This document shows, one piece after another, positions 1 through 55,792 of a stretch of 55,792 nt of DNA. A program made the position numbers and the translations under genes. The notes under the pieces were generated by a model that made no database searches, was not told where the DNA came from, and saw nothing but the letters and a program-made list of their open reading frames with translations. Origin of the DNA: a virus. Lineage: Duplodnaviria > Caudoviricetes. The first letter of the stretch is position 1; each line of letters opens with the position of its first letter. Location: IMG/VR virus record IMGVR_UViG_3300032288_001605, positions 1-55,792 of that record; one strand, written 5' to 3'.

Positions 1-448
1 TACAGGAATGGAAGCCAACACCCTCGTTCTTGGTTACGATGTTTTCAAGTCTCTTAAGAATCACCCAGACTTGGTTGACCGTATCAAGTACACATCTTCA
101 CAGACCATTACAACCGACATGCTCGCGGCAATGTTTGACATTCCTCGCGTTATGGTTGCTAAGGCAGTTAAGGCAACAAACAAAGAAGGTATCGCAGATG
201 CTTATGGCTTTGCTTTCGGCAAGGGCGCTCTTCTTACCCACGTTGCTCCACAGCCGGGTCTACTAACACCATCCGCTGGTTACACATTCTCATGGACTGG
301 CGTATCAGGCGGACTTGGCGCAACAATCGGAACTTCACAGTTCCGTATGGAATCCATCAAGTCTGACCGTGTTGAAGCAGAAATGGCTTTCGATAACAAA
401 GTCATCGGTGCTGACCTCGGTTACTTCTGGAACACAATCGTCGCTTAG
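1..448 (+). CDS. Major capsid protein, C-terminal part (5'-truncated by window)
   Basis: Open from the window start; NTLVLG...LKNHP motif and C-terminal 'GYFWNTIVA' resemble lambda gpE-like capsids; followed by a terminator and head/fibre genes. Confidence 0.75.
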   Translation, partial: TGMEANTLVLGYDVFKSLKNHPDLVDRIKYTSSQTITTDMLAAMFDIPRVMVAKAVKATNKEGIADAYGFAFGKGALLTHVAPQPGLLTPSAGYTFSWTGVSGGLGATIGTSQFRMESIKSDRVEAEMAFDNKVIGADLGYFWNTIVA

Positions 449-460
449 TTAAGTACGGAT

Positions 461-493
461 GAAAGGGGAGAGCCTTGAAACTCTCCCCTTTCA
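461..493 (+). terminator. Intrinsic terminator after capsid gene
   Basis: AAAGGGGAGAG / CTCTCCCCTTT inverted repeat with an 8-nt loop, followed by T-rich sequence. Confidence 0.7.
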
Positions 494-511
494 CTTATTA
501 AGGAGAAATAA

Positions 512-856
512 ATGGCATTGCCAAACAGAATTTCAAAAGGTGAAGTTGCAGTCGGAGCACTACAAGTAGGCGCTAACGATACTGTTTACGGTATCGAATT
601 CGGAACAGTTGCAATTGACCCAGCGTCAATTAACGCAACAAGTCGCGGTGCAACAACATTCACACTTACAGGTGCGGCTACAACCGACATCATTATTGTG
701 AATCCACCATCAACACTAAATGATGATTTAATTTTCGCTGGAGCCGCAGTTACAGCCGCAGATGAAGTCACCGTTTATCTTTATAATCCAACAGCAGGTT
801 CAATCAATCAAGGAGAAGCAACATTCTCTTATGTTTGGATTGACACAACTGCATGA
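512..856 (+). CDS. Putative virion structural / capsid decoration protein
   Basis: AGGAG RBS; Thr/Ala-rich beta protein directly after the capsid gene. Confidence 0.5.
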   Translation: MALPNRISKGEVAVGALQVGANDTVYGIEFGTVAIDPASINATSRGATTFTLTGAATTDIIIVNPPSTLNDDLIFAGAAVTAADEVTVYLYNPTAGSINQGEATFSYVWIDTTA

Positions 857-1059
857 GCCTAAAAGCACAAATCCTAAAGAAAATGACAGTAGGAGATATT
901 GACCTACTGCCGGGAGATGTTGTTGTTTGTGACGGTTGGAAAAATCTTAAATCGCTTCAATCAAGTAGATACATAACTCTGATTCAGGATTCAAATGAAT
1001 CTGAGATAATTGAAAAGAAAGTGCCAGTAGCCCCTAAAAAGGTGAAGAAAACTAAGTAA
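853..1059 (+). CDS. Hypothetical protein with basic C-terminus
   Basis: ATGA overlap with the upstream gene. Confidence 0.6.
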   Translation: MSLKAQILKKMTVGDIDLLPGDVVVCDGWKNLKSLQSSRYITLIQDSNESEIIEKKVPVAPKKVKKTK

Positions 1060-1066
1060 TCCCGAT

Positions 1067-1089
1067 AGGGGCGGGTAAAACCGCCCCTT
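1067..1089 (+). terminator. GC-rich hairpin, possible terminator
   Basis: AGGGGCGG-GTAAAA-CCGCCCCT inverted repeat; weak U tract. Confidence 0.5.
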
Positions 1090-1106
1090 GAGGTTAAGGA
1101 GTCAGA

Positions 1107-1694
1107 GTGCCATTAACGCCGAATTGGACCGTAATTCCCGTTGGTACTACTTACGTTGACGTAGAGGGTAATCCAATTGCGGGTCAAGTTAAATTCACTC
1201 CGCGACCAATAGTGACCGATGCGGTCTATGGTCAAATCATTGTTAATAACACAATCACAGCAACTTTAGATAACACGGGTTCTTTCGTTGTTTATTTACC
1301 AGCGACCGATGACCCAGATGTTGTCCCCAATGGATTCACTTATGTAGTCGAGGAAGCCTTTCCTAACGGACGTACCTACGACATTGAGGTGCCGCGCAAT
1401 ACTGTAGGTACCCTAAATCTCGCTACGTTGGTCCCTACGACCCCTAATGCTGGAGTTGCCTCTCTTTATACCTCCCTAGCCCAATACTTCAACATACAAG
1501 GTCGTGTGACCGTTATTGAGGGCTATTCGCAGAGCATTGCGGCGGCGGCAGTCTCAACAAACTTCACGGCTCTTCAATCCACAAACGCTACGGCTCAAGC
1601 GGTGAACTCTTCAGCCCAAGCCACTATCGCGGCTCAGAATCTTCAATCCATTAATGCCAGATACTTCAATCCCCTCTTCTTGGCTGGTGTCTAA
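1107..1694 (+). CDS. Virion structural protein, minor-tail-like (paralog of 1694..2320)
   Basis: Shares GNPIAGQ-x-x-FT, TATLDNTGSF, LP-x-T-x-D-x-D and Y-x-V-x-E-x-FP-x-GR with the next gene. Confidence 0.6.
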   Translation: MPLTPNWTVIPVGTTYVDVEGNPIAGQVKFTPRPIVTDAVYGQIIVNNTITATLDNTGSFVVYLPATDDPDVVPNGFTYVVEEAFPNGRTYDIEVPRNTVGTLNLATLVPTTPNAGVASLYTSLAQYFNIQGRVTVIEGYSQSIAAAAVSTNFTALQSTNATAQAVNSSAQATIAAQNLQSINARYFNPLFLAGV

Positions 1695-2320
1695 TGGCAT
1701 TGCCCGTCAACGTATCAACGAGAACTGTTGTCGGAACTTTTGTCGACTATGACGGAAATCCAATAGCGGGTCAAATTCGCTTTACCTTGCCTTCAACTCT
1801 TACCGATGCTGGAGCAGGAACCTTCATTGTGAAGTCTTCAGAAACCGCAACTTTAGATAACACGGGTTCATTTTCTGTGACCCTCCCAGTCACAAACGAT
1901 GTCGACTTAGACCCACTCAATTATCTCTACACGGTAGATGAGTTGTTTCCTAAAGGTCGGTCATACACCATAAGTTTGCCAGCGGGTGCGACAATCAATA
2001 TTGCAACCCTCGCTCCAATAGATACTTTCATTCAATATTATTCTCTCGCCAATTCTCAACTATGGGATATCGTTGTTGATAGATTCGAGATAGAAGAACC
2101 AAAATATAGTGCCGCTGGTTATTTACCTATACCTGCGGGATATACAGGAGTTTCCCCAATTTCCCTTGGGGTTATGCAAGGAATTCAAGGCACAGTCGCC
2201 ACACATTATTCCAACGTACAGGCTCAGTCGGTCATTGCATCTGCTAACCTTGTCTCTGCGGAAGCCTCACTCGACGAAGCCGAGAAAAAGGTTATCCATT
2301 TCATGCTTTTAGGGTTATAG
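1694..2320 (+). CDS. Virion structural protein, minor-tail-like (paralog of 1107..1694)
   Basis: TAATG coupling; same N-terminal domain as the previous gene. Confidence 0.6.
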   Translation: MALPVNVSTRTVVGTFVDYDGNPIAGQIRFTLPSTLTDAGAGTFIVKSSETATLDNTGSFSVTLPVTNDVDLDPLNYLYTVDELFPKGRSYTISLPAGATINIATLAPIDTFIQYYSLANSQLWDIVVDRFEIEEPKYSAAGYLPIPAGYTGVSPISLGVMQGIQGTVATHYSNVQAQSVIASANLVSAEASLDEAEKKVIHFMLLGL

Positions 2321-2329
2321 GAGAAGAAA

Positions 2330-2659
2330 ATGCCAACAGCCTATAAGGTGCTAGGACAATCAGCACCTAGCGCGACAACTGATACCACTCTCTATACCGT
2401 CCCAGCGGCGACAGAAACAATTGTTTCCACTATCACGGTCTGTAATAGAGGGACCGCAAGTGCGAACTTTAGAATCGCTATTCGTCCTGACGGAGCGACA
2501 ATCGCTAATCAGCACTACATAGCCTACGACGTTTTGATTAACGGAAACAGCCTTAGCGCTTTAACTCTAGGATTAACATTAAACGCAAGCGATGTAATCA
2601 CAGTACGTTCAACAACTGCTGATTTAACATTTAACGCTTACGGAAGCGAGATTTCATAA
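2330..2659 (+). CDS. Small beta-rich virion protein
   Basis: AGGAG RBS; MPTAYKVLGQSAP...LYTVP-type protein seen in fibre regions of aquatic phages. Confidence 0.6.
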   Translation: MPTAYKVLGQSAPSATTDTTLYTVPAATETIVSTITVCNRGTASANFRIAIRPDGATIANQHYIAYDVLINGNSLSALTLGLTLNASDVITVRSTTADLTFNAYGSEIS

Positions 2660-4269
2660 TGGCAATTAGTAATTACCCACCCGTTTCAAATGGGGATATG
2701 GATAGAACAATTCATGTATTACCCGGCTCAACAAATTCTAAACCTACTTTTACTGGAGTGCGTAAGGGTATCTATAAACCAATTGAAATAGCCGCTTATC
2801 ATACTTTGGAATCTACCTCTTCATTTTCGCCAGTTCAAAAAAGTACTGCGTATGAATCAGAACTTAAGGGTTTTGTCTCTGGTTATATGGAAAGCGGTTC
2901 AGGCACCCCTTATTACAATGTTAATAATATAAATATATCTAGCGATTCCCAAACTGAAGGTTCTTACTCCGTTTCATATAGCAACAAAGAACCTTCGCAA
3001 AACATAATGGTTTCCACAGATAATACAACTATAAAATTATCAATGAAAACATATCGCACAACAGTAGAACTTCACCGATTTACAATGTGGGAGGGGTCAA
3101 GTCAAGTAAATAGTTACTCATTGCTTCGCGGTAATACGATGCTCACATACATAAGAAGTCGTTCTGGAGGAGTTTACGGTTTTACCACAGGACATTTTAC
3201 TACTATTTATAGATTTGGTACAAATACAACTACATTTTCAACTTCAATCCCATCTCCTACGCTCGTCAATTTAATAAGCGGTTCAGGTTTTACTCACGGC
3301 TGGATTGGCGAAATAGTATACGAAGCGTCGGAGACTAATAAATGGGTAGCAGTTGGAGCGTATGCGGGTAGTAACACTTGGACAGATACGCGCCCAATGA
3401 TTTATTCAAGCACCGACGCTGTAACTTGGACATCACGAACAACGCCCGGAACTTATGCTAATAGCAGTGAAAATTATTACACAGGACACCGTAATGTTAT
3501 TTATCTATCTGGGTCATACTATTGTTCAGGCAACGTCGGCTTGACGTTTTCCCCGTCCCCAATAACATACGCCGCACGCATTTATACATCAACTGATGGC
3601 GCTACTTGGTCTCAGATATATTCAGAACCCTCAGGTGGTGCCGGACAGATTTGGGACTTATGTGGCAATTCATCTGCTACAGATAAGTTCGCTATGTATA
3701 GCAGTGCTAGTGGATATCTTTATACTTCTACTGACGCTATAACTTGGACTAGCAGACCAAGCCTAGCAATCAATGGGTATTATGGTTTGTCTGCAATAAA
3801 CGGTCGTTATTATGTACAGTATACGGACGCAAACAACATTTATCAAATGTCCACATCTACCGATGGTATTACTTGGACTTTGTGTACCATGAAATATGGC
3901 GTTGGAAATTTTAGTTTCTCCAAAATGAAATATGAAGCAGGATATTATTGGAGGTCAGACTACAATGGTGTTTCTGTTTCTACAGATGGAACTACCTTTG
4001 AATTTTATGAAGCAGATGGTTATAAAGATTTATATCAAAGTACGGAAAACTCTATTGCCTACTTCCCACTAGGGTATGAATCTGCTCATGATGGAACAAG
4101 TTTTGGTTGGATAAGAACACCACAAAATAGAGATATTTCAACACCTCAAAACGCCACGCTTTTCTATACTACTGGTTCATTATCTCAATATCTTTATGGT
4201 GTTACTGACCCAGAGAAACAATATATGTTTGCCTTATCGCAACCAAGTGGTTATCCTACTACAGCATGA
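2659..4269 (+). CDS. Asp-box/BNR-repeat beta-propeller protein, putative receptor-binding protein
   Basis: Repeated S-T-D-(G/A)-x-T-W motifs (STDAVTW, STDGATW, STDAITW, STDGITW, STDGTTF); more AT-rich than neighbours. Confidence 0.65.
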   Translation: MAISNYPPVSNGDMDRTIHVLPGSTNSKPTFTGVRKGIYKPIEIAAYHTLESTSSFSPVQKSTAYESELKGFVSGYMESGSGTPYYNVNNINISSDSQTEGSYSVSYSNKEPSQNIMVSTDNTTIKLSMKTYRTTVELHRFTMWEGSSQVNSYSLLRGNTMLTYIRSRSGGVYGFTTGHFTTIYRFGTNTTTFSTSIPSPTLVNLISGSGFTHGWIGEIVYEASETNKWVAVGAYAGSNTWTDTRPMIYSSTDAVTWTSRTTPGTYANSSENYYTGHRNVIYLSGSYYCSGNVGLTFSPSPITYAARIYTSTDGATWSQIYSEPSGGAGQIWDLCGNSSATDKFAMYSSASGYLYTSTDAITWTSRPSLAINGYYGLSAINGRYYVQYTDANNIYQMSTSTDGITWTLCTMKYGVGNFSFSKMKYEAGYYWRSDYNGVSVSTDGTTFEFYEADGYKDLYQSTENSIAYFPLGYESAHDGTSFGWIRTPQNRDISTPQNATLFYTTGSLSQYLYGVTDPEKQYMFALSQPSGYPTTA

Positions 4270-4934
4270 CACACGTCAATTTGATGATTGTTACCCCGGG
4301 TAGAAGTATGCTTCGGGGTTATGTTGAATGCTTATTGGCTACTGCGGCTTATTTAGCCGAGAAAAACATTACTTTCGGTTGGTCAAGTAAGTATAGTTCG
4401 AATGTATATGACTCTCGAGAAATATCTCTAAGTGGAACTTATGAAAATGATATTTCTCATTCGCTCCCATTTGGCGGTGAAATAACATACGATAAAATCC
4501 TATGGATTGATTCTGACATTCTTTGGTCTCCCGAAGATGCTTACAAATTATACATTTCAGATAAAGATGTAATTTCGGGTGTTTATTTTCAAGCCAATGG
4601 AGAGATAATGGCGTTTACAGAATTGTTTGGCGCTCCCTTAACTATGGCAAACATTAAAGGCAAAACGGAGCCATTTGAAATATACGCGGCAGGTTTTGGT
4701 TTTGTATGTTTCAAACAAGGCGTTTTTGAATCATTGTCTAGACCATGGTTTCAAATGGTTTCTGGCACTAAGGTAATGAACGGAGTAGAAGTAACTTTGC
4801 CAATAATGGGCGAAGACCTCTCATTGTTCCATCGCGTAAAACAACTCAATTATTCTATATGGCTTGACCCAAGCGTTATGGCAGGTCATGTAAAATCAGT
4901 TATCTGTACACAGAACGGAATGATTCCAGCATGA
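4266..4934 (+). CDS. GT-A fold glycosyltransferase-like protein
   Basis: LWIDSDI (DxD), AAGFGFV, RPWF, GEDLS and GHVK motifs. Confidence 0.7.
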   Translation: MTHVNLMIVTPGRSMLRGYVECLLATAAYLAEKNITFGWSSKYSSNVYDSREISLSGTYENDISHSLPFGGEITYDKILWIDSDILWSPEDAYKLYISDKDVISGVYFQANGEIMAFTELFGAPLTMANIKGKTEPFEIYAAGFGFVCFKQGVFESLSRPWFQMVSGTKVMNGVEVTLPIMGEDLSLFHRVKQLNYSIWLDPSVMAGHVKSVICTQNGMIPA

Positions 4935-5296
4935 TAAACAATTACAAAGATTATAAGTATTCTATTGAGGATAATAAGGTATCAATATGGATGGTTGAAG
5001 AAAATCCAGACATAGATAAACCGAGTTTATTTCAACCATTTGACCCACATTCAGGCGTTGAGTTTGAAAGTGAAGAAATGGCAAAAGCATGGGCTGAAAA
5101 CCATATAGAAACAAACTATGTAAATCCAAAGATACTTCCATACCCACCTTATATTCGCATGCTACTTAATAAACCAATTGAAGAATTAGCCATGCTACGT
5201 GAAGAAATTAAAATTGAGTTGCCAGAGGATTTACAAACCAAAATTACAGAGTATCTCTCTACGCAGACTCCGCCCACTCCACCTGTAACGGAGTAA
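4931..5296 (+). CDS. Hypothetical protein
   Basis: ATGA-coupled ORF. Confidence 0.55.
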   Translation: MINNYKDYKYSIEDNKVSIWMVEENPDIDKPSLFQPFDPHSGVEFESEEMAKAWAENHIETNYVNPKILPYPPYIRMLLNKPIEELAMLREEIKIELPEDLQTKITEYLSTQTPPTPPVTE

Positions 5297-5301
5297 CTTA
5301 A

Positions 5302-5652
5302 ATGAGTTACATAGCGGGCACATATAACATGAATGCTCGTCAGGGTTCGACATTCACTGAAACCTTGACGGTGCGAATCGGGGCTAATCCTTTGAACATT
5401 ACTGGATATCAAGCCCGCATGATGGTCCGCTCTACCCCGAGTTCATCTACAGTAGTTCTAAATTTGAATACAGAAAACGGAAAGATTTCAATTACGGGTG
5501 CGACAGGAACAATTAACTTAAGCCTCACCGCCGCAGAGATGGATGCTGTTGCGCCTCGCACATATCGCTATGACCTTGAATTAGTTACGGGTGACACAGT
5601 TATCCCGCTATTGGAAGGAGCGTTCATCGTTAAGCCACAGGTGACACGATGA
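5302..5652 (+). CDS. Fibre-associated Ig-like structural protein
   Basis: QGSTF...NITGYQARMMVR...YRYDLEL...LLEG pattern typical of phage fibre adaptors. Confidence 0.6.
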   Translation: MSYIAGTYNMNARQGSTFTETLTVRIGANPLNITGYQARMMVRSTPSSSTVVLNLNTENGKISITGATGTINLSLTAAEMDAVAPRTYRYDLELVTGDTVIPLLEGAFIVKPQVTR

Positions 5653-6011
5653 GCACAATTTCAGTAACAGTCGTTGAGACGCCGATTGATGTCTCGACAA
5701 TAGATGGCGAAATTATCGTCACGCTTAATCCGACTACGGTTAGCGTTGAGGCTTCAACCACTGGTCCACAAGGTCCACAAGGTTTACAAGGTGTCCAAGG
5801 TCCTGCTGGAGATAAGGTTGTTGCATATCGCCATATCCAAAGCGAAACTAGCGATACTTGGGAAATCACCCACAATCTAAATTTCTATCCAAACGTAACT
5901 GTCATTGATTCTGCTGGAACAATTTGTGAAGGCGATATCAATTATGTTTCGCAAAATAGCCTCACCCTCAACTTCGCTGGAGCATTCAGCGGAGAGGCTT
6001 TTCTGTCCTGA
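5649..6011 (+). CDS. Short collagen-containing structural protein
   Basis: [16 protein letters not shown] followed by a WEITHNLNFYPNVTV domain. Confidence 0.65.
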   Translation: MSTISVTVVETPIDVSTIDGEIIVTLNPTTVSVEASTTGPQGPQGLQGVQGPAGDKVVAYRHIQSETSDTWEITHNLNFYPNVTVIDSAGTICEGDINYVSQNSLTLNFAGAFSGEAFLS

Positions 6012-6052
6012 TATACTGTTACCGCCCTTTTTGCCCTTAAGGAGACCCGTAG

Positions 6053-7516
6053 ATGGCACGTAAATTTTTAACGTCACTCGACTTAACTAAACTCGAGTTG
6101 CAGAATGCTCGAATCCAGAATCTTGCCACCGCTCCATCTTCACCTGCGGTCGGTCAAATTTACTTCGATACAGTTTTGGGATATCTCCGCACATGGACAG
6201 GCACAGAATGGGTTAATACCTCTCAGGGCGCACAAGGAACCACTGGAGCACAGGGCGCAACAGGTTCACAGGGCACACAGGGAATTCAGGGCGTACAGGG
6301 CACTACAGGCTCTCAGGGAACTACTGGTGCAACTGGAGCGCAGGGAACGCAAGGCATTCAGGGTGAAACAGGATTACAGGGTCTAACAGGAGCACAAGGA
6401 GCGCAAGGCACACAAGGTCTTGTCGGTGCTCAAGGAACAACAGGTGAAACTGGAGCACAAGGTACAACTGGTTCACAGGGAACAACAGGAGCCACGGGTG
6501 CTCAAGGAACTCAAGGCATTCAAGGTGAGCAAGGTCTACAAGGAATCACAGGCTCACAAGGTTTAACGGGAACTCAAGGCGCAACCGGTTTACAGGGAAC
6601 TACAGGTGCACAGGGCACACAAGGTATCCAAGGTCCACAAGGTACAACTGGTATCCAAGGTACAACTGGTACTCAAGGTGTCGCTGGTTCAGATGCAACA
6701 GTAACCGCTGGAACAGGTATCACCGTCGTAGGTGGTCAAGTATCGATTGATGAAACATATACTGCGACTCGCGCTTATGTTGATTCAGTTGCCGAAGGTT
6801 TACATGTTCATGCCGCAGTTAAAGCCGCTACTACAGCCGCACTATCTGGAACTGTCACTTATGACAATGGAACTTCAGGAGTAGGTGCAACTCTTACCCT
6901 TGGAACATCGCTGACAACTCTTGACGGATATACGCTACAAAATGGCGACCGTATATTGATTAAGAATCAGTCAAATGCGGCTCATAACGGTATTTATACA
7001 TGGGCAACAGGTGGAACAGTTCTTACTCGTGCAACAGATTACGACACTGCCGCTGAGATTGATGCTGGAGACTTCTTCTTTGTCGATAGTGGAACTGTTT
7101 ATTCTGATACTGGTTGGGTTCAAACAAACACAATCACAACAGTTGGCACAGACGCAGTTTCTTTCACTCAGTTCTCGGGTGCTGGAACATACCTCGCTGG
7201 TGATGGTTTAACTCTCACAGGTAACACATTCGATGTCGTTGGCAGTACAGGTATCAGCGTTACCGCTAACGCGGTTGCAGTTGATACAACAACTGTCGCT
7301 CGTAAATATACTGCAACTGTAGGTGATAACTCGGCTACTTCTTTCACTGTAACGCATAACTTTAATACTCGAGGAGTAATGGTTAGCGTTTATACCAACT
7401 CTGGTTCGTATGATGAAGTACAGTGTGACGTTGAAAAGACAGATGCAAACACTGTCACCCTACGTTTTGCAGTAGCACCGACCACAAACCAATACGCAGT
7501 CGCAGTTATCGGTTAA
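6053..7516 (+). CDS. Collagen-like fibre protein
   Basis: About 50 Gly-X-Y triplets (GTQ/GAQ/GIQ/GTT); GDRILIKNQ...NGIY tail-fibre motif; C-terminal THNFNT domain. Confidence 0.75.
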   Translation: MARKFLTSLDLTKLELQNARIQNLATAPSSPAVGQIYFDTVLGYLRTWTGTEWVNTSQGAQGTTGAQGATGSQGTQGIQGVQGTTGSQGTTGATGAQGTQGIQGETGLQGLTGAQGAQGTQGLVGAQGTTGETGAQGTTGSQGTTGATGAQGTQGIQGEQGLQGITGSQGLTGTQGATGLQGTTGAQGTQGIQGPQGTTGIQGTTGTQGVAGSDATVTAGTGITVVGGQVSIDETYTATRAYVDSVAEGLHVHAAVKAATTAALSGTVTYDNGTSGVGATLTLGTSLTTLDGYTLQNGDRILIKNQSNAAHNGIYTWATGGTVLTRATDYDTAAEIDAGDFFFVDSGTVYSDTGWVQTNTITTVGTDAVSFTQFSGAGTYLAGDGLTLTGNTFDVVGSTGISVTANAVAVDTTTVARKYTATVGDNSATSFTVTHNFNTRGVMVSVYTNSGSYDEVQCDVEKTDANTVTLRFAVAPTTNQYAVAVIG

Positions 7517-7534
7517 GAAATAAGGAGGGCGTAA

Positions 7535-8050
7535 ATGAGCCGCCGATTTCTTACTCCGATAAATGTAGTAAGGCTTTCTTCTGAACCTGTTTCTGCTACG
7601 CAGGGCGACCTTTATTACAACACAGGTGATAATCGCCTTTACACCTATAACGGCTCTGCATGGGTTGTCGCTGGACTTCAAGGTGTTCAAGGAACCACTG
7701 GTTCTCAAGGATTGCAAGGAACAACTGGATTACAAGGATTAAACGGTTCTCAAGGAGTTCAAGGAACACAAGGAATCAGTGTTCAAGGATTACAAGGAAT
7801 TCAAGGTCCATCAGGCGGCGGCGGTGGCGGCGGAAACTACACAGTTTCAGATACACCTCCAGTTTCTCCTTCAAATGGCGACACTTGGTTTAATTCATCT
7901 ACAACACGAACTTATGTATACTATGCAGACGGAACAAGTTCACAGTGGGTGGAGGCGTCCTCGCCTGTTGCCGCTGTTGGATTACTCGATGGTGGTTCCG
8001 CTGGTTCTACCTATGGGGGCATCGCCTCTATTAACGCAGGGAGCGCTTAA
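7535..8050 (+). CDS. Collagen-like fibre protein
   Basis: N-terminus related to 6053 (RRFLT..., GDLYYNT...LYTYNGSAW); Gly-X-Gln repeats; GDTWFNS...WVE motif. Confidence 0.7.
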   Translation: MSRRFLTPINVVRLSSEPVSATQGDLYYNTGDNRLYTYNGSAWVVAGLQGVQGTTGSQGLQGTTGLQGLNGSQGVQGTQGISVQGLQGIQGPSGGGGGGGNYTVSDTPPVSPSNGDTWFNSSTTRTYVYYADGTSSQWVEASSPVAAVGLLDGGSAGSTYGGIASINAGSA

Positions 8051-9516
8051 TGCCGATTCAGATACAACTTAGACGAGATACTGCGGCTAATTGGACTTCT
8101 GTAAATCCACTTCTTGCTTCAGGTGAGATGGGTCTTGAAACCGATACAGGAAAATTCAAAGTCGGTGACGGAAGCACTTATTGGAATTCTCTTGCTTATT
8201 CATCTGGTCCTGCTGGAGCACAAGGTGTTCAGGGAACAATTGGAACACAGGGCGCAATTGGTATTCAGGGAAATACTGGAACACAAGGTACACAAGGTGT
8301 TCAGGGCGCACAGGGCACAATAGGAACTCAGGGTCTACAAGGCGTTCAAGGCATTCAAGGAAATACGGGCGCACAGGGTACTCAAGGAATTCAGGGTGCA
8401 CAAGGTATTCAGGGTGCACAAGGAACGCAGGGTATTCAAGGAATACAAGGTACCCAAGGCACTCAAGGTCTTCAAGGAGTTCAGGGTGCAAGTATCCAAG
8501 GAACAACTGGAACTTCTGGAGTCGGCGCAGTTATTCTAAAACAAACAGATTTATATGGTTCGCCAACAACAAGCGGTTCATACACTTGGACTAAGCCAAC
8601 ATCATTTACTCCAGTCTATGTCGATGTTTATGTAGTCGGCGCAGGTGGAGGTGGAGGCGGTGGCTCAGGCTCCGTTGGTACCACATACTCACAAGGTGGC
8701 GGTGGCGGTGGTGGCGGTCAAGTTTCTTATCGTCGCTTAATGGCGGCTGATTTAGGCGCAACTGTCGCTGTCGTAGTCGGTGCTGGTGGCACTGCTGGAA
8801 CTGCTGGTTTAAGAACTGGTTCTGGCACTAACGTTGGTACTTCAGGTGGTAACGGTGGTAACGGTGGCGATTCATCTTTCGGTGGAATTAAAGCAAAAGG
8901 TGGCGGACTCGGCGCTGGTGGTGCTCAATCTAACGCGGCAGTAACCGCAGGTGGAGCAGGAGCCGCTGATGCAATTAACACAGGTTACTCATTACCGATT
9001 GCGATTGAAAGTAATGACGGTGGTTCATCCGCCGCAATAGATAATAACCCTGTTGCCGTAGCAACTCCTGACACTCTTGACTTTACTCCTACTGGTGGCG
9101 GTTATGGAGCATCAACTAACTCGGGTGCCGCAACAACAACTTACAATGGTGAAGCAGGTGGCGATGCTTTGACATTATGGACCACTCTTTCTGGTGGAAC
9201 CGCTGGTGTTGCCGCTACAACTACAGGCGGTAACGGTGGAGCGGGTAATGGGCGAAGTGTAACAATTGATTTCTTAAATAACGTTGCAGATACAACTGGA
9301 ACTTGGATTGGTTCAGGTGGTGGAGGCGGAGCCTCTGCCTATGCCGCTTCTGGTACGGCTACTGGTGGTAACGGTGGAGCAGGTGGCGCTGGAGCAGGTG
9401 GCGGTGGCGGTGGTGGTGCTCGTAACAACACTAACTCTAACCCTAACGCTGGTAACGGTGGAGCAGGTGGCGCTGGAGGTAATGGTCGTGTTCTAATCTT
9501 TACCTACGGTTACTAG
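8050..9516 (+). CDS. Fibre protein: Mtd_N-like N-terminus, collagen repeat and glycine-rich domain
   Basis: IQLRRDTAANWTSVNPLLASGEMGLETDTGKFKVGDG (Mtd_N/hyaluronidase-N pattern); Gly-X-Gln repeats; GAGGGGG-rich C-terminus. Confidence 0.8.
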   Translation: MPIQIQLRRDTAANWTSVNPLLASGEMGLETDTGKFKVGDGSTYWNSLAYSSGPAGAQGVQGTIGTQGAIGIQGNTGTQGTQGVQGAQGTIGTQGLQGVQGIQGNTGAQGTQGIQGAQGIQGAQGTQGIQGIQGTQGTQGLQGVQGASIQGTTGTSGVGAVILKQTDLYGSPTTSGSYTWTKPTSFTPVYVDVYVVGAGGGGGGGSGSVGTTYSQGGGGGGGGQVSYRRLMAADLGATVAVVVGAGGTAGTAGLRTGSGTNVGTSGGNGGNGGDSSFGGIKAKGGGLGAGGAQSNAAVTAGGAGAADAINTGYSLPIAIESNDGGSSAAIDNNPVAVATPDTLDFTPTGGGYGASTNSGAATTTYNGEAGGDALTLWTTLSGGTAGVAATTTGGNGGAGNGRSVTIDFLNNVADTTGTWIGSGGGGGASAYAASGTATGGNGGAGGAGAGGGGGGGARNNTNSNPNAGNGGAGGAGGNGRVLIFTYGY

Positions 9517-9525
9517 GAGAGATAA

Positions 9526-9870
9526 GTGGCGGCAGATTTTCCCAATTCGCCCACGATAGGACAAACCTATACCGTTGGTAATATCACTCGACAGTGGGAT
9601 GGAACCACTTGGTCGATTATCGCTACAACAATTCAAGGTGTAACGGGCGCAACTGGATTGCAAGGCGTTCAAGGAATCACTGGTATTCAAGGTCCACAAG
9701 GTACGCAAGGTGTTCAAGGTCCACAAGGAGTTCAAGGTACACAAGGTCCACAAGGTACGCAGGGATTACAAGGAGTTCAAGGCACTCAGGGAGTGCAAGG
9801 TATTCAGGGAACTGCCGCTTTAGTTACTGCTGACCCTACAGTTGTTGGTTTGATGCTAGGTGGAATGTAA
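9526..9870 (+). CDS. Short collagen-like protein
   Basis: [12 protein letters not shown]...WDGTTW N-terminus plus Gly-X-Gln repeats. Confidence 0.7.
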
Positions 9871-10542
9871 CTAACGTACCCACAACATTCCAACATCCGC
9901 TGTTGGTCGCAAGTTAGATTTTTTCCAACCCTCTGTTTCCCACCATTGAGTTGTATCTTCAATCCATAATTTCAAATCTTTTGCTTTACTCAATGGCTTA
10001 TATTCTTCAGGTTTTTCCAGATGATGAGTAATGTATTGAAGGGCAAACTCCTTATAGCCGTTAACTTTCTTAAGCCGTTTAAGTTGTTCGATATGCTCAT
10101 CGATAGTAACCAAACTCCATTCAAAACAGAGTTCAGCGGGCTTTTTTGTTAGCCCTGCAAAGACCGTGCTTTCAGCGCCCTCAACGTCTATTTTCACAAG
10201 GTCTGGCATGCCATATTTATCGATTAAGGTGTCCATCGTCAAAGTCGGGACGAGTACAGTTCGAAATTCTTTTCCAGCGTAAGGCATACCTTCTTTAGTC
10301 AGCCAATCCTTATTTAGAGTTGAAAGCCCGTCTTCAACGCATTCATAAAATTCCAGCCATTCATTATCTTTATCTGCAATCGCCAAGCGCAAAGGAGTGA
10401 CATTTAGATTATAGGTAAAGTTAGACGCCAGTTGAGCAAAGATTCTCGGAGCGGCTTCAACGGCAATAACTTTGTAGCCTTTTTGTAAACCCGCTAAAGT
10501 CGCATCGCCTTTATTGGCGCCAATATCAAATAACAGTGACAC
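9871..10542 (-). CDS. FkbM-family SAM-dependent methyltransferase
   Basis: FDIGANKG, VIAVEA and LVKIDVEGAE motifs. Confidence 0.85.
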   Translation of the reverse strand: MSLLFDIGANKGDATLAGLQKGYKVIAVEAAPRIFAQLASNFTYNLNVTPLRLAIADKDNEWLEFYECVEDGLSTLNKDWLTKEGMPYAGKEFRTVLVPTLTMDTLIDKYGMPDLVKIDVEGAESTVFAGLTKKPAELCFEWSLVTIDEHIEQLKRLKKVNGYKEFALQYITHHLEKPEEYKPLSKAKDLKLWIEDTTQWWETEGWKKSNLRPTADVGMLWVR

Positions 10543-11095
10543 CCATTCTCCCTAAGTTCATTTTTATTGCTTCTCGATATTCTGGTCTAGTTTCTTTAAC
10601 TAGAAGATTCATGAAGAGTTGTTTTGATTCGTCTTGTCTACCAATCCACCATGCAGACACAGCCTTTTCAAACTCAAGGCAATAGCGTCCATAATATTCA
10701 ACGTCGGCTGGTAACGCTTTTTTATCTTTCTTTGTCAATCCAAGTTCAGCCCATGTATAGGCTTCTTGCCAATTGCGAGCGCGTTCATGGAATCTAGCCA
10801 TAAGGAAATAACCTTCTGGACGAGTTGGGTCATAGGCAATTGACTGCAAAATGGCATTGCTTACCGTATGCACTCTATCTTTCTGAGATTCAAAACAAAG
10901 AGATAGCCTTAAGAGTGAAGCATAAACAACCGGGTCTTTATCCTTCTGGCTATATTCTGCCGCTCTTAAGTAAAAAGATATGGCAGAAGCCATCTGATTG
11001 AGTCGCTCATATTCTTTAGCAATTTCAAAATTCTTCTCGGCATTGAATGGGTCACTAGAGAATTCAACAATCAGGTTCTCTAATTTGTCATACAT
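10526..11095 (-). CDS. TPR-repeat protein
   Basis: Helical repeats: AISFYLRAAE, DPTRPEGYFLMARF, EKAVSAWWIG. Confidence 0.65.
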   Translation of the reverse strand: MYDKLENLIVEFSSDPFNAEKNFEIAKEYERLNQMASAISFYLRAAEYSQKDKDPVVYASLLRLSLCFESQKDRVHTVSNAILQSIAYDPTRPEGYFLMARFHERARNWQEAYTWAELGLTKKDKKALPADVEYYGRYCLEFEKAVSAWWIGRQDESKQLFMNLLVKETRPEYREAIKMNLGRMGVTVI

Positions 11096-12086
11096 AGTTC
11101 AAAGCCTCGATTATCAGGTCTTCAACCAAAAGTTTAGGAGTTCTCAATACAAACGCGGCATTATCCTGAAAGCCAAAACTGATTAACAGGTCATCTCCAT
11201 AGACGGCTCCTCCAGCACAAAATTCTATTCGGGCATCGAGGAATGAGAATTCATTAGTCATACCTAGCAGGTTGAATTCTTTATCCCAAACCAAAAGACG
11301 GTGACGGTAAATTGCATCTTTTTGGTTCAGGTAGTTTTGCCAAAGATTTACTTCATGAGATATCGAGATATAAAGATTTCCCCAAGGAATCATGTGGGAA
11401 CTGCCGCGCTGGTCCCTCGGTGGCATAACTGCCTTTTTCAGAATCACCTGTTCTGTATTCGGCTCAGTAGGTGAGGATTTAACAATCTCAGTAGGAGAGG
11501 TCCATTTCAAAAAATGATACGGCTTGTCAAGGATAGGAACCCAATTCTTTTCACAGTACGAACTATTCTCACCCGGCGCTGGCATTCTGACGCGGCTTAC
11601 CTCTTTAGCCGTCCAGTCGACCTTATCAAGTTCAATACGGCTGTACTCCATTCGACCTTCGCCATTATGGGTCGTATCTCGTCGAACGCCAATCAGATAA
11701 TAATCGCCGTCCCATTTAACTAGGCGACAGTCTTCTTCCCCGTGGAATTCCCAAAGAGGCTCGACATCCAAAGCCGAGGTGTCAACCCTCGTGCTATGAG
11801 TCATCCTGAGTTCAGAATCTAAACGGCAAAGATAGTTAATGGTCTTTAGTTTCTGGTCTTGCTCTGGATGAAGATAAGAAAGCGGTCCCCATCGACTAGG
11901 AAACCTTTGATTATTTTCAGAATGATAAAGCGTGTAGTTGACATGCCTTAAGTTCAAAAGAATATCGCCGTCATCGTCTATAAAAACAGAGGGATTCATC
12001 AATCCAGTTCCAGAGGTCAGACCGTCAGATATAACAAGAGGGGCTAGTTTGCCTCCATGCTTTACGGCTTTTTCAACTAGATTCAT
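11088..12086 (-). CDS. Five-bladed beta-propeller glycosidase-like protein (GH43/GH130-like)
   Basis: NPSV, GEEDCRL, EKNWVP, RGSS, IEFCAG and SFGFQD motifs. Confidence 0.6.
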   Translation of the reverse strand: MNLVEKAVKHGGKLAPLVISDGLTSGTGLMNPSVFIDDDGDILLNLRHVNYTLYHSENNQRFPSRWGPLSYLHPEQDQKLKTINYLCRLDSELRMTHSTRVDTSALDVEPLWEFHGEEDCRLVKWDGDYYLIGVRRDTTHNGEGRMEYSRIELDKVDWTAKEVSRVRMPAPGENSSYCEKNWVPILDKPYHFLKWTSPTEIVKSSPTEPNTEQVILKKAVMPPRDQRGSSHMIPWGNLYISISHEVNLWQNYLNQKDAIYRHRLLVWDKEFNLLGMTNEFSFLDARIEFCAGGAVYGDDLLISFGFQDNAAFVLRTPKLLVEDLIIEALNYV

Positions 12087-12157
12087 GCAGGAAGCCTAGT
12101 GCAATAAGTTTGGGTTTTCAATGACTGATAAGATAGGTTCTCTCAAAGGAGTTGACC

Positions 12158-12568
12158 ATGTTCACATATTCGGGTGACCCAAGTGCCTCAGATTTAGACG
12201 CAGTTCGTTTCCTTATTGGCGATACCGCTGAAAATGATGCTGAATTGCAAGATGAGGAAATCCTCTATCTTCTAACGACATGGGGCGGAACTTATCCTGC
12301 CGCTATTGCCGCATGTGAAGTGGTCTCGGGTCGCTATGCCGACCGCACAAACTACTCACGAAGCGTGGGAGACCTCAGCATTTCAGAGTCCTATGGAGCC
12401 TCTGCCGCTGAATACCGTCAACTCGCTAATCGCCTTCGTGCTCAACGAGACCTCTTGACTCCACCGACTCCCAGAATTAATGCCCAATCAATCATTCCAA
12501 CTCGCGAGAAGAATGTGACTTCGTATCACTCAGACTTCTACACGGGAATCATGGATAACAACACCTGA
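12158..12568 (+). CDS. Head-tail adaptor protein
   Basis: VRFLIGDT...LQDEEI...SVGDLSIS pattern; position before neck genes. Confidence 0.75.
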   Translation: MFTYSGDPSASDLDAVRFLIGDTAENDAELQDEEILYLLTTWGGTYPAAIAACEVVSGRYADRTNYSRSVGDLSISESYGASAAEYRQLANRLRAQRDLLTPPTPRINAQSIIPTREKNVTSYHSDFYTGIMDNNT

Positions 12569-12921
12569 TGACTTACATAAAGGGTTCTCCCGACCATTGG
12601 ACGGGGGATATGACTGACGTGATTACGGTGTATAAAAAGACTACGCTGGATAATTACGGAAAATTGGCAACCTCGACAACTGGGACTACTTATTCATGCC
12701 GAATTATTGCGGATACGCTGAAACAAAACACGGAGCAGAATCGCTCAGTTTTCAGTGAGGGTCGACTTATTGTCCTTGGTAATCCAAACATAGGCATTGG
12801 AGACAGAATTGTTTTGGATGATGGAAGTGAACCCATCGTTACAAGGTTAGACAAAAAGAATTACAGTGCAAACGGTGTTACATCACCCCATCACGCTGTC
12901 ATATTTTTTGGACGTGCCTAG
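12568..12921 (+). CDS. Head closure / stopper protein
   Basis: Synteny; LDNYG and IGDRI motifs. Confidence 0.6.
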   Translation: MTYIKGSPDHWTGDMTDVITVYKKTTLDNYGKLATSTTGTTYSCRIIADTLKQNTEQNRSVFSEGRLIVLGNPNIGIGDRIVLDDGSEPIVTRLDKKNYSANGVTSPHHAVIFFGRA

Positions 12922-13331
12922 TGGAGCCAATTGAAATCAAGGGGTTGGATAAACTTAATCGTCTTGTTGCCGCCGCGGGGGATAACGCAATCCAAGCCTT
13001 AGCAGAGGGTCTGTATTGGGAAGCGACTATGGCTTTTAATGAGTCGCAAACATTAGTTCCAGTCGATACTGGAATCTTACGGGCAAGCGGTCACATGAAC
13101 CCAGTTGACAAAACAGAGAATTCTGTCGAAGTAACTATTTCTTATGGTGGACCAGCATCGTCATACGCTTTATTTGTTCACGAACGCATTTACGCTCCAA
13201 GCGGCAAGAAGGTCTATCACGCTCCACCTACAAGAGCAAAATATCTTGAAACTCCAGCCAAGCGCAGAGTTAAGGGCATGGCTCAACGCTTAGGTGTATA
13301 TCTTCAACGTCGCATCGGTCAAGGATATTAG
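12921..13331 (+). CDS. HK97 gp10-like neck protein
   Basis: VPVDTGILRAS, YALFVHE and AKYLETP motifs. Confidence 0.8.
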   Translation: MEPIEIKGLDKLNRLVAAAGDNAIQALAEGLYWEATMAFNESQTLVPVDTGILRASGHMNPVDKTENSVEVTISYGGPASSYALFVHERIYAPSGKKVYHAPPTRAKYLETPAKRRVKGMAQRLGVYLQRRIGQGY

Positions 13332-13339
13332 GAGGTCAC

Positions 13340-13744
13340 ATGCCAACAGTTCTAGAAGCGGTCGGTACTTACATTGATACCAACTCGGCAGATTTAACTC
13401 TCGGTACCAATCTTTTCTTATCAAAAATGCCAGAGAAGCCTGACTTCTGTGTAGCCGTTTTTGAGTACGAAGGATTGCCCCCAATTGAAACTTTTGGAGC
13501 CAACGGGTTTTCAGTAGATAGACCAAGCCTCCAAATTATGGTCAGAGCGACCCGAGATGACTACGTTACGGCTCGCGATAAGGCTGTGACACTCCGAACG
13601 CTAATTTCGGCGATATCAAACAATACCCTCTCAAGCATTGGTATTCTTCGCATCGCATCTATGGGTTCCATTATGCCTATCGGTGTCGACGAGTTGGAAA
13701 GACCTTCGGTCGTTTTCAACGTAGATTGCTTCGTTGGAGTCTAG
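13340..13744 (+). CDS. Tail terminator protein
   Basis: Synteny; MPEKPD...PSLQIMVR...DELERP motifs. Confidence 0.7.
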   Translation: MPTVLEAVGTYIDTNSADLTLGTNLFLSKMPEKPDFCVAVFEYEGLPPIETFGANGFSVDRPSLQIMVRATRDDYVTARDKAVTLRTLISAISNNTLSSIGILRIASMGSIMPIGVDELERPSVVFNVDCFVGV

Positions 13745-13749
13745 TCGAC

Positions 13750-13968
13750 ATGGAATCAAAGACGCCTAGTCCTTTCCCAAAAGGACCAGAGGGACCGAGT
13801 GCGGAATCCCCTACTCCGCAAGAGAGAGCATTAGACCCTTATGGCAGAAACGCAACGACAGACGAATTCCAAAGATGTTGGAAGTGCGACCGTCTCCTCT
13901 TTGAGTCCGCGACGCGCCCGTGGAGTATCAGATGTCCAAGATGCAAGTCAAAAAATAAATCAGGATGA
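13750..13968 (+). CDS. Mu Com-like zinc-finger protein
   Basis: RCWKCDRLL...IRCPRCKSKN matches the Com-type CxxC-x-(K/R)LL...KCPRCK pattern. Confidence 0.65.
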   Translation: MESKTPSPFPKGPEGPSAESPTPQERALDPYGRNATTDEFQRCWKCDRLLFESATRPWSIRCPRCKSKNKSG

Positions 13969-14230
13969 ATTCCTTAATCGTCTGACTACTCTTTATGGAA
14001 AGAAAAGTCAAAGCGGTTTCAATTGTGGTCTAGGAAAGTTATTGGCAACAGTTGAAGAACCAATCAAATCAAAACTAAATGATGCAATTCTCAATCAATC
14101 AGTTGAAGCATCGGCGATTGCCGCGCTCTTAACAGATTTTGGATACGAGATTAGTTCGAGCATTGTTCGCCGTCATCGTCGCCGCATGAGTGGGCGAGAA
14201 GGATGTAAGTGTCCACGTGAGCCTAGATGA
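13841..14230 (+). CDS. Hypothetical Zn-binding/HTH-like protein (start uncertain)
   Basis: C...RRHRRR...CKC motif typically found before actinophage phosphoesterases. Confidence 0.55.
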   Translation: MAETQRQTNSKDVGSATVSSLSPRRARGVSDVQDASQKINQDEFLNRLTTLYGKKSQSGFNCGLGKLLATVEEPIKSKLNDAILNQSVEASAIAALLTDFGYEISSSIVRRHRRRMSGREGCKCPREPR

Positions 14231-15413
14231 CGCATTAGATAATCTTCTGAAGACTACGGAGATTAACTCAGTTCAGAAAACTGAGCCAAGACAAAGAAAA
14301 GCGGAATGGACTCCCGGCGTAACTTGGGAAGGTAATGAAGGAACAGTTACAACTGAAGCCTTCGAGGGTGAAGTAAAACCCGACTGGTCTCAAGTGTTAC
14401 GTATGTGGGGATTAGACCCTGAGCATTTCACCGTTGTCGAACCTGTTTTGTTTAACGTATGGGGCGATACGAATGGCATTCTTAATCGTCAATGGAAGGG
14501 CAAAGTAGTACGTAAAGGCAAACAAGAAACTGCCGATATTGAGTCCCTGATTAAAGAAATCAAAAAGCATAAGCCTCATAAACCTAAAGAAATAGCGGGT
14601 GATGCGAGCCTTGTAGTTTGTGTAGCAGACTGGCAAACAGGTAAGCGTGACGGTGATGGTCTTAAGGGCTTGGTCGGCAGATGGCTAGATGCTATCGATG
14701 ATGTTGAGTTCAGATTAAAAGAATTGAAAAAAATCGGACGTTCAATTGATTCGATAACAGTTCTATGTCTAGGCGACTTGGTTGAAGGATGCGATGGTCA
14801 TTACGACATTCAAACCTTTACAGTTGAAGTCGATAGACGTGACCAGATAAAGATTGCTCGTCGTTTATTAAGAGACGCTCTCATCAAATGGTCAAAACTT
14901 GTTCCTTCCATAACAGTTGCCGCAATTGGCGGTAATCATGGAGAGAATAGAAAGAACGGAAAAGCATTCACGACTCTTGGCGATAATGATGATGTTGCCC
15001 TTGTCGAATCTGTTGCGGAAATCTTTGCGGCTAATCCTGAAGCCTACGGTCATGTCAACTTTGCAATTCCAACAGATGAGTTGAGTCTTACATTGGAAGT
15101 GCATGGAAAAATTATTGGTATTACCCATGGTCATCTTGCAAGGTCTGGCAGTGGAGGAGTAGAGTCCAAACTACGGAGATGGATAGCAGACCAAACTCTG
15201 GGAAGACAAAAAATCGGTGATTGCGATATTTTGGTTTCTGGTCATTATCATTCATTTAAGTTTGCAGATTGGGGAGGAGTCAAATGGCTACAAGCACCAG
15301 CCCTCGACGGGGGAAGCGTATGGTGGCGTCAGTCAACGGGAGAAGTAGCGGAAGTCGGAGTTCTAACGTTTCTAGTATCAACGGCGGGAGTGACGGATAT
15401 CCAATTACTATGA
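14217..15413 (+). CDS. Calcineurin-like (Mre11-type) metallophosphoesterase
   Basis: ADWQ, LGDLVEG, GGNHG, THGH and SGHYH motifs. Confidence 0.85.
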   Translation: MSLDDALDNLLKTTEINSVQKTEPRQRKAEWTPGVTWEGNEGTVTTEAFEGEVKPDWSQVLRMWGLDPEHFTVVEPVLFNVWGDTNGILNRQWKGKVVRKGKQETADIESLIKEIKKHKPHKPKEIAGDASLVVCVADWQTGKRDGDGLKGLVGRWLDAIDDVEFRLKELKKIGRSIDSITVLCLGDLVEGCDGHYDIQTFTVEVDRRDQIKIARRLLRDALIKWSKLVPSITVAAIGGNHGENRKNGKAFTTLGDNDDVALVESVAEIFAANPEAYGHVNFAIPTDELSLTLEVHGKIIGITHGHLARSGSGGVESKLRRWIADQTLGRQKIGDCDILVSGHYHSFKFADWGGVKWLQAPALDGGSVWWRQSTGEVAEVGVLTFLVSTAGVTDIQLL

Positions 15414-15697
15414 ACGACCCACGTGATATCGCTTCGTATGCCGCTGAGTTGGTCTCAGGGGAGCGTCAGGACGCCTACGGTCATCCTCTCGATAACTTCT
15501 CTAGGGCGGCGAAGATATGGTCTGTAATCCTCGGCTGTGACGTTTCTGCCGAGCAGGTTGCCCTCTGTATGGTAGGGATGAAGATTGCCCGTGAGGTCAA
15601 TCAGTCCAAGCCCGATACCGTGGTCGATGGAATTGGCTATTTCCTAACCCTCAACATGATTCAAGAGGAACGCCTACGCAGGGATATCGTTGAATAA
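15410..15697 (+). CDS. DUF6378-like protein
   Basis: GERQDAYGHP-x-x-NF...W...VALCM...KIAR...D-x-x-VD-x-x-GY pattern. Confidence 0.75.
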   Translation: MNDPRDIASYAAELVSGERQDAYGHPLDNFSRAAKIWSVILGCDVSAEQVALCMVGMKIAREVNQSKPDTVVDGIGYFLTLNMIQEERLRRDIVE

Positions 15698-15718
15698 CTA
15701 ACCCATGTTTGGTATACT
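15690..15718 (+). promoter_or_regulatory. Conserved cassette promoter
   Basis: TTGAAT-AACTAACCCATGTTTGG-TATACT, 17-nt spacer. Confidence 0.8.
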
Positions 15719-15743
15719 TATCTTGTCCTGAGAGGAGGGCGAG

Positions 15744-16850
15744 ATGAGAGAGTTCAGAATCTCAAGCATCAATATTGAGAAGACTCTTGCCAAGGCTCAA
15801 AAGATTGCTTCCCGCGGGAAGAATAAAGGTTTGAGCGGCGGTTTTGAAGTACGTGTTGAATCGCGCTCCGAAACACTCAATGGAATCGAATGTGAATATT
15901 CAGTTCTCGTCATTGAGGGCGAACCAGTCAAATTTAACGGATGGCAGTTCGTGGGTGTTGCCGAGTTTATCGAGGGTAAGGCTCTCACAAAAACCATTGC
16001 GGGTGGAATAGAAGTCAAGCCTTCAGAGGTAAAGGTTGGCTATTGCGAGCATTGCCAAAAGGTTCGCTCTCGCTCAAAAGTTATCTTCGTCCAGAATGAA
16101 GAAGGAAAGTTGAGTCAGGTTGGCTCAAGTTGCGTCAAGGACTTTCTTGGATGGGAATTCAATCCGTCAGTCTTAGTCACCGAAGAAGATTTCAATGCCG
16201 AGTTCGGCGGATTTTCTGGTGGCGAACATAGTGGATTCGATACTTCGGGCGTGTTAGCAACCGCGGTCTGCGCAGTAGAAAAAACTGGATACATAGCCGC
16301 TGGAACTGGTCTTTCAACTAAAGAGGTCGTATGGGGAAAGTTAGCGGGCGGATTTCATGGTCTGAGTCTATGGAAAGAATTGGTCGGTCAAGAAGTAACC
16401 GATGCTCACCGTGATAAGGCTCGGGAGTTACTTGAGTTCGGAAAGAGTTTTGAAGGTGAATCAAGTTACGCCGAAAATGTCAGAATTATCAGTGGGCTGG
16501 CATTTCAAAAGCACGGCACGGCAGGTATCTTAATCAGTCTCTTGAAGGCTTGGCAGAAAAAGGCTGAAGAACAAATTGAAAAGAAAATCTACAAAAATGA
16601 GATTTTTGCTTCAGTTGGAGAAAAGGTTGAGGTTGAGGTTACAGTCTTAAAAGAAAACACCTTTGAGACTCAGTTCGGCTGGACCACGCTTTACACATTC
16701 GAGGGTGGGGATTATCAGTTCAAATGGTTTTCAAGCCGTGGGTTGAATGTTGAGATTGGCGATAAGTTCAAAATCAAAGGAACTGTAAAAGGTCAAGATG
16801 AATATAAGGGTGTGGTTTCAACGCTATTGACCCGTTGCAAAGTTCTCTAA
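15744..16850 (+). CDS. Hypothetical protein with Cys motifs and a C-terminal OB-fold; has its own promoter
   Basis: CEHC...VGSSC; C-terminal TQFGWTTLY...IKGTVKG...LTR. Confidence 0.65.
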   Translation: MREFRISSINIEKTLAKAQKIASRGKNKGLSGGFEVRVESRSETLNGIECEYSVLVIEGEPVKFNGWQFVGVAEFIEGKALTKTIAGGIEVKPSEVKVGYCEHCQKVRSRSKVIFVQNEEGKLSQVGSSCVKDFLGWEFNPSVLVTEEDFNAEFGGFSGGEHSGFDTSGVLATAVCAVEKTGYIAAGTGLSTKEVVWGKLAGGFHGLSLWKELVGQEVTDAHRDKARELLEFGKSFEGESSYAENVRIISGLAFQKHGTAGILISLLKAWQKKAEEQIEKKIYKNEIFASVGEKVEVEVTVLKENTFETQFGWTTLYTFEGGDYQFKWFSSRGLNVEIGDKFKIKGTVKGQDEYKGVVSTLLTRCKVL

Positions 16851-16970
16851 ATTTCAATGCGATACAATAAACGCACTGTGCGCTTGTCGCCCGAGTTTTT
16901 CGTCTCTTCCGTGTCCGAGTGACCTGACGGTTACTTGGGTTACCCATGTGCCGTATCGGAGGAGGTCTAG

Positions 16971-17309
16971 ATGGCTCGCTATCGAGTCTTGAAGGGTATC
17001 GATTACCCGCCAAACAAACGTGCCGAAATCGGTGACGTTGTAGATGATTTACCTGCAAACGCTGTTAAGTGGCTACTTGCAGATGAGATTATTGAAGACG
17101 CAGATAAACCGTCAAAAGTTAAAGCCGAACCCGTTCCTGCACCTGTTATCGAACCAGTTGTTGCAGAACCAATTATTAAAGAACCAATCATTGAAGTTCC
17201 CGTCGAGGAATCTAAGGAAGATGGATTTAATCCAGATGCCAAAGATGAAGACAATGATGGCTTAGTCCAAGACGGAACCCCATTTCAGCGTCCAGTTGAG
17301 GAGAAATAA
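16971..17309 (+). CDS. Hypothetical protein upstream of tail tube genes, with DxDxDG motif
   Basis: GGAGG RBS; Pro/Glu linker; DEDNDGLVQDGTPFQRP. Confidence 0.65.
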   Translation: MARYRVLKGIDYPPNKRAEIGDVVDDLPANAVKWLLADEIIEDADKPSKVKAEPVPAPVIEPVVAEPIIKEPIIEVPVEESKEDGFNPDAKDEDNDGLVQDGTPFQRPVEEK

Positions 17310-18031
17310 TGCCAGTCTTTCGTCACGGTAAAGGAACAGTTGTCCTTTCCAATGAATTTGATTTAAGCGCTTATCTAAATAGCGTTACTGCAACTAATGG
17401 AGTTGAAGTTCCAGAGACAACAACATTCGGTTCAAATGACCGCTCTTATATTGCGGGTCACCTTGAGGGAACAGTTTCCTTTGATGGCTTGTTTGATGGT
17501 TCAGCCGATGCTGTTGATGAAATTTTAACTGATGCTCTTGGAAATAATACTTATGCAACTATGACAGTTTCGAACGATGGTTCGGGACTTGGACGCAGAG
17601 CAACAATGCTCTCGGCTGTTGAGTCTTCATACGAAATCAGCAGTCCTCTTACAGATGTCGTGTCCGTTTCAGGCGGCGCGAATGCCAATGGTGGTCTCGA
17701 TTATGGTGTTTGGCTTGGTTGCCTAAGCGCTATCACAACGACTTCTACTGGTACAGCAGTTGACAATTCCGCATCAAGCACAAATGGCGGAGTTGCTCAC
17801 CTACACATTACGGCTAATACCCGTAGCACAACAACAGTTGCAAAGGTGCAACACTCCACTGACAATTCAGTTTGGGTTGACCTTGTAACTTTTACAACTA
17901 TCGGTTCCACTACTTTGACCTCACAGCGAGTTGAAGTTAGCGGCACCGTTAATCGTTACGTCCGAGCGTTGGTAACTCCAGCATCGGGTACAGGTTCAAT
18001 CACATTCAGCATCGCTTTCTCAAGGAGATAA
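17309..18031 (+). CDS. Tail tube-like protein with extra C-terminal beta domain
   Basis: Paralog of 18036..18455 (MPxFRHGK, ETTxFGSNDRxYIxG). Confidence 0.7.
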   Translation: MPVFRHGKGTVVLSNEFDLSAYLNSVTATNGVEVPETTTFGSNDRSYIAGHLEGTVSFDGLFDGSADAVDEILTDALGNNTYATMTVSNDGSGLGRRATMLSAVESSYEISSPLTDVVSVSGGANANGGLDYGVWLGCLSAITTTSTGTAVDNSASSTNGGVAHLHITANTRSTTTVAKVQHSTDNSVWVDLVTFTTIGSTTLTSQRVEVSGTVNRYVRALVTPASGTGSITFSIAFSRR

Positions 18032-18035
18032 AAAA

Positions 18036-18455
18036 ATGCCTACATTTCGCCACGGTAAATCCGCCGTATTCAAGGTTGACGATTCATCTGGAACACTAAG
18101 AGACATCTCGAATGTCTCAAACTCTGTCTCATTCCCACGTGAAGCAGAAATTTTGGAAACAACATCTTTCGGTTCAAATGACCGTACCTACATTGTCGGT
18201 TTCAAAAACCAGACAATTAGCATTGACGGTTCATTTGACGCAACTGTAGATGGTTACCTCGCTGGAATTCTCGGACAAGATGCAACAGTATCTTTCGAGT
18301 ACGGTCCAGAAGGTTCCGCTTCGGGTGCAACTAAGTACACAGGTGAGGCTTATTTGACCTCATACGAAACTTCCGCAGGAGTAGGCGATGTAGTATCGTT
18401 CTCAGCGGCGTTTCAGATTTCTGGTGCCGTTACACGCGGCTCTTACAGCGTATAA
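18036..18455 (+). CDS. Major tail tube protein
   Basis: ETTSFGS...FEYGPEG...YTGEAYLTSYE...SFSAAFQISG; upstream of chaperone and tape measure. Confidence 0.8.
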   Translation: MPTFRHGKSAVFKVDDSSGTLRDISNVSNSVSFPREAEILETTSFGSNDRTYIVGFKNQTISIDGSFDATVDGYLAGILGQDATVSFEYGPEGSASGATKYTGEAYLTSYETSAGVGDVVSFSAAFQISGAVTRGSYSV

Positions 18456-18503
18456 CAATTAAATAAAAAATAATCGTGTCCGAGAAGACCAAAGGAGAAC
18501 ATC

Positions 18504-18887
18504 GTGTCCATTAGAGACCAAATCCTCGCAGTTCAAGATATTCCATCAGAAGTGGTGGATGTTCCTGAATGGGGTGTAAAAATTGAAGTTCGTGGTATGA
18601 CTGGCGCAGAGCGCACACGTATCATGGACAAAGCAACCTCGAGCGGAAAAGACGTCAATCTTCAGTTTGTCTATCCTGAAATTGTCATCGCAACCGCATT
18701 CGACCCCGATACAGGAAAACAAATCTTTGTTCCAGAGGATAAGGATGTTCTACTTTCCAAGTCTGCAAATGCCCTCGACCGTATCGCCATGGTAGGTATG
18801 CGCTTATCAGGCTTTACAAAAGAGGCGGCTGATGAGTTGGGAAAAGACTCCTCCGCAACGGTTATAGAAGATTCGTCTTTGAGTTAG
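18504..18887 (+). CDS. Tail assembly chaperone (gpG-like)
   Basis: VDVPEWG...VRGMTG-x-ER; slippery G GGA AAA near the 3' end. Confidence 0.8.
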   Translation: MSIRDQILAVQDIPSEVVDVPEWGVKIEVRGMTGAERTRIMDKATSSGKDVNLQFVYPEIVIATAFDPDTGKQIFVPEDKDVLLSKSANALDRIAMVGMRLSGFTKEAADELGKDSSATVIEDSSLS

Positions 18888-19033
18888 CAGAGCGATTGGG
18901 ACGGACTGTCGAGGAACTTTTACACGGCAGTCCGTCTCATCGTGCTATCTCTTCTAATGAATTATCTGAGTGGGAAGCCCTTGAGCGACTTCGCGCTTGG
19001 GAGCAAGAACAGGCAATGAAACAACGGAAGTAG
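18839..19033 (+). CDS. -1 frameshift extension of tail assembly chaperone (gpGT-like)
   Basis: GGGAAAA at 18839-18845; the -1 frame reads RLLRNGYRRFVFELAERLGRTVEEL...EWEALE to TAG at 19031-19033. Confidence 0.8.
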   Translation, partial: GKRLLRNGYRRFVFELAERLGRTVEELLHGSPSHRAISSNELSEWEALERLRAWEQEQAMKQRK

Positions 19034-19043
19034 GTGACTTGGA

Positions 19044-22000
19044 ATGGCAGAAACAGTAGTCGAGATTCTTGCCAAGTTCCGAGCCGAAACAGCAGAGTTC
19101 AATCGCAAACTTACTGAAGTCCAAGGCGAACTTAGCAAAATGCGTGATGGGGTTACCCAGAGCGCAAGCGATATGTCTAATTCTTTTGGCGTATTCGAAT
19201 CTGCCGCTAATAAAGCCGCCGTTGCCGCTGGAACTTTCGCCGCGGTTGCGGGCGGCGCACTTATCGCAATGGGTGTGCAATCATTCAATGCCGCCTCTCG
19301 AGTTGATGAACTAGATGTTGCCTTGCAAGCCGTTGGATGGTCAACGGGCAAAGGCTATGAAGCCTTACAAGATGCCGCCTTAGCAGTTAAGGCAATGGGT
19401 ATCGAGATGGAAATTGCTCAAAAATCCGTCTTAAAATATGCTCAAAATAATTTAGATTTAGCCAGTGCATCGAAAGTTGCTCGAGTTGCCCAAGACTTAG
19501 CCGTTATCGGTGGAGTCAACTCATCCGATGCTTACGACCGATTAACCCATGCCATCATTACAGGTCGTTCTGAAGTTCTTAAATCTGTTGGTATTCAAAA
19601 ATCCGCTGGACAGGCTTACGCTGACTACGCTCGCGAAATCGGAAAAACAACTAAGCAATTAACGTATCAAGAAAAACAAGCCGCCGTTCTAAATCTTGTA
19701 TTAAAAGAGGGCGAAAGAGTTGCGGGAACTTATGAAGCCGCAATGACAAGCCCCGGCAAAGTATTGCGTTCGTTTGCTCGTATAACAAATGAATTACAAG
19801 TAGCAATGGGAAGCGCTTTAATAAAGGCGTTCGGTCCCATGATTCTACAAACTTATGAATTGTATAAAAATCTTGTCAAACTTGTTTCTGAAGGCGGACG
19901 TTTTTATCCAGTCATTCAAACTATCGGTGCAGTATTAACTAACCTTGCAACTCCTCTTACGAATGCTCTGCAAAAAGCAGTGGAGTTCACAAAGGGTTTG
20001 AATGGCGTGGCTAAATCTGCGGATGAAGCAAAGACTAGGGCTGAAGGCTTAGTTCCATTTATGGAACGACTCGGAACTGAAATGCAAAGATTCTTGCCTG
20101 TACTTGCCGCTGTCTCTGCGGCTCTTGCCACCTTTGGAGGACAAAACCTTCTGAAACAAGTTCCAATTCTAGGAAGTTTCTTAGGTGCTTTCAATCCATT
20201 TTTAGTTGGTTTGACCGTTCTTATTGCATTGAGTCCAAAATTGCGTACAGCGTTTATGGATTTATTAGAATCTTTGAAACCACTTATTCCAGTATTTTTA
20301 ACTGTAGGCGCAGTAATTGTAGATGTATTGAACATCGCTTTGAATTATGCCGCTGTCGCTATTACGGCTTTATCAAAGGCAATTACTTTTTCTATTGAGT
20401 TTGTAAAACGTTATGCGACAGTCTTTAAGATTTTAGCAGGAGTCTTTGGAATTGTAACGGTTGCTATCATGGCTTACTTATTACAGGTCAAGATACTAAA
20501 TGCTTATACTGCAATTACAAATTTCCTTTTTAATAAGAAAACAGGTGTTCTTGCAAGATTGACATTAGCATGGAAAAAATTAAATTTAGTTATGAAAATG
20601 AATCCTGTGGGACTAATCATTGCAGGTGTAACAGCCCTTATTGCGGGTTTTGTGATTCTTTGGAATAATTCAGAAGCATTCCGCAAAATAATTATTGCAG
20701 TTGGCAAAGCGGGAGTTACTGGCATTGGCGCACTGATTCAAGTTATTGGTCAGTTGGCAGTCGGACTTATTAAAATAAACACAGGTCCTCTACGACTATT
20801 GTTAAAAGGTTTAGATTTACTAGGAGTCGACGCCGCTGGTAAGGCATTGCGCGGCATGGATAACATGACTGAAAATGTCGGTAAATTCTTCCAAGATGCG
20901 GGAGAGAAAGTCAAAGGTTTTGCCGATAAGTTAGATGGTTTAGAAAAGAAACGTTTCAAGTTACCTAAATTTGATTCTGAGTTCAAAATGCCTAAGTTTG
21001 ATGAAAAGGGATTATTTAAGGGTCTTGGCAAGTTTGGCGGCGAAGACGAAGAAGGTGTAAACGCTACAGGTTTAACAGATGCCGCTATAAAAGCACAGGA
21101 CGCTTTACGCAGTGTTGTTCAGAAATATAACGATTTCATCAATAACGACTTTATGCCGGGCTTTACCAAGGGCGGAGAAGCGGCAAGAGACACAATCATC
21201 AAAGGTCTTGACATGCTCAAGAATGTCTTTGATGAAAAAGGTAAGGGTCTTAAGGGCGCGGCTCTTAAGTCATTGCAAGATAGATTCTATGCAATTAATG
21301 AACAAGTTCGTTCATTTATTCCTCAAGCAATGGAAATCGCGGATGCTTTCAAGGAAGTAACCGATGCTCTTGAAAAAGCACAAGATGAGTTAGAAGCCGC
21401 TATTAAAGATAGAAATGAAGCATCGGCTCAAATTGGTTTACTCTTTGCAATGCCATTCGGTGAACCAAGTCGTATTCAAAGGGCGATGGGCGCTACTACG
21501 GCAACAGTTGATTCTATTATTTCGCAATATGATGAAATTATCGCTCTAGTTGAAAAGCGCTTCATTGGTATTGACCCTAAGAAGAAAGATTCATTGGTTG
21601 AATACCTTAAGAATCAGACTCAGGGCTTAGTTGACTTAGCCAACGAACGAGCAAAACTGGTCGATAATCTTGTTGAACTAAGAAGAAAACAAGAAGATGC
21701 TTTACAGATGCGGGCAACTGGCGCTGATTCGTTGCTTGAAATGTTTAGTTCTACTTTTGGACGACCTTCAGAGTGGAATAACGCTTTGATTGGAGCAGAA
21801 GCCACAGTCGATTCTATTGCCTCTCTCTATGACCGCTTAGTAACAGCGGTAAATAATCGTTACGCTGGATTTGATGAAGCCTCAAGAAATACAATGCTTG
21901 AGTACATTAAAAAAGAGACTCAAGCGATTTATGCTCTGGCAATTGAAAGAGAATCAGCAGTCCGCGTACTCGAACAAGCCCAAAATAGTTTGCAAGATAT

Positions 22001-23075
22001 TTTGGAAGAACAAAAATCATTTGAATCTGCTCTACAGGGACGTATTAAAGGTTTCTTTGGCGCTATTACTGATTTGACTGACAAAGATTCCGAGGCTGTC
22101 ATCAGAGTCATCAAGACGGCTAATGGTTTAGTTATCACGCAAGTCAAAGAGAGTGGTTCGGGCATTGACAAATTAATGAAACAAATGCAAGAGCGTCTCA
22201 CTTCTATCCGCAATTTTGCTCGCAATGCTGAAGCATTATTAGCCAAGGGACTTAATCCAGAATATATTAGAGAGTTACTCGAGGCGGGACCAGAAGCCGC
22301 CGCTTCAACTCTTGAGGCTTTGGCTGGCGCGAGCGGCTCACAAATTTCTGCAATTAACAGTATGTTCCAAGAAGTTAGAAGTATAAGCGGAGGGCTTTCT
22401 TCTCGTTTTGGAACAGCATTCTATGGTTCTGGAGTTGCCGCCGCGCAAGGAATCGTTACTGGCGCAAAGTCACAATTGCAATTTCTTGATAATCAAATGA
22501 AACAAATTGCCGATGGCATGGCTGAAGTCTTAAAGCCATTGCTCAATAAGAATTTCAAAGATTTAGGTACCGATGCTATTGCCGCACTTGTCAAGGCAGA
22601 TGAAGACAGGTTGAAAAACATTGATGACCAGATGGCAATTTTCGTTGCCGCTATCGATACAGCATTAACTCCATTACGCACTCTTGGAGCCGATGTTGGA
22701 GATGATTTAATTCAAGGAACTATTGACGCATTGAAGAAGAAGCAACTGGAATTGGCTAACTTGATGGCAACAATCGCCGCCTCAATTTCGGGTCCAATGG
22801 CACAAGCCGCAGGTTCTATCGGCATGGTTATTGCGCAATTAGCGGCTCTGGATGCGGCAAAGAAACTTTATGCTGAAAGTAGTTTTACTGATACAGGAGT
22901 TGTAACACCTACGCCAACCTTTACCCCCGACAGTAAAAAAGATGTAGACAATTCAATTAATATTTCAGGAGATGTTGTTTTGAAACTTAACGAGCCTGTT
23001 TCTGGAGTTGACCTAAACGCTGTAGACCAATTTGTTGATAAGTTCTGGCTATCAGTTAATGCAAGGAATCGATAA
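19044..23075 (+). CDS. Tape measure protein
   Basis: 1343 aa, Ala-rich and helical with hydrophobic segments (MNPVGLIIAGV); follows the chaperones. Confidence 0.9.
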   Translation: MAETVVEILAKFRAETAEFNRKLTEVQGELSKMRDGVTQSASDMSNSFGVFESAANKAAVAAGTFAAVAGGALIAMGVQSFNAASRVDELDVALQAVGWSTGKGYEALQDAALAVKAMGIEMEIAQKSVLKYAQNNLDLASASKVARVAQDLAVIGGVNSSDAYDRLTHAIITGRSEVLKSVGIQKSAGQAYADYAREIGKTTKQLTYQEKQAAVLNLVLKEGERVAGTYEAAMTSPGKVLRSFARITNELQVAMGSALIKAFGPMILQTYELYKNLVKLVSEGGRFYPVIQTIGAVLTNLATPLTNALQKAVEFTKGLNGVAKSADEAKTRAEGLVPFMERLGTEMQRFLPVLAAVSAALATFGGQNLLKQVPILGSFLGAFNPFLVGLTVLIALSPKLRTAFMDLLESLKPLIPVFLTVGAVIVDVLNIALNYAAVAITALSKAITFSIEFVKRYATVFKILAGVFGIVTVAIMAYLLQVKILNAYTAITNFLFNKKTGVLARLTLAWKKLNLVMKMNPVGLIIAGVTALIAGFVILWNNSEAFRKIIIAVGKAGVTGIGALIQVIGQLAVGLIKINTGPLRLLLKGLDLLGVDAAGKALRGMDNMTENVGKFFQDAGEKVKGFADKLDGLEKKRFKLPKFDSEFKMPKFDEKGLFKGLGKFGGEDEEGVNATGLTDAAIKAQDALRSVVQKYNDFINNDFMPGFTKGGEAARDTIIKGLDMLKNVFDEKGKGLKGAALKSLQDRFYAINEQVRSFIPQAMEIADAFKEVTDALEKAQDELEAAIKDRNEASAQIGLLFAMPFGEPSRIQRAMGATTATVDSIISQYDEIIALVEKRFIGIDPKKKDSLVEYLKNQTQGLVDLANERAKLVDNLVELRRKQEDALQMRATGADSLLEMFSSTFGRPSEWNNALIGAEATVDSIASLYDRLVTAVNNRYAGFDEASRNTMLEYIKKETQAIYALAIERESAVRVLEQAQNSLQDILEEQKSFESALQGRIKGFFGAITDLTDKDSEAVIRVIKTANGLVITQVKESGSGIDKLMKQMQERLTSIRNFARNAEALLAKGLNPEYIRELLEAGPEAAASTLEALAGASGSQISAINSMFQEVRSISGGLSSRFGTAFYGSGVAAAQGIVTGAKSQLQFLDNQMKQIADGMAEVLKPLLNKNFKDLGTDAIAALVKADEDRLKNIDDQMAIFVAAIDTALTPLRTLGADVGDDLIQGTIDALKKKQLELANLMATIAASISGPMAQAAGSIGMVIAQLAALDAAKKLYAESSFTDTGVVTPTPTFTPDSKKDVDNSINISGDVVLKLNEPVSGVDLNAVDQFVDKFWLSVNARNR

Positions 23076-24592
23076 TGGCAGTTACAACAGTTGTACCTAA
23101 TGCAACCGCTTCAGGTTCCACGCTCTTCACAATTACAGGTGGCTCTGCATCATTAAATGCCGCCCTCAGTGATGGAAGCGATGCAACTTATATTGCCAAA
23201 ACTTCAAGCATCATTGGCAGTGCTACCGCAATTTTAGATTTTGGCACAACAACATTGACCGCCGCACAGCGCGTTAAGCGAGTTCGAGTTAGAGCGAGAT
23301 GCTCTACGCCAACAAGCGCTGGAAAGTTAAATATTTATCTTGGCGTTCGTAGTGACAATCAAAATTATTTCCATTCACCTCTTGCAGTTCGGGCTACAAA
23401 TGCCGCCGCTACAACTTTTACTGGACCTTATTTTAATTATGCTCCGAACGGTCAATCGTGGTCACAGTCTTTAATTGACGGACTCAGAAGTAAAATAACA
23501 GAATATGCTGACAATTCAGATATTGGAAAGTTTTACGAACTCTATATTGACGTAGACATTGCGGCTCAACCAACCGTAACGGTCTCTGCTCCAACTGGCA
23601 CCATCACGACTTCAGCCGCTCCAGATGTGTCGTGGGCTTATGCAGATACAGATAATGAAACACAGGCTTACTATCAAATTAAAGTATTTACTGCCGCACA
23701 ATACGGAGCAGGTGGATTTAGCCCAGCGACTTCAACTGCAACGTGGGATTCAGGTGAAATTGCTTCATCTGATTCGAGTGCGGTTATAGGAAAGTTGTTA
23801 TTACCAGCGACTTATCGTGCTTATGTTCGAGTAGCAAAATCTATTAATGGCACTCCGTTTTGGTCTGATTACGCATATAGTCAATTTACTATAAGTTACA
23901 CAGCGCCAACGATTCCAACAATGTCTGTTACTTGGTCGGATGTTGATGGCAAGGCAACTTTCACATTGACAGGAGCCGCTCCAACTGGATATGTCAGTCA
24001 ATATTTTGATATCCACCGTTCTGACAGTGCAAGTTTTGTATATGCAGGTATTCGAAACGGAGAAAGATTAATTCCGAATGGAAGTTATGTGGCAACTGCA
24101 CAAGATTATGAAGCCCCTCGAGGGATTGTTGCCTACTATCGATGCCGTTCGGTAGGCATTGATTCGAATGCCAATGAGTTCCCTTCAGCATGGGGAACTG
24201 TTCAACAAATTCTTATCACGAATGATGAAACATGGTGGTTCAAAGCCGTTTTGAATCCCGCCATAAATAAAGGCTCTATTAGAGTTCAAAGAGATATCTC
24301 TCTAGATGTTGTTGAGGAAACTACCGTTTTCCGCCGTCTTGGAGAAGATAGACCAATTGTTGTTTCTGGATTGATTCAAGGTGAAGACGGTTCCTATTCT
24401 ATAAAGACTCTTAATGAGTCCGAATGGCAAAATCTTGAACCTCTTTTGAATTATCAGGGAACTATTCTGGTTCAAGACCCACTCGGAAATCAAAAATATA
24501 TTCGAATCATTTCACGCTCTTGGACATTCTCCACACCTAATGGACGCTCCAATCGAGATATCAGTATTCAATATGTCGAGGTAACTGCATAA
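23075..24592 (+). CDS. Minor tail protein (distal-tail-like, Fn3/Ig domains)
   Basis: After tape measure; QDYEAP-x-G-x-x-x-YYR motif; Dit-like C-terminus. Confidence 0.65.
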   Translation: MAVTTVVPNATASGSTLFTITGGSASLNAALSDGSDATYIAKTSSIIGSATAILDFGTTTLTAAQRVKRVRVRARCSTPTSAGKLNIYLGVRSDNQNYFHSPLAVRATNAAATTFTGPYFNYAPNGQSWSQSLIDGLRSKITEYADNSDIGKFYELYIDVDIAAQPTVTVSAPTGTITTSAAPDVSWAYADTDNETQAYYQIKVFTAAQYGAGGFSPATSTATWDSGEIASSDSSAVIGKLLLPATYRAYVRVAKSINGTPFWSDYAYSQFTISYTAPTIPTMSVTWSDVDGKATFTLTGAAPTGYVSQYFDIHRSDSASFVYAGIRNGERLIPNGSYVATAQDYEAPRGIVAYYRCRSVGIDSNANEFPSAWGTVQQILITNDETWWFKAVLNPAINKGSIRVQRDISLDVVEETTVFRRLGEDRPIVVSGLIQGEDGSYSIKTLNESEWQNLEPLLNYQGTILVQDPLGNQKYIRIISRSWTFSTPNGRSNRDISIQYVEVTA

Positions 24593-25737
24593 TGTATCCA
24601 GCGAGCGCTGAGTTCAAAGCCGCTCTTAGAGATAATCACGTTGTTGTTTCTAAGGCAGAAATCTGGAGTGGAGACCAAAAACTTCTTGATTTAGATATTG
24701 CCAGTGGTTCTGTAACCGCGAGTTCAAACAGTGCTATTCGTAGAGTTTGCAGTGTTGAATTATTCGCTTCTCGCGATATCGATAATGTAGTCCCCGATTC
24801 AGCATTTGATTTCTTATCGCCTTTTGGTAACGAGTTGAGGCTTTATCGAGGTATTAAATTTGTTAATGGAACAATCGAATATGTCCCGCTAGGTATTTTT
24901 GTCATGACTGAAATTAGTATTGACGATACTAACGAGGGAGTTCGTATCTCCATTCAAGGCGAGGATAGGTCCATTCTTGTTTCTCGCAATAAGTGGTTAG
25001 CGCCCTATCAAATGGTTAATAGCCCACTGCACACATCTATTCAAGCGTTGTTACAAAATAGAAATCCTGATGTAATTTGTTCATTTCCAACTACAAATGT
25101 AACTATTTCGCAAGTTGTTTTGGGTACCGACAGACAAAACGACCCATGGAAAGATGCAGTTTATTTATGCCAGATAGTCGGCTTTGACTTATATTTCGAT
25201 GTCAATGGCATTGCCACGATGACACAGTTCCCAACTCTTGACTCAGGAGCAATTGTCGCTTCGTATGTTGAAAATGAAAATACGACTACGACCAATCTCA
25301 ATCGCACTATTTCTACCAAAGAAACTTATAATGGAGTTGTTTATACCGTAGAGGGTAGCAATATTGGCACCCCGTTGCGTATTGAGGTTTGGGACGAGGA
25401 TACAACTAGCCCAACATATCGCTATGGACCTTTTGGTTCAGTTCCAATATTTTATGAGACAAGTGCGATAGCGACACAAACTGAAGCAATACAAGCGGCA
25501 ACTGCCTTGTTGAATAGATACATTGGTGCACAAGAAAGTGTTTCCTTTTCTTCTATTGTCGACCCCACTCTGGACGTCAATGATGTTATTTACGTGAAAT
25601 CAGTTGGAGCGAAAGTAGATAGGATTTCAATAGTTGACACAGTTGAAATCCCTTTGAGTCCAGATTCCGAACAAAGCGTTCAAACAAGAATAGTTCGTGT
25701 TGTTGGCGATAACGAAATAATAGGAATTGGAGAATGA
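24592..25737 (+). CDS. Baseplate hub / minor tail protein
   Basis: PFGNELRLYRG...YVPLG-x-F...GEDRS; YNGVV; SPTYRYGPFG-x-VP. Confidence 0.7.
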   Translation: MYPASAEFKAALRDNHVVVSKAEIWSGDQKLLDLDIASGSVTASSNSAIRRVCSVELFASRDIDNVVPDSAFDFLSPFGNELRLYRGIKFVNGTIEYVPLGIFVMTEISIDDTNEGVRISIQGEDRSILVSRNKWLAPYQMVNSPLHTSIQALLQNRNPDVICSFPTTNVTISQVVLGTDRQNDPWKDAVYLCQIVGFDLYFDVNGIATMTQFPTLDSGAIVASYVENENTTTTNLNRTISTKETYNGVVYTVEGSNIGTPLRIEVWDEDTTSPTYRYGPFGSVPIFYETSAIATQTEAIQAATALLNRYIGAQESVSFSSIVDPTLDVNDVIYVKSVGAKVDRISIVDTVEIPLSPDSEQSVQTRIVRVVGDNEIIGIGE

Positions 25738-25979
25738 TGGACATTGCAACATTATTATCAAAGGTAATTGCGCAGAATGTAAAAGTCGCATTTCATTGGG
25801 CTGAAATTATTGATAAAAGGTCTGTGCCTAGAGCCGACGTAGATATTAAATTATCTGGAACTGACACGCTTTTAACTGGTATCCCCCATCTTCATAACTA
25901 TTCACCTCAAGTCGGCGATATTGCTCTGGTTCTGATAAATGGGACAGATATCGTCGTAATCGACAGAGCATCCATATAA
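25734..25979 (+). CDS. Small baseplate protein
   Basis: YSPQVGD OB-like motif; follows the hub gene. Confidence 0.55.
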   Translation: MMDIATLLSKVIAQNVKVAFHWAEIIDKRSVPRADVDIKLSGTDTLLTGIPHLHNYSPQVGDIALVLINGTDIVVIDRASI

Positions 25980-26017
25980 GTTATAATTTATCCACCTACG
26001 CTTTACCAAGGAGCAAT

Positions 26018-26248
26018 ATGAAAGACTTTATCCGCAAAAACCCTGTTCGAGTTTCCGCTTTTGTTTCTTCAGCGGTCACTCTTGTTTTGGCAATTGTGAA
26101 TCCTGACTTGCCAGCAGAACAGGCTGTCATCTTGATTCTTTCTCTTATTGGGTTGGGTGAATATGCTCAACGCGTTGAAAATGAGAAGACCGTTGAAGCC
26201 CTCCTCGTCGACCCAGCCGAGTTAGAGGATTACGAAGACGAACTATGA
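26018..26248 (+). CDS. Putative holin
   Basis: Two hydrophobic segments; adjacent to the endolysin. Confidence 0.6.
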   Translation: MKDFIRKNPVRVSAFVSSAVTLVLAIVNPDLPAEQAVILILSLIGLGEYAQRVENEKTVEALLVDPAELEDYEDEL

Positions 26249-26769
26249 GCAAAGAGGCTGTCATAGCCTTCGCTCTTGAAGAGATTGAGGCTGGTTACAA
26301 GGAAGGTCCAAACAACGACACTAAGTATGGAAAGTGGTTTGGTCTAAACAATCAACCATGGTGTGCGATGTTTGTTTCATGGTGCTTTCATAAAGCGCAA
26401 TTGACCGACCTTGTAACCGCCCAAACAAAAAAAGGTTTTGCCTCTTGTGATGCGGGATTAAAGTGGTTCGCAAAAAAGAATCAATTAGTCCCTGTTGGTC
26501 AAGCCGAGGCAGGAGATTTAGTATTTTTCCAGTTCGATACAGATTCTCAACCCGACCATGTTGGAATCGTTATTAAAAACAATAAAAAATTAAAACGTCT
26601 TGTAGTCGCTGAAGGTAATACCGCTGGCGACGGCGCAGGAAGTCAGTCGAATGGTGATGGTGTTTTCCTCAAAAAACGTTCTTACTCTTTTGCTATGGCA
26701 GTTGCTCGACCAAAATATGCTTCAAAGCCTGTTGCGAGTTCGCCCGATGAAGCAAGGGCAGGTTACTAA
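26245..26769 (+). CDS. CHAP-domain endolysin
   Basis: PWCAMFVSW, GDLVFF, DHVGIV and EGNT catalytic motifs. Confidence 0.85.
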   Translation: MSKEAVIAFALEEIEAGYKEGPNNDTKYGKWFGLNNQPWCAMFVSWCFHKAQLTDLVTAQTKKGFASCDAGLKWFAKKNQLVPVGQAEAGDLVFFQFDTDSQPDHVGIVIKNNKKLKRLVVAEGNTAGDGAGSQSNGDGVFLKKRSYSFAMAVARPKYASKPVASSPDEARAGY

Positions 26770-27044
26770 TGGAACACGAACCAACTTTAGGAGAAGTCAT
26801 GAGAAGGCTTGATGACCTAACAATGGAAGTCAAGCAAATGAATCTCAACATTTCTCAAACTTATGTTCGCCAAGATGTTTATTCTTCAGATACGGATAAC
26901 ATTCAACAGGCTATGGAACATATTACGGACCGCCTTGAGAAGATGGAATCACGCTCAGAATGGGTTATCCGCACAGTCGGTGCGCTCTTTATTGCCACAG
27001 TTGTCGGTGCCTCGATGTACGTTGGTCAAATAATCGGGCTGTAG
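26769..27044 (+). CDS. Coiled-coil protein with C-terminal TM helix (lysis module)
   Basis: EPTLGEV-x-RRL; C-terminal hydrophobic helix. Confidence 0.6.
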   Translation: MEHEPTLGEVMRRLDDLTMEVKQMNLNISQTYVRQDVYSSDTDNIQQAMEHITDRLEKMESRSEWVIRTVGALFIATVVGASMYVGQIIGL

Positions 27045-27048
27045 GTAT

Positions 27049-27077
27049 TTGACAATCTAACCGTAGTTGCATATCCT
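27049..27077 (+). promoter_or_regulatory. Conserved promoter for the recombination/replication operon
   Basis: TTGACA-ATCTAACCGTAGTTGCA-TATCCT. Confidence 0.75.
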
Positions 27078-27100
27078 CTCCCTAAACGAGAGGAGTTCAA

Positions 27101-27631
27101 ATGCAAGCATCACCTATCGACGATTTCGATATCGTTGAAACCCCAGTCCTAGAATCCTTCAAGGTCGATGATGACCAAAAGGCTGATTGGGCGATGAGAA
27201 AATTGGCGGCAATCCGCCGTAAGCAATCAGAAAACAAAGCCATTGCAGACCGAGAGATTCAAAGAGCCACAGAATGGCTCCAGAAGGTCAATACAGCCCT
27301 TGAGAATGATGCAGGGTACTTCGAGGCTATCCTCACTCCATACGCGCTCCTACAGCGCTCTGAAGGTCGTAAATCCCTAGTTTTACCCCATGGCACGGTC
27401 AAGACTGTCGCGGGTAGGGCAAAAGTTGAGATTCAAGATGCCGAGGAGTTCCTCGCATGGGCTGAGAAGAATCAACCTAATCTGATTCGGGTCAAAAAAG
27501 AACCTGACCGCTCCGCGCTAAATGAACTCATTACGGAAGAAAATCATGTAATATCAACCGAGGGTGAAATTATCCCAGCGGTAAAAGTTATACCAAGTGA
27601 AACATCAGTTTCATTTGTGATTGCAGAGTAG
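27101..27631 (+). CDS. Gam-like host-nuclease inhibitor
   Basis: ADWAMRKL coiled coil; KSLVLPHGTV; IRVKKEPDRSAL. Confidence 0.75.
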   Translation: MQASPIDDFDIVETPVLESFKVDDDQKADWAMRKLAAIRRKQSENKAIADREIQRATEWLQKVNTALENDAGYFEAILTPYALLQRSEGRKSLVLPHGTVKTVAGRAKVEIQDAEEFLAWAEKNQPNLIRVKKEPDRSALNELITEENHVISTEGEIIPAVKVIPSETSVSFVIAE

Positions 27632-27644
27632 TGAAAGGGAAATC

Positions 27645-28316
27645 ATGGAAAACGAATTAAGTATTAATCAAGCACTGATTGAAGTTATGAAGACTGTAGG
27701 TGCTATCGCAAAGAAAGACCGTAATCAATCACAAGGATTTAATTTCCGTGGAATTGATTCAGTAGTCAACGCAGTATCTCCAGCATTTCAAAAGTACGGA
27801 GTTATTGCGACTCCAGATGTTTTGGATTACTCCTATGAAACTGTTGAGATTGGAAAGAATCGAACAGCGATGGGTCACGTTAGATTGCAAGTGGCTTACA
27901 CGTTTCATGGACCAAAGGGCGATTTCATTACTACGACAGTAGGAGCCGAAGCCATGGATTCGGGTGATAAGGCAACTGCTAAGGCTATGTCTGTCGCCTT
28001 TCGAACTGCATTACTACAAACGTTATGTCTGCCAACAGACGATGTTGACCCTGATGCAAGTTCATACGAGCGCTCGAGTGCAGATGACGTTCTCTCGCCA
28101 AGTGGATTGCTTGTCAAAATCTCTGGAGCAACAGATATGGAGTCTCTTGCAAAGGTTGGTCAATACATAACCCAAAACAAAGACAAGTATCACGCAGAGC
28201 AACTTGAACAATTCCGAGCACACTTTAAGGCTCAACAATTGAAAATCAATCCACCTAAATTGGAAGAGGAAACCAATGCGGAAACAAACACAGAAACTCT
28301 TGGAGTTAATGCCTGA
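27645..28316 (+). CDS. ERF-family single-strand annealing protein
   Basis: FNFRGIDSV, DSGDKATAKAMS-x-A-x-R and DPD motifs. Confidence 0.85.
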   Translation: MENELSINQALIEVMKTVGAIAKKDRNQSQGFNFRGIDSVVNAVSPAFQKYGVIATPDVLDYSYETVEIGKNRTAMGHVRLQVAYTFHGPKGDFITTTVGAEAMDSGDKATAKAMSVAFRTALLQTLCLPTDDVDPDASSYERSSADDVLSPSGLLVKISGATDMESLAKVGQYITQNKDKYHAEQLEQFRAHFKAQQLKINPPKLEEETNAETNTETLGVNA

Positions 28317-28668
28317 GTTGCCCTATGCGGGAACTTCAGGATTTAGCGGGACAGATACAAGCGAGAACAGAGCGCGTAGCGCGGATGCCGATGGCAAAAC
28401 CGCGTTACGTCAAAAACAAGCCATTGAGTTCATTTCAGGTCGGGGTCACTTTGGCTCGACATGGAAAGAGTTAGCCGATGTGTTGCGATTGCATCATGGA
28501 AGCGCCTCTGGTGTATTGTCCGTCCTCCACAAAACAGGACATTTAGTAAGGCTCAAAGAGACTCGAGACGCTTGTAAAGTTTATGTGAGTCCTAATTTTG
28601 TGGCTAACAGACCAAGTGAAGTTTTCGGGCGCAAAAAATCATGCCCGCATTGTGGAGGTAATTTGTGA
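28309..28668 (+). CDS. wHTH DNA-binding protein
   Basis: GSTWKELA...HHGSASGVLSVLH; C-terminal CPHCG. Confidence 0.65.
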   Translation: MPELPYAGTSGFSGTDTSENRARSADADGKTALRQKQAIEFISGRGHFGSTWKELADVLRLHHGSASGVLSVLHKTGHLVRLKETRDACKVYVSPNFVANRPSEVFGRKKSCPHCGGNL

Positions 28669-29390
28669 GTCTCAAGTGGATGATAAAAGTTTGGTCCGAT
28701 TCTCCCTACGATGGGACTCGACTGCTCATCCACTTGGCGCTCGCCGATATCTCTCATGATGATGGTCGATTCTTTGCTTCACAGAGCAACCTATCCAAGA
28801 AAAGCCGATGCTCGATTGAGTATGTCCGAAAGGTCATCAACGAGATGATTGCAGATGGCAACCTTCGAATTGTGTCCAAGGGAAACTCCAAGGGCAACGC
28901 GACCACGTATCAATTAATCTGGAAAAAGTCAGCACTCCCCAACGATGTTGAGGAGAACAAAGTTATGGACGATGACATAGAACTCCCCAACTCTGATAGG
29001 GACAACTCCCCAACTCTGACCCCTCCACTCCCCAACTCCACTCCGTACCAACAGTCCTATACAACAGTCCTATCTACAACAAAAGGGGACGAAACTGCTG
29101 TCGCAGTTATCGCCCCTCAAGAGTTGGTTGCTAGGAGATGGTGGGAGAAGCAAAAAGTAAAACCTCTGGGAAAAGGAGCATGGCATTCACTTCTCCAGAT
29201 TTGTGATGCCGCGATAAAGCGAGGGCATTCAGTCGAGCAGATTGAATCCGCTTTGGATTATGTAGGGACAGTCCCGACCATGAGACAGATGGATTTAGTT
29301 TTGCGTGGCGTTGGCGTGAGAACCAAGACAGAGACTTCAGCGATGAAGGCTTTGGAGTTATCGCGAAAGTTCACGGATGAATCTATCTGA
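28665..29390 (+). CDS. Replication initiator with N-terminal HTH
   Basis: LIHLALAD...SQSNLSKK HTH; internal direct repeats. Confidence 0.75.
   Translation: MSLKWMIKVWSDSPYDGTRLLIHLALADISHDDGRFFASQSNLSKKSRCSIEYVRKVINEMIADGNLRIVSKGNSKGNATTYQLIWKKSALPNDVEENKVMDDDIELPNSDRDNSPTLTPPLPNSTPYQQSYTTVLSTTKGDETAVAVIAPQELVARRWWEKQKVKPLGKGAWHSLLQICDAAIKRGHSVEQIESALDYVGTVPTMRQMDLVLRGVGVRTKTETSAMKALELSRKFTDESI
28934..29073 (+). repeat. Iteron-like direct repeats (probable replication origin)
   Basis: ACTCCCCAAC at 28934, 28982, 29005 and 29027; CAACAGTCCTAT at 29049 and 29062. Confidence 0.75.
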
Positions 29391-29769
29391 AGTTGCCCTT
29401 CTCCTCGGCACGGTTACGGCTTACGATTTGAGAATTCAGGTCGATGAGTTGAAAGTACGGGCGTGGGCAGAGGCTTTAGATTTTGATATCTCACTTGAGG
29501 AGGGAAGGAAATTAGTTTTCTTCCATTACTCGAATTTTGATACTGCGATTACTCCCTCGCACATTAATCGAGAATCACGGCGGCGTAAAGCCTCCGAGTT
29601 GGAAAGAGAGCGCGGTCGATTGCTCTCTGAAGAATTCGAACGGCATAAAGAAAAGAAAGCGTCCCCAGAATCAGTTCAAAAGTATCTCGAAGAGATTCGC
29701 TCCAAGATAGGAAAACCAAAGAATGCTTCAGTGGATACAGATAGCGGAGAGGTGGCACCTAACTCATGA
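29377..29769 (+). CDS. Putative helicase loader / replisome protein
   Basis: AYDLR...AWAEAL...HY...ITPSHI pattern; follows the initiator. Confidence 0.6.
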   Translation: MNLSEVALLLGTVTAYDLRIQVDELKVRAWAEALDFDISLEEGRKLVFFHYSNFDTAITPSHINRESRRRKASELERERGRLLSEEFERHKEKKASPESVQKYLEEIRSKIGKPKNASVDTDSGEVAPNS

Positions 29770-29890
29770 GGGTATTCCGATTTGTCACTTGGCTTCGCAA
29801 TTGGCGGAGCAGATACAGGAACAAGTGTGCTTTGCTTGCACACACGCCCTCGAGAATGCGAGATTGATGTGGCTAAATCTAAACCGATGA
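29723..29890 (+). CDS. Possible small Cys-containing protein (not in ORF track)
   Basis: 55-aa ORF MLQWIQIAERW...CFACTH filling the gap before the HNH gene. Confidence 0.35.
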   Translation: MLQWIQIAERWHLTHEGIPICHLASQLAEQIQEQVCFACTHALENARLMWLNLNR

Positions 29891-30258
29891 AAGTCGATGA
29901 GGATACTCGCATGAGCGTTTTGATTCGTGGAAACTATCATTGCGAGAGATGCGGTAGCGACTTTATGACTCTCGGGGTATCAGTTCATCACCGTAGACCA
30001 CGGATGATGGGCGGGTCCAAGAATGCTGACCTGCACCGTCCAGCCAACCTCATAGCCCTTTGTGGCTCGGGGGTAAGTGGATGCCACGGATGGGTCGAGT
30101 CCAACCGTCAGAAAGCCCGTAGAGAAGGTTTATTGATACAGAAAGTCGAGTCCGCCGAGGAGATTCCCTTCAAGGATTCTAAAGACCGATGGTGGCTTCT
30201 CGACAATTTAGGGCAAAAGAGACAACTTGACACAAATTGGACAATGCCCGATGTTTAA
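29869..30258 (+). CDS. HNH endonuclease
   Basis: CERCG...HHRRPR-x-MGG...NLIALCGSG-x-x-GCHGWVE. Confidence 0.85.
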   Translation: MAKSKPMKVDEDTRMSVLIRGNYHCERCGSDFMTLGVSVHHRRPRMMGGSKNADLHRPANLIALCGSGVSGCHGWVESNRQKARREGLLIQKVESAEEIPFKDSKDRWWLLDNLGQKRQLDTNWTMPDV

Positions 30259-30261
30259 GCC

Positions 30262-30669
30262 ATGGAATGTATCTGCTATTCAGACGAAACTGAACAAATG
30301 TTCTATCGTCTTGAGTTCAATCAAAGACCGTGGACGACGAATTCTGAGCGAGCGGGTAATCGCTGGGAGAGAGCAAAACAAACAAAAGAGTGGAGACAGG
30401 CTTTTGAACTATTGGCTAAATCTGGCAAGATTCCACCGATGTCATGGATTAGCGTCACAGTTGAACCGCATCAAAAAGGGGGTCGCCTTCAAGATGTAGG
30501 TGCATGTAATCCAGCAGTGAAAGCGGCTATCGATGGAATTGTTGACGCAGGAATTCTGCCAGATGATTCTCCGCAGTATGTACGCTCAATAATTTTTTTA
30601 GGACCAAAGAAAGGAAAAGATTCTTTGGTCATTCATATACGAGGAGTTAAGAAAGAAAGGTCACTATGA
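30262..30669 (+). CDS. RusA-like Holliday junction resolvase
   Basis: QDVGAC-x-PAVKAAIDGIVDAGILPDDS. Confidence 0.8.
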   Translation: MECICYSDETEQMFYRLEFNQRPWTTNSERAGNRWERAKQTKEWRQAFELLAKSGKIPPMSWISVTVEPHQKGGRLQDVGACNPAVKAAIDGIVDAGILPDDSPQYVRSIIFLGPKKGKDSLVIHIRGVKKERSL

Positions 30670-30869
30670 ATTGGGATTTAATTATTACAACAGCGGGGAT
30701 GTTATTAACGATTCTGTTTTTTTCGCCGTTCTATCTCGCGTTGGTTTCAGCGTATGTGAAGATGCGTTCCAAAACTGAAATTGAGTTCGTTGCCGTAGTT
30801 GCAGAGTTACAAAAGAAAAACAATATCGATGATGCTATCGAACGTATGTTCGAAGGAGATGTGAAATGA
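30666..30869 (+). CDS. Small membrane protein
   Basis: N-terminal TM helix. Confidence 0.55.
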   Translation: MNWDLIITTAGMLLTILFFSPFYLALVSAYVKMRSKTEIEFVAVVAELQKKNNIDDAIERMFEGDVK

Positions 30870-31159
30870 AAATGAAGGCAGAAGAGTTAGACGGTCGCGG
30901 TCTAGAAGACCTAACCACCATTAATAACGTAATCCGTACCCATCAGAATCAGATGACGGATTTACTAAAACGCCGCAAACAGTTGATTTTGCGCCTTCGT
31001 AAGCAACGCATCACGTATCGAGAAATTGCCGAAGCCATGGGAGTATCAGAGCAGTTGATTTATAAAATCATCCGTAACGATATTGACCGTGAGCCAAAAT
31101 ACGACAAAGAAGGAAAATTAATTCGTCATAGGGGCAGACCACCTAAGCCGAATCTTTAA
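30866..31159 (+). CDS. HTH DNA-binding protein
   Basis: TYREIAEAMGVSEQLIYKII; C-terminal RGRP. Confidence 0.75.
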   Translation: MKMKAEELDGRGLEDLTTINNVIRTHQNQMTDLLKRRKQLILRLRKQRITYREIAEAMGVSEQLIYKIIRNDIDREPKYDKEGKLIRHRGRPPKPNL

Positions 31160-31166
31160 TGAGATT

Positions 31167-31242
31167 GCGGGGATGGTGTAATGCAAACACAACTAACCTT
31201 CCAGTTAGATGATGGCGGTTCGATTCCGACCTCTCCGCTCCA
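31167..31242 (+). tRNA. Non-canonical tRNA-Gly(UCC)-like element overlapping the mom-like start codon
   Basis: 76-nt cloverleaf: acceptor GCGGGGA/TCTCCGC, U discriminator and encoded CCA; D stem GTGT/ACAC; CTAAC/GTTAG stem with 6-nt CTTCCA loop; T loop TTCGATT on a bulged stem. Confidence 0.8.
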
Positions 31243-31864
31243 AAAAACAGATGCGGTAATTAAACCTATTTCATATCAACTCGCAATGGAAATTGTGGTT
31301 GAGCGGCATTATCTCCATAGAACGGCTCCCGTGAGTCACGCATTCGGGTTATTCCTTCCAGATGTCATAGAGCCTTTCGGTGTCGTTACCTATGGTGTGA
31401 GTCCCTCATCGACATTATTGCGAGGAATCTGTGGGGATGAAGAAAAGCAAAATGTGTATGAGTTGAATCGTTTATGGGTAGATGACAGATTGCAAAAGAA
31501 TGCGGAGAGTTTCTTAGTGAGTCGGAGCATGAAATTTCTTGATAAGGAAATCATTGTGTCGTTCGCCGATACAGCGCAGAATCATTTAGGAGTTATTTAT
31601 CAAGCCTGTAATTTTCTATACACAGGATTATCGAGCAAGTTCAAAGACCCAAAAATTGAAGGCATTGAAGGGCATCACGCAACATACGCTCATGGTCTGA
31701 CAAATGAGGAAGTCGTGGAGAAGTTCGGAAACAAAGTCTCATTCGTTGAGCGCTCGCGCAAGCATCGTTATATTTATTTCAACGCCAAGGGAAAAAGGCG
31801 AGAAGAATTGATTTCTAAATTACGGTATCCAGTTTTGCCATATCCAAAGGCGGCAGTTCAATGA
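31181..31864 (+). CDS. mom: Mu Mom-like DNA adenine modification enzyme
   Basis: HY, GVVTYG, ELNRLW, NAES, SFAD, G-x-IYQA-x-NF-x-Y-x-G, RYIYF and terminal PYPK follow the Mom motif order. Confidence 0.8.
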   Translation: MQTQLTFQLDDGGSIPTSPLQKTDAVIKPISYQLAMEIVVERHYLHRTAPVSHAFGLFLPDVIEPFGVVTYGVSPSSTLLRGICGDEEKQNVYELNRLWVDDRLQKNAESFLVSRSMKFLDKEIIVSFADTAQNHLGVIYQACNFLYTGLSSKFKDPKIEGIEGHHATYAHGLTNEEVVEKFGNKVSFVERSRKHRYIYFNAKGKRREELISKLRYPVLPYPKAAVQ

Positions 31865-33051
31865 AAGCCAATATCAATGTAGGACAGGTTGCGTCAGTTC
31901 CTCTTGCATCATTAAATTCATATCCGCTCAATCCGCGCCGCGGAGATATTGAAGCGATTGCTCAATCACTCAAAGCCCATGGTCAGTACAGACCTATCGT
32001 CGTGCAGTACGGGTCGAATTACATTCTCGCTGGTAATCACACCTATAAGGCGGCAAAGAAACTAGGCTGGAAGAAAATCAAGATTACCTATGTGGATGTA
32101 AGTGAGGAGCAAGCCAAACAAATCGTGCTCGCTGATAATCGACTCACCGACCTTGCAACCTATAACGAGCCGATGCTCAAGAATCTTTTAACTTCACTAC
32201 CTGACCTTGAAGGAACGGGATTCTCTGAAGCCGATGTAGCCAATCTGGATAGATTGATTTCGGGTCTGGATAACGAGCCTGTAGGGGGAACAAAGTCTTT
32301 ACCGAAAGACCCTGAAGTAAAGATTGCGGCATGGCGATTTACGGTCGAGACAGATGCCTTCAAAGCATGGGAAGAGCAGGTCATTACTGAGTTCGGAAAG
32401 TCGCGCTCTAAAGTCATATCAGGAATCAAACTTCGCCTCGGATTCCCAGAGCGTAAGCCTGTTATTGAAGATACCCTTTCAGAGCGTTCTAAGGCTGACC
32501 CTAGCGATGTAGAGACAGTTTCGGTCAATGAGATATCGACTCATCCTCTCAACCCAAGAGAAGGCGATATTGGACAGATTATCGAATCGCTCAAGACCAT
32601 GGGTCAATATCGACCAATTGTGGCTAATCGAAAGACCAAGAATGTCCTCTCGGGTAATCACACACTTCAAGCCGCGGTCGCCCTTGGATGGGAGAAGGTG
32701 GCAGTTCACTGGGTCGATGTAGATGAGATTGAAGAAATCCGTATCCTTATCGTGGATAACAGGACAAGCGACCTTGCAACCTATGATTCCGCTGAGTTGA
32801 ACAAACTTCTGACAAGTGCGGTCATCAATGGAACAGGATTCACCCGTGAAGATGTCATGGAGATTCTTTCAGGGGGTAAGACAAAGCCGGGGCATAACCC
32901 AGTAGGGCGAACCAATATCCGCGTCGGTTCATACTCCATGAGAGTTCACACTGAAGATTTGAATGAGTGGGCAAACGCTATCTATAACTGGCAAGATGTC
33001 GCTCAACTATTACAGATACCGCTTGAAGCATGTACAACAGAGGTAGAATAA
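31861..33051 (+). CDS. Protein with two tandem ParB/Srx-like domains
   Basis: PLNPR-x-GDI...SLK-x-x-GQYRPIV...GNHT...LGW-x-K...DNR-x-x-DLATY occurs twice. Confidence 0.85.
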   Translation: MKANINVGQVASVPLASLNSYPLNPRRGDIEAIAQSLKAHGQYRPIVVQYGSNYILAGNHTYKAAKKLGWKKIKITYVDVSEEQAKQIVLADNRLTDLATYNEPMLKNLLTSLPDLEGTGFSEADVANLDRLISGLDNEPVGGTKSLPKDPEVKIAAWRFTVETDAFKAWEEQVITEFGKSRSKVISGIKLRLGFPERKPVIEDTLSERSKADPSDVETVSVNEISTHPLNPREGDIGQIIESLKTMGQYRPIVANRKTKNVLSGNHTLQAAVALGWEKVAVHWVDVDEIEEIRILIVDNRTSDLATYDSAELNKLLTSAVINGTGFTREDVMEILSGGKTKPGHNPVGRTNIRVGSYSMRVHTEDLNEWANAIYNWQDVAQLLQIPLEACTTEVE

Positions 33052-33059
33052 ACCCCACT

Positions 33060-33614
33060 ATGAGTTCAAAAGATACTACTAAGCCTACGAAGGCTAAGAA
33101 AGCCCCTGCCCCTAAAGAGACTAAGACCAAGATTGAAACAAGAGGTCGCAAGACTGAGTTAAAAGAAGAAATAATAGAAAACATTATGAAGCATATCCGT
33201 AAGGGTATCCCTATTAAGACTGCCGTAGGCATGGCTGGTATCTCTGAAAGTACCTTTTTTAGTTGGATGAAAAGGGGTAATGATGAGCAATATCGGATAA
33301 GCAAAGGGGAAAAGCCCAATCCGAAAGAAACTTTATTTCTGGAATTTCTGGAGTCTGCTACGCGGGCGAGAGAAGAGGCTAAGGGCGCTCATATAGGGGT
33401 TATAGCCAATGCTGGAGCGCAAGGAGATTGGCGAGCCTCTGCATGGTGGCTATCCCGCCAATTCAGAGAAGAGTTCGGCGATAACCCAACACCTCAAGTA
33501 AATAACATAACTAACAACACGCTCAATATCGGCACAAGCATGTCTGAATTACAGACCCTTATCGCTGAAATCAAAGAGCGACGAATAAGGGTTATTGATG
33601 CCCCGTCTGATTGA
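33060..33614 (+). CDS. Terminase small subunit
   Basis: RGRKT...AGISESTFFSW...DWRASAWWLSR; directly before TerL. Confidence 0.75.
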   Translation: MSSKDTTKPTKAKKAPAPKETKTKIETRGRKTELKEEIIENIMKHIRKGIPIKTAVGMAGISESTFFSWMKRGNDEQYRISKGEKPNPKETLFLEFLESATRAREEAKGAHIGVIANAGAQGDWRASAWWLSRQFREEFGDNPTPQVNNITNNTLNIGTSMSELQTLIAEIKERRIRVIDAPSD

Positions 33615-35196
33615 TGAGTTCTATTCGCTGACCGATGAAGAGCAAGAAGCATTAGCGGAGGTCATGACGGATGAGCAAAAAGATACTCTCGCCTTACTTC
33701 TCAACGCAGAGAAAACAAACCCATGGGCTAAATACGAATCCGACCCAGTAGCATTTATTGAACATGGATTAGGTGAAACTCTTTGGTCTAAACAGCGAGA
33801 GATTCTTGAGAGCGTTAGAGATAACAAACGAACAGCAGTTCCCGCATGTCACGCTCCCGGAAAGTCTCACCTTGCCGCAAGAGCCGTTGCATGGTGGATG
33901 TCAGTTCATCCTCCCGGAACCGCAATTGCAATTACAACAGCGACAACTTTCAAACAAGTAAGAAATATTATGTGGGCGCAGATTCGTAGAGTTCACATGT
34001 CACATAATCTTCCGGGAGAAATTCTTACTACTGAATGGAAGATGGATGACACAGTTGTTGCCTATGGATTTCGTCCAGCCGATAACAATGAAGCGGCGCT
34101 ACAGGGTATCCACGCACCTAATCTTTTAATTGTGGTCGATGAAGCGGGTGGTATTTCAGACACAATCGGTCAAGCAATGGAAGCGCTCATGACGGGTGGA
34201 AACACAAGACTTCTTGTAGTTGGTAACCCACCGACTGACCAAGAGCAGACATGGTTCGAACGTATCTGTAATTCGCCTCTCTATAACACGATTTCTATTT
34301 CCGCTTTCGATACTCCAAACTTCACGGGAGAAGAGGCGGGTGATTGCAAGTCATGTCCGCAAACTACGGGCGCTCATTCAGTTTCATCACACTTAGTCGA
34401 TGAGCGATGGGTCAAAGATGTCATGTCGGAGTTCGGCGATGATTCGCCATTCGTTGAGGCTCGCGTCCATGCAAGATTTCCACAAACAGGAACAGGAAAG
34501 GTCATTCCGTATCAATGGGCTGAAGCCTCGATTGATAACGAGAGTCCACTTGAGGGCAACGAGATACGACTTGGAGTGGATATCGCTTCAGATGGTGGCG
34601 ATGAATTCGTTATCGCAAAAGCCGATGGATTCTCGGTCAAGATAGTTCACCGCTCTTCTGGGTCGGTCAATGCCAATGCCGTTGACGTTGCGGGGGTAAT
34701 CCTTCGCTTCATTCAAAGTGCGCAAGAGGAGCATGAGGCAAAGGGCATAAGTAAGCGCGTAAGGGTCAAAATAGACACGATTGGAGTTGGCTGGGGTGTT
34801 GTATCCATGCTCAAGACATGGGGGCAGGAGAGACGCCATAACGCCGAGATAATCGCTATCAATGTGGCAGAGCGTCCGAAAGACCAAACTAAATTCAAGA
34901 ATCAAAGAGCCGAGATGTGGTGGAATGCTCGCTCCCTTCTACAGCCAAGCGCTGAAGGTCGCCAAGATATCCGCCTCGAGGTCGACAGAGCAGTTCTAGC
35001 CCAGTTAGCAGGTCCAACCTATCTTTCAGATTCCTCGGGTCGTATCCAGATTGAATCAAAAGCCGATATGAAGAAGCGTGGCGTCTCCTCACCTGACCGC
35101 GCTGAAGCGATACTTCTCGCCTTGTATGAGAATAAGAATATAGTTGCGAGCATTAATCCGATTTCGATAGGACAGAGTAATCAGTGGAGCATGTAA
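33598..35196 (+). CDS. terL: Terminase large subunit
   Basis: ACHAPGKS (Walker A), IVVDEA (Walker B), GNP, LGVDIA, SPDRAEA. Confidence 0.9.
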   Translation: MPRLIDEFYSLTDEEQEALAEVMTDEQKDTLALLLNAEKTNPWAKYESDPVAFIEHGLGETLWSKQREILESVRDNKRTAVPACHAPGKSHLAARAVAWWMSVHPPGTAIAITTATTFKQVRNIMWAQIRRVHMSHNLPGEILTTEWKMDDTVVAYGFRPADNNEAALQGIHAPNLLIVVDEAGGISDTIGQAMEALMTGGNTRLLVVGNPPTDQEQTWFERICNSPLYNTISISAFDTPNFTGEEAGDCKSCPQTTGAHSVSSHLVDERWVKDVMSEFGDDSPFVEARVHARFPQTGTGKVIPYQWAEASIDNESPLEGNEIRLGVDIASDGGDEFVIAKADGFSVKIVHRSSGSVNANAVDVAGVILRFIQSAQEEHEAKGISKRVRVKIDTIGVGWGVVSMLKTWGQERRHNAEIIAINVAERPKDQTKFKNQRAEMWWNARSLLQPSAEGRQDIRLEVDRAVLAQLAGPTYLSDSSGRIQIESKADMKKRGVSSPDRAEAILLALYENKNIVASINPISIGQSNQWSM

Positions 35197-35564
35197 ACGA
35201 ACCAAAGAGAAGTGATTGGGATTTAGATTTTAGATTCGGTCAATATGGTGAGCAGACAGTTGCAAACCTTGTTGAGACTATCGAGGTTAAATCCGATAGG
35301 CGCTGGAAAGATACGGGCAATCTTTATATCGAAACCCAATGCTGGTCCCATAACAATAAATGCTGGTACCAAAGTGGTATCAATGCAACCAAGGCTTCAC
35401 ACTGGGCATTTAATCTAGAGGGATTAATAATTATTGTTGAAGTTGAGAAGATTCGTAATGCGATATCACTATTCGGTCGAGAGATTAAATGCGAAATCCC
35501 ACCGAATTACTCAGTGGGATTCCTCATTACAGTTGATGATTTACTGCGTATCGCCCGATGGTGA
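35184..35564 (+). CDS. PD-(D/E)xK-like nuclease-fold protein
   Basis: IEVKSD...TGNLYIE...SGINATKA-x-x-W pattern. Confidence 0.55.
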   Translation: MEHVNEPKRSDWDLDFRFGQYGEQTVANLVETIEVKSDRRWKDTGNLYIETQCWSHNNKCWYQSGINATKASHWAFNLEGLIIIVEVEKIRNAISLFGREIKCEIPPNYSVGFLITVDDLLRIARW

Positions 35565-35780
35565 GCGACCTTGCCTATCTAGCATGTCGAGTTGAGCCGT
35601 TGAAATAAAAGCCTCCGCTTTACTATCTAGCACCTTGTCAATGATTCCTTGAACAAGACTCGCAGTGGCTATCGTTCCGCATGGCTCGCAGATACAGATA
35701 GGCATGAAGTTCGCTTTAATCTCCTCGGCAATTTTTCTACGAAGTATGGTTTCTAATAGTGTCATGTGTTTATTCTCCAT
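35541..35780 (-). CDS. Hypothetical protein
   Basis: End of leftward early operon; CICEPC. Confidence 0.5.
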   Translation of the reverse strand: MENKHMTLLETILRRKIAEEIKANFMPICICEPCGTIATASLVQGIIDKVLDSKAEAFISTAQLDMLDRQGRSPSGDTQ

Positions 35781-35970
35781 GTGGTTTATTCAAAAAGTCT
35801 AACAGTTGCTCGACGATAACCACGTCTCTTGTTACGTCATCCTTAGTCATGGCATGACCAAAAGATGATGCGAATGCTTGAATCTCTCTGATGATTGCGG
35901 CTCGCTCTGTTAGTTCGATGCGCTCGCGCAATACTTCAAAGTTGCGAACAATTTCAGTTTCAAGTGTCAT
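35770..35970 (-). CDS. Hypothetical protein
   Basis: Coupled ORF in leftward operon. Confidence 0.55.
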   Translation of the reverse strand: MTLETEIVRNFEVLRERIELTERAAIIREIQAFASSFGHAMTKDDVTRDVVIVEQLLDFLNKPHGE

Positions 35971-36302
35971 AGACCTGAATCCTTCTTCAATCTATCTAGA
36001 GTACGGCGGGCAATGATGTCGAATGGCATACTTCCCCAGCCTTGCAAGAATTCACGAAGAAATCCACCGAAGGCATTCTTCTCCTCTACAAAATCGACAG
36101 TCTGCTCAACTACTTCTTCATATTCATCACGCAAGATATCGCTCAGTTCTGACACGGTTTTACCCTTGGCGCTAGAAACTAATTCGGTCCACATTTCGTA
36201 ATCATTCTCGACTACGAGTAACCATGTATCAGCGAACCATTCGGCTAGAACGCTCGCCTTTGTATCGTCATGCAGAGTTTCGGCTTGTACTTGTAAAGTC
36301 AT
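35967..36302 (-). CDS. Hypothetical acidic protein
   Basis: GAGAGG RBS; coupled to upstream gene. Confidence 0.6.
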   Translation of the reverse strand: MTLQVQAETLHDDTKASVLAEWFADTWLLVVENDYEMWTELVSSAKGKTVSELSDILRDEYEEVVEQTVDFVEEKNAFGGFLREFLQGWGSMPFDIIARRTLDRLKKDSGL

Positions 36303-36541
36303 GCTAATACCCTCTCCCATGTCTCAGTTTCGTCATTGAATATCTTCCAACCTATCTGTCGTAGGTCTGAATCAGTTACAGTGAATGGCGCTTCGACTGC
36401 ACGAAGTTTGTATCCTGACCACCATCCGTAAGTTTCATTTCGCTTAGGTAGTTCGAGCACGATATATGTAGTGCCGAGATTAGCCATGTCTGAATAGCGA
36501 ACGACAGAGCCAATCTGTGCCATGAGTTGAGGTGTCGTCAT
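36299..36541 (-). CDS. Hypothetical protein
   Basis: GAGG RBS; ATGA coupling. Confidence 0.55.
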   Translation of the reverse strand: MTTPQLMAQIGSVVRYSDMANLGTTYIVLELPKRNETYGWWSGYKLRAVEAPFTVTDSDLRQIGWKIFNDETETWERVLA

Positions 36542-36945
36542 GCGAACACCTCTTCCTCTTGTGGCTCGACTCCGAATGTTGTTTCATAGAGGAAACGTCC
36601 ACCCTCCCAGTCATCCCAATTCCCATCGCTTTTGATTGTGATGTCATCGCCAAAGATTTTCTTGGCATGAATCAAAACCGCAACTACCGCCATGTCGTAA
36701 GGCTTGCCAGCAGTTTTGCAGAAATTGAATTCCTCAAGAGTCTTCTCAAAGATGAATGACTCATGACCTAACTCATTCGGTCCATTGAAGGAAACGTAAT
36801 TGGCTGGACTTGAATCCACCTCTAAATCAATTCCTGCATCAATGGCTATTTCAATGATTTGTTTTACGCCTTCTTGAAACGTATGAAACTTAACGTAATC
36901 AAGCGTGATGCCGCCTTTTGTCTTCCAGTAGTGGGTATATCCCAT
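36538..36945 (-). CDS. Conserved phage early protein (MGYTHYW...FCKT-x-x-KPYD...SDG)
   Basis: Own promoter and GAAAGGGG RBS. Confidence 0.7.
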   Translation of the reverse strand: MGYTHYWKTKGGITLDYVKFHTFQEGVKQIIEIAIDAGIDLEVDSSPANYVSFNGPNELGHESFIFEKTLEEFNFCKTAGKPYDMAVVAVLIHAKKIFGDDITIKSDGNWDDWEGGRFLYETTFGVEPQEEEVFA

Positions 36946-36970
36946 TTCTATCCCCTTTCTTTCAGTTCTG

Positions 36971-36999
36971 AGTTTATCCTACTTGGGTTAGTAATTCAA
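36971..36999 (-). promoter_or_regulatory. Conserved cassette promoter
   Basis: TTGAAT-TACTAACCCAAGTAGGA-TAAACT. Confidence 0.75.
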
Positions 37000-37330
37000 C
37001 ATTCAGCGAGCGCTGTCTCCATTGATTCGCCCATGCGTTATCGGTTGGAGTTAGCAATTTAATGAAGGGCGCTGGAGCCAATTGCATTGGACCAGCCTCT
37101 TCACCGATTACCTTTACAGCGAGGCTACCGTTTTTGCGCCTTGTTAGAAACACTGCGCCAGTCACTTTATCCCCACGCTTGAACGCGGCGAAGAATGGTT
37201 TCTCACCGTATTCGTTTTTACCCTCAACGAGTTTGACGAGTTTTAAGTGCGGATAACTGCGCTTGATATCAAACTCGAGATATTTCTTGGTCGTGATGTT
37301 TTTCCCGACCTGAGTTACTGTCCAACCCAT
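36974..37330 (-). CDS. Hypothetical early protein (MGWT...E-x-x-GP...WANQWR type)
   Basis: Recognisable motif pattern; AAAGG RBS. Confidence 0.65.
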   Translation of the reverse strand: MGWTVTQVGKNITTKKYLEFDIKRSYPHLKLVKLVEGKNEYGEKPFFAAFKRGDKVTGAVFLTRRKNGSLAVKVIGEEAGPMQLAPAPFIKLLTPTDNAWANQWRQRSLNVELLTQVG

Positions 37331-37837
37331 TTATGCTACCGCCTTTTCTTTTGCTAACTCGGTGATTGCTTTCAACACTTCGATTGGCAATTCGCGAACC
37401 TCGGTGTATCCGCTCAATCTGTGACCGCTAATCGCTTCAACCGCTTCAATGAATTCCTTGTAGGCTGGTTGATAAACCTTCTCTTGGAATTCTTGTCTTT
37501 CGGCTTTGGCAATTGCCGCTTTGTTTTGAGCGATTTTTTGTTGAGCCTCGTATTCTGCTCTCTGAACTTCATACTCTGCCCAAGGAATGAACAACTGGCT
37601 CAACTGGACAACTTTGCTTATCCAGCGAAGTTCTGTCTCGTATCCGTATCGAACCGCAACTTTTACTTTCACGCCCAAGCCTGTTCCTCTTTGAGCAATT
37701 TCGCCGTAACGCCACTGCTCATGAGGCTCGACCGCTTCGATGACTACTTTTTCGTATCCATAGTTTCCGATGTAGTGGCTACGGCTTCTGTTGTAAGCCC
37801 ATTCTTGACCCACTACCAACTGATTTCTTTTTGCCAT
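37331..37837 (-). CDS. Hypothetical early protein
   Basis: Own promoter and GAAAGGGGG RBS. Confidence 0.7.
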   Translation of the reverse strand: MAKRNQLVVGQEWAYNRSRSHYIGNYGYEKVVIEAVEPHEQWRYGEIAQRGTGLGVKVKVAVRYGYETELRWISKVVQLSQLFIPWAEYEVQRAEYEAQQKIAQNKAAIAKAERQEFQEKVYQPAYKEFIEAVEAISGHRLSGYTEVRELPIEVLKAITELAKEKAVA

Positions 37838-37861
37838 TTCGTCCCCCTTTCGGACAAGTCC

Positions 37862-37890
37862 ATTATATCAAACTTCGGTTGGTTATTCAA
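37862..37890 (-). promoter_or_regulatory. Conserved cassette promoter
   Basis: TTGAAT-AACCAACCGAAGTTTGA-TATAAT. Confidence 0.85.
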
Positions 37891-38264
37891 TGTCCAGTCG
37901 ATGCTTGTCGAGGTGTGCCGTCCCAGAACCAGCCGTAAGCGACTGAATCAATTTTGATGGCTGGCAAACCTTCTCCTGCGTAACGGATTCGGTGCATTGT
38001 GATTGGAGCCTCTACCTTGTCGTATTCGCCTGTCTCGCGATTGCGTAGTTCGCGAATCAATGGCTCTCCAGTTGAAACCGTGGTCCAGTAATCGCCCTGA
38101 CCCCATTCGGAGTATTCGCGCTTTTGACCTGTTTCCTGCACCCATACGGATGAAGCCGATACACGCACGACCTTGAAGAATTCAACATTGGTCTGGTCAT
38201 AGCCCCAAGATGTGTAGAAGATATCTCCGACCTTTGGCACTACCTTTTCGATTGTCTGAGTCAT
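37887..38264 (-). CDS. Conserved early protein (VGDIFYTSWGYDQTNVEFF type)
   Basis: SWGYDQTN motif; own promoter and RBS. Confidence 0.7.
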   Translation of the reverse strand: MTQTIEKVVPKVGDIFYTSWGYDQTNVEFFKVVRVSASSVWVQETGQKREYSEWGQGDYWTTVSTGEPLIRELRNRETGEYDKVEAPITMHRIRYAGEGLPAIKIDSVAYGWFWDGTPRQASTGH

Positions 38265-38286
38265 TTTGACCCTCCCTTTCAATCTA

Positions 38287-38315
38287 AGTTTATCAAACTT
38301 GGGTTAGTTATTCAA
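38287..38315 (-). promoter_or_regulatory. Conserved cassette promoter
   Basis: TTGAAT-AACTAACCCAAGTTTGA-TAAACT. Confidence 0.8.
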
Positions 38316-38518
38316 GCGTAGAGAACTTTGGCGTGGATATCTCCCGCTAGGCGCTGGGCATCCTGCCACGCAGTTTCTCCGTAGAAATACTTGGTCTTTC
38401 CGCCGCCTACGACCTTGTAGAAATCGTCGTCGATATCGGCAACGTAAACCTTGGCTACAGAGTTTCCGATGAATTCATTCTCCAACCATTCTTTGACCTG
38501 ACTGACTTTTGGCTTCAT
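38312..38518 (-). CDS. Small early protein (FYGETAW-x-DA-x-R)
   Basis: GAGG RBS; TAATG coupling. Confidence 0.65.
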   Translation of the reverse strand: MKPKVSQVKEWLENEFIGNSVAKVYVADIDDDFYKVVGGGKTKYFYGETAWQDAQRLAGDIHAKVLYA

Positions 38519-38673
38519 TAGGCAACCTCTTCCTTTTCGAAGACTTCAGTGATTCTGTACTTTCCGCCGACCCATGCAGTGGCGGTTATCGCGTAAGCCT
38601 CGGCTTCTTCTTTTGTCTTGAAGACGTAGACCGCTCTCTTTCCCTTTACTTCGACCTTGAAGGCTTTCTTCAT
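38518..38673 (-). CDS. Small early protein, 51 aa (not in ORF track)
   Basis: MKKAFKVEVKGKRAVYVFKTKEEAEAYA...; GAAAGGGG RBS and own promoter. Confidence 0.7.
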   Translation of the reverse strand: MKKAFKVEVKGKRAVYVFKTKEEAEAYAITATAWVGGKYRITEVFEKEEVA

Positions 38674-38698
38674 GGCGACCCCTTTCTCTTACAGGACC

Positions 38699-38727
38699 AG
38701 TATATCAAACGGGGGTTAGATATGCAA
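38699..38727 (-). promoter_or_regulatory. Conserved cassette promoter
   Basis: TTGCAT-ATCTAACCCCCGTTTGA-TATACT. Confidence 0.8.
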
Positions 38728-38746
38728 CACGTTATTAACCTATGTT

Positions 38747-38762
38747 TCGAACACCTGTTCGA
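38747..38762. promoter_or_regulatory. Actinobacterial-type LexA (SOS) box
   Basis: TCGAAC-ACCT-GTTCGA, exact match to TCGAAC-N4-GTTCGA, in a divergent intergenic region. Confidence 0.7.
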
Positions 38763-38852
38763 ACGACACTTCCGTATTTAATTGAATATAGAAGTGTTAT
38801 TGGTATCAAATTTAGTGCTAAATTTAGGGCGCTTCATGAACTGCCTATCGGG

Positions 38853-38887
38853 ATAGGACCCTCGAACGGGGAAGTCGAGGGTCCTAT
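38853..38887. repeat. 13-bp inverted repeat overlapping a TATACT -10 element
   Basis: ATAGGACCCTCGA-N9-TCGAGGGTCCTAT. Confidence 0.65.
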
Positions 38888-38896
38888 ACTTTCCCA

Positions 38897-39037
38897 ATGT
38901 CTAGCGGAAAAAGAAAAGTAAAACATCCATTTAATAAATCTATTATTCGTGATGGAATGATTGTGATTCTTCGTAAAGATGGAAGAGAGAAATCACGTTC
39001 ACCGATTGAAAAGAAAAAAGATAAGAATTCCAGATAG
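38897..39037 (+). CDS. Small basic protein, probably leaderless (not in ORF track)
   Basis: MSSGKRKVKHPFNKSIIRDGMIVILRKDGREK...; TATACT 6 nt upstream of ATG. Confidence 0.6.
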   Translation: MSSGKRKVKHPFNKSIIRDGMIVILRKDGREKSRSPIEKKKDKNSR

Positions 39038-39149
39038 CGTAGAATTACGTTATGTCCCTTACGCCAACCGTTAACACACAAACAAGAATTCAATGGTTTA
39101 ACGCGAGTTCGAGCGTGAGGGCGTTTTTCACAACACAGAATGGAAACGT

Positions 39150-39335
39150 ATGAAGACGATTAGACCGCTTACCTATCTGCACGTTAAGACTACAGCGGGT
39201 CGCATTCGCCATGCGCGAGTTGAATCTGTAACAACACAAGATGAGATTGAAGTTTCTATTGGCAAGGGAACACCATTCACAGCGGAAAGAGTTTCAAGCA
39301 CGGCAATTCGTGGCACTATCTTCCAACAGGCTTAA
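39150..39335 (+). CDS. Hypothetical protein
   Basis: ORF filling the gap. Confidence 0.45.
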   Translation: MKTIRPLTYLHVKTTAGRIRHARVESVTTQDEIEVSIGKGTPFTAERVSSTAIRGTIFQQA

Positions 39336-39336
39336 G

Positions 39337-39528
39337 TTGGAACTTCGCGAGCGTTGCGATAAGTGCGGAGCACAAGCAAAGATAGGTGCCGCATTCTTAA
39401 GTGGCGAATTATTCTTTTGCGGGCATCACGCTAAATCTTTATCGCCGCATCTATTCGCTCAAGCGATTACTATTTACGACCCAGAAAAATTAATGGAGGG
39501 CAACATTGAGGCAGACACATACCGCTGA
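39337..39528 (+). CDS. Small Zn-binding protein (RCD-x-CGAQA...LFFCGHH)
   Basis: Motif common in actinobacteria and their phages; TTG start inferred. Confidence 0.6.
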   Translation: MELRERCDKCGAQAKIGAAFLSGELFFCGHHAKSLSPHLFAQAITIYDPEKLMEGNIEADTYR

Positions 39529-39617
39529 TTGTCTTGTCGTATTGCCAGTTCCCAATCATTCTTATTATGAAACGCGGATTATCTGCGTGTGTGGATTAGA
39601 AAAAGAATTAAAGGAAT

Positions 39618-40172
39618 CTAAGCAATAACAATTTTGTAAGGCGGGGCAGTTTCAGCGTTATATTGGCTGGCAACATCTAAAGCCTTCAAAGCCCAAGCCC
39701 GCGCTTCTTTTTGAGTTAGCGAATCTCCGACCATGGTTGCAAGAGAGCCAAGGGCATACATGCCACCCGAACCGATTGCATAAATATTTCGGGCATCTTG
39801 TATCCATGAATAATCATCGCCGATTTCATAGATTCGACCGTTATAGGCAACGAGGAATTCGGATTCAGTGCTCGAAACTCCATCGGCGGTCTTCTCGTAT
39901 CCCGCTTCAGTAAATGCTTTACGCAGTGCAGGGATAAATAAATCAGTTATGAAATTCTCATCGGAGCGAACACTTACATCGCGCAATTTCAAACCGTTCT
40001 GGATGATATTGATTGCACGAACATCGCCCGCGCAAGCAATAGTCACCTCTTCCAGTTCGATAATCTTTGATTGATTCTTAGGTAACTGATAGATAGAACC
40101 CTCAGCGGTGACCCGAGAATCTGCCCCGAGAAGCGCCCAAGAGCGCCCCTGAATCCCCACGATTGTTGTCAT
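39618..40172 (-). CDS. Ntn-hydrolase, proteasome beta/HslV-like peptidase
   Basis: MTTI (N-terminal Thr), ADSR, KI, AG and AIGSGG-x-YALG motifs. Confidence 0.8.
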   Translation of the reverse strand: MTTIVGIQGRSWALLGADSRVTAEGSIYQLPKNQSKIIELEEVTIACAGDVRAINIIQNGLKLRDVSVRSDENFITDLFIPALRKAFTEAGYEKTADGVSSTESEFLVAYNGRIYEIGDDYSWIQDARNIYAIGSGGMYALGSLATMVGDSLTQKEARAWALKALDVASQYNAETAPPYKIVIA

Positions 40173-40188
40173 GGGGTAATCATAAGAG

Positions 40189-41124
40189 TCAGAGCAAAAC
40201 GCGCTCTGTAGGCAGAGCCATAAGCCCGAGTGCGGCGGCTTTCCATAGGCTGGGAGTTTCATCATCGGGTTGATATCCGCCTGACCCGCCCATAAGAATC
40301 GGGTGGTCTGGGAATTGCTTACGTATTGTCCGCATCGCTGACCAGTATCCAAGTTCGGTGTATTCCAAACTTGATAGCGGGTCTTTCTTGAGACCATCGG
40401 CTCCAGCGGCTACGAAAATCATCGTAGGTTGGAATTCGTTGCACAGTTCAAGAAACATATCGACAGCGGCAAACAAACCGTCATCGCCAGTTTTTGCGGC
40501 TACTGGATAGTTGTAAGCCCGATTCTTGTAATCAGATAAAAGACCAGTCCCCGGAAATATCCCATATTCGTGAACGCTGAATGTAAGAACATTTTTATTG
40601 CGTCGGGTTAAATCTTCCGTCCCGTCTCCATGGTGAGCATCTGCATCAAAGATTGCAATGCGTTGCTCATATTCGTTAGTTGCCTTCTTAGCGGCAATAG
40701 CGAAATCATTAAAGACACAGAATCCGCTTGAGTGGTCATAAGCGGCATGATGCTTGGCTCCTGCAAGATTGATTGCAAGTTTAGTTTTCATGTCTAGCAA
40801 AGTATCGAGTGCAGTGAGAGTTCCACCGACAAATAACTTTGCAAGGTCTCCAAGGTCATGACGCGGACCGACCCATTCATCTGATTCGCCACGTATCGTT
40901 ACGTCAAAGACATAATTCAATTCGTGAACCGAGTTTAGGTCTTCAGTTGAAGGAACCTGTGGCTCAATCTCCCAGACGTTTAAGCGACGCTCTTGAGCGG
41001 CAAGCATGATGTTGTTGCGACCCTTGAGAAACCTACGACCCTGCGTAGGGTGTCGTGAGTCGAATACCCAATTAGAATATTCGGGACTATGCACAAGAAT
41101 GGCATCTTCCATATTTCTAATCAT
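40189..41124 (-). CDS. Zn-dependent histone deacetylase / AcuC-family deacetylase
   Basis: HP, GAKHHA, GFCVFND, DADAHHGDGT, SVHE, FPGTG, GADG-x-x-x-DPL and GGSGGY. Confidence 0.92.
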   Translation of the reverse strand: MIRNMEDAILVHSPEYSNWVFDSRHPTQGRRFLKGRNNIMLAAQERRLNVWEIEPQVPSTEDLNSVHELNYVFDVTIRGESDEWVGPRHDLGDLAKLFVGGTLTALDTLLDMKTKLAINLAGAKHHAAYDHSSGFCVFNDFAIAAKKATNEYEQRIAIFDADAHHGDGTEDLTRRNKNVLTFSVHEYGIFPGTGLLSDYKNRAYNYPVAAKTGDDGLFAAVDMFLELCNEFQPTMIFVAAGADGLKKDPLSSLEYTELGYWSAMRTIRKQFPDHPILMGGSGGYQPDDETPSLWKAAALGLMALPTERVLL

Positions 41125-41176
41125 TCGTTTCCCCTTTCGATTATTAACCCCAGTTTATAGTAAATTTACTATAACC

Positions 41177-41368
41177 TCAAATCTCTATCCCAGCCTTCTT
41201 GAGTAACAATTCTTTTCTTGCACCCGCTTGTTTAATGCACTCCTCGGAGCAATAACCAATCGGGTCAGCGAATCGTTCATCATCAAAGTTCCACACCATA
41301 GTGTCAACACCCATATCTCTTTTGCCGTGACACCATGAGCAGATTATCTGCATTGGTTTTGTAGTCAT
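41177..41368 (-). CDS. Small Zn-finger protein
   Basis: CSWC...YCSEEC. Confidence 0.6.
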   Translation of the reverse strand: MTTKPMQIICSWCHGKRDMGVDTMVWNFDDERFADPIGYCSEECIKQAGARKELLLKKAGIEI

Positions 41369-41556
41369 TACTTATCTCCCTTTGTAATCAATCCAGCATC
41401 AATGAGCGCTTGTGCAGTTCGCCCATAGTGACCTTGTAAAGACCAAGCCAATCCAGTATCAACAAGATTTTGAAACAGTTGAACAATTTCATCGTGATTC
41501 AATTCGCCTGTCTCATAAGCGATAATTTGGCTCGATAGATTTAGTGCTTTAGTCAT
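41368..41556 (-). CDS. Small conserved phage protein (LFQ-x-LVDTGLAWSLQG-x-YGRTA)
   Basis: Motif; GGAGAGG RBS. Confidence 0.7.
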   Translation of the reverse strand: MTKALNLSSQIIAYETGELNHDEIVQLFQNLVDTGLAWSLQGHYGRTAQALIDAGLITKGDK

Positions 41557-41891
41557 TTCTTTACCGCCTCTCCGAATGGAACATTTACAAAGCAACTTGC
41601 CTTGTAAGCAACCTCGCCTACCTCTGTGAAGTAGACATCCTCTTGAACACCCTTGACCTTGACCTCGCCCTTTCGAACATATTCACGGCGCACTGTCCAT
41701 GTATCCATGAAGCCTAGAGTGATTGATACTCGATATCCCTTACCTACTGGCAGTTGAACCTCGACGGTCTCACCTTCATCATTGACGATGCTGTGAACAC
41801 GACCACCTGAGATTGCTAGAACATTCATATAACCGATTTGATTAACGAGTTCTTTTGTATCAAACGTTCTGCATTGGTATTCATTCTTCAT
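41553..41891 (-). CDS. Conserved early protein (VLAISGGR...DVY-x-x-EVGE)
   Basis: Own promoter and GAAAGGGGG RBS. Confidence 0.7.
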   Translation of the reverse strand: MKNEYQCRTFDTKELVNQIGYMNVLAISGGRVHSIVNDEGETVEVQLPVGKGYRVSITLGFMDTWTVRREYVRKGEVKVKGVQEDVYFTEVGEVAYKASCFVNVPFGEAVKK

Positions 41892-41915
41892 TACGTCCCC
41901 CTTTCGGACATTCTG

Positions 41916-41944
41916 ATTATATCAAACTATGGTTAGTAATTCAC
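41916..41944 (-). promoter_or_regulatory. Conserved cassette promoter
   Basis: GTGAAT-TACTAACCATAGTTTGA-TATAAT. Confidence 0.8.
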
Positions 41945-42289
41945 ACTTTCACGAACCTTGAACACAACATTCTCGCCGTACTTATTAGGCAAGTATTCGA
42001 TTTCAGCATCTTCGACCTCGACCCATCCGAAATCAGCGCAGACATAACCCTGTCCATCGATTTCGATTTCATCACCGATTGAGAGTGCGGTGTGAGTACG
42101 AGTTGGAGATAACTTTGGCTCAATGATTTCCCAGAGATTGCCTGAGTAAGTATTGGTTACGTGATAAATCACGTCACACAATAAGAGCGGATTTGTTAGC
42201 GTGAAATCTGTTTCGAATTCAACGCTTGAGATATATCGACCTGCATCTGGCTTATTACCAAATGCCTTCCATGTGATTTTTACTTTCAT
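41933..42289 (-). CDS. Hypothetical early protein (HTALSIGD motif, YodL-like)
   Basis: AAGGGGG RBS; motif. Confidence 0.6.
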   Translation of the reverse strand: MKVKITWKAFGNKPDAGRYISSVEFETDFTLTNPLLLCDVIYHVTNTYSGNLWEIIEPKLSPTRTHTALSIGDEIEIDGQGYVCADFGWVEVEDAEIEYLPNKYGENVVFKVRESVNY

Positions 42290-42298
42290 TTTTCCCCC

Positions 42299-42460
42299 TT
42301 AGTCATTCTCGCTGTGAAGTGAAAAGGCAGTTGCCCCAAGTTGATTTGCGTAAATGTCAATCCATTCTTGGTCGCCCTCTTTGATTGCTTGTTCAATCCA
42401 AACAAGTTGGCGACGGATATCTTTAAGAATCTCTCGTTGCGCTTTCTTTGTTACTTTCAT
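42299..42460 (-). CDS. Small early protein
   Basis: Own promoter and GGAAGGGG RBS. Confidence 0.65.
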   Translation of the reverse strand: MKVTKKAQREILKDIRRQLVWIEQAIKEGDQEWIDIYANQLGATAFSLHSEND

Positions 42461-42484
42461 GCTGTCCCCTTTCCTTACAGGTCC

Positions 42485-42513
42485 AGTATAACACAACGGG
42501 GGTTGGGAATCAA
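42485..42513 (-). promoter_or_regulatory. Conserved cassette promoter
   Basis: TTGATT-CCCAACCCCCGTTGTGT-TATACT. Confidence 0.75.
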
Positions 42514-42569
42514 AAGGTAACCAAAGGTGGCAACTTCAAAATGTCTTCCTACTGGGGTAGGATTCGCTC

Positions 42570-42800
42570 ATGAAAGTTTGGGTACAAGCATGGACAGCCA
42601 AGGTGCCAGCGGGCATTGAGATAGACCTTGAAGATTTACGTAAGGTTGAGGGTTTGAAAGATATTGAGCCACTTCTGCCAGTGATGGTCAAAGTGCAGGA
42701 TGAGTATAAATTCGTTAACACTCACCTCACCGATGCCCCTAAAGTCACCCTGACAGACCTAGAGGAGTTGAACGAGGTACTTGAGCCATGGAGGGATTAA
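42570..42800 (+). CDS. Hypothetical protein
   Basis: TAGGAT -10 shortly upstream, possibly leaderless. Confidence 0.5.
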   Translation: MKVWVQAWTAKVPAGIEIDLEDLRKVEGLKDIEPLLPVMVKVQDEYKFVNTHLTDAPKVTLTDLEELNEVLEPWRD

Positions 42801-42988
42801 TCTTCGTTCTAGGGGCATTCTTGGGCTGGCACGGGTCATATCTGTTCTGGCGCTTGAAGATACGAAGCGATGAATCCGAACGTGTCATGAGCCGAGTTCT
42901 CAATCTTGAATCAGCCCTGCGATGGGAAAAGGCTCGAGCGGACGCCTTCTTTGAAGATATCAAAAGACGCTATGAATCAAGAGGCTAA
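42788..42988 (+). CDS. Small membrane protein
   Basis: N-terminal TM helix plus coiled coil. Confidence 0.5.
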   Translation: MEGLIFVLGAFLGWHGSYLFWRLKIRSDESERVMSRVLNLESALRWEKARADAFFEDIKRRYESRG

Positions 42989-43166
42989 GTGCATCCACGT
43001 CTACCAAAGAATGGGGACGGATATCTGTCCAGTGTGCGCACAATGTACGCACGAAACTGATTTCGAATTTCAAGGACAGTTGCACCGAGAATGGATTGAA
43101 TCGGGAAAAGCCGATTGGAATGTATGCCCACAAGGGGGGACATTACGAGGCTGGTGGTCTATCTGA
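42972..43166 (+). CDS. Small Cys-rich protein
   Basis: CIHVY...CPVC-x-x-x-THETD. Confidence 0.55.
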   Translation: MNQEAKCIHVYQRMGTDICPVCAQCTHETDFEFQGQLHREWIESGKADWNVCPQGGTLRGWWSI

Positions 43167-43295
43167 CCAGAGAAGCGGCTTGAGCGCTCATCAAGAGCAA
43201 TAAACAGACAATTCCGACAATTAGTAAAAAACGCTCAATCACGACATACCTCCGAGTTTGGGTCACTCGGACACGAATCCCCTAATTGTAGATGG

Positions 43296-43324
43296 TTGAA
43301 TATCTAACCCATGTTTGATATCCT
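43296..43324 (+). promoter_or_regulatory. Conserved cassette promoter
   Basis: TTGAAT-ATCTAACCCATGTTTGA-TATCCT. Confidence 0.8.
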
Positions 43325-43344
43325 TTGTAATGAAAGGGGACAAC

Positions 43345-44148
43345 ATGACAGTGACAAAAGAGTTCGCGGTCAAGATTGATACGCAACTATCCGAGTTACA
43401 TCACAAGCATTGGTCCATTCTTAATGACCTAGAAAGTGCTAAAAATTCTCTGGAGTTCTATCAAAAGTATTACGCGGAAGACACAAATCGAATTGCGGAA
43501 TATCAAAAAAAGATTGAAACACTACGCAATCGTTTATTTGAAATCGGAAATCAAATTCTCGAGTTAGACGAGATTTATGACCAAGACCCATGGACAAGAG
43601 CATTTCTAGTAATCAATAGCAATGGTCACGTTCACAAGTCGAGAAATTGCTCAACATGTTTTCCGACAACTCGTTATCAATGGTTAGTTCAATATAGCAA
43701 TGACGATGAGGAAACAATTGTTGAAGATGCGGGCGAGGATGCTTGCACAATTTGTTATCCAAGCGCTCCAGCAGAAGTTTTGAATCGCCCTTCGCGAATC
43801 GTCACAGCGGACAAAATTGCTAAGGCTCAAGCAAAGGCAGAGCGTGATGCAAAGCGTGAAGCACGAATCGCTAAAGAGAAGGCGAACGCTCCTACAGCCA
43901 ACGGAGAGCCACTCAAGATTATCCGTTCGATTTACAACGACGGAAAGATTTCATACGAATGGCTCAAGACAGAGAGAAGCGCGGTAAGCCACTGGTTAAA
44001 TACAGAATCATGGGCAAAATATTCTCCACGCAAAGATTATGAGTTAGAGAATCAAAAATTGATACTCGCGAATCTTGCAGAGAAGAACGGCGTTTCACTT
44101 GAAGAGCAACTACGAATCCTGAATACTAAGTTGAAGAGGAGGGGATAA
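43345..44148 (+). CDS. Early protein with coiled coil and Zn-binding domain
   Basis: WTRAFLV...GHVH-x-x-x-x-CSTC...CTICYPSAP; GAAAGGGG RBS. Confidence 0.7.
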   Translation: MTVTKEFAVKIDTQLSELHHKHWSILNDLESAKNSLEFYQKYYAEDTNRIAEYQKKIETLRNRLFEIGNQILELDEIYDQDPWTRAFLVINSNGHVHKSRNCSTCFPTTRYQWLVQYSNDDEETIVEDAGEDACTICYPSAPAEVLNRPSRIVTADKIAKAQAKAERDAKREARIAKEKANAPTANGEPLKIIRSIYNDGKISYEWLKTERSAVSHWLNTESWAKYSPRKDYELENQKLILANLAEKNGVSLEEQLRILNTKLKRRG

Positions 44149-44805
44149 ATGACAGCCGAAATGAATGAAACTCTGAAGGAGTACGCAAAGATTATGAGTA
44201 GCACTGAGGAATTACATCCTGACCTAAAGCCATACTTTGAAGCCGATGGAGCGATGGGCTTTCCAATGCTCCGACATCCACTGGTTTACCAAGTTCCGTT
44301 TTGGTCAAATGGCATGGCGAATGAGCAATACAAAATCAAAAGTAATCAAATTGCTCAAGCGCTCAAAGATGAAGATTATGAAAAGTTTGTGTGGTTGCAT
44401 GAGCGCCCATACCGACTTGAAGCATTCATCGATATCCAATATTCGCTGAGTGATAACGGTTATTGGAAATTGCTCGGTCAGATATGGACCGATACAGAAA
44501 ACGGTTGGGCAAACATTAAACAATGGAGAGAATTGTTTAGTTCAGAAAGACCTAAGCGCGGATGGTTAATGGATTGGGATGAGCAACTCGCTTATGAATC
44601 TCTAGCCGATACCGTCACGGTCTATCGCGGATGCCAGTCGGGATTAAATGAAGATGGAATCTCATGGACACTCAAGCGAGATAAGGCTGAATGGTTCGCG
44701 ACACGATTTAGTGAAGATGGCATAGTGCTTGAAAAAGAAGTTTCAAAGCAAGACATTGTTGCCGTGTTCACTGGACGAAACGAATTTGAGGCGGTGATTT
44801 TATGA
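44149..44805 (+). CDS. Hypothetical protein, possible ADP-ribosyltransferase-like fold
   Basis: TVYRG...GISWTL...AEWFA-x-RF...EFEAVI (R-S-E-like order). Confidence 0.5.
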   Translation: MTAEMNETLKEYAKIMSSTEELHPDLKPYFEADGAMGFPMLRHPLVYQVPFWSNGMANEQYKIKSNQIAQALKDEDYEKFVWLHERPYRLEAFIDIQYSLSDNGYWKLLGQIWTDTENGWANIKQWRELFSSERPKRGWLMDWDEQLAYESLADTVTVYRGCQSGLNEDGISWTLKRDKAEWFATRFSEDGIVLEKEVSKQDIVAVFTGRNEFEAVIL

Positions 44806-44924
44806 AGTGCGAATTGTGTGGCACACAATTCCGTATCGTGACGGTCGGCAGAAAATTTATCTGCGTCGAATGCGAGAAGGATTATGCGGCTCGTCAGTTT
44901 GGAATAATTACCAACAAGGGTTAG
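44802..44924 (+). CDS. Small Zn-finger peptide (not in ORF track)
   Basis: MKCELCG...CVECE; ATGA coupling. Confidence 0.5.
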   Translation: MKCELCGTQFRIVTVGRKFICVECEKDYAARQFGIITNKG

Positions 44925-44948
44925 AATAAGAGATGAAAGGGAGGAAAT

Positions 44949-45104
44949 ATGAACTTAGACCAGTATCTTGCAAAACGAGGAATGCGATTGACCAAGAGGG
45001 GTCGCTCGCTCGTCGATAATCTCCAAGGCGTGGCAGTAGCGCTCCTAATTCTGCTCGTTTTCGGGATTGTAGGCTCCATAGAGTCGGGTAGGTGGTTTGG
45101 ATGA
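44949..45104 (+). CDS. Small membrane protein with RLTKRGR motif (not in ORF track)
   Basis: GAAAGGGAGG RBS; MNLDQYLAKRGMRLTKRGR followed by a TM helix. Confidence 0.65.
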   Translation: MNLDQYLAKRGMRLTKRGRSLVDNLQGVAVALLILLVFGIVGSIESGRWFG

Positions 45105-45208
45105 AGTCTTTATACCGAAAGATAGCCAAGAGGCTCCAGAGACGCTCTGAGGGCGTTTTAGGCTATATCTCCGAATCAGAGTTGCGCCGAATCCGTCGCC
45201 GATTCGAC

Positions 45209-45237
45209 TTGAATAACCAAGAGGAGTTTGATATACT
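45209..45237 (+). promoter_or_regulatory. Conserved cassette promoter
   Basis: TTGAAT-AACCAAGAGGAGTTTGA-TATACT. Confidence 0.8.
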
Positions 45238-45261
45238 GAAGGTGTCCGAAAGGGGGACAGA

Positions 45262-45675
45262 ATGACTCAAGTAATCGAGAAGACAAAGACTCTCGGAAAG
45301 CGTGAATGCGCTCGCATTTACAAAGAGGCTCATGAAGCGGGTCTTGCCGCTGGAGCGGCTTGTGTGCCAACTCCAATGCTAGTTGGGACACCGACCACGC
45401 CACTAGGCAACGATGTTGACTTCACAAAGAAAACCTACGTGGTTCCTACAGGAGTTTGTGGGTTTGCGTGGATAAACATTTCTCCAGCGCGAGGAGCGTT
45501 CGTTAACTATCTCAAGTCCATCAATGCGGGACACAAGGGATATTACGGAGGATACGAAGTATGGGTCAGAGGGTTTGGACAGTCTTACGAACAAAAGATT
45601 GCCTATGCTCACGCTTTCGCTGAAGTGTGCAAAATCTACGGAATCAATGCTTACGGAAGTGGGCGCCTAGACTAA
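45262..45675 (+). CDS. Conserved phage early protein (CGFAW...QS...K-x-AYA-x-AFA...RLD)
   Basis: Motif pattern; own promoter and RBS. Confidence 0.7.
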   Translation: MTQVIEKTKTLGKRECARIYKEAHEAGLAAGAACVPTPMLVGTPTTPLGNDVDFTKKTYVVPTGVCGFAWINISPARGAFVNYLKSINAGHKGYYGGYEVWVRGFGQSYEQKIAYAHAFAEVCKIYGINAYGSGRLD

Positions 45676-45685
45676 GTAATACAAT

Positions 45686-45869
45686 ATTCATCCGTCGATT
45701 GAAATATATCGGCGGATGAATCGCATATACGCACAGTTTCTTACCCTTTCGTGTGCGTGTGTGTGTGAGTGGGCGCTCCCCCCTTTCAGAAGCGCTCACA
45801 GTCGGTGGAGTTGATGCTCGTTGCGTTTTTGTCCTCTCTCTAACGCATCCTTGTAGCGCCTCCACCGAC
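45686..45869 (+). ncRNA. Candidate four-hairpin sRNA with anti-Shine-Dalgarno loops
   Basis: Four adjacent stems of 9-14 bp with G-U pairs favouring the + strand; loops GTTTCTTACCCTTTCG, CCCCCCTTTCAGA and TTTGTCCTCTCTCT. Confidence 0.6.
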
Positions 45870-45913
45870 ACCTAAATTTTCTTGACAGTTATTCATCTTG
45901 GTCTGCTACCTTT

Positions 45914-46022
45914 TATCTCAAGGTTCGCATGACACCTTATTCAAAAGCGATGTTGGTCCGATACTGACAACGTTGAGATATCAGAGCCACTGATAGTTAT
46001 TCGTTCGCTCCTATTAATGGAG
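45914..46022 (+). promoter_or_regulatory. Structured 5' leader of the transglycosylase gene
   Basis: TATCTCA/TGAGATA closing stem, two inner hairpins, TCGC/GCGA pseudoknot potential; TTGACA at 45882. Confidence 0.4.
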
Positions 46023-46026
46023 GACT

Positions 46027-46482
46027 ATGCGATTCTATGAAAAACTCTATAAACCTATTCCACTAGCAGTTCTGTTTCTCGGAGTAGTTATTTTCAATCC
46101 GTTGCATGTTCCACCTGATACTCCAGCGAATGCTGAGGTCGTAGTTGCAATCAAACCGCTTCCAGTGGAGCGGACACCTGAAGCGGCTAAGGAATATGCC
46201 CGTAAAGTTCTTTATGTCTATGGCTGGGATAACGCTACGCAGTGGCAATGTCTCTTGGACCTATGGACGAAAGAATCCAATTGGCGTCCGAATGCCTACA
46301 ATAAAACACCCGTATATCAAAATGGAGAGAAACTCCATGCTGGCGGTATTCCGCAGATTCTCGGATTAGACCCCGATAGTTCCGTGGAGTTTCAAGTCGC
46401 TCAAGGCTTGAAATATATCGATTACAGATATTCCAGCCCATGCCGCGCCATGTCTTTCTGGAAAGCAAATTTCTGGTACTAG
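46027..46482 (+). CDS. Secreted lytic transglycosylase (SLT-like) protein
   Basis: N-terminal TM; QWQCL-x-x-LW-x-KESNW-x-x-x-A-x-N...GIPQ...GLKYI-x-x-RY-x-SPC-x-A...WY. Confidence 0.8.
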   Translation: MRFYEKLYKPIPLAVLFLGVVIFNPLHVPPDTPANAEVVVAIKPLPVERTPEAAKEYARKVLYVYGWDNATQWQCLLDLWTKESNWRPNAYNKTPVYQNGEKLHAGGIPQILGLDPDSSVEFQVAQGLKYIDYRYSSPCRAMSFWKANFWY

Positions 46483-46491
46483 GCTAATGGT

Positions 46492-46737
46492 GTGGAAGAT
46501 GAACAAAGTAAACCTTCGTTGATAGACGATGCGCTCGCCGAAATCGGGCGCATCGCCTTCAATGAACCTGCAATATGTACGGGTTGGGTTTTAGTATCAG
46601 AATGGTTCAATGGTTCAAAGGATTACTGGACACTCACGTTAGTTGACGATGAGCAACCAGAATGGCGTCACATGGGTCTACTGAATTATTCTTTAGTTCA
46701 ATTCAAAGAGGGGGAGCAAGATGGAAATAAAGGATAA
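46492..46737 (+). CDS. Hypothetical protein
   Basis: TGWVLVSEW...PEWRHMGLL. Confidence 0.6.
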   Translation: MEDEQSKPSLIDDALAEIGRIAFNEPAICTGWVLVSEWFNGSKDYWTLTLVDDEQPEWRHMGLLNYSLVQFKEGEQDGNKG

Positions 46738-46840
46738 AGAAAAGATTCTGCAAGAGTTATTGAAAGAACGCTTCGGCGACCCGACACGCGAGAGATACGA
46801 AATAACGGAAAAGCCCAAAGTCTCATCCTAAACTTGAGAC

Positions 46841-47179
46841 ATGCAATCCATGGATTTTGTTGAAGATGCTCCCTGCCGTGGAGCAGACCCATGGCTATTT
46901 GACCAATCGCAATTAGCGCTGGCAATTATCGGTTTGCAATATTGCGTTGAATGCCCATTCAAACAAGAGTGCATTGAGTTGGTCGAACCAAGCAAAAATT
47001 ATTTTGATGGAATATGTGGCGGAATTGTTTGGCAAAACGGTAGGGTATTGGCTAAGTTAGATACCGAGGTTAAAAACCGTTTAATCATAGGGGGTAATGA
47101 TGACACCGAGAATGAAGATGCCGTGGCAATTCGAGGGAGCAAGTTGTTGGGGTCTGGACACGGAGATGTTCTTCCCTGA
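46841..47179 (+). CDS. whiB: WhiB-family transcription factor
   Basis: C-x-x-x-DP-x-LF...C-x-x-CP-x-x-x-x-C...GICGG. Confidence 0.75.
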   Translation: MQSMDFVEDAPCRGADPWLFDQSQLALAIIGLQYCVECPFKQECIELVEPSKNYFDGICGGIVWQNGRVLAKLDTEVKNRLIIGGNDDTENEDAVAIRGSKLLGSGHGDVLP

Positions 47180-47372
47180 TAAGGGTGGCAGTGCAAAACA
47201 GATTAAAAAGATTTGCAAATCCTGTTACTGGACGAATGAATGTCTGACCTATTCGTTACATTACAGAGTGCAAGGAATCTGGGCGGGTACAAGTCCAGAT
47301 GACCGCGACATACTAAGAAAAAAACTAAACATAATCGCTAAACCAGTCACTAACGAAAGGTTCGTCGCATGA
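47112..47372 (+). CDS. whiB: WhiB-family transcription factor
   Basis: C-x-x-x-DTEMFFP...CKSC-x-x-x-x-x-C...GIWAG-x-x-x-x-x-R. Confidence 0.85.
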   Translation: MKMPWQFEGASCWGLDTEMFFPDKGGSAKQIKKICKSCYWTNECLTYSLHYRVQGIWAGTSPDDRDILRKKLNIIAKPVTNERFVA

Positions 47373-47818
47373 GCACAATATCAATCGCAGGTAATTTAGC
47401 CGCTGACCCAGAATTGCGTTTTACGCCTAATGGAAAGGCAGTTGCAACATTCACTGTTATCTCATCTAAGTCTGTAAAGAAGGAAGATGGGACATGGGAA
47501 AACACGGACGTAACTCCGTGGACAGTTAAGTGTTGGAATAAGTTGGCAGAAAACGTTGCCGAATCTTTGAGAAAAGGAATGTCTGTAGTTGTATCTGGAA
47601 CCGCATCATGGGCATCGTGGGAAGATAAGAAAACAGGCGAGAAGCGTGGCAAGGTCGAGATAACCGCTTATAACGTAGGAGTTGACCTGAAGCGTCATAT
47701 CGTCCAAGTAATCAATTTAAGCCGTGGCAATGAAGGCGATATCAACGTTGACCCTTGGAGCCAATCGGCTTACCAATCTGCCAATTCTGCGAAAGCCCCA
47801 GAAGAGTTTCCTTTCTAA
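47369..47818 (+). CDS. ssb: Single-stranded DNA-binding protein
   Basis: GNL-x-ADPELRFTP-x-G-x-AVA...LAENVAESL-x-KG; C-terminal EEFPF. Confidence 0.92.
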   Translation: MSTISIAGNLAADPELRFTPNGKAVATFTVISSKSVKKEDGTWENTDVTPWTVKCWNKLAENVAESLRKGMSVVVSGTASWASWEDKKTGEKRGKVEITAYNVGVDLKRHIVQVINLSRGNEGDINVDPWSQSAYQSANSAKAPEEFPF

Positions 47819-47868
47819 CCTCCGTATAGTATGATAGGGGTTGAAAAAAACTCCCGAAAGGAGAAAAG

Positions 47869-48168
47869 ATGGCTTGGACAGATTACTTCCTAAGCAATTT
47901 ACCTAACGGCAAAATTGTTGTATCCCCAGATGGTCGCCCATTCGTATCGATGGCAGTTGCGCCACGTGAGTACGTAGAAATTTCTATGACTCAATCGATA
48001 CATGAACTACCATTCAAAGTCACATTCAAATCTTTCGATTCAATTGGAGAATTGACGGAAGAGCGCGAGTATGGAGTTCTAGGCACAAAAGATTTAGCAC
48101 GTAAACTTGCGATGGAAGTTGCAAACATGCGTCTAAACTCTATGGAATTTGTCTTAGACGGAGAATAA
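47869..48168 (+). CDS. Hypothetical protein
   Basis: GAAAGGAG RBS. Confidence 0.6.
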   Translation: MAWTDYFLSNLPNGKIVVSPDGRPFVSMAVAPREYVEISMTQSIHELPFKVTFKSFDSIGELTEEREYGVLGTKDLARKLAMEVANMRLNSMEFVLDGE

Positions 48169-48201
48169 AAGGGCAAATGCACCTAGCGCTATAATCGTAA
48201 G

Positions 48202-48354
48202 GTGTATGACGACTTCATTAAACGTGATGGCGTTATGTCTGTCCTATCGACTTTTGCTATCCAGACTCATGAATTATTTTCAGAGTTGATGAGAGCAGGA
48301 TTCACAGAGGAACAGGCTTTGAAGATTGTCATTGGATTATTCGCAAGGGATTAG
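48202..48354 (+). CDS. Small conserved protein (HELF-x-x-L-x-x-AGFTEEQAL), not in ORF track
   Basis: TATAAT just upstream of a GTG start; motif. Confidence 0.55.
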   Translation: MYDDFIKRDGVMSVLSTFAIQTHELFSELMRAGFTEEQALKIVIGLFARD

Positions 48355-48364
48355 GACGAGGTAT

Positions 48365-49777
48365 ATGGCACAGCCTGATTTTAAGGAACTCGGTTCTACT
48401 GGTTTACGTCGCTCGGGCGGAACAGTATTTGAAGAGTTTCTTACGACGCTCCGCGGAATCCGCGGCTCTCGCGTTTATCGAGAGATGGCTGATAACGACC
48501 CAACTATCGGCTCAATGTTATTTGCGATTGAGAAAGTTATTACTCGTCTTGAATGGCGTGTAGACCCATACAGCGATAGTTCGGCAGATGGCGATGTAAG
48601 TCCAGAGGATAAAGAAGTAGCAGATTTTGTTGAATCATGTTTGAACGATATGTCCGATTCATGGGACCAGACATTGACACAAATGCTTTCAATGTTGGTT
48701 TTTGGATATTCATATCACGAAATTGTTTATAAGAGACGTGGCGGCGATACTAACGATGCTAAGACTCGTTCTAAGTTCGATGATGGAAAAATTGGATGGC
48801 GTAAGTTGCCAATCCGTTCACAAGAAACTTTGTTCCGTTGGAATATTGATGATGACGGCGGAATCCAAGGAATGGTGCAAGTAGACCCATCCGCTGGAGG
48901 CATTCATACAATTCCAATCGAGAAGGCTTTGCTATTCCGCACGACCACTCAAAAGAATAACCCTGAAGGTCGTTCAATTCTTCGTAATGCTTATCGCCCT
49001 TGGTATTTCAAGCGCCGTATTGAAGAGATTGAAGCAATTGGTATCGAGCGCGATTTAGCGGGTCTTCCAGTTGCCTACGTTCCACCTGAGTTTCTATCGA
49101 GCACCGCTTCAGTTGACCAACAACAAGTTTTGCAGAGCATTATCTCTATTGTTCAAAACGTTAAGCGTAATGAGCAAGAGGGCGTTGTTATGCCAGCGAT
49201 GTACGACGAGGCTGGTCACAAGATGTTCGACCTTCAGTTGCTCTCATCTGGAGGTTCACGTCAATTTGATACCGACAAAGTAATTCAGCGCTATGACCAA
49301 CGCATGGCGATGTCGATTCTTTCTGACTTTATTCTTCTCGGTCATGACCGCGTAGGTTCATACGCACTCGGTTCATCAAAGATGGACTTATGGTCAATGG
49401 CGGTAGATGCAATTGCAAAGAGCATTGCAGAAGTTATGAATCAGTACGCAATTCCTCGTTTGTTAAAACTAAACGGAATGGATACTTCTCGTTCTCCATA
49501 TTTAACATACGGTGAAGTAAGCCATGTTGATTTAACAGAGATTGCAGATTTCGTAACGAAACTTGCTCAATCTGGAGTTCTCGTTCCAGACCCAAAGTTG
49601 GAAGATTACTTACGCGACTTAGCGGGATTGCCACCAGCCGAACACGATGGACAAAACTTCGGAATGCCTCCAATGCCTAGCGACGTTGGTATGGAACCCG
49701 GGGAAGTTCAAACGGGTCAACCTGAGCAGTTAGATATCGCTGAGGGAACGGAACCACTTGATGGCGACTTGGATTAA
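48365..49777 (+). CDS. Portal protein (Mu gp29/DUF935-like)
   Basis: FGYSYHEIVYK, NNPEGRSILR-x-AY-x-x-W-x-FK, GIERDLAGLP and GSYAL motifs; GAGG RBS before ATG 48365. Confidence 0.88.
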   Translation: MAQPDFKELGSTGLRRSGGTVFEEFLTTLRGIRGSRVYREMADNDPTIGSMLFAIEKVITRLEWRVDPYSDSSADGDVSPEDKEVADFVESCLNDMSDSWDQTLTQMLSMLVFGYSYHEIVYKRRGGDTNDAKTRSKFDDGKIGWRKLPIRSQETLFRWNIDDDGGIQGMVQVDPSAGGIHTIPIEKALLFRTTTQKNNPEGRSILRNAYRPWYFKRRIEEIEAIGIERDLAGLPVAYVPPEFLSSTASVDQQQVLQSIISIVQNVKRNEQEGVVMPAMYDEAGHKMFDLQLLSSGGSRQFDTDKVIQRYDQRMAMSILSDFILLGHDRVGSYALGSSKMDLWSMAVDAIAKSIAEVMNQYAIPRLLKLNGMDTSRSPYLTYGEVSHVDLTEIADFVTKLAQSGVLVPDPKLEDYLRDLAGLPPAEHDGQNFGMPPMPSDVGMEPGEVQTGQPEQLDIAEGTEPLDGDLD

Positions 49778-49780
49778 TCC

Positions 49781-50830
49781 ATGCCATTCAAATTCACTCC
49801 GTCCATTCAGAAGCGACGTAATCCGCTAACCCCAGAGGAAGCCGCTCTTGCTCGGGTTATCTATGATGCGATTCAACGCGCTACAAGCGAATTGAAGGTA
49901 ACGCAGTTAGCCCGCATTATCGAATCTCTGGACCCAGACACTCTCAATCGTCTACTGTCTTCCATAACACTTGGCAAAGATGCACAACGCATTGAACAGT
50001 CAATTCTTCAATCAATTGATATCGGTGGCTCTGAAGCCATTTCAGAATTACGCAGTATTGCCAATCGTTTAGTTCGACCTAGTTTCGTACCAACGAAAGT
50101 TGATGTTACTAATCCGAAAGAGATGCGCCGATTAGAGGGAACAAAGATTCCAGCATGGGCGAGTTCAACTACACCTAAAGTAACTATGAATATCGCTTTT
50201 GATGCAACTAATCCTAATTCGCTTTTCTATGCTCAAAGACGAGCCGCTGAATTAATTAAATCTATTGATGAGTACACACGCATCGCGGTGCGTCAGATAA
50301 TCATTGAATCTTTCAATGACAAAGTTGACTACAAGACAACGGCTAATCGAATTAAAAACATTGTTGGACTTCATCCGCAATGGGCTGACGCAGTTATAAA
50401 GTTTGAAAAGCGCGAGATGAGGCGTCTGCAACGAGAAGGCTTTACAGATGCCAAGGCTCGCTCACTTACCGAGAAGCGCACCTCTGATTACTCCAATCGC
50501 CTACGCAGTGCGCGAGCGACCATGATTGCTCGAACTGAAATACAGATTGCTCAGAACGAGGGACGTTTCGAGAGTTGGAAGCAAGCCGCTCGCCAAGGCT
50601 TTGTTGACCCAGCGGCTCAAAAGATGTGGATTATCGCTAATGATGAACGCACATGCGATATCTGCCTAGAGTTAGATGGCGAAGTTGTTGGATGGCTCGA
50701 TACATTCTCCAATGGATTAGAACGCCCTATCGCTCATCCTAATTGCCGATGCACAATGAAACTTCTTCCACCCGAGAAATATCAGGATATTTATTTCGAG
50801 GAAACTTACGGAGATGAATTCCTTGATTAG
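49781..50830 (+). CDS. MuF / head morphogenesis (minor capsid) protein
   Basis: RATMIARTE...K-x-W...DERTC-x-x-C-x-x-LDG...P-x-x-HPNCRC. Confidence 0.9.
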   Translation: MPFKFTPSIQKRRNPLTPEEAALARVIYDAIQRATSELKVTQLARIIESLDPDTLNRLLSSITLGKDAQRIEQSILQSIDIGGSEAISELRSIANRLVRPSFVPTKVDVTNPKEMRRLEGTKIPAWASSTTPKVTMNIAFDATNPNSLFYAQRRAAELIKSIDEYTRIAVRQIIIESFNDKVDYKTTANRIKNIVGLHPQWADAVIKFEKREMRRLQREGFTDAKARSLTEKRTSDYSNRLRSARATMIARTEIQIAQNEGRFESWKQAARQGFVDPAAQKMWIIANDERTCDICLELDGEVVGWLDTFSNGLERPIAHPNCRCTMKLLPPEKYQDIYFEETYGDEFLD

Positions 50831-51578
50831 CACAATTCGATTTGAATATGGCTTGAAGCCTGTATTGAAGCATCAAGAACATGACCAATCCAGTCATGGC
50901 AATTGGGCAACTGGCAAAAAGGGTGGCAGTGGATTAAGCCATCGAGAAATGTTTGAATTAAAACGCAATCGCCTAGACCCTATGGTAAAAAAAGTTTATG
51001 AGGCGGAAGAAAAGAATCATAACCAGATTCAAAATAAAAATATAGAACAACCGTCTGCGCCAATTCGTTCATCCTTTACTACTTTTGACGAGTACGATAA
51101 AGCATACAAAAAATATTCAAAAGACTTTCTCGATTGGTCAAAGAAAGTTACGACCGCTGTTATATCTCCTATTGCGGAAAAGCATTTGGACGGGACACCT
51201 ACGGGGGTCAGGGGATATGTTGGAGAAGTGTTACGAGCAGATTGGTTCGTTGAGCAATTTGGAAACGGTGGCAGTGCTGGAAACCCTGAAGTAAAGGTTT
51301 CATCTACTAGCGCGGCTGGCTCATATCAAATTGGATTTAAGGGAGACAAACCCTTGAGCATTTTGTCAGTAAATAGAGGCTATTCAAAAGCCGAACCTAA
51401 TATTGTTCACGAAATCGCTCACTACGCTACAACGATTAGTGCGACTGCACCGCATGATGGTCACGGAGTAGAGTTCGCACGAAACCATATATTTATTGCA
51501 GGTAAAGTAATGGGGCAAAGTTTTGCAGATGGACTTGCAAACGCTTACAGAGAGTCGGGTGTTCCTCTTGGAGACTAA
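50814..51578 (+). CDS. HDQ-tagged protein with zincin-like metallopeptidase domain
   Basis: KHQEHDQSSHGNW tag; IVHEIAH...HG-x-EF (HExxH plus downstream H). Confidence 0.7.
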   Translation: MNSLISTIRFEYGLKPVLKHQEHDQSSHGNWATGKKGGSGLSHREMFELKRNRLDPMVKKVYEAEEKNHNQIQNKNIEQPSAPIRSSFTTFDEYDKAYKKYSKDFLDWSKKVTTAVISPIAEKHLDGTPTGVRGYVGEVLRADWFVEQFGNGGSAGNPEVKVSSTSAAGSYQIGFKGDKPLSILSVNRGYSKAEPNIVHEIAHYATTISATAPHDGHGVEFARNHIFIAGKVMGQSFADGLANAYRESGVPLGD

Positions 51579-52305
51579 AGATTATGGTTGGGAGATTGTT
51601 GACCCAATTCATCCCGATTTAATACCTGAGCCATTTGAAGAAGAGTTCAAAAAACACGGCACACACGACCAAAAGACTCATGGAAATTGGTCTACGGGTG
51701 AGTCCGTACCAGATATCAATGAATGGAACAAGGCTGAGTTGGCTAAGTATCCATCAAGAGAAGCGCAAGAGTCTTATCTGTTAGATAATATTTTGAGTCA
51801 GCGCGTTCAAGGGTTTACGGGTAGAGAATTTTATTCAGCCGTTGAAAAATATCAAACATTACTTGGTTATAAGATGAATGAAGCGCTTCGTGACCCCCAA
51901 ATAAGTACAGACCAACTTGCCTATGAAATCGCTGGTTTAGATGGTGCAATTGAATCTGCCCCACCGTTAAAATCTGATGTAACCGTCTATCGCGGAATTA
52001 AAGGAAATGGATTAGATTTCTTTGAAGGACTTAAAAAAGGTGACGTTTATACAGATAAAGGTTTTACCTCAACAACTCTTGATACCAATGTGGCTACAAA
52101 GTTTTCAGTACAGGGGGATATGTACCAAGGTATTGTTCTTCGCATGAAATTGCCAGCAGGTACAAAAGGTCTCTATCCAACGAGTGTTACTGGATTAACT
52201 TCGTTATCCTCAAGAGAGGCAGAGTTCCTTCTCCCTCGAGATAGCAAATTCAAAATTCTTAGCAATGAAGGTAAAGTGTGGGATGTGGAGGTAGTCAATG
52301 ATTGA
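51568..52305 (+). CDS. HDQ-tagged ADP-ribosyltransferase (Vip2/Alt-like, R-S-E clade)
   Basis: KHGTHDQKTHGNW tag; Y-x-MN-x-x-LR, VYRG, GFTSTT and EAEFLLPR. Confidence 0.85.
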   Translation: METKDYGWEIVDPIHPDLIPEPFEEEFKKHGTHDQKTHGNWSTGESVPDINEWNKAELAKYPSREAQESYLLDNILSQRVQGFTGREFYSAVEKYQTLLGYKMNEALRDPQISTDQLAYEIAGLDGAIESAPPLKSDVTVYRGIKGNGLDFFEGLKKGDVYTDKGFTSTTLDTNVATKFSVQGDMYQGIVLRMKLPAGTKGLYPTSVTGLTSLSSREAEFLLPRDSKFKILSNEGKVWDVEVVND

Positions 52306-54112
52306 GAATTTTGGATATGACTCATCTAAAGGCTTATCTGTTGTTCTTGAGAAACACGGCACCCATGACCAATCAAGCCATGGTAATTGGGCTAGAGGAA
52401 TTTCATTAGACCCCAAGGTTGCCGCAAGCATTCTCAACAGAGTCAAAGAAAATGGCGGACTCTCCGTCAACATGGTCGATGGCTCTGAGCCTACGACTGG
52501 ATTCATGGTCGCCAAGGGCAAGCAATATGGGAGAATCGTAAAGGCTGAAGATTTCTACGATTCTGAGCGTGGTCCTGAAATTCTGTATCAGTACATGAAA
52601 GCCAATAAATCTGACCTTGCAACGGGGAAAAACTACCTCGGTTTATGGCATAATACGGAAGATAACCAAGTTTATTTAGATGTCTCGGAAAATATCCAAG
52701 ATAGAGAGAGGGCTACCAGCGCAGGTCGGGAACGTGACCAAATTTCGATTTGGGATGTTGTTAACTTCGCTGAAATAGATACGGGAGGAACAGGCAGTGT
52801 CGGAAAACAAAGAAATCAAAGTGGCGGAAATCAATCCAAATATCGCGGAGATGACGGACGAGGAATTACGGGAGTACGCCAAGGTTCTCTGGGAGAAGAT
52901 GGCAAAGCCCAAGTAATTCGTTTTGCCTTTGGTCTAAAGCCAGTCTTTAAGCATGAGGGTGGCGGTCACGACCAGAGTACACATGGTAATTGGGCTAAGG
53001 CTGGATACACGGAGTCTGAAGCCGAAGGAATTTCGCGTTATGAAAACTTGGGACCAACTACTCAAGACCTAGATAATATTCTTGATGGTGTTTCTATGGC
53101 TGACTATGACACTTTGTCAGAGTTTGTCTTGAACGACGGCGACCAGTATGAATTAATGGTTGAATACGGAGACCTAGAATCTCGGGTTGCAGATGCAATA
53201 GCCAAAAGAGAATCTATTCTTGGAAGGGAGATATCCGCTCAGGAACGAGCAGATATCTATGCCGCTGAACAAGCCTATGCGGTAAAGAATTACGTTCTAG
53301 AGAACGAAACTGATATTAATAATATTCGCAATGAACAATTGGGATTAAAAGATGACCCAACAGAATTCTTGCCTTCTTTTAATGATGTCTATGGAATAGA
53401 GTTTGATGCAACATTATCTGACGGTACTGAAGTCAGAATGAGTACAGAGATGGAATCTATTGATGTAACCACAGATGGCATATTCCTTGAAGGAAGCGTT
53501 ACTGCTGATGGAATGCAGATAGGTCGAGTTGAACGTGTCTTATTCCGAGAAAATGGCGTGTGGAATGTTGAGCACAAATGGTTTGATGTTGAAGACGAGT
53601 ACCAAGGCACAGGTTTCGGAAAAGCATTCCTCAAGCAACAAGAAGATTATTACACCGCTAAAGGTTTTGGCTACATTAAAATCATGGCTGGACTAGAAGA
53701 TGGCGCTCGCCACTGGGCTAGGGCTGGTTTTGACTTCAATCCACAATATTTAAGTAATGATTTGAGAAGTTTGAAAATGTCTGCCGAGTCCAGACTTTCT
53801 TCTTCAGACCTAGAAAAGTTTATGGAAATCTATGACCGAGGATTTGATTCTGCCTCTGGCAGAGTAAAGGATTACAGAGCAGATGATTTCCCATTCCCTG
53901 CCGAATTTGCCAATTTAGGTTGGGAAAATCGACAGGTCGTAGGCGGCGAATATCAATGGGCTGGAAAGACTTTAATGATAAACATGGTGCAGGAGTACGT
54001 TAAGCCCCTAACAGCCGAGGGCAGGAATCTGCTCTCTGGTCCAATTGACCGAGATGGCGATGGTCTGGTTTATGACGGAACTATGCGCGAGCGCCCTGCT
54101 CCCAATAAATAA
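52298..54112 (+). CDS. Two-module HDQ-tagged polyprotein with C-terminal GNAT acetyltransferase-like domain
   Basis: Two tags; module 1 has YLGLW...VYLDVS...QISIWD; module 2 has EYQGTGFG...GARHWARAGF. Confidence 0.75.
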   Translation: MIENFGYDSSKGLSVVLEKHGTHDQSSHGNWARGISLDPKVAASILNRVKENGGLSVNMVDGSEPTTGFMVAKGKQYGRIVKAEDFYDSERGPEILYQYMKANKSDLATGKNYLGLWHNTEDNQVYLDVSENIQDRERATSAGRERDQISIWDVVNFAEIDTGGTGSVGKQRNQSGGNQSKYRGDDGRGITGVRQGSLGEDGKAQVIRFAFGLKPVFKHEGGGHDQSTHGNWAKAGYTESEAEGISRYENLGPTTQDLDNILDGVSMADYDTLSEFVLNDGDQYELMVEYGDLESRVADAIAKRESILGREISAQERADIYAAEQAYAVKNYVLENETDINNIRNEQLGLKDDPTEFLPSFNDVYGIEFDATLSDGTEVRMSTEMESIDVTTDGIFLEGSVTADGMQIGRVERVLFRENGVWNVEHKWFDVEDEYQGTGFGKAFLKQQEDYYTAKGFGYIKIMAGLEDGARHWARAGFDFNPQYLSNDLRSLKMSAESRLSSSDLEKFMEIYDRGFDSASGRVKDYRADDFPFPAEFANLGWENRQVVGGEYQWAGKTLMINMVQEYVKPLTAEGRNLLSGPIDRDGDGLVYDGTMRERPAPNK

Positions 54113-54138
54113 CCAACTATGGTAAGATTTGAGGTGAT

Positions 54139-54285
54139 ATGAACAGAGAAGAAAAACTAGAGGCTATCCGTGAGGCTTATGCCGAATGGGAAAAGTTGGC
54201 TACATTTGTAAAACTAGACAGAGCCACGCCTGAAGATGAGGAGAAGATTTATGACAAACTTTTCAACATCATTCAAGAAAAGTAA
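54139..54285 (+). CDS. Small acidic helical protein (not in ORF track)
   Basis: GAGGTG RBS; MNREEKLEAIREAYAEWEK..., 48 aa. Confidence 0.55.
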   Translation: MNREEKLEAIREAYAEWEKLATFVKLDRATPEDEEKIYDKLFNIIQEK

Positions 54286-54322
54286 AGTGCGGTTGTATTT
54301 CTATGGCGTATCCTTATAACCT

Positions 54323-55792
54323 ATGGCTCACATTGCATCGAAGATTCTCGGATTAAGCGCAGATAAACTCCACGCGCTTCATGAGCGCATTCATAAATCT
54401 GAGGCTACTCCAGCGGCTATTGAAGTCCATCATGTCATTCTCAATGAGATGGGTCGTCGTGGAATTGAAAGACCACAAGACGATTGGAACGAGTTCGAAA
54501 TCGTTGTTGATTCCATGGAGGGTGTTGACCTCCTCGAGTTCTCAAAACAATTACCTCAAGAAGTTGTTAAAGATATCGTTCAAAAAACTGGCTCGACTTA
54601 TGGTGACGTAAAGACCGTTCTCACGGTCAACGGCTACGAGATGCGGGTCAGTAAAGAGATTCTCGAAAAGACTATCCGTCATGAAAGCGGCAAGTACGTT
54701 GTTTATAACGAAGCCCTCAGTCGCAAGTTTGGCAGTTACGATACAAAGCAAGAAGCCGAGGAAAGATTGCGTCAGATTGAGCAATTCTCCAAAGCCTCAT
54801 ATTCACCTCCACAAGCCGTCAGGGAAGCCGCTAGACGCGCTCTGGCATGGATTGATGAGGGCAAGGCTGGAAGTGGCTTCACGGGCGTTGGAAGGGCTAG
54901 AGCAAACCAATTAGCGGCGGGCAAGTCGCTATCCCTTGACACCATGAAGCGAATGAAGTCTTTCTTTTCTCGCCATGAAGTGGATAAGAAAGCCCTCGGA
55001 TTCTCCAGAGGGGAAAAGGGATATCCAAGCGCTGGTCGAGTTGCGTGGGATGCGTGGGGCGGAGATGCTGGATTCGCATGGGCTGAAGCCATGGTCGCTG
55101 AATCAGAAAAAGAAGTTTCTAAACATAATCAAGGTCAACATGACCAAAAGACCCATGGAGCATGGGCTGACAATATTGCGAACGATATTTTGGCTGGCAA
55201 ACATCCAGAGGTTGAACCAGAGAATGTTTCAGCGCTATTCATGGGTATGGCAAAACGCCAAGACCATCCAGATATCACTGAGTTAAAAGTTCAAGGCACA
55301 TTGCTATTCGGCGATGAAGGTATGGGCATTGCAAGAAAAGATATGCCACAGATTCCTGCCGAAGAGCGCGACCGATTCCTTGCAGATTTAGCAAAGGATG
55401 GAGTTAAGACAACAGAGGAAAGTATTGACCCGAAGACATTGAAGCCAATCCAAAAGGAAGTTTCAGGTTCTCGTTCTGGAGCAATTTATAACCGTTACCG
55501 TAAGGCTGGAGAGATTCCAGAACAACAAAGAATTTTAGTATCACGCGATGGATTCGTTATTGACGGTCACCATACATGGGGTGCGGCAGTTGCATTCTCA
55601 TTTGATAATCCAAGTGCGACGCTTCCAATCTACAGATTAGATATGGATGCTAAAGAAGCATTAGGTACTTCTCTCGAATGGTCCAAAGCCAATGGTTTTG
55701 AAAGCCAAGCCATTGATGCAAAGAAATCACGAATTCTAGAAACCTTTGAAAAGCACGGCACTCATGACCAAAAGACTCACGGCAATTGGTCA
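54323..55792 (+). CDS. Modular head-associated polyprotein, 3'-truncated (not in ORF track)
   Basis: Open to the window end; modules after Lys: ILEK|TIRHESG..., FSK|ASYSPP...AWDAWGGDAG, VSK|HNQGQHDQKTHGAW + ParB-like (ILVSRDGFVIDGHHTW), FEK|HGTHDQKTHGNW. Confidence 0.8.
   Translation, partial: MAHIASKILGLSADKLHALHERIHKSEATPAAIEVHHVILNEMGRRGIERPQDDWNEFEIVVDSMEGVDLLEFSKQLPQEVVKDIVQKTGSTYGDVKTVLTVNGYEMRVSKEILEKTIRHESGKYVVYNEALSRKFGSYDTKQEAEERLRQIEQFSKASYSPPQAVREAARRALAWIDEGKAGSGFTGVGRARANQLAAGKSLSLDTMKRMKSFFSRHEVDKKALGFSRGEKGYPSAGRVAWDAWGGDAGFAWAEAMVAESEKEVSKHNQGQHDQKTHGAWADNIANDILAGKHPEVEPENVSALFMGMAKRQDHPDITELKVQGTLLFGDEGMGIARKDMPQIPAEERDRFLADLAKDGVKTTEESIDPKTLKPIQKEVSGSRSGAIYNRYRKAGEIPEQQRILVSRDGFVIDGHHTWGAAVAFSFDNPSATLPIYRLDMDAKEALGTSLEWSKANGFESQAIDAKKSRILETFEKHGTHDQKTHGNWS

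What the first reader, a model, noticed from the sequence alone, without database searches (positions are those of the whole stretch)
31167..31864. Non-canonical tRNA-Gly-like RNA overlapping the start of a Mom-like DNA hypermodification gene
Seen in sequence: a 76-nt cloverleaf ending in CCA. It carries the bacterial tRNA-Gly acceptor identity set (G1-C72, C2-G71, G3-C70, U73) and UCC in the anticodon loop. It departs from translational tRNAs in three ways: no GG in the D loop (AATGCAA), a 6-nt (or 8-nt) anticodon loop, and a bulged A in the T stem, where EF-Tu binds. The Mom-like ATG (31181) lies in the D loop and the T arm encodes GGSIPTSPLQ. The next in-frame ATG would cut into the conserved N-terminal strand. 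Established: Mu Mom makes a carbamoylmethyl adenine. I recall recent work reporting Gly-tRNA(Gly) as its donor, which should be verified. Staphylococci use non-proteinogenic tRNA-Gly species that avoid EF-Tu. Inference: the phage encodes either a dedicated glycyl-donor tRNA for DNA modification or a tRNA-mimic operator. tRNA processing or Mom/GlyRS binding would be mutually exclusive with mom translation, giving an autoregulated enzyme and co-substrate unit.
Basis: partly seen in the sequence, partly recalled or inferred. Interest (0 to 1): 0.93.

Follow-up and report, generated by a model that had tools for sequence, protein, structure and literature searches.

The report
tRNA-Gly-like gene nested in mom
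A phage gene for a Mom-type enzyme, which in phage Mu takes glycine from Gly-tRNA to modify DNA, carries inside its own coding sequence a conserved, oddly shaped glycine-tRNA-like RNA that may be the enzyme's private glycine carrier.

Summary
Window 31167-31242 (+) is a 76-nt cloverleaf with G1-C72, C2-G71, G3-C70, U73, CCA, a 6-nt loop CUUCCA and a bulged A in the T stem. The Mom ATG (31181) lies in its D loop. ARAGORN and Rfam find it only weakly (25.9 bits, cut-off 29).

It is one member of a large phage family. Covariation supports all four stems (68 distinct sequences, 98% of cells paired, 14 of 22 pairs changed on both sides, 0 of 500 shuffles as high). A DNA-pattern scan that knew nothing of Mom found a same-strand Mom-family ORF at 73 of 79 usable loci. 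The ORF reads through the element in one frame at its 5' end (63), at its 3' end (7), or abuts it (3).

That frame is kept free of stops and synonymous sites are constrained. The loop always keeps CC, while position 34 varies. The pattern is nearly absent from bacterial genomes (10 hits).

Mu Mom uses Gly-tRNAGly (Silva et al. 2026). Best reading (0.55): a non-decoding glycyl-donor tRNA co-transcribed with mom, whose maturation competes with mom translation. No RNA or biochemical data exist. The missing GG in the D loop is a minority trait, shared by 15 of 105 distinct elements.

The parts
31167..31242 (+). 76-nt tRNA-Gly-like element (whole cloverleaf including U73 and CCA)
   Evidence: ARAGORN; Rfam tRNA 25.9 bits; own covariance model R1 94.5 bits; covariation in relatives
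31167..31173 (+). acceptor stem 5' strand GCGGGGA, pairs with 31232-31238. GGGGA also lies 7 nt upstream of the ATG as a possible Shine-Dalgarno sequence
   Evidence: sequence. Pairs 4-69 and 5-68 covary in relatives. The SD reading is inference
31176..31190 (+). D arm: stem GUGU/ACAC, loop AAUGCAA holding the mom start codon; G19 replaced by C
   Evidence: sequence; relatives have AAUGGAA or AAUGGCA; all four D-stem pairs covary
31192..31209 (+). anticodon arm: stem 31192-31197 / 31204-31209 (first pair is an A.A mismatch here), 6-nt loop CUUCCA at 31198-31203
   Evidence: all six stem pairs change on both sides across relatives, including the loop-closing pair C-G/U-A; loop statistics
31214..31231 (+). 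T arm GGCGG UUCGAUU CCG-A-CC with bulged A at 31229
   Evidence: G-C to A-U changes at pairs 48-65 (L026) and 49-64 (L088) fit only the bulge register
31232..31242 (+). acceptor 3' strand UCUCCGC, discriminator U (31239), encoded CCA (31240-31242)
   Evidence: sequence. All 13 distinct elements and both L062/L065-type copies from the protein-based search end in CCA
31181..31864 (+). Mom-family gene (227 aa). Residues 1-21 are encoded by the element and predicted disordered
   Evidence: Pfam PF25680 E 9e-42; PHROG 1384; PDB 8BV8 Mu Mom E 4.7e-13; AF2 pLDDT 41-49 for residues 1-20 against 86-97 in most of the core
30866..31159 (+). upstream HTH protein gene, stop 7 nt before the element; same transcription direction
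   Evidence: Pfam HTH_23; no promoter- or terminator-like site between it and the element
31861..33051 (+). downstream ParB-like gene, start overlapping the mom stop (ATGA)
   Evidence: Pfam ParB_N; PHROG 8071 E 9e-151

Best explanation
The element is a phage-borne, non-decoding tRNA-Gly-like RNA gene. It is transcribed as part of the mom mRNA, and its sequence also encodes a disordered tail of the Mom protein.

Proposed mechanism (inferred): a share of the transcripts folds into the cloverleaf. Host tRNA-processing enzymes cut it out (RNase P at G1, a 3' nuclease after the encoded CCA). Host GlyRS charges it through G1-C72, C2-G71, G3-C70, U73 and C35-C36. Mom then uses it as a private glycyl donor to modify adenine in DNA.

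The shortened anticodon loop and the bulged T stem would keep it away from the ribosome and EF-Tu, so Mom does not compete with translation for Gly-tRNAGly. Because the RNA lies inside the ORF, each transcript gives either a tRNA or Mom protein. In the window the possible SD and the AUG lie in the acceptor stem and D loop. This would give much carrier and little of a potentially toxic enzyme.

Shown here: the structure, its conservation and covariation, the dual coding, the tight same-strand linkage with Mom, and the retention of Gly identity elements. Inferred: excision, charging, EF-Tu and ribosome avoidance, use by Mom, and the competition.
For: 1. Structure. Among 13 distinct elements upstream of close Mom homologs, 97.9% of cells pair and 9 of 22 pairs change on both sides; 0 of 500 shuffles reach this, and slid controls pair at 34-49%. 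Among 68 distinct elements the figures are 98.1%, 14 of 22 pairs, 332 cells, 0 of 500, and 39-54% for slid controls.

2. Linkage. Every locus whose Mom match covers query residues 1-223 has the element 14 nt before the ATG (L001-L011, L026, L029, L084-L088). A DNA pattern taken from the T arm and acceptor end alone gave at least 120 stretches in IMG/VR. Of the 79 usable full-flank loci, 73 have a same-strand Mom-family ORF that overlaps or touches the element (67 by Pfam, 6 more by my own HMM). In 40 further loci with only 300-nt flanks, 35 ORFs were sent and 27 give Pfam Mom at E <= 0.01.

3. Position varies. The element is inside the 5' end in 63 loci, inside the 3' end right after ...PYPK in 7, 12 nt upstream in 1 and 7 nt downstream in 2. 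In L113 it lies between two Mom paralogs. A second, unrelated-looking tRNA-Gly-like RNA with A73 lies 9-11 nt before mom in 3 of 3 AT-rich loci. This fits a linked gene better than a start-site operator.

4. Gly identity without decoding. All 99 loops scored contain CC; NUUCCA dominates, and variants AAACCA, GACCA, UAGCCA and AUCCCA occur. Loop size is 6 nt in 72, 5 nt in 23 and 7 nt in only 2. U73 and CCA are present in all 13 distinct protein-found elements.

5. RNA-level selection. Third-codon-position identity is 0.55-0.90 in element codons against 0.36-0.51 in the rest of mom.

6. Translation through it. A stop in the GGS frame occurs in 6 of 105 distinct elements. Three of the six (L174, L216/L239) are the copies that abut mom without being embedded. 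The other frames have stops in 81 and 88. In the variable anticodon arm alone the counts are 1 against 22 and 18.

7. Not a host tRNA copy. The pattern gives 10 hits in 185,579 species genomes, all MAGs, and 7 of the 10 lie beside a Mom ORF.

8. The enzyme looks active. Residues aligned to Mu R111, S124, D149, H58/Y59 and Y159 are conserved.

9. Biochemical premise. Mu Mom needs Gly-tRNAGly and rejects Gly-tRNAAla (PMC13219725, section 10).

10. Precedent. S. aureus non-proteogenic tRNAGly bind EF-Tu poorly and are preferred by FmhB (PMC7826273, abstract).

11. Element-less Mom lineages often have a canonical tRNA-Gly(UCC) 0.5-2.2 kb away.
Against: There are no RNA data. Folding energy alone is unremarkable (z -1.2), and in 181 nt of mRNA context the minimum-energy fold does not form the acceptor stem.

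Cutting a tRNA out of an ORF destroys that mRNA, which is an odd design. Translation through the element would also unfold it.

Mu Mom accepts all three host tRNAGly isoacceptors (PMC13219725, section 10), so a private tRNA is not a general requirement.

A 6-nt loop might impair GlyRS reading of C35-C36.

The window's own copy is a weak member. It has G19 changed to C, an A.A mismatch at the top of the anticodon stem, and an Rfam score below the cut-off.

The features used as the DNA pattern (T arm with bulge, CGCUCCA) are conserved by construction in that set. Only the 13 protein-found sequences are unbiased for them. The 68-sequence alignment was fitted to my model.

Many loci are related, so the counts are not independent events. 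N-terminal tails with decayed tRNA motifs exist (P0021, P0023, P0025), so the RNA is dispensable in some lineages.
Confidence: 0.55

Rival explanations
1. The element is a cis-acting tRNA mimic only. It stays in the mom mRNA and controls Mom synthesis or mRNA life. It could bind Mom itself, GlyRS or RNase P, or simply hide the SD and AUG, much as the Com-relieved hairpin does for Mu mom (the Mu detail is recalled). It would not serve as a glycine carrier.
For: In the window clade the AUG lies in the D loop and a GGGGA or GGUGAU stretch lies in the acceptor strand. In 63 of 79 loci the element covers the first codons of Mom. The ORF is kept open through it, so intact mRNA matters. Silva et al. 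suggest that Mom recognises mainly the acceptor end of tRNAGly (PMC13219725, section 14), which is the most conserved part here.
Against: In 7 loci the element is at the 3' end of mom and in 2 just downstream. In 4 loci it ends 9-12 nt before the start (L174, L062, L065, L298). An operator for initiation cannot explain these.

A whole cloverleaf with a covarying anticodon stem, invariant CC in the loop, U73 and an encoded CCA is more than an acceptor-arm mimic would need. Element-less relatives carry canonical tRNA-Gly genes nearby.
Confidence: 0.2
2. It is an ordinary phage tRNA-Gly for translation (codon supply, or replacement of host tRNA cleaved by defence nucleases) that happens to lie next to mom.
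For: Phages often carry tRNA-Gly(UCC). The T loop UUCRANY is canonical and G18-G19 are present in 90 of 105 elements. The D arm of some members is identical to that of canonical phage tRNA-Gly genes found near other mom genes. Four of 14 tested relatives pass the Rfam tRNA cut-off.
Against: Only 2 of 99 scored loops have 7 nt. Position 34 is free, and in some members position 33 is A. All members have a bulged T stem. Rfam scores are 25.9-33.4 bits where reported. By recollection, not measured here, typical tRNAs score far higher.

Linkage with Mom at 73 of 79 loci, on the same strand and mostly inside the ORF, is not expected for a codon-supply tRNA. The window has no other tRNA.
Confidence: 0.08
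3. It is a relic with no RNA function: a decayed tRNA gene or attP core captured by the mom ORF and now conserved only as a protein tail.
For: The window copy scores below the Rfam cut-off and lacks G19. Some homologs keep the tail but have lost the tRNA motifs (P0021, P0023, P0025). tRNA genes are common phage integration sites (general knowledge).
Against: Compensatory changes occur in all four stems while the peptide changes freely, for example TQLTFQLDD against IRVVHPLFQVEG. Synonymous sites are constrained. The peptide is predicted disordered and occurs at either end of Mom.

No integrase was found among the 66 window ORFs scanned at E <= 1e-5. The sequence is almost absent from bacterial genomes.
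Confidence: 0.05

Closest known systems
Non-proteogenic tRNAGly of Staphylococcus aureus used by FmhB/FemA/FemB (Rietmeyer et al. 2021, PMC7826273, abstract read; Giege and Eriani 2023, PMC9976931, passages read)
   Same: Both are extra tRNAGly species that keep glycine identity. Both deviate in the D and T arms, where EF-Tu and the transferase discriminate. Both are proposed or shown to feed an aminoacyl-tRNA-dependent transferase rather than the ribosome.
   Different: The staphylococcal tRNAs are chromosomal, free-standing genes with normal 7-nt loops and regular T stems, and that lineage is reported only in staphylococci. The element here is phage-borne, has a 6-nt loop and a bulged T stem, lies inside the coding sequence of the enzyme, and the acceptor substrate would be DNA. 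Its function here is untested.
Mu Mom and host Gly-tRNAGly (Silva et al. 2026, PMC13219725)
   Same: Same enzyme family (Pfam Mom; 8BV8 E 4.7e-13). Residues aligned to Mu R111, S124, D149, H58/Y59 and Y159 are conserved.
   Different: The paper describes Mu as scavenging host tRNAGly, all isoacceptors. Its text has no hit for phage-encoded tRNA, adjacent, neighborhood or genomic context. The residue aligned to Mu R151 is Ala in the pairwise alignment. Mu controls mom translation with Com and an mRNA hairpin (recalled), not with a tRNA-like fold.
Ordinary phage-encoded tRNA genes (Rfam RF00005)
   Same: Cloverleaf, canonical T loop, encoded CCA, and a D arm like that of phage tRNA-Gly(UCC).
   Different: Non-canonical anticodon loop size, a bulged T stem, a marginal Rfam score, and dual coding with a protein ORF.
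tRNA-like structures of plant RNA viruses, and bacterial tRNA-mimic operators such as thrS (recalled)
   Same: A tRNA-shaped fold inside a longer functional RNA. Synthetase identity elements are retained, and there is possible control of translation.
   Different: Viral tRNA-like structures are 3'-terminal so that they can be charged in place, whereas this element is internal. The thrS-type operator mimics only an anticodon arm and lies in a leader, whereas this is a full cloverleaf inside an ORF, at either end of it.

Membership tests
tRNA (Rfam RF00005) | score at or above the curated gathering score of 29 bits | tested here: not met
   Window 25.9 bits, E 0.004. Of 14 related loci, 4 reach 31.7-33.4 bits.
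tRNA (elongator, canonical) | four-stem cloverleaf supported by covariation | tested here: met
   98% of cells paired, with compensatory changes in all four stems.
tRNA (elongator, canonical) | 7-nt anticodon loop with U33 and a 3-nt anticodon | tested here: not met
   The window loop is CUUCCA (6 nt) and ARAGORN reports a 2-nt anticodon. In the family, loop size is 6 nt in 72, 5 nt in 23 and 7 nt in 2 of 99 scored.
tRNA (elongator, canonical) | regular 5-bp T stem and G18-G19 in the D loop | tested here: not met
   Bulged A at 31229, with the bulge register supported by covariation. The window D loop is AAUGCAA; 90 of 105 family members do have GG.
Bacterial tRNAGly identity set (PMC9976931: U73, G1-C72, C2-G71, C35, C36) | presence of the determinants in the sequence | tested here: met
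   G1-C72, C2-G71, G3-C70 and U73 are invariant in 13 of 13 distinct elements. CC is present in all 99 scored loops.
Bacterial tRNAGly identity set | glycylation by GlyRS | not testable with these tools
   Needs an in vitro charging assay.
Non-proteogenic tRNAGly (Staphylococcus type) | weak EF-Tu and ribosome binding and preferential use by the transferase | not testable with these tools
   Only the irregular T stem and short loop suggest it.
Non-proteogenic tRNAGly (Staphylococcus type) | membership of the staphylococcal lineage (PMC7826273, abstract) | tested here: not met
   The element is in a phage record with a WhiB-like gene. The family is found in IMG/VR viromes and MAGs of several phyla.
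Mom family (Pfam PF25680) | profile match above the cut-off, and key residues | tested here: met
   143.4 bits against a cut-off of 27.1. R97, S110, D130, H43/Y44 and Y140 align to Mu R111, S124, D149, H58/Y59 and Y159. Mu R151 aligns to A132.
Mom family | Gly-tRNA-dependent formation of N6-carbamoylmethyl-adenine | not testable with these tools
   Needs an enzyme assay or nucleoside LC-MS.
Translational operator / tRNA mimic | overlaps the ribosome-binding site or start codon of the regulated gene | tested here: inconclusive
   Met in the window and in 63 of 79 loci. Not met in the 7 loci with the element at the 3' end, the 2 with it just downstream, and the 4 where it ends 9-12 nt before the start.
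attP or tRNA-gene integration core | adjacent integrase and identity to a host tRNA gene | tested here: not met
   No integrase among 66 window ORFs at E <= 1e-5. The pattern gives only 10 hits in 185,579 species genomes.
3'-terminal viral tRNA-like structure | the CCA forms the 3' end of the functional RNA | tested here: not met
   The CCA is internal to the mom ORF.

The most novel reading that the evidence does not exclude
Phages have evolved a self-contained DNA-hypermodification cassette. In it, the gene for a non-decoding glycine carrier tRNA is written inside the coding sequence of the Mom enzyme that consumes it. One transcript then yields either the carrier or the enzyme, and tRNA maturation itself sets the enzyme-to-co-substrate ratio. 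This would be a new class of non-ribosomal tRNA (6-nt loop, bulged T stem) and a new kind of gene-in-gene regulation.
Probability: 0.45. Interest if true: 0.92.

Novelty: new variant of a known kind. Interest (0 to 1): 0.86.

Why it matters
Mom was shown only in 2023-2026 to use Gly-tRNAGly, and that work treats the tRNA as scavenged from the host.

A conserved glycine-tRNA-like RNA that appears unsuited to decoding and is fused to many Mom-family genes would mean several things. Some phages bring their own co-substrate. tRNA-dependent DNA modification has its own tRNA lineage, parallel to the cell-wall tRNAGly of staphylococci. A tRNA and a protein can share the same nucleotides under dual selection.

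It also gives a directly testable system for three questions: how aminoacyl-tRNA is partitioned between the ribosome and other enzymes, what Mom recognises on tRNA, and how a toxic DNA modifier is kept in check.

There is a practical point for annotation. These RNAs score at or below tRNA-finder thresholds and lie inside ORFs, so annotation pipelines may well miss them.

Tried and rejected
- Folding energy as evidence of structure: z -1.2 for the 76 nt and -1.1 for 181 nt. It is not informative, so I relied on covariation.
- RNA evidence: no RNA holder is listed among the 22 runs for the 999-nt query. Read laying was not used because only DNA contigs were on offer.
- Cultured phages: blastn with the element and its flanks gave no match in 50,697 phage records. 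tblastn with the window Mom gave 153 records, but none of the 40 listed covers residues 1-19. Microbacterium phages Lifes and Lupine have no room for the element. tblastn with a divergent fused Mom (L167) hit only Paenibacillus phages, from residue 65 on. I found no isolate with the fused form.
- attP or integration idea: rejected, as set out under the relic rival.
- Promoter and terminator scan: nothing near the element, and counts are at shuffle level.
- 'Free-standing copy in L113': rejected on inspection, because the element there overlaps the start of a second Mom paralog.
- N(-1) preference for U, as a hint of RNase P processing (the preference itself is recalled): T in 58 of 111 contexts against 25% T in the background. 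This is confounded by the Cys codon UGC and by relatedness, so it is a weak hint only.
- The earlier-findings database was not open.
- Print search: searches, plus a term search inside PMC13219725, found no report of a tRNA next to or inside mom homologs. The supplements of that paper were not opened and could hold gene-neighbourhood data.
- The October 2026 preprint on bacterial tRNA mimics (abstract read) concerns other RNAs.
Full report
**What is in the window**

The window is a 55.8-kb virus record, about 92% complete. PHROG matches mark it as a tailed phage: major tail protein, tape measure, portal and terminase, plus Gam, Erf, an O-like replication protein, HNH and RusA. A WhiB-like gene hints at an actinobacterial host. 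No integrase was found among the 66 ORFs scanned at E <= 1e-5.

All on the + strand lie an HTH gene (30866-31159), then 7 nt, then the finding (31167-31242). The Mom-family ORF (31181-31864; Pfam PF25680, E 9e-42, domain residues 26-223) overlaps the finding. A ParB-like gene follows, and its start overlaps the mom stop. No promoter-like or terminator-like site separates these genes.

**Checking the observation**

- a 7-bp acceptor stem, GCGGGGA with UCUCCGC;
- a 4-bp D stem with loop AAUGCAA;
- an anticodon stem with the 6-nt loop CUUCCA;
- a T arm, GGCGG-UUCGAUU-CCG(A)CC, with a bulged A at 31229;
- U73 and CCA.

ARAGORN reports tRNA-??? with a 2-nt anticodon. Rfam's tRNA model gives 25.9 bits, E 0.004, under the 29-bit cut-off.

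The mom ATG is in the D loop. An in-frame TGA lies upstream, and no ATG, GTG or TTG lies in frame before M36, which is inside the first helix of the predicted fold. Folding energy alone is not distinctive (z -1.2), so the case rests on comparison with relatives.

**Relatives found through the protein**

Of the 120 best Mom homologs listed, 28 begin with the peptide that the element encodes (...GGSIPTSPLQ...). Those called from further upstream read CGDGVM and the like, which is the acceptor strand.

In DNA, every locus whose match covers residues 1-223 has a 76-nt element 14 nt before the ATG. The 13 distinct sequences differ by compensatory changes. The anticodon stem reads CUAAC/GUUAG, GAAAC/GUUUU, AUGGC/GCUAU, CAGGU/ACCUG or ACGGC/GUCGU. 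Acceptor pairs 4-69 and 5-68 covary, as does one D-stem pair. T-stem pairs 48-65 and 49-64 covary in a way that fits only the bulged-A register.

Overall 97.9% of cells pair and 9 of 22 pairs change on both sides. None of 500 shuffles reaches this, and slid controls pair at 34-49%. The loop-closing pair switches between C-G and U-A, so the 6-nt loop is a selected feature. The D loop of the relatives is AAUGGAA or AAUGGCA. The window's missing GG is its own substitution.

**Relatives found without reference to the protein**

I scanned IMG/VR with a DNA pattern taken from the T arm and the 3' acceptor end only. The 79 usable full-flank loci hold 63 distinct elements.

A same-strand Mom-family ORF overlaps or touches the element in 73 of the 79. 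Pfam found 67 of the 78 ORFs sent, and my own HMM found 6 more. The arrangements are:
- 63 loci: the ORF reads through the element at its 5' end, often starting 4-80 nt, and up to about 400 nt, upstream of it.
- 7 loci: the element follows the last conserved residues ...PYPK and is read as a C-terminal tail.
- 1 locus: mom starts 12 nt after the element.
- 2 loci: mom ends 7 nt before the element.
- 5 loci: no Mom seen.
- 1 locus: cut by the contig end.

A further 40 loci have only 300-nt flanks. From these, 35 ORFs were sent and 27 give Pfam Mom at E <= 0.01, 14 of them above the curated cut-off.

With the element-encoded part removed, the 63 5'-type Mom cores fall into 8 groups at 40% identity. 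In L113 the element lies between two Mom paralogs that are 29% identical, and it overlaps the start of the second.

The wider alignment of 68 distinct sequences gives 98.1% of cells paired, 14 of 22 pairs changed on both sides, 332 such cells, and 0 of 500 shuffles as high. Two cautions apply. That alignment was fitted to my model, and the pattern fixed the T arm and acceptor end.

The same pattern gives only 10 hits in one genome each of 185,579 species. All are MAGs, and 7 of the 10 lie beside a Mom ORF. The element is therefore not a copy of a host tRNA.

**Other tRNA-Gly genes beside mom**

A second tRNA-Gly-like RNA, different in sequence, lies 9-11 nt before mom in 3 of 3 AT-rich loci. 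It has A73, an odd T loop and no GG in the D loop. Several element-less Mom lineages have a canonical tRNA-Gly(UCC) 0.5-2.2 kb away. These loci are related to each other, so this is only suggestive.

**Dual coding**

The frame that reads GGS.PTSPLQ has a stop in only 6 of 105 distinct elements. Three of those six (L174, L216/L239) are the copies that abut mom without being embedded. The other two frames have stops in 81 and 88. Within the variable anticodon arm the counts are 1 against 22 and 18. So the ORF through the element is maintained.

The RNA is also under its own selection. Third-position identity is 0.55-0.90 in element codons against 0.36-0.51 elsewhere in mom. The encoded peptide is predicted disordered (pLDDT 41-49 for residues 1-20) and occurs at either end of the protein, so it is unlikely to be the selected product.

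**Identity elements**

Bacterial glycine identity rests on U73, G1-C72, C2-G71, C35 and C36 (PMC9976931, passages read). All are present here. In the loops CC is invariant, while position 34 varies (U, A, C, G) and position 33 is A in some members. Loop size is 6 nt in 72, 5 nt in 23 and 7 nt in 2 of the 99 scored.

**The enzyme**

The window protein matches the Mu Mom structure 8BV8 (E 4.7e-13). It keeps the residues aligned to Mu R111, S124, D149, H58/Y59 and Y159, but not R151.

Silva et al. show that Mu Mom needs Gly-tRNAGly, accepts all three E. coli isoacceptors and rejects Gly-tRNAAla. They describe the tRNA as scavenged from the host. Their text does not mention tRNA genes beside mom homologs. 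I did not open their supplements.

**Interpretation**

The best reading is a dedicated, non-decoding glycyl-carrier tRNA that travels with, and inside, the mom gene. The closest functional analogue is the non-proteogenic tRNAGly of S. aureus, which binds EF-Tu poorly and is preferred by FmhB (PMC7826273, abstract).

The nesting has a consequence: cutting out the tRNA destroys that copy of the mRNA. A 5'-type transcript loses its start, and a 3'-type transcript loses its stop. Carrier and enzyme would therefore be made from competing fates of one transcript.

Excision, charging, EF-Tu avoidance and use by Mom are all inferred. A purely cis-acting mimic remains possible, but it is weakened by the loci where the element sits at or after the 3' end of mom. 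An ordinary decoding tRNA and a functionless relic are both unlikely, for the reasons given under the rivals.

**Caveats**

- No RNA data could be found.
- No cultured phage with the fused form was found.
- Many loci are related, so counts are not independent events.
- The window's own copy is one of the weaker members of the family.

Noticed in passing
L021, L024, L027, L028, L097-L111, L119, L143, L144 (about 460 nt downstream of mom, opposite strand); L012, L014, L023, L025 (about 2.2 kb downstream): Canonical phage tRNA-Gly(UCC) genes with an encoded CCA lie close to Mom homologs that lack the fused element. L114 has a CCC version. tRNA-Arg(UCU) occupies the same slot in L019, L020 and L022. 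The D arm of these canonical tRNAs is identical to that of some fused elements.
   Followed up: partly
L288 and L289 (MAG scaffolds): An element of the same build (6-bp stem, 6-nt loop AAACCA, bulged T stem). No Mom-family ORF turned up within about 1 kb: in L288 by inspection of the ORF list, in L289 by Pfam on two ORFs. In L288 it is intergenic in a 100-kb scaffold. This may be a non-phage or remnant copy.
   Followed up: partly
L113:1492-2699: Two tandem Mom-family genes that are 29% identical, with the tRNA-like element exactly between them. A WhiB gene and a Cas4-like nuclease gene lie upstream, and an HNH gene lies downstream.
   Followed up: partly
L285 (Microbacterium phage Lupine, MK919474.1 about 45.6-49.2 kb): The Mom homolog lies next to polynucleotide kinase and RNA ligase genes, a pair typical of tRNA repair.
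   Followed up: no
P0021, P0023, P0025 (homolog proteins): These have N-terminal tails of the same length as the element-encoded peptide but with the tRNA motifs decayed (for example ...DEKPNLIEPFQK...). The RNA seems to have been lost while the upstream start was kept.
   Followed up: no
window 31861-33051: The ParB-like protein matches ParB-family profiles in two stretches, and its start overlaps the mom stop (ATGA). It is the best match to PHROG 8071 and is followed directly by the small and large terminase genes.
   Followed up: no
window 46841-47179; 51523-52305; 9871-10542 (-): A WhiB-like regulator (host hint: Actinobacteria), a head-morphogenesis-type protein with an ADP-ribosyltransferase-like domain, and a methyltransferase-like ORF on the opposite strand among the tail-fibre genes.
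   Followed up: no

Follow-up and report, generated by a model that had tools for sequence, protein, structure and literature searches.

A covarying array of RNA hairpins in a freshwater actinophage group, with C/U-rich loops that may pair with the ribosome-binding sites of the phages' own genes

The RNAs closest to the element reported here are regulators whose loops act at ribosome-binding sites (RBSs). In Actinobacteria, the 6C sRNA uses C-rich loops to bind RBSs that are G-rich, the contacts being loop-loop or loop-unpaired with no chaperone involved (PMC6486639); the c4 RNA of phages P1 and P7 has loops complementary to an RBS region of its own phage and blocks translation, loop and target differences between phages accounting for its specificity (PMC12197685); and RNAIII of S. 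aureus is a multi-hairpin RNA whose C-rich loops pair with the Shine-Dalgarno (SD) regions of several mRNAs and stop their translation (PMC2837412). The locus described here lies in IMG/VR record IMGVR_UViG_3300032288_001605, of class Caudoviricetes, all 55,792 nt of which were analysed and are termed the window. A gap between two genes in this window holds four consecutive hairpins, and we see an even chance, judging from sequence comparison, that they belong to a regulatory RNA that targets the phage's own genes by pairing with their RBSs. The array, its hairpins (hp1 to hp4) and the site that follows them are:

45686-45869, + strand: four-hairpin array, in a non-coding gap
45686-45721, + strand: hairpin 1, 14-bp stem; loop UGAAAUAU, not pyrimidine-rich
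45722-45765, + strand: hairpin 2, 14-bp stem; loop GUUUCUUACCCUUUCG at 45736-45751, which includes CCCUUUCG
45769-45799, + strand: hairpin 3, 9-bp stem; loop CCCCCCUUUCAGA at 45778-45790
45801-45869, + strand: hairpin 4, long interrupted stem; apical loop UUUGUCCUCUCUCU at 45828-45841
45882-45912, + strand: promoter-like site directly after hairpin 4, TTGACA (45882-45887) and TACCTT (45907-45912) with a 19-nt spacer; putative function

Folding the + strand of 45676-45900 yields exactly four adjoining hairpins, reproducing the back-to-back arrangement that a first-pass annotation of the sequence had drawn, with pyrimidine-tract loops where it had seen them, on hairpins 2, 3 and 4. The + strand fold has a minimum free energy (MFE) of -85.0 kcal/mol, which compares with -51.9 +/- 4.06 in a set of 200 dinucleotide-shuffled sequences, a z of -8.15, and no shuffle folds equally well (0/200); about two thirds of the array nucleotides are base-paired in the predicted structure. 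For the - strand the values are weaker, at -68.5 kcal/mol and z -3.77. Hairpins of this general kind are not in themselves discriminating: a window-wide scan for 8-bp hairpins with pyrimidine loops finds 12 on the + strand and 26 on the -, hp2 and hp3 being among the longest-stemmed on the + strand. The gap holding the array is non-coding in practice, the open reading frames that cross it measuring merely 30-75 aa and the region showing many short alignment gaps in relatives. It comes at the end of a rightward block of small non-structural genes (43345-45675), and the same two genes flank the array in all related phage contigs examined.

The fold is strongly supported by covariation. An alignment of 54 distinct arrays, taken from the best 80 per search of about 500 related loci, gives a 48-pair structure in which 95.4% of cells are paired and 25 of the 48 pairs show compensatory changes; none of 500 shuffles reaches any of five measures, and slid controls do not exceed 41% paired cells or 12 pairs. 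G.U exceeds A.C by 269 to 30 among 2487 cells, and the array is therefore read as a + strand RNA; the G-U bias to this strand that had been noticed in the window holds in its relatives as well. Related arrays, among those listed, each fold alone into 3-6 hairpins.

The hairpins differ in what they conserve. In hp1 (helices 1-2), 7 of 11 pairs show compensatory changes and about 95% of cells are paired; its loop, (U)CUCUUCUUAG in most relatives, has an identity of 0.86 against 0.82 for the stem. Compensatory changes affect 8 of the 9 pairs of hp2 (helix 4), the 3' part of whose loop averages 0.82 identity against 0.76 for the stem, and CCUUUC (in a few cases CCUUCC or CCCUUC) is present in all hp2 loops among the arrays listed. 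Hairpin 4 contains the best-conserved part of the array, its loop, GUCCGUCCUCUCUCUA in relatives, having an identity of 0.95 (lowest value 0.87) where the inner stem has 0.84; 9 of 20 pairs (helices 6-7) change by compensation and 97-99% of cells are paired; a 20-mer of this loop occurs in at least 104 viral contigs and in 0 of the species genomes scanned. Hairpin 3 is the variable member, with little covariation (helix 5 in the majority register, compensatory changes in 1 of 7 pairs) and a weakly conserved loop (identity 0.67). Its C-rich loop type, CCCC(CC)UUUC, is confined, among the arrays examined, to the window's clade, with six consecutive C in the window and nine in contig L023; most relatives have another hp3, of stem GGGUAYC/GGUACCC and loop such as AUUUACGCG. 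Loss of the loops in relatives would have spoken against the first-pass annotation, and the loops of hp1, hp2 and hp4 are instead kept at least as well as their stems, which indicates that they are under selection as sequence.

Rfam (release 15) contains no family matching the window or 12 related loci at gathering score, and at E up to 10 the interval 45600-46100 gives just two chance-level matches, to unrelated eukaryotic families. A 'distant' blastn search of 45400-46500 against the phage collection returned no match, and our literature search found no paper describing such an array.

Downstream, the array appears from the sequence to be bordered by the promoter-like site at 45882-45912, the -35 hexamer of which is kept in most relatives and missing from 4 of 25 aligned leaders. 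The promoter scan covered spacers of 16-18 nt, a range outside which this 19-nt-spacer site falls, and the scan at the array borders called no promoter-like or terminator-like site. No intrinsic terminator was found by scan in 45676-45880, and all four hairpins lack a U run directly after the stem; a canonical terminator hairpin with a U run is present just upstream of the array in two contigs only, L022 and L083. Hexamers resembling a -10 element abut the hp1 stem in several relatives, at inconsistent spacing and with no common -35; they were rejected as the array's own promoter because their spacing would cut into the covarying stem.

The purine-rich RBSs and RBS-like sites, most of them candidate targets, are:

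45244-45258, + strand: RBS cassette GUCC-GAAAGGG-GGAC (core 45248-56) before the 137-aa gene 45262-45675; candidate target
41895-41909, - strand: cassette identical to that at 45244-45258 (core 41897-905), before gene 41553-41891 (-); candidate target
41131-41139, - strand: RBS CGAAAGGGG of gene 40189-41124 (-), 8-nt complement of the hp2 and hp3 loops; candidate target
36952-36959, - strand: RBS GAAAGGGG of gene 36538-36945 (-); candidate target
37843-37851, - strand: GAAAGGGGG, 6 nt ahead of ORF 37331-37837 (-); candidate target
38274-38281, - strand: RBS-like purine site of the GAAAGGGG(G) or (U/C)GAAAGGG type
43331-43339, + strand: RBS UGAAAGGGG of gene 43345-44148 (+); candidate target
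27632-27639, + strand: RBS UGAAAGGG of gene 27645-28316 (+)

The seven purine-rich sites from which the idea of early-gene targets had started are real, in the form GAAAGGGG(G) or (U/C)GAAAGGG: five (36952, 41131, 41897, 43331 and 45248) lie about 10 nt ahead of called gene starts, and those at 37843 and 38274 precede ORFs since replaced in the gene calls. The label 'early' is itself our reading of the genes' position and their missing structural annotations. Closest to the array, the RBS at 45244-45258 is exactly complementary to the hp3 loop over 9 nt, where the anti-SD motif matches over 6 nt, and is predicted to lie in the loop of a small hairpin (-6.7 kcal/mol). Location within hairpin loops is modestly enriched among the RBSs, at 42/110 compared with 27% in flank-shuffled controls. 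The 137-aa protein encoded at 45262-45675 has no Pfam family and one weak PHROG match of unassigned function, each of its Atlas neighbours is a viral protein without a name, and nothing in Pfam, PHROG or Atlas suggests that it binds RNA. Counterparts of gene 27645-28316 in relatives, of 223 aa, have the RBS UAGAGAGAGG(A), a 10-11-nt complement of their own hp4 loop. The SD variants of the group comprise a GAGAGGA type and, in the window's clade, a GAAAGGGG type.

Complementarity was measured as the longest contiguous exact complement, for gene starts picked for the strongest match to an anti-SD motif, so that the RBS sets are biased to SD-like sequence. The window's 15 SD-led genes up to 10.5 kb upstream match its own loops over a mean of 6.67 nt, five of them over at least 8 nt; the same genes match the loops of five relatives over 5.53-5.87 nt and the anti-SD motif alone over 5.40 nt, with 0 genes at 8 nt or more in both comparisons, and against shuffled loops the mean is 5.13 +/- 0.34, the observed value being reached by 0/300. 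In relatives, hp4 loops match RBSs exactly over 10-11 nt where the contiguous anti-SD match is just 4-6 nt. C/U-rich loops complement any SD to some degree; these counts indicate that the loop-RBS match exceeds what the ribosomal anti-SD would give. As proposed at first pass, the loops complement the RBSs of many non-structural genes of the phage, and they often do so over a longer contiguous stretch than the anti-SD motif.

Loop type and RBS type also co-occur across the group. The motif GAAAGGGG is found 11 times in the window, where 5 copies fall in called RBSs, while five relatives of 58-61 kb have 0-1 copies apiece; AGAGAGG occurs in none of the window's called RBSs and in 3-8 of those of relatives, whose (A)GAGAGGA sites match the near-invariant hp4 loop. 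All six distinct arrays of the window's clade can pair with the neighbouring gene's RBS over 9-10 nt, compared with 0/43 loop sets outside it, and at least five genes (45262, 43345 and 27645 on the + strand, 41553 and 40189 on the -) have a switched RBS type when set beside the genes of relatives that appear, by size and position, to correspond to them. The hp4 loop of contig L218 has A for G, and an 11-nt exact RBS complement spans that base, giving an A-U pair where other clades would have G.U; apart from this one-base case, a search from a divergent homologue brought new array architectures and no further switch of RBS class. With six genomes pooled, complements of at least 7 nt are found in 41/130 RBSs within 10.5 kb upstream versus 65/469 (Fisher p 1.3e-5), while the window by itself shows weak enrichment near the array (6/31 versus 9/68, p 0.55). 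There are exceptions: 9 of 49 arrays match the RBS of the adjacent gene over 5-6 nt only, and the window retains its hp4 loop with AGAGAGG in none of its called RBSs. The loop/RBS switch is, moreover, a single clade-level event, so that descent alone could produce the co-occurrence.

These observations suggest a course of events that begins with the array RNA being made and accumulating, whether as a separate small RNA, a processed piece or the 3' part of an operon transcript. Its single-stranded C/U-rich loops would pair in the cell with the extended purine-rich RBSs of the phage's own non-structural genes and, many RBSs lying in small hairpin loops, first contact would be loop-loop ('kissing'). 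The 30S subunit would face competition from this pairing, and the non-structural gene class would be translated less; we infer repression, rather than activation or stabilisation, as the outcome, the array probably turning down translation of these genes. Genes with ordinary AGGAG-type sites, including most structural genes, would escape it. The suggestion that leaderless genes are the ones spared finds no support: most other genes of the window have ordinary AGGAG/GGAGG-type sites, and any selectivity would set one SD class apart from the other and not SD-led genes from leaderless ones. A bolder extension, which we regard as doubtful, is that this freshwater actinophage group runs a private translation code, in which variant extended SDs are matched base for base by array loops; the two would co-evolve as orthogonal pairs, and the array would time the shut-off of the phage's early genes and, in the manner of c4 in P1/P7, cross-repress co-infecting relatives or fail to do so, an RNA-based heteroimmunity among lake phages that are abundant and uncultured.

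The array sits exactly between the stop of 45262-45675 and the promoter-like site at 45882-45912, and in the same place in every relative examined, as would befit a structural 3' end or insulator that stops or pauses transcription, blocks 3' exonucleases or offers C/U loops to Rho or RNase, its likeness to RBS complements being incidental. Rho-binding sites are C-rich and G-poor, as these loops are, and largely unstructured, with some two thirds of the array being paired; the extra terminator in L022 and L083 would imply that termination is selected at this spot. Yet no stem has a U run directly after it, and scanning for terminators gave none here; we consider this explanation rather unlikely, since it accounts neither for a 16-nt loop at 0.95 identity on a stem that changes by compensation, nor for the clade-specific match of C-rich loop to GAAAGGGG and the 10-11-nt exact RBS matches. 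A relation to the other neighbour, the transglycosylase-like gene 46027-46482 that always accompanies the array, is also conceivable. Its 110-nt leader is conserved and structured (24 pairs, 9 with compensatory changes), the leader GGAGGA being paired with an upstream CUCC, and the absence of the -35 hexamer from 4 of 25 aligned leaders means that read-through from the array may extend into those leaders; the array could then be the cis-acting upstream part of the leader, carried on read-through transcripts and modulating SD or transcription. That in most relatives a conserved promoter-like site separates array and leader, and that the leader SD is already sequestered locally, makes this improbable, as does its failure to explain co-occurrence with RBS type on both strands up to 18 kb away.

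The RNA might instead be directed at the host, as a phage analogue of 6C or a general anti-SD decoy binding host RNAs. The six C of the window's hp3 loop, and the nine of L023, resemble the C-rich loops described for 6C (PMC6486639), and a whole hp4 loop near-invariant across clades would fit a conserved host partner. We nevertheless give this little likelihood: neither 6C nor any other Rfam family matches, even at E up to 10; the clade-specific loop matches the phage's own clade-specific RBS type, a match from which the first-pass suggestion of host SD-led mRNAs as targets gains nothing; and phage RBSs match the hp4 loop in differing registers, so that its conservation over the full length is explained. 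Highly improbable, finally, is a role as DNA, with single-stranded hairpins serving a replication origin, a priming or a packaging site. It could draw on the long non-coding gap, the dense inverted repeats and the nearby SSB gene at 47369, but the region has no iterons and no AT-rich tract, the replication-initiator-like gene is 17 kb off, at 28665, and G.U (G.T) outnumbers A.C as given above, with G.U as intermediates of compensatory change; this excess, together with the much worse fold of the opposite strand, excludes a cruciform and is in better accord with the energetics of RNA than with those of DNA.

Should the array indeed be an RBS-pairing regulator of the phage's own genes, it would represent an undescribed family of regulatory RNA with a mechanism readable from sequence, a multivalent anti-RBS RNA encoded by an actinophage, and would give a sequence-level account of the two SD classes in these phage genomes. 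The orthogonal pairs (C-rich loop with GAAAGGGG, CCUCUCU loop with GAGAGGA) are ready test material and possible translational-control parts for Actinobacteria. If the regulatory reading is wrong, a new structured RNA motif with strong support still stands, its near-invariant 16-nt loop then lacking an explanation.

Among the described systems, c4 is approached in logic, the clade-specific loop/RBS pairs resembling heteroimmunity. The single target region of c4 lies immediately downstream, in the same operon, whereas the array has many dispersed candidate targets on both strands; the array does not match the Rfam c4 antisense RNA covariance model, and no integrase was found among 40 ORF translations scanned against Pfam or PHROGs. 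RNAIII, to which the first-pass annotation had already compared the array, is likewise a multi-hairpin RNA with C-rich anti-SD loops; it belongs to another phylum, shares no homology and, unlike the array as seen here, also codes for a peptide and is bounded by a defined promoter and terminator. With 6C the array has in common the host phylum, stable hairpins, C-rich loops, several targets (candidate ones here) and RBSs that often lie in loops. It differs from 6C in being phage-encoded, in having 3-6 hairpins, in its candidate targets, which are the phage's own genes, and in its loops, which mix C and U (CCUUUC, CCUCUCU) and have pure C runs only in the window's clade; it is not a homologue, the Rfam 6C covariance model giving no match even at E 10. 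Measured against the anti-RBS sRNAs as a class (RNAIII, RsaE, 6C), and with the caveat of generic SD complementarity and a single clade-level switch, its loops complement several RBSs beyond chance, and the array has the stable hairpins with single-stranded C/U-rich loops that characterize these RNAs.

Folding of 45676-45900 on the + strand reproduced exactly the four consecutive hairpins that the first-pass annotation had read at 45686-45721, 45722-45765, 45769-45799 and 45801-45869 (hairpins 1-4), with a minimum free energy of -85.0 kcal/mol against -51.9 ± 4.06 for shuffled sequences (z -8.15; 0/200 shuffles as stable); the - strand gave -68.5 kcal/mol and z -3.77. Hairpins 2, 3 and 4 have in their loops the pyrimidine tracts it had quoted; the loop of hairpin 1, UGAAAUAU, has no tract of that kind. 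The array lies in a 351-nt gap between a 137-aa gene (gene A, 45262-45675) and a transglycosylase-like gene (46027-46482). The record is a complete IMG/VR entry of 55,792 bases, with a completeness estimate of 92% and a G+C content of 40-50%, and encodes, besides collagen-repeat tail-fibre-like proteins, the following:

Landmarks of the phage genome
27101, Gam-like protein
28665, replication-initiator-like protein
33598-35196, large terminase
46841-47179, second WhiB-like ORF
47097-47372, WhiB-like protein
47369-47818, SSB
48326-49777, Mu-type portal (a MuF-like protein is also encoded)

WhiB points to a putative actinobacterial host, and it is plausible that the phage is, as described earlier, a freshwater actinophage. 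The two WhiB-like ORFs, just downstream of the array region, overlap in different frames: either one start is miscalled or these are two adjacent WhiB genes. A tRNA-like gene called by ARAGORN at 31166-31238 (anticodon not determined, 'tc' at position 35) overlaps the start of a Mom-like gene, 31181-31864.

Related arrays were gathered by three protein queries: gene A, which gave 17 related viral loci; the downstream protein, from which the best 80 of 511 related stretches were used; and a divergent homologue, from which the best 80 of 499 were used. Both anchor motifs were found in 76 of 81 upstream regions (80 loci and the window) and three regions were too short; loci L058 and L076 gave no anchor match, yet carry the hairpin 4 loop motif on their contigs. 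L043, L045, L052, L055, L068, L069 and L078, whose upstream stop could not be placed, were left out of the alignment, as was L089, in which a deletion takes the 3' half of hairpin 4. Collapsing duplicates left 54 distinct arrays (alignment A1). Folded singly, each array among those listed forms 3-6 back-to-back hairpins. The arrays are built from modules, with an additional 5' hairpin in some clades and no hairpin 2 in some. Most of hairpin 4 is duplicated in tandem in L085, and the L089 deletion extends from the hairpin 4 loop to the -10 region; these are either natural variants, indicating that the element tolerates rearrangement, or assembly artefacts. In three loci (L090, at 2078-2176, L096 and L254) gene A and the array are separated by the same unrelated insert, structured and some 90 nt long, with a 9-bp closing stem and two internal hairpins, and without an Rfam match when that of L090 was scanned. 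A 20-mer of the hairpin 4 loop occurs on 104 viral contigs, in single copy in those listed bar the duplicated case, and was not found in one genome each of 185,579 prokaryotic species. No Rfam family matched the window or 12 related loci.

RNAalifold on the 54 sequences predicted 34 pairs, half of which (17) show compensatory changes; owing to the alignment register it missed hairpin 2, and it made an artefact inside hairpin 3. A 48-pair structure was then registered by hand and tested on the same alignment. It has standard pairs in 95.4% of cells and both-sided changes in 25 of the 48 pairs (183 cells), none of 500 shuffles attaining any of five measures, and slid controls reached at most 41% paired and at most 12 pairs. 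Of its 2487 cells 269 are G.U and only 30 A.C, which bears out the G-U bias claimed earlier and assigns the structure to the + strand, with RNA-like behaviour. Covariation is carried by hairpins 1, 2 and 4; it is small in the majority form of hairpin 3 (1/7 pairs), whose 3' arm is almost invariant. That arm contains in most relatives a palindromic octamer, GGGTACCC (alignment columns 138-147), which hardly changes while the 5' arm pairing with it varies, and which may be constrained by something besides pairing. Loop identity exceeds stem identity in hairpin 4 (0.95, minimum 0.87, against 0.84 for the inner stem; GUCCGUCCUCUCUCUA in most relatives), hairpin 1 (0.86 against 0.82) and hairpin 2 (0.82 for the 3' part of the loop, against 0.76), the reverse holding for hairpin 3 (0.67 against 0.91); selection thus acts on the sequence of three of the four loops.

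Ribosome-binding sites (RBSs) were compared in the window and five complete relatives (G001-G005), using crude gene calls—longest non-overlapping ORFs, each start being that with best pairing to an anti-Shine-Dalgarno (anti-SD) motif, a choice that biases the RBS sets towards SD-like sequence. Each genome has two classes: AGGAG/GGAGG, mostly on structural genes, and longer purine tracts of GARAGGR type on many non-structural genes. The long tracts of the relatives are variants of (U)AGAGAGGA(G/C), exact complements of the hairpin 4 loop over 7-11 nt with a contiguous exact anti-SD match of just 4-6 nt. Those of the window are GAAAGGGG(G), and the proposed complementarity of loops to phage RBSs holds there as exact complements of 8-9 nt for hairpin 3 and up to 8 nt for hairpin 2. 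This tract or a close variant is indeed present at all seven places picked out beforehand, five of them about 10 nt before a called gene start and two preceding ORFs replaced in the gene calls. GAAAGGGG occurs 11 times in the window, five times in called RBSs, and 0-1 times in each relative by either count; AGAGAGG is in 3-8 called RBSs of each relative and in none of the window's, although the window keeps the hairpin 4 loop. Apart from the array and the block of - strand genes, the GAAAGGGG complement occurs on the + strand only in an inverted repeat at 460-493, whose arms, UGAAAGGGG and its complement, form a hairpin immediately behind gene 71-448.

Any SD is to some extent complementary to C/U-rich loops. 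Within 10.5 kb upstream of the array the window has 15 SD-led genes; their longest exact complement averaged 6.67 nt with the window's own loops (8 nt or more in five genes), 5.53-5.87 nt with those of the five relatives and 5.40 nt with the anti-SD motif alone (no gene at 8 nt or more in either case), and 5.13 ± 0.34 nt with shuffled loops, none of 300 attaining the observed mean. The genes of the relatives score alike with foreign and own loop sets, because the hairpin 4 loop is kept by all, window included. Matching RBSs near the array are not significantly enriched in the window alone (6/31 against 9/68, p 0.55); significance is reached only on pooling the six genomes, which are related (41/130 against 65/469, p 1.3e-5).

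The RBS of gene A, recovered for 49 of the 54 arrays, has an exact complement of at least 7 nt in its own array in 40 cases and of only 5-6 nt in nine. In the window's clade each of the six distinct arrays combines GUCC-GAAAGGG-GGAC with a hairpin 3 loop containing CCCC(C)UUU(C/U), a 9-10-nt match attained by none of 43 loop sets outside the clade. RBS type is switched in at least five window genes (45262, 41553(-), 43345, 40189(-) and 27645) relative to apparent counterparts paired by size and position only, without alignment. In L218 an A replaces G in the hairpin 4 loop, and an 11-nt exact RBS complement spans that base, pairing A-U where the loop of other clades would give G.U. The loop/RBS switch counts as one event at the level of the clade, and loop and RBS types could therefore occur together through common descent alone, without any interaction.

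Many long RBSs lie in a recurring cassette, GUCC-SD-GGAC, a hairpin of 4-5 bp whose 7-nt loop displays the SD, at 45244-45258 (+), 41895-41909 (-) and many sites in the five relatives; from gene to gene and from clade to clade the stem changes in a compensatory way (GUCC/GGAC, GUCU/AGAC, GUUC/GAAC). Long RBSs are displayed in a hairpin loop in 42/110 cases against 27% in flank-shuffled controls, a modest excess, and such predicted display suits loop-loop contact.

A consensus scan of the array borders called no promoter-like or terminator-like site, and no array stem in the window is followed by a U run. A promoter-like TTGACA, 19-nt spacer and TACCTT lie at 45882-45912, directly 3' of hairpin 4, in most relatives too, and are followed, within 45882-46026, by the leader of the transglycosylase-like gene, which is some 110 nt long, conserved and structured. 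The leader's 24 predicted pairs (nine with compensatory changes in 25 relatives) form two covarying hairpins and a further one that pairs the gene's GGAGGA (46019-46024) with upstream CUCC (46008-46011); it has no Rfam match and may represent another new RNA element, for instance a translational switch. With the promoter-like site directly after hairpin 4 and the leader beyond it, the array most likely forms the 3'-terminal part of the transcription unit that lies upstream. In two members of the window's clade a canonical intrinsic terminator, whose G+C-rich stem of 14-15 bp is followed by UUUUU, stands between gene A and the array (L022:2143-2200, L083:532-589), so that transcription of the array there would require read-through or a separate start.

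We put at about even the chances that the array is an RBS-pairing regulatory RNA lowering translation of the phage's non-structural gene class. Its RNA would accumulate while the rightward non-structural genes are transcribed, and its loops would bind the extended RBSs of that class, from both strands, and lower their translation, ordinary-SD genes escaping. Of this scheme the structure, its strand, its conservation, the complementarity and the co-occurrence are established, whereas expression, pairing in vivo, the direction of the effect and its timing are inference. Distinctly less probable is a structural role at a 3' end, as an insulator or in protein binding: selection on loop sequence, seen in three of the four loops, is nothing that a terminator or stability element alone would call for. 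We think it improbable that the array is a host-directed, 6C-like RNA, and equally improbable that it acts in cis as part of the downstream leader. Least credible is an element acting as DNA, set beside the RNA-like behaviour of the pairs.

By Rfam covariance models the array belongs to none of 6C, c4 or RNAIII, and the literature searched yielded no description of such an element in actinophages. The RBS-pairing reading has parallels. One report describes how, without a chaperone, the actinobacterial 6C sRNA pairs through C-rich loops with G-rich RBSs, which in turn are often loop-displayed (PMC6486639); the likeness is in loops pairing with RBSs, on the array's side a prediction. RNAIII offers a further comparison (PMC2837412). 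In c4 of phages P1 and P7, according to a review (PMC12197685), loops complement the RBS region of the same phage's genes, with a specificity that differs between related phages: the array, its pairing again predicted, resembles c4 in having loops complementary to RBSs of its own phage in a clade-dependent manner.

Follow-up and report, generated by a model that had tools for sequence, protein, structure and literature searches.

A histidine-rich peptide tag before unrelated enzyme modules is probably a label for proteins carried in the head of tailed phages

How are proteins selected for carriage in a tailed-phage head and for injection with the DNA? Answers exist for a few model phages only, and the question is raised anew by a 55,792-nucleotide stretch of a Caudoviricetes genome (IMG/VR record IMGVR_UViG_3300032288_001605; the whole stretch is referred to here as the window), in which one and the same short peptide precedes a series of unrelated modules downstream of the portal and MuF genes. 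Here we describe the tag, its spread and its genetic surroundings, and we argue that it is probably a label, hitherto undescribed, of proteins that travel in the phage head.

A six-frame regex scan of the window with the pattern KH.{2,4}HDQ..HG[NA]W gave six copies of the tag, K-H-x(2-4)-HDQ-x-x-HG-(N/A)-W, between positions 50868 and 55789, all on the plus strand and spread over four ORFs 3' of portal and MuF (Table 1). The same scan revealed no seventh copy, and the looser cores HDQ..HG and H[DE]Q..HG returned the same six matches with no extra ones. At the DNA level the pattern CAYGAYCARNNNNNNCAYGG was observed six times, compared to a mean expectation of 0.01 in 100 dinucleotide-preserving shuffles, none of which (0/100) reached six. 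The first-pass annotation, made from the window alone, had listed six copies in four ORFs with the last one at the window edge, and a linker, IRF-x-x-GLKPV(L/F)K, shared by two of them; all of this was recovered, the linker being situated upstream of tags 1 and 4. Pairwise, the window copies are 67-89% identical over 27 core bases, and since their synonymous codons differ the conserved element is the peptide rather than a recent DNA repeat; selection on the tag thus acts at the peptide level.

Table 1. Coordinates of the tags, the ORFs that carry them and the nearby head genes in the window
Feature	Position	Strand	Description	Evidence
Major capsid protein, C-terminal end	2..448	+		phrog_1005 5.6e-43; 94% identity to L056 capsid gene
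TerS and TerL	33030-35196
Portal protein (Mu-type)	48326..49777	+		PF06074 5.6e-44; phrog_113 1.2e-98
MuF-like head morphogenesis protein	49781..50830	+		PF04233 1.1e-14; TIGR01641 2e-11; phrog_3517 4.8e-53
Putative cargo ORF 1	50814..51578	+	leader, tag 1, Gly-rich linker, HExxH zincin (SprT/minigluzincin-like)
Tag 1	50868..50906	+	KHQEHDQSSHGNW; preceded by leader IRFEYGLKPVLK; in ORF 1	regex, shuffle test
Putative cargo ORF 2	51523..52305	+	leader of ~42 residues, tag 2, ADP-ribosyltransferase	PF03496 3e-19; phrog_3895 2.3e-14
Tag 2	51652..51690	+	KHGTHDQKTHGNW; in ORF 2	regex, shuffle test
Putative cargo ORF 3 (604 aa)	52298..54112	+	leader, tag 3, unknown module, IRF-GLKPV leader, tag 4, weak-GNAT module
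Tag 3	52352..52390	+	KHGTHDQSSHGNW; in ORF 3	regex, shuffle test
Tag 4	52949..52993	+	KHEGGGHDQSTHGNW; preceded by leader IRFAFGLKPVFK; in ORF 3	regex, shuffle test
Conserved small ORF (48 aa)	54139..54285	+	between the two polyproteins	tblastn, 11 loci, same place
Putative cargo ORF 5 (490 aa, open at window end)	54323..55792	+	untagged N-terminal part, tag 5, ParB-like module, tag 6
Tag 5 (HGAW form)	55121..55165	+	KHNQGQHDQKTHGAW; in ORF 5	regex, shuffle test
Tag 6	55751..55789	+	KHGTHDQKTHGNW; in ORF 5, open at window end	regex

The modules behind the tags were assigned with different degrees of support. In ORF 1 the zincin residues H199, E200 and H203 are invariant in nine relatives (alignment A3), and together with a weak match to TIGR04338 (1.3e-6) and a weak fold likeness to 6mdw and 4jix (SPRTN and jannalysin) this upholds the earlier call of an HExxH peptidase. 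The AF2 model of ORF 1 has a mean pLDDT of 82.6 with a confident enzyme body and residues 1-29 below 50; its tag region is predicted to be disordered and, judged from the model, would behave like a linear motif that needs a partner. The ADP-ribosyltransferase (ART) call for ORF 2, which starts with TTG at 51523 or ATG at 51529, agrees with its PF03496 match. ORF 3, with tblastn matches in 125 loci, starts with a module aptly called unknown, as its only match is phrog_17808 (residues 67-161), while for residues 429-492 the suggested GNAT is backed by weak matches (NCBIfam E 0.01; PF00583 0.0037 in relatives). ORF 5 matches phrog_2859 (9e-203) and, in tblastn, giant virion proteins of Pseudomonas phages; its N-terminal 265 residues are free of tags. 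The ParB-like module of ORF 5 lacks a Pfam match, but the assignment retains a structural lead, with an Atlas feature score of 0.94 to the ParB_N and ParBc_2 clusters and TM values of 0.74-0.81. For this polyprotein, modules had also been proposed to begin after ILEK and FSK, which fits an indel of approximately 50 residues relative to the L045 locus, but the indel says nothing on cutting. The small ORF, without a family match in Pfam or PHROG, is the only candidate immunity gene beside the toxin-like modules.

The window record is cut between the cassette and the capsid gene, and it ends before the site where relatives encode a protease. In the close relative L056 the full-length counterpart of ORF 5 is 744 aa long, with a module resembling small alarmone synthetases (8vx3, 3.6e-10) after the equivalent of tag 6, and the cassette leads straight into an XkdF protease (PF14550, 2.2e-11), followed by scaffold and capsid genes; between cassette and capsid L056 encodes this XkdF-like protease, a TUDOR protein with a tag, the scaffold and a protein of 131 aa. 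Head genes (portal, MuF, protease, scaffold, capsid or terminase) are present in 23 of the 24 locus groups of at least 4 kb, and hence the first-pass proposal of a link to head genes, which an occurrence of the tag mainly elsewhere would have contradicted, stands. The same tag occurs with two capsid families (PF03864, PF05065) and two portal families (PF06074, PF04860). MuF is not required for its occurrence: two near-complete tag-bearing phages of the S78 type (G002 and G008) have no MuF match. Other tag-bearing contigs carry MuF fusions, with the MuF end before the tag (L201) or MuF at the C-terminus (P0117, P0148).

The tag is present in at least about 109 IMG/VR contigs, and a search with a tag profile gave 1021 protein representatives (E≤0.001) with up to 20 tags each; relatives include a protein of 2201 aa with nine tagged ART modules and one of 7059 aa with 20 tag stretches. 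Among 185,579 species genomes of cellular organisms there were 36 pattern matches, of which only four are genuine tags; these four lie in records that bear the label Actinomycetota or the name of an actinomycete genus, and with so few the tag does not qualify as a feature of prophages. The hosts of the tag-bearing phages are probably uncultured freshwater Actinobacteria. Searches of literature and databases identified neither a cultured tag-bearing phage nor a published description of the tag. Arthrobacter phage Laroye has a portal that is ~59% identical, together with MuF, XkdF and scaffold genes, and carries no tag in the plus frames of its first 24.4 kb, where the head genes lie; the same head machinery therefore works tag-free. 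We also note a kindred word, K-Y-S-x-DQERDDHGR(F/W), which is found five times in one L017 protein beside one canonical tag.

With respect to position, the tag is always upstream of a domain-size module and never C-terminal, typically ~20-40 residues past the ORF start or at joints within polyproteins, and it belongs to the module 3' of it. In segments closed on the right (n=129) at least 53 residues (median 249) follow the last tag, and in those closed on the left (n=198) the first tag lies at a median of 39 residues past the upstream stop; in database proteins (n=120) the corresponding values are at least 91 residues after the last tag and a first tag at median residue 22.5. Some ORFs open with the leader at Met1, and 196 of 266 unique segments have a single tag. 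Modules after tags include ADP-ribosyltransferases, GNATs, zincins, a zeta-like kinase, ParB-like and alarmone-synthetase-like modules, while 20 of 34 module representatives have no Pfam match. Related phages have different modules after the same tag, in varying order. The first-pass view of a genuine header, shared at the peptide level by unrelated effector modules, is supported.

The header spans ~20-35 residues and consists of a variable short leader, K-H, a spacer of two or four residues, H-D-Q-x-x-H-G-(N/S)-W-A-x-G and a Gly-rich linker, of which the tag, with ~10 near-invariant residues, forms the invariant core. K-H is present in 301 of 314 tag contexts and absent in 13, e.g. all four tags of P0117 have Y-H instead; a cut between K and H is a conjecture.

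What could read such a header? The tag, its position before modules, its spread, the modelled disorder and the genetic linkage to head genes and protease domains are what we observe, and our tentative answer, which may well be right, is that the header is read by the head-assembly machinery, with the prohead protease as the likeliest reader, and serves loading as well as cutting. Some component of the prohead under assembly, most probably an S78-clan protease (of the XkdF type in this lineage), would bind the disordered header and so carry the tagged proteins into the prohead. After assembly the protease would cut at or near the header and release separate enzyme modules, i.e. zincin, ADP-ribosyltransferase, GNAT-like and ParB-like modules and, in relatives, alarmone synthetase-like ones, which would leave with the DNA at infection. 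In five loci (L017, L134, L052, L180 and L216) a tag and one to three more tagged modules come after an S78 domain; in P0036, where the XkdF domain spans residues 50-166, the tag is at residue 173 with three more modules behind it, and in L025 and L045 the tagged polyproteins have XkdF as their C-terminal module. An S78 or XkdF match was found in 20 of 29 tag-bearing records and, among the 13 with a completeness of 90% or more, in 11 (nine XkdF and two S78). As to the other two, G022 is cut at the cassette, while G016, a 101-kb record with a completeness rating of 100%, encodes MuF and tags yet matches neither S78 nor XkdF. Since S78-clan proteases are common in tailed phages, this co-occurrence is weak evidence. 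Moreover, the reader may not be a protease, because ~10 near-invariant residues far exceed what a protease site usually needs. The contexts without K-H, the tag-free head machinery of Laroye and the N-terminal 265 residues of ORF 5, which have no header, also count against this reading; the presence of the tag in phages that lack MuF, and alongside two portal and two capsid families, counts for it.

Its retention by stand-alone, single-module ORFs argues for a role of the header as an address, beyond that of a cut site within polyproteins. The header could even be an address only, with the scaffold, the portal or the inside of the capsid as its docking site, and be retained on the mature protein, comparable to the docking of encapsulin cargo peptides, with the protease not being the reader. 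The long and nearly invariant motif, the flexible Gly-rich linker after it, the predicted disorder and the single-module ORFs all suit this explanation. We nevertheless regard it as unlikely: with two unrelated capsid and two portal families no shared docking surface is evident, and tags right after protease domains and between all modules of polyproteins suggest cutting.

Cutting might instead be the task of the co-encoded zincin metallopeptidase, the header being a processing site without any role in loading. The first cargo gene in the window is itself a tagged HExxH zincin, zincin-like modules (SprT-like, ATLF-like) recur 3' of tags, and processing of polyvalent proteins by zincin-like peptidases is among the proposals of Iyer et al. 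2017 (PMC5512222). A full-length zincin of the ORF 1 type, the only type counted, is however present in just 10 of 29 tag-bearing records (5 of 13 at ≥90% completeness), single-module ORFs keep the header, and the zincin carries a tag that the model places outside its active site, all of which makes this explanation improbable. In our judgement quite improbable is a role during ejection or after injection and not in assembly, for instance as a tether, as a signal for transit along the tail or as a clasp in which three His and an Asp bind metal; the invariant H, H, D, H plus Trp would make a plausible metal site, but no result speaks for this role, and it would account neither for the placement at each module joint nor for the link with protease domains. 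Finally, a word conserved mainly as a recombination joint for cassette swapping, paralleled by CDI and Rhs systems where conserved motifs precede variable toxin tips, would explain the changing modules and module order behind the same tag, but is very improbable given that the DNA homology is short and poor, that synonymous codons differ and that selection is on the peptide.

Returning to a header read by the head-assembly machinery, it has partial parallels in known systems. In giant phages a short cleavage word, preceded by long and dissimilar propeptides, serves as the consensus, whereas the tag is a long invariant word after a short leader. In phages of this kind (SPN3US, phiKZ type) many head-internal proteins are described as cut at the short consensus by the prohead protease before ejection, and SPN3US ejection proteins are reported to be cleaved by the phage's own enzyme (PMC10052503, PMC7411985). 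In T4 a capsid-targeting sequence of ~10 N-terminal residues brings foreign proteins into the core of the head (PMC9958956), and Alt is a packaged and injected ART (PMC5512222). The T4 sequence, a short N-terminal peptide for loading the prohead core, resembles the header in its proposed role; it shows no sequence likeness to the tag, the T4 protease belongs to the gp21 family and not to S78 or XkdF, and the T4 signal is described as common to only two internal proteins while the tag occurs in about a thousand protein clusters.

The closest likeness is to phage-type polyvalent proteins, for which head packaging and processing are predicted and which, as described by Iyer, Burroughs, Anand, de Souza and Aravind in 2017 (PMC5512222), are strings of unrelated modules (ART, zincin peptidase, ParB-like, GNAT) beside portal and MuF genes. 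The window has this phage context (portal and MuF upstream; TerS and TerL) and the typical zincin, ART and ParB-like domains, and it has multiple unrelated domains per polypeptide, with at least two modules split by tag 4 in ORF 3 and at least three in ORF 5. Polyvalent proteins are one polypeptide, whereas many modules here are separate ORFs, each with its own header; such a per-module header appears undescribed in that paper, since its main text contains neither 'HDQ' nor 'linker'. MuF polymorphic toxins (Jamet et al. 2017, PMC5576092) share variable, MuF-associated toxin-like modules including ART and alarmone-synthetase types, but have MuF fused to a C-terminal toxin. At the window locus such a fusion within one protein is absent: MuF is a separate ORF (stop at 50828-50830) whose last 17 bases overlap the next ORF in another frame. 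MuF polymorphic toxins also belong to temperate phages and prophages, whereas no integrase-like PHROG match was found among 67 window ORFs scanned and real tags are rare in cellular genomes, and some phages that lack MuF have tags. The main text of PMC5576092 contains none of 'HDQ', 'linker', 'cleav' and 'conserved motif', and the tag is missing from the cultured MuF-ART fusion that Enterococcus phage AE4_2 carries.

A near-invariant header in about a thousand protein clusters would give a sequence rule for recognizing, in metagenomes, effectors that are carried in the head and probably injected, many of them outside known families, and it would offer a handle on host takeover in phages of probable uncultured freshwater Actinobacteria. 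For polyvalent proteins it would fill a gap by showing what marks and separates their modules, and it would be a candidate for a tag with which to load capsids with foreign proteins. Whether the header amounts to a portable and lineage-wide code for loading and release, such that any protein placed behind it would be bound by the S78-clan protease, carried in, cut free and injected, is more doubtful, although possible; if so, the injected effectors of uncultured actinophages would be readable from sequence and foreign proteins could be loaded at will.

A six-frame scan of the window with the pattern KH.{2,4}HDQ..HG[NA]W gave exactly six matches, all on the plus strand between positions 50868 and 55789 and none elsewhere, confirming the six tags (K-H-x(2-4)-HDQ-x-x-HG-(N/A)-W) of the first-pass annotation. 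This is far beyond chance: the back-translated tag core matched six times against 0.01 expected, and none of 100 shuffles reached six. Pairwise, the copies are identical at 67-89% of the 27 core bases and use unlike synonymous codons, and hence conservation acts on the peptide; a recent DNA repeat as the source of the copies is ruled out by the differing codons. The features of the window are collected in the table.

Features of the window, with coordinates, strand and database matches
Feature	Coordinates	Strand	Match or remark
Whole IMG/VR virus record	55792 bases, linear		CheckV 92% complete
Major capsid gene, C-terminal part	2-448		phrog_1005, 5.6e-43; record begins inside gene
Major tail protein			
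Tape measure	19044-23075		
Endolysin			
Gam, Erf, RusA, SSB			
Mom-like protein			
ParB			
TerS and TerL	33030-35196		
HslV-family peptidase match	39618-40397	-	phrog_1040, 4.5e-24; early, leftward gene block
Cys-rich ORF, first	46841-47179	+	WhiB family, phrog_472, 2.4e-7; overlaps second
Cys-rich ORF, second	47097-47372	+	
Portal	48326-49777	+	PF06074
MuF	49781-50830	+	PF04233
Cargo ORF (ORF1, HExxH zincin)	50814-51578	+	
Cargo ORF	51523-52305	+	
Cargo ORF (ORF3)	52298-54112	+	
Acidic 48-aa ORF between both polyprotein genes	54139-54285	+	no family match
Cargo ORF (ORF5)	54323-55792	+	

The window genome is of siphovirus type, and none of the 67 ORFs scanned matched an integrase-like PHROG. 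A match to an HslV-family peptidase is unusual in a phage of this size. The record begins inside the capsid gene and ends inside the last cargo ORF, and the stretch from cassette to capsid is therefore missing from the window. Cargo ORFs overlap their upstream neighbours in other frames by 17 (50814-50830), 56 or 50 (51523-51578) and 8 bases (52298-52305), an arrangement that suggests coupled translation; no sign of programmed frameshifting was seen at these overlaps. The acidic 48-aa ORF keeps its place in 11 related loci and could encode an immunity or chaperone-like partner.

Most of the domain assignments made from the sequence alone are borne out. The ADP-ribosyltransferase (ART) is clear (PF03496 at 3e-19), and the zincin call for ORF1 stands, with H199, E200 and H203 invariant and a confidently predicted fold (mean pLDDT 82.6, pTM 0.79); a Foldseek search of this model against the PDB returned nothing at E<=0.001, and weak rows for SPRTN and jannalysin. 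The GNAT survives as a weak signal, and the ParB-like domain, with no Pfam match, is retained as a lead backed by the Atlas. Neither the ParB-like module nor the first module of ORF3 had a match among PDB sequences at E<0.5.

Across the loci listed, 343 post-tag modules of at least 60 residues fall into 66 single-linkage clusters, and the 34 representatives not cut by a locus end were searched against Pfam. Matches at E<=0.01, several of them under Pfam's own cut-off, were obtained for 14: GNAT (4), ADPrib_exo_Tox, ART-PolyVal, Arr-ms, SprT-like, ATLF-like zincin (2), Zeta_toxin, DUF3626, DUF7178 and Hva1_TUDOR; the other 20 had no match at this threshold. For the parts preceding a tag (at least 80 residues), 8 of 39 representatives matched, i.e. 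Peptidase_S78, the end of Phage_Mu_F, ART (2), GNAT, HAD, TUDOR and ATLF-like. The proposed sharing of one tag by unrelated, head-linked effector modules proved real and widespread.

The head genes of relatives include prohead proteases of the XkdF and S78 types, which belong to one clan. Locus L056 is closely related to the window (portal about 75-80% identical, capsid end 94%). Its ORF5 homologue has 744 residues and carries a small alarmone-synthetase-like module after the sixth tag (8vx3, 3.6e-10); beyond it lie an XkdF-like protease (PF14550, 2.2e-11) and a TUDOR protein that is itself tagged, followed by an ORF of 88 aa, a scaffold-like protein of 260 aa, a further protein of 131 aa and the capsid gene (PF03864). 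The XkdF domain is also found as the C-terminal module of tagged polyproteins (L025:7644-9134 (+) and L045:11672-13528 (+)), after a ParB-like module and with no tag at this joint, and as the N-terminal domain of database protein P0036, where its match ends at residue 166, seven residues before the tag at 173, and tagged modules follow. A second lineage with a classic HK97-type head module (L017, L134, L052, L180 and L216) has the order TerL, portal (PF04860), S78 protease tag-fused to one to three further tagged modules, and capsid (PF05065). From the total of at least about 109 contigs, 29 tag-bearing records with a length of at least about 30 kb were searched: XkdF matched in 18, S78 in 2 and MuF in 23. 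Thirteen of these records have a completeness of at least 90%; in this set a protease of the XkdF/S78 clan is present in 11 and MuF likewise in 11, the two without MuF being exactly both S78 phages; a protease match is absent from G022 (cut at the cassette, as is the window) and from G016 (101 kb). Loci of at least 4 kb form 24 groups, of which 23 contain one or more head genes and the exception is a 4-kb contig, in agreement with the head-gene setting that had been proposed.

Arthrobacter phage Laroye (portal about 59% identical) is among the closest cultured relatives and has MuF, an XkdF fusion and a similar scaffold; no tag is present in the plus frames of its first 24.4 kb. Its gp18 (L232:14381-15502 (+)), annotated as an RNA ligase, has an XkdF-like protease in its C-terminal half when compared by eye with the L056 protease, and the annotation probably misses the prohead protease. 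Scaffold-like proteins at L056:4689-5471 (-), L025:9708-10496 (+) and L232:17524-18366 (+) have in common with Laroye gp24 the N-terminal word ETSGVDHPAHL(H/S)EGW, the remainder having diverged; this word is similar to the terminal part of S78-type protease domains and may be a sign that a protease-scaffold gene has been split. A common origin of the tag and the motif ETSGVDHPAHLHEGW at the scaffold N-terminus was considered and dropped, as one shared His is Ser in L025.

The anatomy of the header (leader, tag and Gly-rich linker) was derived from 266 unique stop-to-stop segments of the loci listed, with 367 tags in 314 unique contexts. The consensus of these contexts is (V/L)-K-H, then G-(E/D/T) or L-x-G-Q, then H-D-Q-x-(S/T/E/D)-H-G-(N/S)-W-A-x-G; 97% have the W, 92% the A and 72% the later G, and N at HG(N/S)W reaches 76%, a share inflated by the search pattern. 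Asn-based self-cleavage at G-N-W was dropped, since 17% of the contexts have Ser in place of the Asn. Of the 314 contexts, 301 have K-H and 13 lack it; K-H is separated from HDQ by 2 residues in 194, 4 in 102, 5 in 4 and 12 in 1; both the 2- and the 4-residue spacer occur in the window. Database protein P0117 has Y-H instead of K-H at all four of its tags. The stretch before K-H varies, yet falls into recurring leader types that can begin at Met1: M-K-V-I-K-F-x-P-G-L-x-P-V-L-K-H, to which the IRF-GLKPV stretch noted earlier in the window belongs, M-S-R-F-x-T-x-x-L-D-G-I-E-I-x-R-A-K-D-V-K-K-H, and F-x-Y-D-S-x-x-G-L-S-x-V-x-x-K-H. Leader and tag, residues 1-29 of ORF1, are modelled by AF2 with pLDDT <50 beside the confident enzyme body, and the header therefore behaves like a disordered linear motif.

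No protein ends with the tag. In the listed segments at least 53 residues follow the last tag (median 249; 129 right-closed segments), the first tag lies a median of 39 residues from the upstream stop (198 left-closed segments) and successive tags are a median of 201 residues apart (n=101). The 120 database proteins listed have 2-8 tags each, the first at median residue 22.5, with at least 91 residues after the last. Variants occur: a 1497-aa polyvalent protein (L017:13-4506 (-)) with three ART matches has the joint K-Y-S-x-DQERDDHGR(F/W) five times and the canonical HDQ tag once, in front of the final module with its HExxH, and both words look like versions of a single header family. In G004, a complete 62-kb relative, two small tagged proteins of 202 and 169 aa (L268:1570-2178 (-) and L268:2196-2705 (-)) lie directly after TerL, ~18 kb from the main cassette, each with a helical-looking leader, a tag (one being HGSGDQ) and a long low-complexity linker.

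Scanning IMG/VR with CAYGAYCARNNNNNNCAYGGNAAYTGG gave at least 239 tag stretches, from at least about 109 contigs (hand count of the locus list), the densest locus among the matches listed having 12 in 16 kb. The same pattern in one genome per species (185,579 species, 596 billion bases) gave 36 stretches, where ~35 are expected by chance (equal base use; 15 fixed and 5 two-fold positions, both strands). Only four of these are real in-frame tags (L233, L246 and, twice, L256), which makes the tag a property of free phage contigs and not of prophages in sequenced genomes. A variant form is present in L237; the records of these four loci are labelled Actinomycetes, Actinomycetota, actinobacterium or Streptosporangium, and the hosts of the tag-bearing phages are likely Actinobacteria. 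WhiB-like genes are described as a key indicator of actinophages in a passage of PMC10202952, and for the window phage the WhiB-like gene and the nearest portals from cultured phages (Arthrobacter phages, about 58% identical) fit such a host.

A tag profile (A5; 100 tag stretches of 42 residues) matched 853 proteins at E<=0.01 among 8000 candidates scored from 90% clusters, and in 1.84 billion 50% clusters 1021 representatives at E<=0.001 (335 at <=1e-10; 42 at <=1e-30). The top matches include P0136 (7059 residues, 20 tag stretches), P0137 (3023 residues, 10 tag stretches) and P0138, whose 2201 residues are nine tag-plus-ART units in a row (9 tags, 9 ART matches). Three of the 120 listed proteins have an NCBI source; their names ('hypothetical protein', GNAT-type names or 'TIGR04338 family') do not refer to the tag. 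In the cultured-phage collection tblastn found no match to ORF1 or to a 39-residue tag stretch, for the latter of which the low-complexity filter may contribute, and neither the five genes of Gordonia phage ChisanaKitsune from portal to gene 24 (ART gene included) nor the MuF-ART protein of Enterococcus phage AE4_2 has the tag.

Tags stand at every polyprotein joint and directly after protease domains, and in this they look like processing sites; they are also kept at the start of ORFs with a single module, where a leader of just 11-40 residues precedes them and they look like an address. Removing so short a leader lacks an evident purpose unless the header acted first, which supports the address role. 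Both appearances would fit a header that is a docking motif of the prohead protease or another core component, a reading that we tentatively favour: binding of the header by the protease or other component would bring the cargo into the prohead, where the protease, once activated, would cut at the header, and the cargo would presumably be injected. Against the protease as the reader, the invariant word is longer than cleavage usually requires, G016 carries tags and no protease match, and Laroye has the corresponding head genes, yet no tag in the region covered. Complex prediction for an XkdF protease (12-row alignment) with a 60-residue leader-plus-tag (14 rows) scored 0.00 and is uninformative either way, and an AF2 model of the L017 S78-tag fusion (5-row alignment; mean pLDDT 46) is too low in confidence to place the tag relative to the active site. 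That the header is an address only agrees with the single-module ORFs and leaves the tags at joints and behind proteases aside, and we regard it as unlikely. A processing site cut by a zincin would suit those joints and meets the same question of what purpose the removal of a short leader serves; this appears improbable, and a post-injection or metal-binding role slightly more so. Least credible is the tag, with its unlike codons, as a recombination joint. K-H as the cut site is a guess; all P0117 tags have Y-H, and the kindred word of L017 has K-Y. The earlier interpretation of the tag is partly supported by these sequence comparisons, and its reading as a signal for loading or ejection, exposed by a Lys-specific cut, is conjecture.

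The cassette has the defining features of phage-type polyvalent proteins (PMC5512222) and lacks those of MuF polymorphic toxins (PMC5576092), to which it does not belong because MuF is a separate ORF and there is no sign of temperate life; neither 'HDQ' nor 'linker' occurs in the main texts of these two papers. Literature searches, which covered freely accessible articles without their supplements, yielded no description of the tag ('HDQ' with 'phage' and 'capsid': 0 papers). Functional parallels to the header exist in the HK97 protease, which carries an encapsidation signal at its C-terminus, in the cargo peptides of encapsulins, and in CDI and Rhs toxins, whose variable tips are preceded by conserved words. 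Functionally near models are the T4 capsid-targeting sequence, according to passages in PMC9958956, and the protease-processed ejection proteins of SPN3US, as described in PMC10052503 and PMC7411985. None of these has the sequence of the tag. We rate the header as probably akin to the targeting and processing signals of head-carried phage proteins, here within polyvalent-protein cassettes.
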